Shown here piece after piece: positions 1-25,722 of a stretch of 25,722 bases of DNA (positions are counted from its first letter, which is position 1; each line of letters begins with the position of its first letter). A program made the position numbers and the translations under genes. The notes under the pieces are model-generated. The model did no database searches and had not been told where the DNA came from. It saw only the letters and a program-made list of their open reading frames with translations. This stretch comes from Octopus sinensis (Eukaryota), in NCBI RefSeq assembly GCF_006345805.1, contig NW_021836007.1, positions 1-25,722 of the forward strand, in the 5' to 3' direction.

Positions 1-189
1 TGCTTTTGTACGTCTAGTCGCATTAACACATCAGTACAAATCTTATTCTAACATTAAAGTTACATGCAATCAAATACCTTTTTCATTTGCCAAAAATCAG
101 TCGTCGCCTCAACCTTAAATATTTTAAATTACTGATTTTGTAGTTTTTTTAAAGACCAGAAAATGTGCATGTTCACAAATGGGTCCAAC

Positions 190-980
190 CAGTGTTCCCT
201 CTAAGCAAGTGGTAGCTATGCGCGCTGGGCACATTGCATTGTGCAGCGTTATAAGTGACGTGTGCAAAAAAATTTTTGGGGGGGGAAAATTTTACAATTA
301 AAAAACCAATGGTTAAAAAAATAGGTCTAGTCAATTGAATATTCTCTTCTGTTTTTATTTTGTATCCAAAATTTGTATACTCGATCAAGATCCACTGTAT
401 TCCCACTTGTTAAATAGAACTTGATTCGCATGATCATCTCCAAATGGTCAATCTCAAGTCTATTACGTAGTTTAGTTTTGATACAGTTCATCAAACTAAA
501 TCCACGTTCAGCATCAGCACTCGACGCTTGAAATGTGCCACAAATATCCACAAATGTTGCAGTGGCTGAAAATTTTTTCTCCGCTAGTATATAGTAAATT
601 ACATCTTCAATGTTTTCAAAGCACCAGAGTGCAGTTTTTCTTTTAAAATAAACTTGAGATCTGTATATTCCGACTGCAGTTTTATGAGTGGGACTTCTGA
701 AGAGAGTAAATTTTCATATTTTTTCGCTAATTTAATTATCTCCTCTTTTCCAAATTCAAAGTTTGTCTGATTTTGAATTGCTTGAGTGTCAAATGCTACC
801 CATTCTCTTAATTCGTCAGCTGGAAATCTTTCTTGTAAATGCAGATAAACATGCTCGATAAAGCATAGGATTTCATCTGTATTATATTATACTTTCTACT
901 GCGCAGAAAAAAATTTCGCTGCGCAGCAAGGTGCAAACTGCTGCGCGGCCGCGCACGCGCGCAGCTTAGAGGGAACACTG
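190..980 (-). mobile_element. Internally deleted hAT DNA transposon (791 bp)
   Basis: Perfect 17-bp TIRs CAGTGTTCCCTCTAAGC (190-206) / GCTTAGAGGGAACACTG (964-980). Near 8-bp TSD GGTCCAAC (182-189) / GTCCCAAC (981-988), 6/8 match. GC-rich subterminal GCGCAG-type motifs. Carries the C-terminal part of a hAT transposase. Confidence 0.88.
327..880 (-). pseudogene. hAT transposase C-terminal remnant with dimerisation domain (KIAA1586/ZNF862-like)
   Basis: Translates as ...HLQERFPADELREW... then, after a -1 frameshift near 610, ...CGTFQASSADAERGFSLMNCIKTKLRNRLEIDHLEMIMRIK, the typical hAT dimerisation motif (ERxFS..K...RNRL). The N-terminal portion is missing. Confidence 0.8.
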
Positions 981-1685
981 GTCCCAACCCACAATTTATT
1001 ATTCTCATATAAAAATTACGACAGTGACTAATAAACTAAATATCTTATTAGCCGATAACAGTGTGGAAATAAAAGTATCTCAAATGCAACCTCTGTGACC
1101 ACTCTATCCCAAATAAAATGACCTGCACAAGTGAATGTAACTGAAAAAATATTTTGACGGTACTCAATAACTACCCTAATTATTCTGATATTTCTTGTTT
1201 CCACTTTTCTTTATTGTTACATTCACTAGTCAGAATTAAATGCAAACTTGCACAATTTTTTATTGATTTAATTAAAAGAAAAACCAAATGTTAACAAAAA
1301 CCAGTCCCAAAATTAGTTACAGATATGTATTTTGATGTCTGGGTCAAATGAAGAATAGTAAATCTCTTTATAAGGATTATTCACCAGTTTAAAATCACTC
1401 ATAATAAAAATAGACTTGATTAATGACATTCTGATTGTTTGTAACAACCTTCACAGTAACCTCACACGACTTGAAAATTGCTTCTTCAAAATGGATACGC
1501 TAAATTTTGAGGATTGCGATCAAACCGAATAACTTTCTTCTTTTTATGGAATAATTCCAGAATCAGAAAGTTTTCTAGAGTGTATTATCAATAATTTAAA
1601 TTGTCTGCCGAAAATTAATAAAATTCAAATTTATTAAAAAAATTTTGAAAAATAAAAATTATGCTACTAAAAAAACTAAAATTTG

Positions 1686-1771
1686 TGGCCAATTTGAGAA
1701 TTTATTATATTGCAGAGTTTTTCAATTTTCCAGAAATAAATTGTTAAAAATGGCCAATTTGAGAGGGTTAA
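1686..1771. mobile_element. Possible piggyBac-like terminus
   Basis: ...GGCCAATTTGAGAGGG|TTAA: a CCC-starting TIR abutting TTAA (1768-1771), with a 14-bp subterminal direct repeat TGGCCAATTTGAGA at 1686-1699 and 1751-1764. No partner end or transposase found in the window. Confidence 0.4.
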
Positions 1772-1792
1772 GTGTACTATTACTTTTTTTTA

Positions 1793-1950
1793 TTAATGCG
1801 TCCACTTTCAGTTGATTTTCCTCTTCCTTGAACCACAACCAATCTCTTTAAAGGTCCCATTCATTTATCTCACAGGGTTTGGTTTTTCTGTGGTCATTCT
1901 CAAGTTCGACTCGATGGCCTCACATGGAAATGCTTTCTCCGTTGATTCAT
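1793..1950 (-). repeat. Unclassified ~155-bp repeat, copy 1 (copy 2 at 2380-2533)
   Basis: Aligns by eye with 2380-2533; shared core ATCTCACAGGGTT..TCTGTGGTC(A/G)TTCTCAAGTTCGACTC(G/A)ATG(G/A)CCTCAC. Confidence 0.8.
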
Positions 1951-2379
1951 TTGTAAACCGAAACTTTTTCCATTCTTTTAAATTAATGCTCTACACGCAT
2001 AGTCTACAATGTTTTTCGGATAACCACAAATGAATACAAGCTTGTGTGGGTCCTTCGAGATTGATTGAATAGCAGTGATGTTCATAGAATTTTCACACAA
2101 CACCGTTTCATATTTGTACCGATCATGTTTTGAATGAGCGAATTATTCCCATGTCAAGCGGTTGAAACAGCGGAGTAGTATTTTTAGGCAAATATAAAAA
2201 ATTTATATTGGAATAATCATCTGCTTTATAGCATCCTGCATTATCCAAAATTAATAAAATATGTCTGTTATTCTCTTTCATTTGTTCATTTATCACATAT
2301 AACCATGCATTAAAAATATAACTTGTCATCCAAGCATTTTTTGAAGACGTAAAGACTAATTATTTATCAATTGAACTAA

Positions 2380-2533
2380 TTAATGCGTCCTCTTACTCGA
2401 TTCTCCTCTCTTTGAGCTAAAGCCAATCTCTTCGATGGGCACACTCATCAATCTCACAGGGTTGGCCTCTTCTGTGGTCGTTCTCAAGTTCGACTCAATG
2501 ACCTCACTTGGCAAAGCCTCTTCCGTGTTCCAT
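2380..2533 (-). repeat. Unclassified ~155-bp repeat, copy 2, inserted in the pogo transposase
   Basis: Diverged copy of 1793-1950. It interrupts the pogo reading frame between ...CLKNFNIEQHN and LVFTSSKNAWMTS... Confidence 0.75.
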
Positions 2534-2984
2534 TATGCTGTTCAATATTAAAATTTTTCAAACAACAAGGAGACTTGTATTTTCCGATTACCAAAGGTTT
2601 CATTTTCTCACCAATTGAATTTGTACATAAAAGAACGGTAACTCTTTCTTTATTTTTTTGACACCACTACAGTGTCCGTTAACTCTACGAATGATCTACA
2701 GTCGGATTTTTGACAAATAATCCAGTCTCATCGCAGTTGAAGATATCCTTGCTGGAATATGCTTCCATGTGATTATCATAAGTTTTAAAAAGCTTTTCAG
2801 CATGGGTGTGTCGCATGACTTTTTTTCACCAGAAATGTTTTAAAAAAAGTTGATGCCGTTTCTTAAAACGATCAAGCCATCCATTGGAAGCTTTAAATTC
2901 TGGTAAATTTAAAATTTGAGCTGCTTTCTTGGCAGTAAATTGTAATAATGGTCCCGAAACTACACAAATTATCATTTCTTAATC

Positions 2985-4317
2985 CAGAGGTTTCCAAATG
3001 GGGAGGCGCGCCTCCCTAGGGAGGCGTTGACTCGTGTCAAGGGAGGCGCGAAAGTATTTCAGAACATTTTTTAGAAAAATATATCTATGTAAAAAACGTG
3101 ACTATATCCGATAATAAGAGTTATTAATTTAAAAATTATATTTTTTCAAAAATTTATTTAATTTATTAGACAATTAATAATTTTAACACATGAATAAATT
3201 CTTGAGTGGTTGCAAAAGAAAATTCACGATATAATAAAGATTTTGACGATGGTTCAAAAAATCAAAATGATTGGAATATAATCAATACCACTCCAAGACA
3301 AGAAAATACTTTCCATCTTACTTATTGTTAGGATTCACACGTATCTTTGTTGATTCTATGGAAAAACCCCTCTGTTTGCTTTGCCTCAAAACACTTGCAG
3401 CAGATAGTATGAGGCCATGCAAATTAAGAAGACATTTTGAAACGATGCATTCTGAACATGTCCATAAGTCTGAAGAATTTTTTAAAAGAAAATTAGAAGA
3501 GTTTGATAACCAAACGAAATCGTTAAAAAAACTTGTTTCTGTCTCTTCAAATGCTTTACTAGCATCGTACAAAGTTTCTTACAGGATTGCAAAATGCAAG
3601 AAACCGCACAATATCGGAGAAACTCTAGTTTTGCCAGCAGCTATCGATATGGTTGAAGCAATGTTTGGCGAATCCTATGCAAAACAATTACAGCAAATAC
3701 CGCTTGCTGATAACACAGTCGCTAGAGAATTGATGACATATCTGAAGATCTTTGTGATCAGTTGGTTTCTCGACTACGTAACTGTAAATTTGCTATACAA
3801 GTTGATGAGGAGCTGACATAAATAAAAATGCACATTTAATTGCATATGTCAGATATGCTGAAGAAAGTACAATAATAGAAGATCTATTATTCTGCAAACA
3901 TTTCCGGAAGGAGCACGGCCAATGAAATTTTTAATATAATTGATACTTTTTTTGAAGAAAATAACATAGAATGGATCAATTGTGTTGGACTTTGTACAGA
4001 CGGAGCACAGTCAATGTCAGGAAATAAATCTGGTCTTCAAGCTCTTGTAAAAAACAGAGCACCAGAAATTATCTGGACGCACTGCATGCTGCACAGATCA
4101 GCACTTGTCTCAAAGAATATGAGTCCAGAACTGAACGATATTTTTGCGCAAATTACAAAAGTTATAAACTACATAAAAATTATCTCATTAACTTTTTGTT
4201 TTAAAAAATTGTTTTTGATAAAATAATAATTGTATTATATTATGGAATATAAAGGGAGGCGCAAGATTGTACTTTTTCTCTAAGGGAGGCGCGTAAAAAA
4301 AAGCTTGGAAACCTCTG
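2985..4317 (+). mobile_element. hAT (Buster/Charlie-type, ZBED5/SCAND3-like) transposon, internally deleted (1333 bp)
   Basis: 13-bp TIR CAGAGGTTTCCAA at both ends, perfect 8-bp TSD TCTTAATC (2977-2984, 4318-4325) and subterminal GGGAGGCGC repeats. Confidence 0.93.
3190..4200 (+). pseudogene. Buster-type hAT transposase pseudogene (BED-like zinc finger and N-half of the catalytic domain)
   Basis: KPLCLLCLKTLAADSMRPCKLRRHFETMH, KKPHNIGETLVLPAA, CTDGAQSMSG, WTHCMLHRSAL. Several frameshifts and stops; the C-terminal half is deleted. Confidence 0.88.
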
Positions 4318-4780
4318 TCTTAATCTATAGAAATTTATGCATACTTAATTATTACTTTTGAAATGAAGTAAAAACCACCTTGTCGAGAAATGAATGTTTA
4401 TCACTATTATCGGGAGCCCTTAGAACCTTCACATCCATCAAGATTACATATTCTCGTTTGATTCTAGAAATAGTCCCTTTGCTTGTCTTGAATTTGTTTA
4501 AAACTTGTCTTTCAGACATATTTTTCGTTTTTAAAGCCTTTGCAATCTCTAATTTGTCTTTGACAGAAATTCTCTTCGGCATAACAACAGAAACACGTTA
4601 TTATTAGTTATTGTAAAATAAAATTCAAAAATTATAACTAAAAAATATATAATATATTAAATGCCCATAACGGGGTTTATCTTATAAAGAATAAACAGAA
4701 AAACTCCTATAGAAATTCAATTGCCCCAAAACCCGAGGGTGCCCCACGTCCGGGGTCGCCCCAATAAGGGGTTGCCTGTA

Positions 4781-4926
4781 TATCGTACGAGCAAAATTTA
4801 CGACTAAATATGTAAACTTTTAATAATTTTACAAAAATCATATAATAAAAATAATAAAATTGAAAGAGCCTACTTAAGACTTAAAGAGCGAACAAAAGCT
4901 TGCGAGCCCACTTTTGCCGACCCCTG
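4781..4926. mobile_element. Truncated hAT (Charlie-like) terminus
   Basis: Ends in TTGCCGACCCCTG (4914-4926), a hAT TIR of the CAGGGGTCGGCAA type, followed by ATCTAGGG resembling the nTCTAGAn target preference. Subterminal GAGCC/GAGCG motifs. Cut on the left by the pogo terminus. Confidence 0.6.
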
Positions 4927-4994
4927 ATCTAGGGGATTTAATATTTTGTTTTGGTTGGATTAACGAGACAAGCGAATGTTAATAAAAGTTAATA

Positions 4995-7900
4995 TTAGTC
5001 GGCCAATTGGCAAAATAGAGCTGCCCCTCGCTGTATCCAGTGACTGTCCTTTTGGTCAGTGGGAAGGTTGACTGCCACAATAAAGTTAGTAGAATGACCT
5101 ATTGTTCTAGAATAAATATAAACCAGTAGTTGAGAGGACTCCTGATCTCTGCGTGGTTTTATAGAGAGGGGCTATGTAATCGTGGCTTGGAGGAGTGAAG
5201 TTCTGTGTGGGTAAGACGTGGATGACAGGCATAATGGAGGACATTTCCCTGTAGTTCATCTCGTCCATTTGACCCTGGTCACTCCATCGAAGCCTTGGGT
5301 GTAAAGTCCGTGAATGAGAGCGCCGTCTTCAATGTCTTGAATCTATGGAGTAGTGACTAAGACTAACTTGAGTATCGACTGACAATGGTTGGCCAATTTG
5401 CGAGTCCTGATCTCTTCTGCGAGGTTTGATTGGTGGATGTATTGGGGAAGAGGTTGAAACTAAAGGAAGAGTGTCAATGGGGAGTTGATATTTGCGGGAA
5501 TAGTTCTGTAACACGGCAGTGAGGAAGCCTGATAGAGTGAGTTGTGTCAACCTTGGGGGAAGAACAAGGCAGGTATCCAAAAAGATTTAGGAGTGCCATT
5601 TTTAATCCAAAAATTGAAGAATTCACATCGCATTGTAAGATCGAGAATCCAGGAGGAGAGAGAGTGAAGGGAAGGGTAAGCGACCCTCTCCCATATTGAG
5701 GGGACCTGTTTCATGAAGAATTGATAATTGCCTGGTTTTTCAATAGAGAATTGTAGCACATTTCCAAGTCTTCAGTGAGGACTTGGAATCCTTGGATTGC
5801 TCTCTGCAAGTGATTGAGGGACTTCTGCAAATGATGAGATGATCAGACCTGAATAGTTTCCAGCAGATAGGCCATTTTTTCTATTTCTTGTGATAAGAAA
5901 ATGGCGAGGGAATTGCTCTTGGTCTATTGGATGAGTGGATTGGTCAACCAATGTGTATTCTGCTAGTTTTAGGGGCAATTGTTGTTGAATTGAGTTGATT
6001 AATTCCTCTACGATCTCGTCACTAGTTTGCCCAGTTCCTTTGACCGCAATGTGTGGTTTAATGTTCCTGATGGTCTCTAGCAAGTCGGAGGATTGTGACA
6101 ACTATCGACTGAGAGTGGAAACATACTTGGAATGATATATCTGCATTTTCGTGCATCCCGAATATATTAGGTGAATCTTGCAAAGGGAGACCGTCTAGAA
6201 AATGTTTGTTCTCTTTAAAAATAGGGTCATATTGTCCATTAATGTTCGTATCTTCGAGAATTTGCTGGTTGATAAATCGTTCGAGAATAACTCCCAGACA
6301 GCGCAGATCCCATTGATCAGTGACTCTCCCCCCATAAGTAATCTAGTGATGAATACACGTGACTACCTCTCTGTTTATGTAATTGAGGGAGTGCCAGGGA
6401 ATAGTCCCGCCACTGCATAAGAACGTAGCGTTAAGAAGAGAACATTCGCGGTCAGAATCGGTGAACTCGTACTATTTGTAAAGTAACAATAATCTTACCA
6501 TTATATTCCATCCCAGTGGCCCGTATTTTTTCCGCTCTAATACGACCGCGTGAAACAGACTCAGACTATAGACCAGTTTTCTCCACGTAAGCTCTCCAAT
6601 ACCTCCTTCTTTCTCCTCGAAATATTCCTCGCCTAATTCCCGGAATGACCTCTCCACGTTTGCTCGAATTCCCTTTGGGGCCTCATTTGTCACTTTGACA
6701 CAATTCTGGAGGACTGTCACGGGAAAAAATGGGGCTGGCATGGAGGAAAGGAATAGTCGGAACGAGTCATTTACACCTTCGGGGTTTTCTTGAATATTCA
6801 GGACAATCTGCTCCAGGCGGGCCATCCACGATTTTGCCAAATGACAATTTTGCAGAAAAACCCAACTCCCATCCTTCAAGGCTGTTTCGATATACTTTTC
6901 TGCCACAGGTCCCTGTCCTTGTCCCAAAGACAAAAAGAGACACCTACCATTTTAATGAGGAGGTGGAGACCTGTCCTGCATTTCATATTCAACGCTCAGC
7001 TTTTGAATGGCCCCGAATGGGTCTGAGCCAGTGCTGAGTACCAAGAGTAGAGGAGTCGTTTTGGAAGTGTGTTGATAAACCGAGGACATGTCGAGTGGTC
7101 TGCTTTGGATGTACTCGTGTCCCAAGTTGTCTCTGATTAAGTTGGAAATCGCGTGAGTCAGCTAAATCAATCGGCTGGAAATAGAGTACTTGATCACGTC
7201 GGCAGACTTTTACGAGCAGGATTTTTTGGAAAGGTGTAACGGACTCCACATGGAATTCATCAAGTTGATTGTCTGTCAGGAATATCTGCCATCGAGAATA
7301 AAATAGACCTTTGAGTCCCCACTGGTCACATATGCACGTGTTTGGGCAAAGCAATTGGCAAGATCCTCGGAAATGATCGACTCAATGTCTCCTCGAATGA
7401 ACAAATCGAGTTCGTGGGATGTGAGGTCATTGCGGGCAAGCATTATTTCGACGCATAACAGAAAAGAAAAAACAAGTTTATGTTTCTCAAACAGTCCCCT
7501 GACTTTAAAAAATAAGAAATACCGAGAAACGTGCAAATAGGCGTCGATGGATATTGCTTGGACAAGACAGTCCAGTCTGGTGTCCCCCGACTCGACACAG
7601 TCCAGAATGGATTGGGAGAAAATCTATTGGTGGTTAATGAAAGCATTTGAAGCCTGTTTGAAGTATTGGAGGGAGAACTGGTACATTGGGTCTACTTTGG
7701 CCATGTCCGCGATGACAAAATACAGAATTGCGCCTCGCTCAGCAACACTTATGTAAACGTCCCGTGCCCGAGTAATCTCTTTTTCGGTTATTTCTGTCTG
7801 GGTGAGACGAGAAGAGATTTGGCTGAATTTGGCCTGAGTAAGAAAATTGAACAACTTTGGATTCGTTGAGAGCAGTGATGAGTTGAGTATTATCGAGGAC

Positions 7901-10900
7901 ATTTCCTTCTGAGTCGTACAAAAGGACGAGGACTCGGTCGATGATTGCCTTAAGTTGATTTCTGTCATTGTTTATTTGAAGGATCAATTCATTCCGGTCT
8001 TGTTCTAGTTTTGGCTTCTCGAGTTGGACGACATGACTATCATTTATCATTGATCTCTTGCCTCAGCAGTTGATCTTGGAGTCCCCCCAGTGTGACTGTA
8101 AAATTGATTACTGTCACTCGTGTGAATAAGTTGGGCTGGTAAACGGGATTGTTCAATTTTGTGGTCATGTAAAGTCGGAAATGAGGGTCGTACTCCACAT
8201 CTCGGTCCCCTAGTGTGATCACCCCGTCCTATCAATTAAAGTCATCGCTCACTCTCTTCTCGAGGACTGAGTAAAGAAGAGGGTCCACTGACTCTCCCAC
8301 ATCCTCGATCAACAAAGGCACCCCAATTCGAATTGCGTTCTCTAATGTCCTCGCAAAATGCTTGTCCGTCATTTTAATAACTTTAAGGTCATTGGCAGCC
8401 TCCATGCTTCTTATCCACGTGTTGGCCTGTTCTTAAAACAAAGAAGGAGACCTGTCCTTGTGGGTCAATCATTAGTGGCCATCGTTTCCCTTTGGTGGCG
8501 AGGAGTGCGTTCTGAATGGAGACTTGATTGTTGGGAAGTTTGTTGGACGTCCAGTGGCGCACTTGATAGGGTGAGGCAAATATTTGTATTATGTCATAGT
8601 CCTCTGATATCGGTATTCCCTCTCTACGCGCATACTTGACCCATTTCAATATTAGTCTTTCTCGGTAACCAACACTGAATGCACCCACATACGTCACCCA
8701 AGCAGAACACACCATTACATTCCCAACGAGGTCCTCAATCTTTTTTTCCAGTGTCTAAAATTTGACGTTCTCTACCAAACTTTTATTTCGGCCTCCCAGA
8801 TTTCTTTCTCGTCGCCCAGAGCCTCCATTAGCTTGGAAGCGCGTCTCAGTCGACCGGTCGTGGTTGAAATCTGTTTTTCCAAATTTCTCTTTTCAAGGAC
8901 ACTGGCCTCATAGGCATTTTGTAATTCGCTGATTTGTTGTTGGACGTTGCTGAGTTGGGTCTGCTTGGTGTGGAGAACCGTCATGACTTGCTTCAAGTCT
9001 TTTTCGGCCACAGCAAGTCTTGTGTGTTTCAACTAATGTACCTTTCCTTTTTGGGCCGGACAGTTTTGTTTACTTGGGCAAACAAATAAATAGCCCTAAC
9101 CCACATGCATAAAGATTTACAGGCCTAAACCATAAAAAGTGACTTTACTTTTGACACTTTTTCAATCACTTGAGGAGTAAAGTTCTCATTCTCGATGTAT
9201 TTCTTGAGTTTCCGAAGCACTGAATCGTTTATGTTCTCTTTATCGTAGTCGTATAGTTTTCTGATCAAGTTAGTGTCCGACAGCAGTTGCTTTGCGGACG
9301 CCCAGTCGGTTCTAAATCAAAGATTCGAAAAGACTTTAAGTGAAAGAGGACACACACAGCTTCCATGACAGTCTGCACTAATTCGGGTGGGGTTTTGAAT
9401 ACTCTGATTTCTGCAATGTCACTTTTATCGAGTGCGTCGAGGGACTATTTCTCATCATAACAAATTACTTTAATGGCAGCCTCCAGTTCAGGCAGAGCCT
9501 CCTTCAGGTCACGTTGAGCATCCTCCGCTATGGCCTTGGTTTCTTCCGCCTTTACCTTCACCACAGCCTCGTCCTCTAGCACCAGTTTCCGTGTCTAAGC
9601 GTTACTTTCAGATCCTCACAATATCTGCTTTGTCCTGGTCTTCCGACAATTTTTCCATTAACTTTTCAGTTTCCTTTGACTTTTCTTTAAGCACAGGCTC
9701 CAGTTGATGGAGTTGTTTTTCCATTGAAATGACGATTTGGTTAGTTTCTATCAGTTTGGCCAACCCGTTTTTAATCTTTTGATGTTCTCGAGAGAGGTCC
9801 CTTGAAATAATGAAATGCAATTACTCTTTGGTCGTGCTAAGCATAGATGTAAACAAGTTGAGTAATTCGATATAACTGACTGGATTGAGGCAATAATGTC
9901 TTCCCATTTCTTCCTCAAATTTGACTGACATTTTGTGGACACTGCGATGCACTCGAATGCAGCAATCGCACAATTTTCCCTAGACTGTGCTTATTAACAC
10001 AACCATCAAATTTTCGTCTTTCAATTCTATTTTACTGATAAATGAGTGAGCCACTGAGTGCAGTCCCTCATCTTTCCATTCTTCAAACCAGTCAATAATG
10101 CAGCAGTTCACTAAAGATGGAAACATCCTGTAAACAGTCCGAAATTCAGACGCACTCAGTGTAATGACAACGTGCAAATTCCGCCTGAGTAGTGACTATC
10201 ACATTACTACCGCACACGATCGATGAACGACTCATAGACCGCCTCACGACTGTCAGTCAATCCCTCAGATTGACAGCTCATTATAATTTGTTCCACATCC
10301 TCGTCCTCAAATAAGTCGGGCACATGGCCGGAATTCAGAATGTCGTTTATTTCTTGAAGAAAGTCTTTAATTTGATTATCTGCGAGCAGAAAGACGACAT
10401 TCCGGTCATCAATTCCCGCTATTTTGTAAAGTTTTTTGACGTCTTCTCTGAAGGCTGTGGAGTCGTATTTGGGAGTGACTTTGATCTCAAAGCACTCATA
10501 TTCGTAAATTTGTGCGGCCAGTCTGAAATGACTGATCAGTTTGACCTGGTGAAACATTTCTTGCCCGTTCCCCCAACTCCCACGAGGAGTCCATTCCCCC
10601 GTTCTTGGCGAATTATGCGGGCGATTCGTGAAACATGCTGAATAGCGTCTTCAAACAAGATCAAGTCACTTTGATACTGACAGTAGAGAGAACTCTCGTT
10701 AACCTCAGTGAGCATTCTTCTCAGCTTGTTTTTGTCCATTTCCTCGTACTTTCCCCTGTTCATCAAATCACCGTAAATTGGAGGGTTGGTCATGAAAGAC
10801 TACAAATGAATGAGCCAAACACTTCGTAAGTGGAAGAGGTCTGTCGCAAAATAGTTTGAAACAAATTTTGGTCAGTTTGATCGATGAGGCGGTCTTGAAA

Positions 10901-13900
10901 TGCTCTGGTGATTTCATGATAGAAAAGTTTGTAAAGTGATTGGTCGTCGAAGATGGTCTTGACTTGCATGATTCCTGAAACACGTGCAAACTCTTACCTT
11001 GGAAACATCTTGACAAGTCTCTCAGATTGAACGAGTAGTGACACTTGGCAGGGGTCGGGAGCAATTCGTTCTGCATTCTCTGGTAAATTTCGACGGAGGC
11101 CAAAATCACCGAGTCGACTGCCAGTCTGACTTGGTGGGGAAATTCCATAACTTTCAAAATGTTCTAAAGTATACTCATCCAGACCACCTGGAAAATATGT
11201 TTGAGGTTGTGATCTGAGGGAGGGGGGACATTAAGGATGGAAAAATGCCGAGTGAAGCGATTGGTCATGCACCCTTGAGGTCCACAGGCGGCCATCAATG
11301 TCACGTCCTAGAAATATTACAATCCTTCAACTGTGATCCATCGCCAGCTCAGTGATTGCCGATCATATAGTCCTCTCATGTCCTGCAACTGCCTCAACAA
11401 TTCGATTGGAGGCTGGCACCCATAAAGGTCGGGTTTAGGCATGTTTACGTCATCAAGGAAGACCACCATATGCTTCCCTTTCGAAGGCCCTGGAAAATAT
11501 GCTCAATTAGTCACCTAAGATGTTGCGACGGTGTTTTTCAAGTTTAGCTTCAATCATTTGCTGAATGCTGGCACTGCTCGTTTGCGCCGAAAAATTGAGG
11601 GAGAGAGGCAAGACATTTGACTGAGTCCTCAATTGGTGCAATGTGTTCCGTGCAATTACAGACTGGGACATCCATGACTTGGTACCTTGCCAACTCCACT
11701 TTTCCCCACAAACATGACGGGCATTTGGACTGTGATCAACTTATCAGCCAAAAAGCCGTATTTGACAGTATCACTGTTTGGGACAATCATATCGAAGAAC
11801 CCACTGCCCGAATGGAAGGGGGGAATGGCTCGTTCCCAATGCTCCATTTTTCTTGTCTCCGTGTCCACGTAGTAACTCCAGAGATCACCTTGGCCGGGAA
11901 TCTGTTGATTGACAGGAACTACCCTGACGTCGCCGTTCTCTTCAAAGAGTTGTTTAATGAACGTATCAAACACATCCCAGTCAGACTCGACTAAATTCCC
12001 TCCGATAGCCCACAAGTAGCAAAAAACGAAAATTGTGGAAATAACGGTTCGAGAAGGCTCTTTGAGGGGGAAGAGAATAGACTCGATGAGTTTGCAGAGA
12101 GTAGTAACCTTGGCCAAATCACACTACAAATTCTCGACACGTGCAACCTGCCGAATGACCTGGGTGGTCTTGGTGGACACAAAATGAAGACCCTCGTCTA
12201 CATATTTCGTAAATAGTTCGAGAATGTGGTTGAAAGTGGTCTCACTTAGTTTGTTCTTGTGCGACTTCAGCCATCTTTGCACCCACGGAAGCCATCCGAG
12301 ATCTTGTGAATCAACGTAGAGCATTCCACATCTATTTGTCCAAAAAAATTGTCTACCGACTGACAGTTGCAGGCGAGGCGACGGACAGGTCCTCGACTTC
12401 GAAAAGCATACGAATGTTTGGAGTGAGTTTAATACGCTCACTGTTGGGCAGACAAAGCATTTTATTGTCGTCAAGTACAGTGTTCATGTTCTCGATCCAC
12501 GAAGCATCCACAGGTCCGTCGCAGATGACCCAGTGGGGGTTGTTGGCCTGTATTTAATGGCAATGACTTACAGAAACGGCTTTTCTTATTGTCAGGGCCA
12601 TCAGTCCGTCTTTCCATTCCAAAGTCTGTTTGTTCACGCCGCCGTAGAGTTCTTGCATTGAAATGGCTTTCGGGTTGATCACACAAGTCTCCACTGATCC
12701 CACGTGTCCCTCAACTTGTGCCAACGTCTACTCAATGTGACATGTCATTCACTTGGTACAACGTCGTCTTGCCACCACCGGTGGGTCCCACCAGCATTAC
12801 TCCGTGCCTTACCAACATTGTCTCGTACAATTGGACAATTTGCTTGGACTGTGCCTTCACAACACTCAAGTTGTTTTTCTGACAGATATTCCCAATTTCC
12901 TGACTGAACTCTTCGTAGTCGTTTTCACCAACAGTGATTCCTGGAAACAAGTCAAGGACAATGTCCTGGGGGTTAGTTAAACATTCCACCAGAAACAAAT
13001 CCGCGTCTCGTCTCAGAAATTTGGGGAGATTGGCCCCTCGGATTGCCCTGATCAAAACGATGCTTTCATCCTCGTCTGGATTTTGTTGTTTTTGCGAACC
13101 GGCCATGACCAAGACTGATTTGAGGGCTCTCATGCCGAAATCGTAGTGATCCTGCTGTGAGAGTTGCTCCGAACAGAGTTTGTAAAGTTGGACAACTTTG
13201 TTGGAAAGGTATTTAGAGGTTTGGAAGCCTTGCGAGTAGAGAATGACCTCTGCAATGAGCTCTAATATAATAAAGTAATTTGGAAGACTGTAATCGGGGA
13301 CCATCATAGAGAAGGGACGGAAAAGTGCTTTCAAGTTGTCAGGCAATTCTGTACGACCAGCATAGGAAGGATTCATGGTTATAAAAGTGGCACAAGTTGG
13401 GACAAGTTGGACATTTTTTCCTTCAAAGTTGAATGTGGTTAGTTTGGCTGCTTTTGCGTTGCGTATTGTGATGAGTTGTTGGGCAATGACTGAAAGGACT
13501 TGAATATCAATTCGATTGAACTCGTCGAAACAGCACCACGAGCCAGACTGGACAAGACCAGTGAAAAACCGTCCCATGGTCTACATAAATTGATGAATTC
13601 AACTTGATAGTCCAATCCGTCCGAACAATTGAACACAACACAATGCTTTCCCAGTGTCTTGGCCAGGTCTTTGGTGGTTTCGGTCTTTCCGGTGCCAGCA
13701 GGACCAGCTGGTGCCCCGCCAAGGTCGAACTGGAGTGCGCCCATCAAACAAATGTAACAACGGTCCTGAATACAGAAGAGAACATACAGTAAGGGGGGTG
13801 ATCACCAGTCGGGAGGACGCTCCCACATATTCGTAGCCGTATTTATATTCGGAAATAGACATTCGCACAACACAGTCCTCGGCCTCCCAGTAATACCGCA

Positions 13901-16900
13901 GCTGTTTTACCCATGCAAAATCTCCAATGTCAGTGACCTATTTTTACTTGAATATGTTTTACTCTGTCTGCAACAAGTTGACTAACTATGTCTCGGCAGT
14001 GGACATTGATTGTTATAAGTGTGCAGAGAATTTGCTGAAAGAGCTCTGAGTTGGGCTGTCGCACTTGATCAGCCAAATAATTCAATCGGGCTACGCTCGT
14101 TTGCTCAAAATCAGACATTTGTGACCCATTGGATAATATTTGAGAGATGGTCTCACACCAGCATATTTGGGACACTGTCAAGACCACCTGCGAGGGCCAC
14201 GTCTTGACCCACTCCTCAAAGGGTTTTTTGCTGAGGAGTGCCTTCTTGGTGTGATTACGCACACTAATGAGCATGGCCTCTTCTACATTGGACAGCCAAT
14301 CTTCCACGTTTCCACGAGCACGGAGACCCTGTTTGGTCAATTTATGTGACACGAACTTTTCTTAACTTGACCTTTTCGCCTTCGGGAGATATCATGGCAA
14401 GTATGTTAGGAGTGCTTGGTTCGAATTCGAGAGACTTTATTGCGTCGAAACATTTATTCAGATGTGGCTGCACTGCCATGGGGTTTCGAGTCTGAGCCAA
14501 AATGTCCAAAAGTTGATCGTTGGAAAGAAAATAGAACCGCGGAAAAGCCTCTCTTTTTGTTTCCAAGTACTTTTCGAGACATTTGAGAATTTGTTGAAGC
14601 ATTTGATTGTTGTTGGTGAAAGTATCAACCAGTCCTGCTTGTTCGAGGGAATATGGTACCTGCCTGAGTGCATGCTCGAATTGCCAGAGGCACACGATGA
14701 GTCTTCCTCATTATTTCCTTGAACGACTTGTCCACTTTGGAAAAGAGTTTGGACTCCTCGGGAAGCTGTCGTTGTATCTCAGGGGCAGAAAAGATGGATT
14801 CCAAGTACATCCAAGACTTTTGGCATTCGAGCCACTCGTTCTGATCTCCATAATCACTCCACTTACCAGCGTGGCCTCAAAAACTTGGAATTGTTTTTTT
14901 AGTTCTTCTACTCTCGAACTGATCGGGCCCACATTTCTCGAGGAAAGGATACTGGAGACACCCACAATCGAATCATCCAAGAGTTGCTCAATGTCCTCAG
15001 TTCCTCCAAGCACATAAACGTCTCTTTGCTCTTTGTAGACAGGGACGTGGAACTCGGTATGCTTCCACGAGTCCTCGATCTACGATTTTGGGAGTTGAAT
15101 ACTTTTTTGAACATTGACTCGAGTGCGGCTTCGGATGAAGCCTTGGTGGATATTTCCTTAATTTGCTGGTCGTATTCAAAGGCATTGCATTGCTCTAGAC
15201 TGCTGATAGTCATGGATTCAATGTTTATAATTTCATTGATCACGGCCCAGTGCCGTGCTTTCAAGGCCGGGTTTTTCAGGTTCATCAAAACAGGAATTTT
15301 GTACTTAATATAATTCACCTGCTAATACATAAAACTTCATACCCGTTCTTTCAACTGGCTGGTCATTAAATTCGGGGACAGTCCTTTGTCCAGTTTTTGC
15401 ACAATCTTCCAATACTTACCCGTGATCGAGTCAAGTTGGTCTAAGTCGCACTGCTTTAGGTCGACCTACCACTGTTTATCATCAACAAACGTCAATCCAT
15501 GACTGCACCAGGGTTTCCCATTCGTCTATCGAATTCCACAGAATCGTCTTGAGCGAAATTTCCTCTTGTACGTCTTCCAACTCCTCATATGTGGTGACCT
15601 CCAGTTGGAAACGCAGTTGGTGACTCCTGTACAATTCAGTCTTTTCTTTCAGTTCCTCCACACGTGCACCGTGGATTCCCAAACAACTCAGGATCTCTCC
15701 TTATTTCCCGCCGGGTCAAGATTGGATGGATTCTGGAATTAGATATCGACCTACTTGGACACTTTTCTTGATTTCCTTGATTTCTTTGAATAATTCACAT
15801 GTGTCCTTGTCCAGTGAGAGACACAGTTTCCGAATCGTGTCTTGTCGCTCAGCGGACACTTTATCGATGCTGTTACGCACATTATTTATTGTGGGAGTCA
15901 CAGTCTGAGTCGCTCTTACTCACAAACCTGGTAGATCACGTCGTCTTCAGGGGGCGAGGGGACACTGAACTTGGAAATGAGTTCGTACATGTCCCTGATG
16001 ATGTCAATTTCACTTTCCACAAAATCAATCTACGCTTCAAAATGGTCTACAAACTCGTTCTTGTATCTCGTCCAAGAAGAGCAGACTTTGCACAATTTCA
16101 GGTGTATCGCTCGGTCGCATATCCAGACGGAATTGGGCGTCATTGAGACCACTGAGCACTTTGTCGACCATCTGGCGTGCCTGGTTGGGAAGAACGTCGT
16201 GGATGTACTATACGTGCTTTAAGGGTCGTACTTGAATGCACCGATTGGGAGAGGGACATAACTTTTGTTTAAATTCACGAGCATCCACAAGAAGCAAACC
16301 GATAGCACGTTTCTCGACAATACTGATGGCCATTCGGCTTTCAATGTGATGCTTTTCCAATGAAGAAGCCAAGAACTGAACATGTTTGTTAAGAAACGAG
16401 TCAATTCCGAGGGCCTCGTCCATGTTGTAGAACTCAAGGTAACTGGAAAAAGTTTGCGCGTATTTATTGGCTGCTGAGAAGGCCTTTCCAATGCAGTCCT
16501 GCAATACGAGCACGGAAATACCTGTACATCTTTTCTGACTGCTTGCAAGTGTGTATCGTCTTCGAAGATAGCCTTCAAGTTTGGTCCCGTCCCACTCGTC
16601 CTCTCCTCAAATTTATTGTTGATGAAAGGTCTTTTGTTGGTGTGAAGAATTACTTTGTGAATGGGTGAAAATGAGGGTCAGGTAAGAGATTTTCTACTGC
16701 AATCATCGTTTTTGTAAAGTTGTTTCCTATTTCTTCCAATGCAGTCTCAAACGTCTCCAGATTGGGCGAGAATTCAATTTGTCCGTTTTCGAGCAGCATT
16801 TCCACCAGGAAAGAGGGACAGGACTCAATTACTTGGTCAAATGGTTTCTAGCATTGTCATTCCAAGGTACCTTTGCTTGCCTTATATTGACTTGGATTCC

Positions 16901-18355
16901 TGCCTCTTTCAGGCTGAAATATTCTTCCAAGTCCCCACTCACGTCTTGCTTAGTCCGAGTAAAACTGGAAATGATATTGTCGGAAGGAGTGAGGTTTATT
17001 TGGTTGGATAAATAATTTTTGATGGTCTCGATCGAGCGGACCGTGAGAGTGTGAAGTGCATTTGTGATCAAATAGTCCGACAAACAGACGAAACTACATT
17101 CTATTAGTTCACCTAACCATGTCAGTCGCCTGCATTCCTCTCTCTTGGCAGCCTGTTCCGTATAACTTAAATTCTCACAGGCTTCTGCGAATTCAGCCAT
17201 TTCCTCTTCCTCAGAGTCACCTACTTGTGTTATCATTGCGAGGACTGTCGTAGATTTCACGGAATGGATAGTCGTCGGGGTTGAAACCCTTCTCGAGCAG
17301 GGCAGTTCGACAGGCACATTTGATCACGTCAATCACAATGCTTCGGAATTCCTTTAGTTTCTCCTGCATTTGGGCAGTCGACGAAGCGTGGTCTTGCACA
17401 AACTTGTCCAGACTCACTGTTTGGTCGTATGCCAAGTTAGTCAACGTCAGATCACAGATTCGGTAGCTCATTCCTCGAAGACTCAAAAGGGCGGACCGGA
17501 GAGGCTTGATATAAACACTGAAATCTACCGGATTGACCAAGAAAAGAGAGTTTTCTATTTGTTTTTTAGCACTTTTAATCTTTTCGCAGCGAATAGTCCA
17601 ACGCCAGACCATGAATGCCTTCCATCGCTTAAATTGTTGAAAGGTAGGGATCTGATGGACTCGTTTTAATGTACTTTGTGGATAGCACGGAAATGTTTAT
17701 ATTCTTGTTCAAACACATGAAGGTGAGTAAAGTCAACTTCGTCGCCCTGTCTTGTTCGAGTGAAGCCTACTCCACTCATTGTGCAGTAATCCGTCTTTGA
17801 AATCTCCTGATAGTTAGTCACCCTAAAATCGACTGATTCCACTCACTTGAGGTTATAATAGTGATACTCCACACTCGACTTGCTTACTGCTGGGACCAAA
17901 TAGAAGAACCCCACCCACGGGTTCTCACGAATTACCCCAATCGTCTCCAGCAAATTTCTATTTCCCCAGTATTCGTCCATAAACTTCAGTTGTGTCTCGA
18001 TCTTGTTTCGAGGCAAACAAGCCAGTTCTTTCGGTAGCGACACCTCGTACTTGGCCAACACAGCCTACAGTAATCATATTGCTTTACCTTTCGCAATTGT
18101 ATGTTGTCCAGAGATACCTTTTTCACTTTCGCCTTAGTTTTCACCTCCACTTGTCTTTTCTCCCGAATGTAAGACGGTTCTTTCTGCACTCTTCCCAAGA
18201 ATGGCTAGACTTTTTATTTTTTACTCCAACCAGTGGCTCTAGCTGGGGCAGTTTGGGGCATCCCCCTCTCGTTGTCCCACGTACTTTCACCCACGGCAGT
18301 TCGCATGAATCGTTTTTTTCTAATTGTCACTAATCTTAGAAAGCTTACTTCTCAT
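4995..18355 (-). CDS. DNAH6: Axonemal inner-arm dynein heavy chain 6 orthologue, about 3916 aa, 67 exons, 66 introns of 21-30 nt
   Basis: The spliced translation follows vertebrate DNAH6 as I recall it, from N-terminal EPLP..PSYI and [19 protein letters not shown] through AAA1 ([19 protein letters not shown]), AAA2 (GPTGGGKT), AAA3 (GKSGVGKS), AAA4 (GVGGTGK), stalk/[17 protein letters not shown] and SLGQGQGP, to C-terminal [25 protein letters not shown] (4995-4997). Internal check: 13361 nt minus 1615 nt of introns plus 5 restored bases = 11751 = 3917 codons. The start ATG at 18355 is the least certain point (an alternative at 18387 needs one more 20-nt intron). Confidence 0.95.
5706..5731 (-). 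other. GC-AG intron (26 nt)
   Basis: CAG|GCAATTATCAATTCTTCATGAAACAG|GTC; splicing restores NQ-VPSIW (DNAH6 NQVPxLW). Confidence 0.85.
7625..7654 (-). other. GC-AG intron (30 nt)
   Basis: CAG|GCTTCAAATGCTTTCATTAACCACCAATAG|ATT; contains an in-frame TAG; splicing restores YFKQ-IFSQSI. Confidence 0.75.
8037..8061 (-). other. GC-AG intron (25 nt)
   Basis: AG|GCAAGAGATCAATGATAAATGATAG|T; splicing restores [12 protein letters not shown]. Confidence 0.85.
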
Positions 18356-18411
18356 TCTGTAGCTTGGTTACAATACATGAATAACATTTCAATTTTTTTA
18401 GTTATTTAGAG

Positions 18412-19739
18412 CAGGGTTTCCTAAATTTTTTGTTTCGTGACACCCTTTTTTTCACCAAGACCACGCTAAAAACCGAACAAACGTCACGTGATCAACCAGG
18501 GACCTCATCCTCGCTCGGTGATCCTTTCACGAGCCCACACAAGATCGCACTGGGCGGCAGGCTGTTTTTGGCGGAGCATTGGCTGACGGGCCCAGGTTCA
18601 GCTTGATGAGGTCTTCCAGAGAAGCTGGAACCGGCCGTTGGCTATCATGTGACCAACGATCGGTTAATCTGAGGGCCCTTTGTTGGGCCTCCTCGATTCG
18701 CCTCCTGTTGGACCACGATAGCCGCGAACCCCATGATCCGCAAGCGTAGGCAATACAAGGTTCGAAGTACTTGCGGTAGATATTCGGCAGTACCGGGTGC
18801 GACCCGTTTTTCCATATTCCGGATAGAGTTCGTAGTATGTTCAATTTTTGTTCGCATTTGCGAAGGAGGTTGTCCGCATGTGGGGAGAAACAGAGGTGCA
18901 TGTCGAGGGTTACCCCTAGGACCGTCTGACTCCTGCAGAAGGGTACGGATATATTATTCAGCTTTAAGTCGACTGACGTCCTTCCCAATCTTTAAAGAGC
19001 ATCTTTAAAGAGCATGGAAAATGCAGATTCACATAAAATGGTAAGAGAGCATAGACAGACTGGTCTGACGATGATGGATACTGATTTTGTATTTACTCAA
19101 AAAATGAACAATGCTTCAATTCTAAATCTAAAAATTGTTTAACTTTTTTACCAATTCTTTCAATCCGTGATCTGTTGACATTTCAAAAATTTGTTGATAT
19201 TCAGCAGAAGAAATATTTTCCAATTTATTGATCATTATGAAAGGATTCTTAATCTAATCATTATTCACTTTTTTGCCTGGAAAATATTTTTTTAATTCAC
19301 TTTTAATTGCTCCAAATGATCTACTAGTTCACAAATGAAAGTTTAGAAGAAACAAGATAAGCGTTACACAATATTTTGTGACAAAACATACATTCGGCTT
19401 TCGATAAAGCATATTTATCACAGCACTTTGCAAATCCATATAAAGGATATTCGTCCAGCTATTTTCGTTTCTTTATCTTTAATTTTTATACAGACAATGA
19501 TCGTCTTTTGAGTTATTTCAATAAAACGTTTTGTTATTCATTAACTCGAATATAATAAATCTACAAAAAAATACTAAAAAATAACGATAACACTATAGAT
19601 GTCGACACGGAACGTTATTTGTTGAAAATCTATTTATTTGGTCTAACTAAAATAAATTTACTTAAATAATAAAATAATTTTTCGAATTTTTCGCGTCACC
19701 CCTAGTACTAGCCCGCGGTATCCACTTTGAGACACGCCG
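18412..19739 (-). mobile_element. Buster-type hAT element (1328 bp) with a nested LINE fragment
   Basis: Perfect 8-bp TSD ATTTAGAG (18404-18411, 19740-19747). Imperfect TIRs CAGGGTTTCCTAAA / CGGCGTGTCTCAAA (9/14). Minus-strand remnant KKRK*LDEYPLYGF..ECMFCHKILCN..SSKL (~19340-19475) resembles the N-terminal BED-like region of ZBED8/Buster3-type transposases. Confidence 0.8.
18470..18990 (-). pseudogene. 5'-truncated non-LTR retrotransposon fragment (C-terminal RT/thumb region)
   Basis: LGVTLDMHLCFSPHA..KLNILRTLSG..YRKYFEPCIAYACGSW..NRRRIEEAQQRALR is the usual LINE post-RT signature. Visibly more GC-rich than the surrounding DNA. Boundaries approximate. Confidence 0.8.
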
Positions 19740-19849
19740 ATTTAGAGGTAAATAAACGTGCAATTAAATAAGCCAGTCACCACAAAAAATTTAATTTGTT
19801 TAAAACCGAGCATCTTGTTGAGTTTTATATCGCTTACCATGCTCAAAAA

Positions 19850-20000
19850 GTGATTAAAATCGTAGGAGACTATGCATGGACAGGCTACTGCGTAGTAGAG
19901 AAGACGTCGTTTTTGTCTAAATGGAACACCTAGTTTTCCCAGACTGTTTTGATCATGTTCCGCTGACCTAAAAGTCTCTCTGGGCTGTCAAAGAATAATT
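19850..20000 (-). pseudogene. Possible mariner-like transposase relic
   Basis: Stop-riddled frame ERLLGQ..VWEN*VFHLD..STTQ*PVHA*SP loosely resembles mariner 'TWVHHYD..QSMEWRHPGSP'. No TIR found. Confidence 0.3.
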
Positions 20001-20374
20001 AATTAGTGAGAATCAAAGATGTTGGAAAATCAAAAATGATTTTCTAGCGGTCTCTAGAATCTAGAAATGAATATAGAATTTGATTTCGTGAGATTTTTGA
20101 TTAGAAATTAATTCTCAGTTCATAAATATTTATAGTTGATCTGACCACAAATCAATTAATAGATAAATAAATCAGTTTAATTTTAAGAAACCAAAAAGAA
20201 TCTAGTTAAACTAATTTGGAAAATTCAACATTCGGTATTCTAGAATTCAAAATTTTTGGTCATTATATTAACATAAAATTTACTTACTCATCTCGTATAG
20301 AAGCAATGTTTCGAGTATTTCTGTCAACCTATAATCAGTAATAATAAAATAAATTTCGATTTTGCCATTAATTG

Positions 20375-20640
20375 ATGTCTCTAAAACCAAAATTTGATCC
20401 TAAAGTTATTCAATAAATTAATATTATTTTTCAGATTCAATGTTTGGAAGATATATGTTTTGATGTGGAAGATATATTTAACTTTAAAGTAAGTCTCGGG
20501 CGAAATCTAAGCGGGCATTTATCTAAAATTTATGATTGTAATTGGTCAATATTTGAAAAGTATTAAAAACACTAATAAATATAAAAATTAACTCATATCA
20601 GTAGCTCAAGATGGGAGTATTATAATATGGGATACGAAGC
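20375..20640 (+). pseudogene. G-protein beta-subunit-like (WD40) 5' gene fragment with tiny introns
   Basis: MSLKPKFDPK | 30-nt GT-AG intron 20405-20434 | IQCLEDIC..SLGRNLSGHLSKIYDCNWSIFEK | intron starting GT 20560 with no AG acceptor | LISVAQDGSIIIWDT, which matches G-beta 'RTLRGHLAKIYAMHW..LLVSASQDGKLIIWD'. Homology is lost after the first WD. Confidence 0.65.
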
Positions 20641-20878
20641 GGATCACAATTTGGGACGCTGAGGGATTGAAATATGATAAAAATTATTTTATTTTTTACA
20701 CATTAAAAATTCAACTTTGAGAATTTTAATAGGTTACCGTACATCCGTCTTGACTCGTCTTGACTTCTGTGTCTAATTGTTAGTTATGGTATTTCCAATG
20801 TCAGCAAAAAAAATAGCGCCAAGACCACCAATACGCTACAATTCCTGACAATCTTTAGCACATTTGGGTTATTTGTAA

Positions 20879-21540
20879 CAGTCGCAACCAAATGTTAAAG
20901 GCACCGTATTTTTTGACTAAAAATCCATATTTGTGGCAAAATTTCAAAAAGTCTAAAAAATAAAATAATTTTTTAACTAAGATCGATAAGTTTGCAACAA
21001 TTATAAAAACGTCGATGAAATATTTCTGGCAATTTAAAAATAGAAAAAACAATCCGTCCATATATTGGAGGGACCTTTTTAAAAAACGCAAAAAATAAAT
21101 CTAATTTTATTTAATAGGTCAATATTTCGAAGTTCCGCCTTAATTCCTTACTACTAAATAAATTCTTTCCGGAATGAATTCAAAAAGTCATACAATGACG
21201 TCTTTTTCGATGTTATTCCATGCATTTTTTATCTCACTCCATAATCTCTGATTTGAGGACGCAATGACGTTTCTCATTCTATTTTTTAAACCCAATTTTT
21301 TCAAGGGGCATTCTGAGGGTTGGCCAATTTTATGCCTGCGTGATGGATCATCATGTGAGTCAAGTACATGTGTGTTGTTTATTTTAATCAAAATCCAGAA
21401 AATATATTTTTTAATTTTTTTTGGTGAGAAAGTTTTAAGAACCTCATCATCGACGATATTCTTGATATGTAAGTTTTTTGGGTAGAAGATTTTTGAAGGA
21501 CATCATCATTTTAGACTTGTTACCCATTATTGGCGAATTA
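20879..21540 (-). mobile_element. Degenerate Tc1 fragment (3' end)
   Basis: TIR-like CAGTCGCAACCAAATGTTAAAGGCACC at 20879. Minus-strand Tc1 C-terminus remnant ..LWSEIKNAWNNIEKDVIV*LFEFIPERIYLVVRN*GGTSKY*. The 5' part is missing. Confidence 0.65.
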
Positions 21541-21559
21541 TAAGGCGGAGGATTTTTAG

Positions 21560-21634
21560 ATTTTATCAGTAGTTTGCCAACTTGAAGTTGGTGTGCACAC
21601 ACAGACAGACACCATACCATTTTATTATTAAGAT
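21560..21634 (-). mobile_element. Possible non-autonomous Helitron (Lep1-like) 5' end
   Basis: The minus strand starts ATCTTAATAATAAAATGGTATGGTGTCTGTCTGTGTGT, the 'ATC..TAATA.TATAAA..(GTCT)n' layout of Lep1-type Helitrons. No 3' hairpin/CTRR identified. Confidence 0.4.
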
Positions 21635-21704
21635 AAGAAAAAGAGGATTAATCAAAATCAAAAAACATAATTATTAGTGAGGTTAATTAGATTAAGGAGA
21701 TTCA

Positions 21705-22236
21705 TTATAATCGAATATTGACACCAATTTTGTTTTCTGAATTCATAATATTCCAGATAGTCCTAAACGCAATTCTGGCGCCTCCGACCATTACATCGCT
21801 GTCGAAAAACTTCCAAGTAAGATGTAGATGCATCGGCTATATGATAAATATATCAAAAATACTATTGTAGGTATATTGGGAAGTATCTTTTTATAATTAA
21901 AAGAGATTTTATCTCCTTTCACAGGTGGACAATTTCCCAAAACATAATCACATGCATTGGAAATTGTAAAAATAGGAATGTGCGTTTTCGGATGAATGCT
22001 CTCGCTTTAAAATTGCTGATTGGCTCGGCTATAAATAAAATCGTATCTATACATATTGTTAGATTTATTTGTATCTCAAATTCTTTGCCTGCATATACAA
22101 TACATGAAGTCATGTTACAATTTTTCACATCAATGCCTGTTATTTTTATTTTTGCCAAATCCCCGTAATATTTTTCAAATGGTATTAGATCGCAAGTCAC
22201 ATTAGACAAAATAAAAATAAAAATTGTTATTATCAT
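21705..22236 (-). CDS. Secreted ML-domain (NPC2/MD-2-like lipid-binding) protein, about 160 aa, 2 tiny introns, one apparent -1 frameshift
   Basis: Signal peptide MIITIFIFILSNVTC, then DVKNCNMTSCIVYAGKEFEIQINL. 24-nt intron 22029-22052. Frame restored by adding one A in the A4 run 21985-21988 (IRKTHIPIF), then NACDYVLGNCPPVKG..YKKILP. 26-nt intron 21837-21862, then LHLTWKFFDSD; stop TAA 21705-21707. (532-50+1)/3 = 161 codons. Confidence 0.75.
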
Positions 22237-22422
22237 ATTTAATCACAGACGCTAACCTAATTATTTTAATGTTAATTTAATCAAACAAATTTTATTATTA
22301 AAAAACTAAAAAAAATTCTTTTAATTAAAAATTTTTTACTTGGAATCCGAGGGAAAATGAACAAAGCTGAAACTTAAAAGAATTAAAGAAAGGGAGCCAC
22401 CTGGAGTGGAGCATGCGACATA

Positions 22423-24062
22423 CAGTGGGGCAAAAAAGTCATGGCACCTTTGCAAATTTTGACTAAATTTAACAATTCTTTGCAAAAAAATTATTAAATA
22501 CATTACTTTAAAAAATAAATTAGTAATATAGAACTTTTTAGATAAATTATTAAAAAAACTATCTTAAAGGGAATTATTAATAGTGCACTAATTAACGATT
22601 TATTTTTAAAAGTCAATTTTTTGAGAGAAAAAAGTAATGGCACGAAATCCAATTAATATTTAGTTGCATTCCCTTTTGCTAGCAGAACTGCTTCCAATCG
22701 TTTTTTTAAGAAAAAATTAGTTTTTGACATTCTACTTTAGAAATATTTTTCTATTCTTCGTAGCAAATTGTTTTTAATTCCTGGATATTTTTTGGTTTTC
22801 TTAAGCCAACTTTTATTTTTAATATTTTCCATAAGTTTTCGATGGGATTCAGGTCTGGCGATTGACTTGGCCATTCCAAAACATTTATTTTGTTTTTTTC
22901 TAACCATTTAACGGTTACTTTTGACTTGTGCTTAGGATCGTTGTCATGCTGGAATGTCCAATGTTGTGTCAAATTTAAGTTCGCGACCGAAGGTAAAAGA
23001 CATTTTTCCAAAATTTCGCAATATTTAAGAGAATTCATCATTCCATCAATTACAAATAGTTCACCAACACCTGTTGATGAAAAACAACCTTACAACATGA
23101 TACTACCTCCCCCGTGCTTTACGGTAGGTACGGTGCATTTTGGGATATACGCCTGATTTGATTTGCCCCAAATTGAAAGCGTGTAGTTCAGTCCGAAAAG
23201 TTGTATTTTGATTCGTCCGACCACAAAATATTGTTTATGAATTCATTTTCTTTGTTCAAAAGATTTTTTGCATATTGGATTCACGCTGAAAGGTGTATTT
23301 TCTTTAATAACGGAACTCGACGGGGCCTTCGCTTATTGATACCTTCTTTGCGTAGTGTAGAAGTGATTGTACGAAGGGACACTGACGTTCCTGTGATTTT
23401 TAAATTATCGGCCAATTCTTTTCGAGTTATTTTTGGGTTTGAAGTAACTAATTTTTTCATTAATGAAGAAGAACGCAGAGATATCTTTTTTGGAGCACCC
23501 GATCTTGGTTTATTAATAACAGTTCCGCGTTGCTTCCATCGAGTAATAATATTTCGAACAGTACTTTTTGGTAATATCAACAATTTAGAAATCTCTCCAT
23601 AACTTTTACCGTTTTGCTGGGCAGTTACAACTCGTTGTTTTAGGTCTAAAGAATGCTCTTTCCTCATCGACGAGATAATTTTAATAAAAGGCGAAAAATA
23701 AAAGTATATTTATACTAATCGGAATCTACTAATCAATTATATTAATAGAACTAAGAATCAATTATTTCAAAGAAAAAACAAGGCACCAAAAGATAATCAT
23801 TTGTATTTTATTGTCAAAAAAATCCATATTTTTTGATAGTGTCATCACTTTTTTACACATCAAATTTGACGTTTTTCTAAATATGAAGCAAAAACAATTA
23901 TATTTATTTGAAATTCATGAATATAATTAGCACGAAATGGGTTCAAAAGAATGCAAGATTTTATTGTGTAGCATGATGAACTAAATCGAAAAAGTTATCA
24001 TTGTAAAAATATATTGAATTACAAAAAAATGATAGGTGTGCCATGACTTATTTGCTCCACTG
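22423..24062 (-). mobile_element. Full-length Tc1 (DD34E) transposon (1640 bp)
   Basis: TA TSD (22421-22422, 24063-24064); 25-bp TIRs CAGTGG(G/A)GCAAA(A/T)AAGTCATGGCAC with 2 mismatches. Confidence 0.93.
22653..23667 (-). pseudogene. Tc1 transposase pseudogene
   Basis: MRKEHSLDLK..PRSGAPKK; WSDE; HDNDPKH(34 aa)..PSQSPDLNPIE. Three in-frame stops (23281, ~23100, ~22751) and a frameshift near 23190. Confidence 0.92.
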
Positions 24063-24445
24063 TATCGTTAATAGATACCGAATCCTTGTTCATAGTGTCT
24101 GTAATCAAATTTTAGTTTATATTAATTGTTAATATTTTTGAAAAATCTAAATGCTTCATACACCCCTCGACAAAAAATTTGGTTGTTTAATCTTTCCTGC
24201 TTTTTTTCATTTAAAAACGAATAAATTCATACTTTAAGATCCTTTAGATCTTCTAAAATAATATTTATTTTGTATTTATAATTAAAATAGATTTAAATTT
24301 TAATATTGCAAGAAATTTAAAGCATGTCGGCAATTAGGTTAGTGACAAAAATTGGTTATAAAATTTAAACCGTCAAATTATGCTAGTATTTAGAGATTGA
24401 TCTTAATAAAAAAATATTTTTAGATATAATACTCTCGATTCGTTT

Positions 24446-25465
24446 ATGAAAGGGAAAATAATTGCGCTATACGACTTAAATATGTCATATATTAAAATTT
24501 CTAAAGAAACCGGTGTTCCATATTCAACAGTCGTAAATTTTATCAAGAAATACAATAAAACTGGATCATATGACCGCCAACATGGTTCTGGAAGACTATC
24601 AATTTTGAATAATGTGCAAATTAATCATTTGGTACGCACATCAGAGGAAAATTCATCTTTAACTGCTTCTGAACTCTCTAATGAAATAGAAAAGTTTTCT
24701 GGAACACGTGTCTCGTCTCGAACCATAATACGAAATTTAAATAAAAATTGAATTTTCGGAAGAATTGCAAAGAAAAAACCACTTCTAACAAAAAAACACA
24801 TGGTTTCCAGATTCGAGATCGTCCAAAAATTTCTTCAAATTTCAGACCATGATTTTAGATCAATAATCTTTTCTGATGAATGTATTTTTGAATTATTACC
24901 GATCCAAAAAAGAAAAATTGTGTATAGAAAAAAATTTGAAATGAATAAATTCGAAAATATTACTCCAACTGTCAAATTTGGAAAAGGTAAATTATGATGT
25001 AATAAAAAATTAGGGAAAGTCATGGGGTGGGGTTGTTTTTCCTATCATGGGGTAGGCGATTTGGTATTTATAGACAAAACGCTTAATTCTGCAAAATATC
25101 AATCTATTTTGACCAATAATTTGCCATTTTCTGTACAAAAAATGGGGATTGTTGACTATATTTTTCAACAAGACAACGCTCCCTGCCATACATCAAAAAT
25201 GATTATTCAATATTTTCGCGAAAAAAATATTAAAAAATTAGAATGGCCTTCGCAATCTCCGGATTTAAATCCGATAGAGCATTTGTGGGCTTATATGAAG
25301 GTTCAAATTAGGCAAAGAAAAAATGAGAACATTCAGGCACTGAAGGAAAATCTATTAGATATTTGGAATTCTATTCCATCAAAAACACTTGAAAAATTAG
25401 TTGAGTCAATGAAAAAAAGGTGTTGGGAGATCTATTCGGCAAAAGGAGGTTATTCTACATATTAA
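24446..25465 (+). pseudogene. Near-intact Tc1 transposase with one nonsense codon and a 27-nt intron
   Basis: The three ORF-track pieces share one frame. TGA at 24749-24751 replaces an expected Gly; the second 'stop' lies inside a GT-AG intron at 24987-25013. FSDE, QDNAPCH(34 aa)..SPDLNPIE, and terminal KGGYSTY are present. Confidence 0.9.
24987..25013 (+). other. 27-nt spliceosomal intron inside a Tc1 transposase
   Basis: AAAG|GTAAATTATGATGTAATAAAAAATTAG|GGAAA; removal gives TVKFGKGKVMGWGCF, matching the Tc1 consensus TVKxGGGxVMVWGCF with no extra residues. Confidence 0.8.
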
Positions 25466-25722
25466 TCTAACAATAACCAAATTTTATGCCAATGAAAGTC
25501 GTTGTTTTTTCCAAATTTCTTAGACAAAATTTCAAAATTTAAATAATTAAATTAATTTTTATCAATTTTATCAGATTTTAAAATATATCTGAAGAAAAAA
25601 TTAAATCATTCTTTGTATGAATGAAGTAAGTTGAAGATTCACCAATATTTATGTCGAGGGGTGTAATTTATGAAAATGTCAAAACAAGAATCTTCTGAAG
25701 GAGCAAGCCTGTCTGCACAGTT

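What the first reader, a model, noticed from the sequence alone, without database searches (positions are those of the whole stretch)
4995..18355. 13.4-kb DNAH6 gene with 66 introns, all only 21-30 nt long
Seen: the hand parse gives lengths 21(1), 22(3), 23(16), 24(18), 25(15), 26(5), 27(4), 28(2), 29(1), 30(1); mean about 24.5 nt; phases 46/8/12. Intron number stays close to that of vertebrate DNAH genes while size has collapsed to near the physical limit of lariat formation. Established: such sizes are known in dicyemid mesozoans, Paramecium, microsporidia and nucleomorphs. Inference: Paramecium is excluded by the standard code, and microsporidia and nucleomorphs lack axonemal dynein. An animal-type DNAH6 N-terminus and animal-type TEs therefore point to a dicyemid or an undescribed intron-miniaturised lineage.
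Basis: partly seen in the sequence, partly recalled or inferred. Interest (0 to 1): 0.72.

Follow-up and report, generated by a model that had tools for sequence, protein, structure and literature searches.

The report
Dynein gene with 65 tiny introns
The window holds a complete animal ciliary-motor gene (DNAH6) cut by 65 real introns of only 21-30 bases at the same positions as the long introns of other animals, a pattern already published for dicyemid parasites, so it is genuine but not new.

Summary
On the minus strand, from ATG 18355 to a TAA ending at 4995, lies a full DNAH6-class dynein heavy chain. Three of them are GC-AG.

- 59 of the 65 must be removed, because they shift the frame or carry an in-frame stop.
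- 56 sit at exactly the alignment column and phase of an intron in abalone, acorn-worm or Trichoplax DNAH6. For abalone alone the figure is 53, against about 0.5 expected by chance.
- The protein falls inside metazoan DNAH6 in 200 of 200 bootstraps. It never pairs with Hydra or deuterostomes, and it often pairs with flatworms.

Published surveys find introns under 30 nt in animals only in dicyemids and in myxobolid myxozoans, which have no cilia. A dicyemid is therefore the best guess for the source, but no dicyemid sequence could be reached to prove it.

New caveats: the reading frame needs two 1-nt corrections (near 15696 and 5291), which means either assembly error or a young pseudogene. 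The phenomenon has been known since 2010. Interest is low.

The parts
4995..18355 (-). DNAH6-class axonemal dynein heavy chain gene, start codon to stop codon: 66 coding exons (median 166 nt), 65 introns, 11,773 coding nt, about 3,924 aa
18353..18355 (-). Putative start codon. The first coding exon is only 7 nt (ATGAGAA), so the 5' end is the least certain part of the model
   Evidence: no other ATG lies in frame upstream of the conserved 'LEPLP..YIRE' N-terminal motif
4995..4997 (-). TAA stop codon after ...FCQLAD
18320..18348 (-). intron 1, 29 nt, phase 1, GT-AG
   Evidence: Retention shifts the frame; no conserved counterpart (variable N-terminus)
18205..18230 (-). intron 2, 26 nt, phase 0, GT-AG
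   Evidence: Shifts frame; same position in Haliotis and Glandiceps
18065..18087 (-). intron 3, 23 nt, phase 0, GT-AG
   Evidence: Shifts frame; lies in the variable N-terminal region, where alignment is poor, with the nearest Haliotis/Glandiceps phase-0 intron about 16 columns away
17823..17846 (-). intron 4, 24 nt, phase 2, GT-AG
   Evidence: In-frame stop; shared with Haliotis, Glandiceps and Trichoplax
17652..17674 (-). intron 5, 23 nt, phase 0
   Evidence: Shifts frame; shared with Haliotis
17505..17528 (-). intron 6, 24 nt, phase 0
   Evidence: In-frame and stop-free; homologs have a gap there; shared with Haliotis and Glandiceps
17221..17245 (-). intron 7, 25 nt, phase 1 (a 40-nt alternative donor at 17260 is not excluded)
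   Evidence: Shifts frame; variable acidic region
17094..17117 (-). intron 8, 24 nt, phase 2
   Evidence: In-frame and stop-free; shared with Haliotis, Glandiceps and Trichoplax
16848..16870 (-). intron 9, 23 nt, phase 0 (a 47-nt alternative acceptor at 16824 is not excluded)
   Evidence: Shifts frame; variable region
16631..16653 (-). intron 10, 23 nt, phase 2
   Evidence: Shifts frame; shared H, G, T
16499..16521 (-). intron 11, 23 nt, phase 0
   Evidence: Shifts frame; shared H, G, T
16208..16231 (-). intron 12, 24 nt, phase 0
   Evidence: In-frame stop; shared H, G, T
16030..16054 (-). intron 13, 25 nt, phase 0
   Evidence: Shifts frame; shared H, G
15905..15927 (-). intron 14, 23 nt, phase 0
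   Evidence: Shifts frame; shared H
15733..15754 (-). intron 15, 22 nt, phase 0
   Evidence: Shifts frame; shared H, G; followed by 12 codons ([12 protein letters not shown]) that match the homolog consensus
15695..15696 (-). Frameshift site 1: one base is missing relative to homologs (…NKE|x|ILSCLG…)
   Evidence: there is no room and no GT..AG for an intron. The only alternative, a 51-nt intron at 15700-15750, deletes 10 conserved residues
15466..15490 (-). intron 16, 25 nt, phase 0
   Evidence: Shifts frame; shared H, G
15319..15342 (-). intron 17, 24 nt, phase 0
   Evidence: In-frame stop; the nearest Haliotis intron is 7 columns away in the same phase
15080..15102 (-). intron 18, 23 nt, phase 0
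   Evidence: Shifts frame; shared H, G
14841..14866 (-). intron 19, 26 nt, phase 0
   Evidence: Shifts frame; shared H, G
14635..14659 (-). intron 20, 25 nt, phase 1
   Evidence: Shifts frame; shared H; replaces a wrong de novo call at 14703-14727
14329..14356 (-). intron 21, 28 nt, phase 0
   Evidence: Shifts frame; shared H
13938..13962 (-). intron 22, 25 nt, phase 0
   Evidence: Shifts frame; shared H
13766..13787 (-). intron 23, 22 nt, phase 0
   Evidence: Shifts frame; shared H, G
13581..13603 (-). intron 24, 23 nt, phase 0
   Evidence: Shifts frame; shared H
13262..13288 (-). intron 25, 27 nt, phase 1
   Evidence: In-frame and stop-free; homolog gap; shared H, G
12966..12989 (-). intron 26, 24 nt, phase 0 (contains ACTAAC)
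   Evidence: In-frame and stop-free; 8-aa insertion relative to all homologs if retained; shared with Glandiceps
12728..12752 (-). intron 27, 25 nt, phase 0
   Evidence: Shifts frame; shared H, G
12548..12571 (-). intron 28, 24 nt, phase 0
   Evidence: In-frame stop; 3 columns from a Haliotis+Glandiceps intron, next to an alignment gap
12332..12356 (-). intron 29, 25 nt, phase 2
   Evidence: Shifts frame; shared H, G
12124..12147 (-). intron 30, 24 nt, phase 0
   Evidence: In-frame stop; shared H, G
11902..11922 (-). intron 31, 21 nt, phase 0 (the shortest)
   Evidence: In-frame and stop-free; 7-aa insertion relative to homologs if retained; shared H, G
11663..11685 (-). intron 32, 23 nt, phase 0
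   Evidence: Shifts frame; shared H, G
11490..11514 (-). intron 33, 25 nt, phase 1
   Evidence: Shifts frame; shared H, G
11308..11331 (-). intron 34, 24 nt, phase 0
   Evidence: In-frame stop; shared H, G
11164..11187 (-). intron 35, 24 nt, phase 0
   Evidence: In-frame stop; shared H, G
10975..10997 (-). intron 36, 23 nt, phase 1
   Evidence: Shifts frame; shared H, G
10800..10822 (-). intron 37, 23 nt, phase 0
   Evidence: Shifts frame; 5 columns from a Haliotis intron, beside a 7-aa gap
10523..10545 (-). intron 38, 23 nt, phase 2
   Evidence: Shifts frame; shared H
10185..10210 (-). intron 39, 26 nt, phase 2
   Evidence: Shifts frame; shared H
9980..10003 (-). intron 40, 24 nt, phase 0
   Evidence: In-frame stop; shared H, G
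9801..9824 (-). intron 41, 24 nt, phase 2
   Evidence: In-frame stop; shared H, G
9595..9619 (-). intron 42, 25 nt, phase 0
   Evidence: Shifts frame; shared H, G
9445..9468 (-). intron 43, 24 nt, phase 0
   Evidence: In-frame stop; shared H
9312..9334 (-). intron 44, 23 nt, phase 2
   Evidence: Shifts frame; shared H, G
9125..9148 (-). intron 45, 24 nt, phase 0
   Evidence: In-frame stop; shared H, G
9019..9041 (-). intron 46, 23 nt, phase 2
   Evidence: Shifts frame; shared H, G
8755..8780 (-). intron 47, 26 nt, phase 0
   Evidence: Shifts frame; shared H, G
8427..8451 (-). intron 48, 25 nt, phase 0
   Evidence: Shifts frame; shared H, G
8229..8252 (-). intron 49, 24 nt, phase 0
   Evidence: In-frame stop; 4 columns from a Haliotis+Glandiceps intron, beside a 6-aa gap
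8037..8061 (-). intron 50, 25 nt, phase 2, GC-AG
   Evidence: Shifts frame; no GT alternative; shared H, G
7834..7855 (-). intron 51, 22 nt, phase 0
   Evidence: Shifts frame; shared H, G
7624..7653 (-). intron 52, 30 nt, phase 0, GC-AG (the longest)
   Evidence: In-frame stop; no GT alternative; shared H
7499..7522 (-). intron 53, 24 nt, phase 2
   Evidence: In-frame and stop-free; homolog gap; shared H
7286..7308 (-). intron 54, 23 nt, phase 0
   Evidence: Shifts frame; shared H, G
7162..7189 (-). intron 55, 28 nt, phase 0
   Evidence: Shifts frame; shared H, G
6944..6970 (-). intron 56, 27 nt, phase 2
   Evidence: In-frame stop; shared H
6472..6498 (-). intron 57, 27 nt, phase 0
   Evidence: In-frame stop; shared H, G
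6343..6366 (-). intron 58, 24 nt, phase 0
   Evidence: In-frame stop; shared H, G, T
6102..6126 (-). intron 59, 25 nt, phase 0
   Evidence: Shifts frame; shared with Glandiceps and Trichoplax
5924..5948 (-). intron 60, 25 nt, phase 0
   Evidence: Shifts frame; 4 columns from a Haliotis+Glandiceps intron, beside a 10-aa gap
5825..5848 (-). intron 61, 24 nt, phase 0
   Evidence: In-frame stop; shared H, G, T
5706..5731 (-). intron 62, 26 nt, phase 0, GC-AG
   Evidence: Shifts frame; no GT between the two coding frames; shared with Trichoplax
5529..5551 (-). intron 63, 23 nt, phase 1
   Evidence: Shifts frame; shared H, G, T
5343..5367 (-). intron 64, 25 nt, phase 0
   Evidence: Shifts frame; shared H, G
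5290..5291 (-). Frameshift site 2: one base is missing relative to homologs (…GLYTQG|x|[18 protein letters not shown]…)
   Evidence: The conserved 'GF(K/R)W(D/N)D' motif is readable only in the other frame. The alternative, a poor 23-nt intron at 5260-5282 (GTGACC…ACGAG), removes it
5099..5123 (-). intron 65, 25 nt, phase 1
   Evidence: Shifts frame; shared H, G, T
18118..18144 (-).
   Evidence: It encodes VKTKAKVKK, which aligns with the basic 'P.TKK.R' stretch of homologs, and it has no conserved counterpart
18530..18991 (-). LINE-like reverse-transcriptase tail fragment on the same strand, 175 nt upstream of the ATG
   Evidence: ORF. The LINE reading rests on my recognition of the motif only; Pfam found nothing

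Best explanation
This is the orthologue of DNAH6, the heavy chain of a single-headed inner-arm dynein that powers ciliary beating. It belongs to an animal whose spliceosomal introns have shrunk to about 24 nt.

What is shown:
- The gene keeps 65 introns, and nearly all of them sit at the positions where abalone, acorn worm or Trichoplax have ordinary introns of 70 to 6,000 nt. The miniaturisation therefore came from deletion inside ancestral introns, not from intron loss or gain.
- The introns are AT-richer than the exons (36.5% against 45.4% GC).
- The splice signals are minimal: GT (or GC) usually followed by A, a YAG 3' end, and no polypyrimidine tract. An enriched A lies 17-18 nt from the 5' end and about 8 nt from the 3' end.

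What is inferred:
- That enriched A is the branch point, and the introns are removed by the ordinary U2-type spliceosome recognising each intron as a unit.
- The source organism is most likely a dicyemid mesozoan, whose ciliated outer cells and larvae need axonemal dynein. This is by elimination. It is a fast-evolving metazoan with flatworm-like affinity, introns under 30 nt, an axonemal gene, and AT-rich flanks full of transposon relics.
- The two single-base frame breaks are more likely assembly errors than a dead gene.
For: Gene identity:
- The protein has the full dynein architecture end to end and no DHC_N1 domain.
- PDB DNAH6 chains score 4100-4120 bits against 2470 for DNAH1. Metazoan DNAH6 proteins score 4166 bits against at most 2216 for DNAH7.

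Introns:
- 65 introns of 21-30 nt were found, and 59 of them are obligatory.
- 53 of 65 positions are identical to Haliotis introns, 43 to Glandiceps and 11 to Trichoplax; 56 are shared with at least one. Chance would give 0.4-0.6.
- All three GC-AG introns sit at conserved positions.
- They match the published description of reduced 'GTa'/'AG' signals and weak A residues upstream of AG in D. japonicum (PMC13644364).

Source organism:
- Metazoa plus the window protein is monophyletic in 200/200 NJ bootstraps.
- In quartet tests the window protein pairs with Hydra in 0-4 of 300 replicates whenever Hydra is the candidate partner rather than the outgroup, and with deuterostomes in 0-22 of 300. 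It pairs with Schistosoma in 293-300 and with Macrostomum in 131-254.
- Among 51 animal genomes surveyed, introns under 30 nt occur only in myxobolids and D. japonicum (PMC13644364). Dicyema sp. has a median intron of 27 nt, while the orthonectid Intoshia has 57 nt (PMC6543705).
- The D. japonicum genome is 36.7% GC, 49% repeats with many LINEs, and has a mean exon of 198 nt (PMC6736024). The window is 38.3% GC, has transposon-relic flanks, and has a mean exon of 178 nt.
Against: - No dicyemid, orthonectid or myxobolid DNAH6 or genome could be compared. The best database identity is only 49-50%, so the taxon is inferred and not matched.
- The flatworm pairing may be long-branch attraction. The NJ tree places the window as a basal long branch.
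- No RNA evidence for splicing is available.
- Two 1-nt frameshifts mean that the sequence as given does not encode the full protein.
- No classical YTRAY branch motif is enriched: 15 introns have one, against 15.5 expected.
Confidence: 0.8

Rival explanations
1. The same gene structure, but the source is a myxobolid myxozoan (a parasitic cnidarian), the other animal group known to have 22-27 nt introns.
For: PMC13644364 reports median intron lengths of 22-27 nt in Henneguya, Thelohanellus and Myxobolus, similarly reduced splice signals, and an AT-rich genome (29% GC). The flanks here are 27-35% GC.
Against: - Myxozoans have no cilia, flagella or centrioles at any life stage (my own knowledge), so a complete inner-arm dynein gene is not expected in them.
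- The only myxozoan hit in the protein search is a Henneguya dynein at 33% identity over 27% of the query (P0203).
- The window protein pairs with the cnidarian Hydra in 0-4 of 300 quartet replicates.
- Myxozoan genomes are described as relatively poor in transposable elements (PMC13644364), whereas the flanks here are mostly transposon relics.
Confidence: 0.05
2. The source is an undescribed, or at least unsequenced, ciliated animal lineage that miniaturised its introns independently. It would be neither a dicyemid nor a myxobolid.
For: - No sequence above 50% identity exists in a 5.8-billion-protein database that includes assemblies of public sequencing runs.
- The phylogenetic position inside Metazoa is unresolved.
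- The authors of PMC13644364 expect further such lineages to be found.
Against: - Everything observed fits published dicyemid features: intron size, signals, conserved positions, repeat load, GC content and flatworm affinity.
- The absence of close database hits is equally expected if dicyemid proteomes are simply not in the database.
Confidence: 0.1
3. The locus is a recently inactivated pseudogene. On this reading the two 1-nt deletions are real and the gene no longer makes full-length DNAH6.
For: Two frame breaks lie inside otherwise well-conserved peptide stretches. Neither can be bridged by a plausible intron.
Against: - There are no in-frame stops in 3,924 codons.
- All 65 splice-site pairs are intact, and all four P-loops are present.
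- All Pfam domains match end to end, including across break 2.
- The published D. japonicum assembly merged Illumina contigs with PacBio RS II contigs (PMC6736024), a setting in which single-base indel errors are common (my own knowledge).
- Dicyemids are ciliated (PMC6736024).
Confidence: 0.25
4. The gene comes from a ciliate or another protist with tiny introns, such as Paramecium, Stentor or a nucleomorph.
For: Intron lengths of 15-33 nt are known in those groups (cited in PMC13644364).
Against: - The protein nests in metazoan DNAH6 in 200/200 bootstraps. Protist and fungal dyneins are 35-44% identical against 46-50% for most animals (the fast-evolving fly DNAH6 is 39%), and the only ciliate hit (Paramecium) is at 21%.
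- 53 intron positions are shared with a mollusc.
- There are no in-frame TAA or TAG codons.
Confidence: 0.01

Closest known systems
Dicyemid genes with ultra-short introns (Ogino et al. 2010, Gene 449:70, as cited in PMC6543705; Dicyema japonicum genome, PMC6736024; Dicyema sp., PMC6543705)
   Same: - Introns are mostly under 30 nt (published median 27 nt, two thirds under 30 nt).
- The exon/intron structure is conservative relative to other animals.
- The splice-site consensus is reduced to GTa and AG, with weak A residues upstream of the AG.
- The genome is AT-rich and repeat-rich, with LINEs.
- The animal is ciliated.
- The lineage is a fast-evolving spiralian with flatworm affinity.
   Different: - I could not compare sequences directly, so membership of this genome or species is unproven.
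- The mean here (24.4 nt) is below the published genome-wide means and medians of 27-38 nt.
- The length range in this gene is very tight, with nothing above 30 nt.
Myxobolid myxozoan ultra-short introns (PMC13644364)
   Same: Median lengths of 22-27 nt, conserved intron positions, reduced splice signals, and an A-rich putative branch site.
   Different: Myxobolids are cnidarians without axonemes. The window protein shows no cnidarian affinity and encodes an axonemal motor.
Tiny introns of ciliates and nucleomorphs (Paramecium about 25 nt, Stentor 15-16 nt, Bigelowiella nucleomorph 18-21 nt)
   Same: The same size class and the same intron-definition logic. There is a weak hint that introns whose length is a multiple of 3 tend to carry in-frame stops (17 of 23 against 13 expected, P = 0.06), as reported for Paramecium (my own knowledge).
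   Different: The lineage and the genetic code differ, and those introns are not at metazoan positions.
Haliotis rufescens DNAH6 (P0121, locus L002)
   Same: It is the orthologous protein, 49% identical over its full length. 53 of the window's 65 intron positions and phases are identical to Haliotis introns.
   Different: Haliotis has 76 introns with a median of 571 nt and a 78-kb gene, against 65 introns with a median of 24 nt and a 13.4-kb gene here. The window protein is about 270 aa shorter because of many small deletions.

Membership tests
DNAH6-class axonemal inner-arm dynein heavy chain | Complete dynein motor architecture: linker, AAA1-AAA6, stalk with microtubule-binding domain, and C-terminal domain | tested here: met
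   Pfam finds DHC_N2, AAA_6, AAA_5, AAA_7, AAA_8, MT, AAA_9, Dynein_heavy, AAA_lid_11 and Dynein_C, most of them matched end to end
DNAH6-class axonemal inner-arm dynein heavy chain | Closer to DNAH6 than to any other dynein heavy chain class | tested here: met
   PDB DNAH6 chains score 4100-4120 bits, against 3157 for a Chlamydomonas chain, 2470 for DNAH1 and 2307 for DNAH7. It sits in the DNAH6 clade of the NJ tree
DNAH6-class axonemal inner-arm dynein heavy chain | Short tail without the DHC_N1 domain, as in single-headed inner-arm dyneins | tested here: met
   No PF08385 hit. The DNAH6 homologs also lack it, while DNAH10, DNAH11 and cytoplasmic dyneins have it
DNAH6-class axonemal inner-arm dynein heavy chain | Nucleotide-binding P-loops in AAA1-AAA4 | tested here: met
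   [24 protein letters not shown] and GVGGTGKK are present in the predicted protein
DNAH6-class axonemal inner-arm dynein heavy chain | Uninterrupted reading frame after splicing | tested here: not met
   Two 1-nt frame breaks at about 15695-15696 and 5290-5291. Whether the cause is assembly error or real mutation is undecided
DNAH6-class axonemal inner-arm dynein heavy chain | Location and motor activity in the axoneme | not testable with these tools
   Needs proteomics, cryo-ET or functional assays
Ultra-short spliceosomal introns of the dicyemid type | Length distribution centred below 30 nt | tested here: met
   Range 21-30 nt, median 24, mean 24.4
Ultra-short spliceosomal introns of the dicyemid type | Canonical U2-type termini | tested here: met
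   62 GT-AG and 3 GC-AG
Ultra-short spliceosomal introns of the dicyemid type | Reduced splice-site consensus (GTa … AG), no polypyrimidine tract, weak A residues upstream of the AG | tested here: met
   Position +3 is A in 32 of 65 and nothing further is conserved. Position -3 is T or C in 61 of 65. A peaks at -8 (54%) and at +17/18. This agrees with PMC13644364
Ultra-short spliceosomal introns of the dicyemid type | Positions conserved with orthologous introns of other animals | tested here: met
   56 of 65 are identical in column and phase to Haliotis, Glandiceps or Trichoplax. Chance expectation is about 0.5 for Haliotis
Ultra-short spliceosomal introns of the dicyemid type | Removal from the mRNA | not testable with these tools
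   No transcript data are available
Ultra-short spliceosomal introns of the dicyemid type | Source organism is a dicyemid | tested here: inconclusive
   It is a metazoan (200/200) with flatworm affinity and without cnidarian or deuterostome affinity. No dicyemid sequence was reachable for a direct match
Myxobolid myxozoan ultra-short introns | Cnidarian ancestry of the host gene | tested here: not met
   It pairs with Hydra in 0-4 of 300 quartet replicates. Caveats: only one cnidarian was available, and the methods were distance-based
Ciliate tiny introns (Paramecium type) | Ciliate ancestry and reassigned TAA/TAG codons | tested here: not met
   There are no in-frame stop codons of any kind. 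The protein sits in the metazoan clade. The only ciliate hit, from Paramecium, is at 21% identity

The most novel reading that the evidence does not exclude
The window comes from a ciliated animal lineage that is neither a dicyemid nor a myxobolid. That would make it a third independent origin of introns under 30 nt in Metazoa, one in which intron positions were kept almost completely while length collapsed to a very narrow 21-30 nt band.
Probability: 0.08. Interest if true: 0.6.

Novelty: already known. Interest (0 to 1): 0.22.

Why it matters
As a check on the scan, this is a clean result. A tool-free hand parse of 13 kb recovered essentially the correct 65-intron structure.

Biologically, the gene is a vivid single-gene illustration of a published phenomenon. 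An animal can keep about 85% of the ancestral intron positions of a 76-intron gene while shrinking every intron to about 24 nt with almost no splice-signal information. That is relevant to how the spliceosome defines minimal introns.

It adds nothing categorically new unless the source turns out not to be a dicyemid.

There are two practical lessons:
- Gene finders with the usual minimum intron lengths would shatter this gene.
- A purely statistical model over-calls in-frame GT..AG segments. My de novo model called 68 introns; at least 4 were false in-frame calls and several more had to be moved or replaced. Homology or RNA evidence is therefore needed.

Tried and rejected
1. A dynamic program that minimised intron number without a length limit gave 52 spurious introns of 17-60 nt. 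Limited to 18-34 nt and GT donors only, it found no path, which exposed the first GC-AG intron.

2. A self-trained codon and intron Viterbi model gave 68 introns. Alignment to 11 homologs and the later spliced alignment showed:
 - four false in-frame introns (17747-17770, 10128-10151, 8604-8627, 6537-6560);
 - one misplaced intron (14703-14727);
 - two spurious GC-AG introns (5881-5905 and 5732-5757), replaced by 5924-5948 and 5706-5731, and a shifted call at 11151-11174, replaced by 11164-11187;
 - two missed in-frame introns;
 - two 'introns' (51 nt at 15700-15750 and 23 nt at 5260-5282) that were really patches over frameshifts.

3. A suspected in-frame intron in '[13 protein letters not shown]' (about 5400-5450) was rejected. 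From a hand reading of the DNA there (no call printed that stretch on its own), the only GT..AG is 44 nt and would break the frame, and the spliced alignment kept the stretch as coding.

4. A YTRAY branch-site motif is not enriched.

5. Gene structures for further comparison could not be fetched. Hydra and Ptychodera were not on record, and Lineus, Schistosoma and Opisthorchis genes were over 100 kb. No cnidarian intron map could be made.

6. Literature searches for axonemal dynein or cilia genes in myxozoans returned nothing usable.

7. Rfam, tRNA and tandem-repeat scans of the window found nothing relevant.

8. Programmed -1 frameshifting at the two breaks was considered and rejected. Neither site has a slippery heptamer.

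Full report
**Where and what**

Bases 5,000-19,000 of the window are 41-48% GC, against 27-36% GC in the flanks. The minus strand of that block is covered by short open frames that translate to dynein heavy chain sequence. The longest one (12732-13577) matches DNAH6 chains of solved axonemes best, at 376-384 bits against 301 for DNAH1. The gene therefore runs from right to left in window coordinates.

**Building the gene model**

- Simple dynamic programming that only avoided stop codons was not good enough. It did show that one junction (8037-8061) has no GT donor and must be GC-AG.
- A self-trained codon and intron model reached the stop codon with 68 introns.
- With that draft protein I retrieved full-length homologs. 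The best are metazoan DNAH6 proteins (abalone, acorn worms, scallop, nemertean, snail, lamprey, flukes, Hydra, Trichoplax) at 46-50% identity and 3,760-4,166 bits. DNAH7, DNAH1 and DNAH10 score 2,216 bits or less.
- Aligning the draft to 11 of these homologs exposed the model's errors. Four in-frame 'introns' were really coding. One intron was misplaced. Two in-frame introns had been missed.
- I then wrote a protein-profile-to-genome aligner that allows introns of 15-70 nt in all phases and penalised frameshifts. This gave the final structure for everything downstream of residue 130 or so. It also moved one intron and replaced two spurious GC-AG calls from the draft. The poorly conserved N-terminus keeps three introns from the self-trained model. 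One of these is at a position shared with abalone and acorn worm.

**Result**

- There are 65 introns: 21(1), 22(3), 23(16), 24(18), 25(15), 26(5), 27(3), 28(2), 29(1), 30(1). The mean is 24.4 and the median 24. Phases are 45/8/12. Termini are 62 GT-AG and 3 GC-AG.
The only plausible candidate for it (18118-18144) is in-frame and stop-free, lies in the variable N-terminus, and has no conserved counterpart. I leave it as unproven.
- Exons have a median of 166 nt and 45.4% GC. Introns have 36.5% GC.
- The spliced product is about 3,924 aa with the complete dynein architecture, most Pfam models matched end to end, and no DHC_N1 tail domain. It scores 4,100-4,120 bits against PDB DNAH6 chains, against 2,470 for DNAH1.
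- It is some 230-270 aa shorter than its homologs because of many small deletions, for example 26, 23, 21 and 19 residues.

**Are the introns real?**

- The gene contains 491 GT..AG segments of 21-30 nt, so the motif alone means nothing.
- Of the 65 introns, 42 would shift the frame and 17 carry an in-frame stop if retained. The other six are insertions relative to every homolog.
- The strongest test is position. I mapped the exact exon structure of abalone DNAH6 (76 introns, median 571 nt), acorn-worm DNAH6 (64 mapped, median 437 nt) and Trichoplax DNAH6 (21 introns) from their genomic loci.
- 53 of the window's introns fall in the same alignment column and phase as an abalone intron, 43 match the acorn worm and 11 match Trichoplax. 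56 match at least one. Random placement gives 0.4-0.6 matches to abalone, with a maximum of 5 in 2,000 trials.
- Three of the nine unmatched introns lie 3-4 columns from an intron conserved in both abalone and acorn worm, next to an alignment gap.
- All three GC-AG introns and all six in-frame stop-free introns are at conserved positions.
- These are therefore ancestral animal introns that shrank in place.

**Signals**

- Beyond GT only the +3 A is favoured (32 of 65). The 3' end is YAG in 61 of 65. There is no pyrimidine tract.
- An A is enriched at position 17 of the 23- and 24-nt introns and at position 18 of the 25- and 26-nt introns, which is about -8 from the 3' end (54%). I read this as the branch point, which is an inference.
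- A YTRAY motif is not enriched.

**Two frame breaks**

The homology-guided alignment needs a single-base correction at 15695-15696, just after intron 15, where 12 codons ([12 protein letters not shown]) match the consensus before the frame slips. It needs another at 5290-5291, where the conserved GF(K/R)W(D/N)D motif is readable only in the other frame.

Neither break can be bridged by a credible intron. The de novo model's patches, 51 nt and 23 nt long, delete conserved residues and score poorly. There are no in-frame stops, every splice-site pair is intact, all four P-loops are present, and Dynein_C matches across break 2. I think assembly error is more likely than a pseudogene, at roughly 3 to 1. 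The published D. japonicum assembly merged Illumina and PacBio RS II contigs (PMC6736024). Only reads can decide.

**Whose gene?**

- No protein above 50% identity exists in the database, although it includes assemblies of public sequencing runs. The source cannot be matched directly.
- In an NJ analysis of 3,291 ungapped columns, the window protein plus metazoan DNAH6 is monophyletic in 200 of 200 bootstraps. The window protein is a long branch near the base, next to the fast-evolving fly sequence.
- In quartet tests it pairs with Hydra in 0-4 of 300 replicates whenever Hydra is the candidate partner rather than the outgroup, and with deuterostomes in 0-22 of 300. It pairs with Schistosoma in 293-300 and with Macrostomum in 131-254. 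Otherwise it is pulled to the outgroup. This fits the reported flatworm affinity of dicyemids (abstract of PMC6736024), but it could be long-branch attraction.
- It shares 12 intron positions with abalone that the acorn worm lacks, and only 2 the other way. This is weakly in the same direction.
- The literature says that among 51 animal genomes, introns under 30 nt occur only in myxobolid myxozoans and in D. japonicum (PMC13644364). Dicyema sp. has a median of 27 nt and the orthonectid Intoshia 57 nt (PMC6543705).
- Myxozoans lack cilia (my own knowledge), and the only myxozoan hit is a distant Henneguya dynein. Dicyemids are ciliated (PMC6736024).
- Window GC (38.3%), mean exon size (178 nt) and flanks full of Tc1/mariner, pogo, hAT-like and LINE-like relics fit the D. 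japonicum genome: 36.7% GC, 198-nt mean exon, 49% repeats with abundant LINEs (PMC6736024).
- I put a dicyemid source at about 0.8, an unsequenced intron-miniaturised animal at about 0.1, and a myxobolid at about 0.05.

**Comparison with what is known, and verdict**

Extreme intron shortening with a conservative exon/intron structure in dicyemids was reported in 2010 (Ogino et al., cited in PMC6543705). It was confirmed genome-wide in 2019 and placed in comparative context in 2026 (PMC13644364).

This gene is a striking single example, with 65 conserved-position introns in a band only 10 nt wide, but it is an instance of a known property. One claim, 'near the physical limit', is overstated, because 15-16-nt introns are spliced in Stentor (cited in PMC13644364).

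Novelty: already known. Interest is low unless the source proves not to be a dicyemid.

Noticed in passing
window 24410-25465 (+), insert at 24988-25014: A Tc1/mariner transposase copy reads as one continuous frame (HTH plus DDE_3 domains). It is broken only by one TGA (24749-24751) and by a 27-nt AT-rich GT..AG insert (GTAAATTATGATGTAATAAAAAATTAG) that carries a stop. Removing the insert restores the canonical 'TVK.G.G..M.WGCF' motif. It looks like a host-style ultra-short intron inside a transposon gene.
   Followed up: partly
window 15695-15696 and 5290-5291 (-): The DNAH6 reading frame needs two single-base corrections inside conserved peptide stretches. The cause is either assembly indels or a very young pseudogene. 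No other defect (stop codon or lost splice site) is present.
   Followed up: partly
window 8037-8061, 7624-7653, 5706-5731 (-): Three of the 65 introns (4.6%) use GC-AG, and all three are at positions conserved in other animals. Among 161 mapped introns of the abalone, acorn-worm and Trichoplax orthologs, only 1 is GC-AG.
   Followed up: partly
DNAH6 introns whose length is a multiple of 3 (23 of 65): 17 of these 23 introns carry an in-frame stop, against 13.0 ± 2.3 in shuffled introns (P = 0.06). This recalls the Paramecium pattern, in which retained introns are exposed to nonsense-mediated decay. The sample is small and biased, because stop-free in-frame introns are harder to detect.
   Followed up: partly
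whole DNAH6 protein, e.g. around window 7389, 7246, 17203 and 14422: The protein is about 230-270 aa shorter than its animal orthologs. The difference comes from many small deletions (26, 23, 21, 19, 12, 10 aa and so on), mostly in loops and variable regions, as if coding sequence had been trimmed along with the introns.
   Followed up: no
window 17747-17770, 10128-10151, 8604-8627, 6537-6560 (-): Four in-frame 24-nt GT..AG segments inside exons scored as well as real introns in a self-trained model, yet they encode residues conserved in all homologs. It is unclear how the spliceosome avoids such decoys given the minimal splice signals.
   Followed up: no
window 18530-18991 (-), 22754-23709 (-), 2126-2359 (-), 330-713 (-), 3271-4223 (+): Both flanks are AT-rich and consist largely of decayed transposon pieces:
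- a LINE-like reverse-transcriptase tail 175 nt upstream of the ATG, on the same strand (my reading of the motif; no Pfam hit);
- a Sleeping-Beauty-like Tc1 copy with several stops;
- a pogo DDE_1 fragment;
- weak hAT-like pieces.
No second cellular gene, tRNA or Rfam RNA was found in the 25.7-kb window.
   Followed up: partly

Follow-up and report, generated by a model that had tools for sequence, protein, structure and literature searches.

A putative 27-nucleotide spliceosomal intron in the catalytic core of a Tc1-like transposase gene

Results

A Tc1-like transposon shares the window with a dynein gene

The window, that is, the whole 25,722-nucleotide stretch of DNA that was analysed, contains a transposon (Table 1) and, on the minus strand between about 18000 and 5000, a gene for an axonemal dynein heavy chain of the DNAH6 type, which is split into many short reading-frame pieces. 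The transposon is a Tc1-like DD34E element of the Tc1/mariner superfamily, as its domains, catalytic triad, terminal inverted repeats and TA dinucleotides all indicate. Its transposase frame, which runs from the ATG at 24446 to the TAA at 25463-25465, matches the Pfam families HTH_Tnp_Tc3_2 (46.3 bits against a curated cut-off of 31.5) and DDE_3 (48.4 bits against a curated cut-off of 28.6). The spliced form of the protein, which is described below, carries D144, D234 and E269 in the DD34E arrangement, and all three columns are invariant or nearly so when the window protein is aligned with 14 relatives. The inverted termini of the element read TACACCCCTCGACA... and ...TGTCGAGGGGTGTA, and TA flanks both outer ends.

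Table 1. Coordinates of the transposon, the putative intron and the host introns used for comparison
Feature	Position	Strand	Details
Whole Tc1-like element	24159..25665	+	1507 bp, TA at each end included; TA target duplication and CACCCCTCGACA... inverted termini
Left terminal inverted repeat	24159..24183	+	TACACCCCTCGACAAAAAATTTGGT; 25 nt; 88% complementarity with the right arm
Right terminal inverted repeat	25641..25665	+	ACCAATATTTATGTCGAGGGGTGTA; 25 nt, pairs with the left arm
Hypothetical first exon	24324..24337	+	ATG TCG GCA ATT AG (MSAI + R); weak; sole ATG-to-GT/AG join into the conserved frame
Hypothetical first intron	24338..24423	+	GTTAGT...TTTTTAG; 86 nt; weak; 9.9 bits, about the host median
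Transposase exon 5' of the candidate intron	24446..24986	+	Codons 1-180 and first base of codon 181; HTH region and D144 (codon at 24875); from translation, Pfam and alignment
In-frame TGA, codon 102	24749..24751	+	Sole nonsense codon outside the candidate intron; from translation and alignment
Candidate phase-1 spliceosomal intron	24987..25013	+	GTAAATTATGATGTAATAAAAAATTAG; 27 nt, AAG/GTAAAT...AATTAG/GG; from translation, alignment, random-insert and splice-score tests
Transposase exon 3' of the candidate intron	25014..25465	+	Remainder of the catalytic core, with the D234 codon at 25172 and the E269 codon at 25277; ends at the TAA
Host comparator intron	13581..13603	-	GTTGAATTCATCAATTTATGTAG; 23 nt, GT-AG; between ...SDGLDYQ and TMGRFF...; colinear with DNAH6
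Host comparator intron	13262..13288	-	GTCTTCCAAATTACTTTATTATATTAG; 27 nt, GT-AG; dynein AAA1 region; multiple of 3, no stop; 9-residue insertion relative to DNAH6 chain 9fqr_Xz
Host intron	12966..12989	-	24 nt; multiple of 3, no stop; exposed by the DNAH6 alignment

An initial annotation of this DNA had described the element as nearly intact, and this was borne out, inasmuch as the element has a single nonsense codon, 25-nt terminal inverted repeats and TA at both ends. The nonsense codon, at position 102 of the transposase, falls in a column where the relatives have G, N, E or K, and it renders the copy in the window non-functional. We considered whether a second tiny intron might hide this codon and rejected the idea, since the neighbourhood contains no GT and the residues at this place align with those of the relatives. 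The transposase frame holds one stop in its 330 codons, as compared to a mean of 27.5 in shuffles of the coding sequence (minimum 10); the other two frames of the region hold 24 and 26 stops, and the real frame, with its single stop, shows no frameshift. Because about 6% of the possible single substitutions in the transposase would create a stop, and only one stop is present, the copy appears to be young, the count suggesting a divergence from its intact parent of roughly 1-2%, which is a rough figure.

Several searches were made for further copies of the element. Comparison of the element with the window by blastn and tblastn returned only itself and a different Tc1, and it is therefore present as a single copy in the window. 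The terminal inverted repeat pattern TACACCCCTCGACAWAAAWWTTGG gave no match in metagenome_contigs or genome_contigs, a related-locus search of metagenomes yielded a best partial match of 48%, and the protein collections searched held nothing more than 48% identical to the transposase. Similarly, an exact look-up of the 147-residue downstream open reading frame in the assemblies index returned no record.

A 27-nucleotide segment interrupts the transposase frame

The transposase frame is interrupted, between its first and second catalytic Asp, by a segment that begins with GT, ends with AG and has a G+C content of 15%. The length of this segment is divisible by three, and an in-frame TGA lies within it at 24995-24997; the unspliced frame accordingly reads ...VKFGKGKL, then a stop, then CNKKLGKVMGWGCF... 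When the segment is excised exactly by conceptual splicing, the protein reads ...VKFGKGKVMGWGCF... (also given as ...TPTVKFGKGKVMGWGCFSYHG), and the distance from D144 to D234, which is 99 residues in the unspliced form, becomes 90. In the initial annotation the segment had been described as an AT-rich GT-AG stretch of 27 nt with an in-frame TGA, whose removal restores the Tc1 consensus, and a gapless alignment with the 14 relatives confirms this description. An alternative splice pair, in which a GT at 24999 is joined with the same AG, was rejected: it would take out 15 nt and leave the TGA in place, and no other GT-AG pair removes that TGA.

The protein search returned 5977 homologues at E <= 1e-5, of which those that carry names are Tc1/Tcb transposases. 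Even the best of these are only 45-48% identical to the window transposase (top match 48%), and the closest two, P0005 and P0044, are from GCA_041192925.1. The initial annotation had raised the question whether relatives lack the segment, and the MAFFT alignment answers it: the nine residues of the segment are missing from 14 of 14 aligned relatives, the closest of them at the identities just given, and the region is otherwise gapless. The same is seen in DNA, where the stretch from PTVKFG to WGC in three related loci (L001, L002 and L003) is an unbroken 45 nt, or 15 codons each, which equals the spliced length in the window. Indeed, nothing is inserted at the intron site in the DNA of these three loci or of L014 and L016. 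Matches in L014, L016 and L019 that start at residue 171, near the intron site, were examined as possible introns and proved to be frameshifts in decayed copies. The segment is thus an insertion relative to every relative found.

On either side of the segment lie two similar sequences, GGAAAAG and GGAAAG, which the initial annotation had taken for a short duplication. The alignment speaks against this view: both sequences survive splicing, together they encode G-K-G-K, which pairs residue for residue with the G-G-G-K or G-K-A-K of the relatives, and both are needed for the alignment to be gapless. Moreover, L003 carries TTTGGAAAAGCAAAA uninterrupted at the equivalent place, its DNA reading ...AAATTTGGAAAAGCAAAAATAATG... 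as compared to ...AAATTTGGAAAAG/GGAAAGTCATG... in the window, where the slash marks the position of the segment. A target-site or repair duplication was rejected on these grounds, since neither flank repeat is extra, there being 15 codons here and 15 in L001-L003. The flanks are best read as native coding sequence in which an AAG/G proto-splice site happens to be present. The origin of the segment by tandem duplication of the adjacent exon was likewise rejected, as a by-eye comparison with the 27 nt immediately upstream gave matches at 9 of 27 positions.

The host gene contains introns of 22-27 nucleotides

The introns of the dynein gene were predicted with a Viterbi model based on codon usage, in which an intron could be 15-60 nt long. 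It returned 48 introns, 37 of them of 22-27 nt. The predicted splicing was checked on one stretch of 702 residues, which is colinear with the solved DNAH6 chain 9fqr_Xz (E = 6e-286). The introns at 13262-13288 and 12966-12989 were missed by the model because their lengths are multiples of three and they contain no stop. Elsewhere in the gene some of the predicted exons are plainly in the wrong frame, and the comparison was therefore confined to the class of 22-27 nt. The gene has about 50 GT-AG introns, 39 of which are in this class: two of 22 nt, 13 of 23 nt, nine of 24 nt, ten of 25 nt, three of 26 nt and two of 27 nt. The candidate, at 27 nt, therefore stands at the upper edge of the range, a length shared by 2 of the 39 introns in the single host gene studied. 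Its G+C content is lower than that of the dynein introns (20-48%), but resembles that of its own AT-rich element.

The nature of the host may be judged from the same gene. A protein search with a dynein exon gave a best match of 67%; all matches were fragments, and the best named ones were spiralian. Myxozoans are not known to have cilia; dicyemids are ciliated. Among animals, introns shorter than 30 nt are known only from Dicyema and from myxobolid myxozoans (PMC13644364), and the median intron of Dicyema sp. is 27 nt (PMC6543705). The genome of D. japonicum has a G+C content of 36.7% and consists of repeats to 49% (PMC6736024), and the window resembles these figures in both its G+C content and its repeat load. 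Mixed-stage transcriptomes of Dicyema are also available (PMC6736024). Because of the tiny introns, the axonemal dynein and hence cilia, the spiralian dynein matches, and the G+C content and repeats like those of D. japonicum, the host of the element is most likely dicyemid-like.

The segment resembles the introns of the host

For a quantitative comparison we built a position weight matrix from the 39 host introns, which covers positions -3 to +6 at the donor and -6 to +2 at the acceptor. The candidate (AAG/GTAAAT...AATTAG/GG) reaches a splice score of 12.6 bits, which is higher than that of 95% of the host introns in a leave-one-out comparison (host median 9.5). When random GT-AG pairs of 22-27 nt were drawn from the AT-rich non-coding DNA of the window, only one of 123 attained the score of the candidate. 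We also placed AT-rich 27-mers from the window at the site of the segment, and an exact GT-AG restoration resulted in 51 of 8000 trials (0.64%). Under a looser criterion, in which any GT-AG removal of 20-30 nt within two codons was accepted if it left no new stop, 22% of the random inserts passed. It is therefore the exactness of the restoration, and not mere spliceability, that is informative. These comparisons support the view that the segment shares its length, boundaries, exon context and composition with the miniature introns of the host.

Discussion

An intron in the transposase is the preferred reading

In our estimate the probability is roughly 65% that the 27 nt constitute a genuine host-type intron, namely a U2-type GT-AG phase-1 spliceosomal intron in a Tc1-like DD34E lineage of a tiny-intron host. 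Transposase genes of the Tc1/mariner superfamily usually lack introns, which lowers the prior for such a reading (PMC4120734), and the evidence for the intron comes from one copy, which is a pseudogene. According to Jaillon et al. 2008, as summarised in PMC3464196, tiny introns that stay unspliced and carry an in-frame stop are policed by nonsense-mediated decay, and those whose lengths are multiples of three usually carry stops. The candidate, a multiple of three with an in-frame stop, fits this pattern. The more economical reading would be that the segment was already present in the parent element, where it was tolerated because it was spliced. The intron would have arisen after the split from the relatives found, and the nearest of these, at 45-48% identity, bracket the time and the host of the gain only loosely.

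The main competing explanation, which we regard as unlikely, is that the 27 bp are a private insertion, such as break-repair filler or the product of replication slippage, in a copy that was already dead, with GT and AG at its ends by coincidence and no splicing at any time. In keeping with this, the copy is a pseudogene by virtue of the TGA at codon 102, no second copy was found in the window or in the protein, contig or metagenome searches, the segment resembles the surrounding non-coding DNA in being AT-rich and of low complexity, and nearly a quarter of random inserts (the 22% above) pass the loose test of spliceability. However, exact GT-AG restoration was rare among random AT-rich 27-mers (0.64%), the splice context surpasses that of 95% of the host introns and of 99% of random GT-AG pairs, and the length falls within the narrow range of the host. 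In addition, the element shows no other indel and only one stop; given so little decay and no frameshift, a large random insertion that mimics a host intron exactly would require several coincidences and is therefore improbable.

Alternatively, the segment could be a real intron that, rather than being a de novo gain in the present host, is older within the Tc1 lineage, or that was imported horizontally from another tiny-intron organism, and was kept at or trimmed to the size usual in the host. This has a rather low probability. The closest relatives, at 45-48% identity, leave a long unsampled branch on which such an intron could have resided, introns are predicted in Tc1/mariner elements of Paramecium, also a tiny-intron host (PMC3464196), and host gene introns are described as ancestral ones that have shrunk while exon/intron structure was conserved (Ogino et al. 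2010, cited in PMC6543705). Against it, nothing occupies this position in the 14 aligned relatives or in the DNA of L001-L003, L014 and L016, and the splice context fits the consensus of the present host very well.

A third explanation would place the removal at the DNA level. Developmental elimination of DNA has been reported for dicyemids. Nevertheless, a TA-bounded excision of the kind known from Paramecium, or a footprint or remnant of another mobile element with its target duplication, is very improbable: TA does occur near both ends of the segment (24988-24989 and 25011-25012), GGAAAAG on one side is similar to GGAAAG on the other, and the Dicyema sp. assembly has many circular contigs (PMC6543705), but excision from TA to TA, as read from the sequence, would take 23 nt and shift the frame, which does not restore the open reading frame as a Paramecium-type IES would. 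Both near-repeats are required for G-K-G-K, and one of them is present uninterrupted in L003; the segment has no inverted termini and does not occur a second time within the window.

Possible consequences of a spliced transposase message

If the segment is an intron, the following course may be envisaged. Transcription would start in the 5' region of the element, and the host spliceosome would join ...GGAAAAG to GGAAAG..., forming the codon GGG. In the protein this would restore the glycine-rich strand FGKGKVMGWGCF, which lies between the first catalytic Asp and the second, and a DD34E transposase of 330 residues would be produced from intact copies. A message that stays unspliced would stop three codons into the intron, after 183 residues that comprise the DNA-binding region and only the first Asp, and it would either be exposed to nonsense-mediated decay or give rise to a truncated DNA-binding protein. 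Competition of such a protein for the inverted repeats is conceivable in principle; the repressors of the P element act in this way. As to history, we tentatively envisage, with considerable doubt, that a Tc1 element colonised a dicyemid after its introns had shrunk, gained a 22-27-nt intron at an AAG/G site in the catalytic core and spread with the intron as the family expanded. That splicing might place the element under germline or tissue control, or form a barrier to its horizontal transfer, is conjecture.

Relation to known intron-bearing transposons

Transposase genes that depend on splicing by the host have been described before, and an intron in a Tc1/mariner element is not new in kind, as Minos, Tc1, Tc3 and Anchois illustrate. 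For example, Tc1 and Tc3 of Caenorhabditis elegans, studied by Vos and colleagues and by van Luenen and colleagues in 1993, reportedly carry one small host-sized intron each. The intron of Tc1 is near the N-terminus, as the initial annotation also states, whereas the candidate described here interrupts the catalytic core, where it is placed between the first Asp and the second and beside the GxGxxMxWGC strand. Minos of Drosophila hydei, which is Tc1-like, has a transposase gene of two exons separated by an intron of 60 bp. The likeness consists in a Tc1/mariner transposase gene whose single short spliceosomal intron is of host type and has to be spliced out for the full-length protein (PMC2874221). 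In Minos, however, the 60 bp are a normal size for a short Drosophila intron, and splicing and activity have been demonstrated, whereas the present case is argued from sequence and concerns a host with introns of less than 30 nt. The closest analogue is found in Paramecium, the other classic type of tiny-intron host (introns of roughly 25 nt), where introns are predicted for the Tc1/mariner elements Sardine, Thon and Anchois, and a potential intron lies in the DDE open reading frame of Anchois (PMC3464196). Paramecium is a ciliate that uses a variant genetic code and eliminates the elements at the DNA level, and its transposon introns are only predicted, while the present host is an animal.

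Two further systems invite comparison. Retention of the third intron (IVS3) of the Drosophila P element leads to a truncated DNA-binding protein in place of transposase, which makes the mobility of that element dependent on host splicing, and the 183-residue product proposed here would have a similar architecture; this likeness is one of mechanism and not of membership, as the P element belongs to another superfamily and its germline-specific regulation has been demonstrated, whereas regulated splicing in the present element is pure conjecture. Recent intron gains in Daphnia, described by Li and colleagues in 2009, are said to be flanked by short direct repeats. They resemble our candidate in that a short new intron lies at an AAG/G proto-splice site in conserved coding sequence, but the repeat signature is not seen here, where the similar flanks are native and are both retained after splicing. 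To our knowledge, no earlier case is known from a dicyemid-like host, and the candidate would also be shorter than any other intron proposed for an animal transposon. In general, intron-bearing transposase genes are uncommon in the Tc1/mariner superfamily (PMC4120734).

With one dead copy in hand, the present observation is a lead rather than a result. If the reading as an intron is true, the supply of transposase, and with it the mobility of the element, would depend on the efficient splicing of a miniature intron, and retention of that intron would give a truncated DNA-binding product. It would also provide a datable, multi-copy natural experiment on the birth of introns and on the smallest spliceosomal substrates of animals. 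A young intron-bearing family would offer many near-identical copies of a miniature intron whose intron-less ancestral state is known from relatives, and such a set could be used to date the intron gain, to define the minimal signals for the splicing of 22-27-nt introns in an animal and to ask whether splicing efficiency can throttle a mobile element.

A possible upstream exon

The initial annotation had also proposed, with less certainty, that the transposase begins with an additional exon encoding MSAIR, followed by an 86-nt intron. When all joins from an ATG through a GT/AG pair into the conserved frame were enumerated, exactly one was found, namely the proposed one (ATG 24324, intron 24338-24423). 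In 69% of shuffles of the 5' region a join of this kind is likewise available, and the proposal is accordingly not significant. A length of 86 nt falls outside the peak at 22-27 nt that the dynein introns in the window form; about a third of the predicted introns of Dicyema are at least 30 nt long (PMC6543705). All that favours the proposal is the likeness of YNTLDSF, which lies upstream of Met 24446 with no in-frame ATG ahead of it, to the N-termini of the relatives (..QLSDF..). The first-exon join is possible but finds no support, and the loss of an original start codon would explain the conserved residues ahead of Met 24446 equally well.

Host gene and likely source of the window

The DNAH6-type axonemal dynein heavy chain gene differs in composition from the surrounding DNA (~44% G+C vs 27-32% in its flanks) and contains roughly 50 GT-AG introns, nearly all of which are 22-27 nt in length. 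Among animals, introns this small are found only in dicyemids and myxobolid myxozoans (PMC13644364). Therefore, given such introns in a ciliary gene, a dicyemid is the most likely source of the window.

Two of the introns, both within the conserved AAA1 module, were revealed solely by comparison with the solved DNAH6 sequence (chain 9fqr_Xz). Because their lengths are multiples of three and they lack stop codons, they are simply read through, adding 9 residues (27-nt intron) or 8 residues (24-nt intron) when left unspliced, and are thereby overlooked by ORF-based and stop-based intron finders.

Features of the window
Feature	Position	Strand	Remark
hAT-like pseudogene (by appearance)	~3271-4500	plus	
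DNAH6-type dynein heavy chain gene	~5000-18000	minus	
Host intron, 24 nt	12966-12989	minus	found against solved DNAH6
Host intron, 27 nt	13262-13288	minus	found against solved DNAH6
153-residue ORF	18527-18988	minus	…LGVTLDMHLCFSPHADNLL…QRALRLT…
Second Tc1 element, Sleeping-Beauty-like	~22420-24066	minus	motif KHGGGSIML*GCF
Coding-like YNTLDSF stretch of focal element	24410-24445		upstream of first in-frame ATG

Relatives and N-terminus of the focal transposase

The closest relatives of the focal Tc1 transposase, among them the loci L002 and L003 and the proteins P0009 and P0011, share 45-48% identity with it. L002 and L003 belong to an NCBI assembly (GCA_041192925.1) of 26% G+C with long intron-less ORFs; nearest relatives also come from microsporidia (Dictyocoela) and metagenomes. 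Since spiralian animals are not among these sources, it is possible that the focal Tc1 family reached the host by horizontal transfer. Upstream of the first in-frame ATG, a coding-like stretch (YNTLDSF) is homologous to the N-terminus of the relatives but lacks a start codon, reflecting either loss of that codon or the presence of an upstream exon.

Other apparent mobile-element remnants

The second Tc1 element has the termini TACAGTGGGGCAAAAAAGTCATGGCACC and TACAGTGGAGCAAATAAGTCATGGCACA, and the gap between its end and the focal element's left end is only ~93 bp. It is unrelated to the focal element and far more decayed, with several stops and one frameshift, and nothing is inserted at the site that corresponds to the focal transposase's 27-nt segment.

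The apparent hAT-like pseudogene is disrupted by stops and 1-2-nt frameshifts rather than by tiny introns. Its first ORF gave no significant match in a Pfam search; the sequence (...IPLADNTVAR / RIDDISEDL... / ...CVGLCTDGAQSMSG...) resembles GTF2IRD2/ZBED-type domesticated hAT proteins. A Pfam search with the 153-residue ORF returned no match at E <= 0.01. This ORF, which resembles the C-terminal portion of a non-LTR retrotransposon reverse transcriptase, sits immediately upstream of the dynein gene within a block of 47% G+C.
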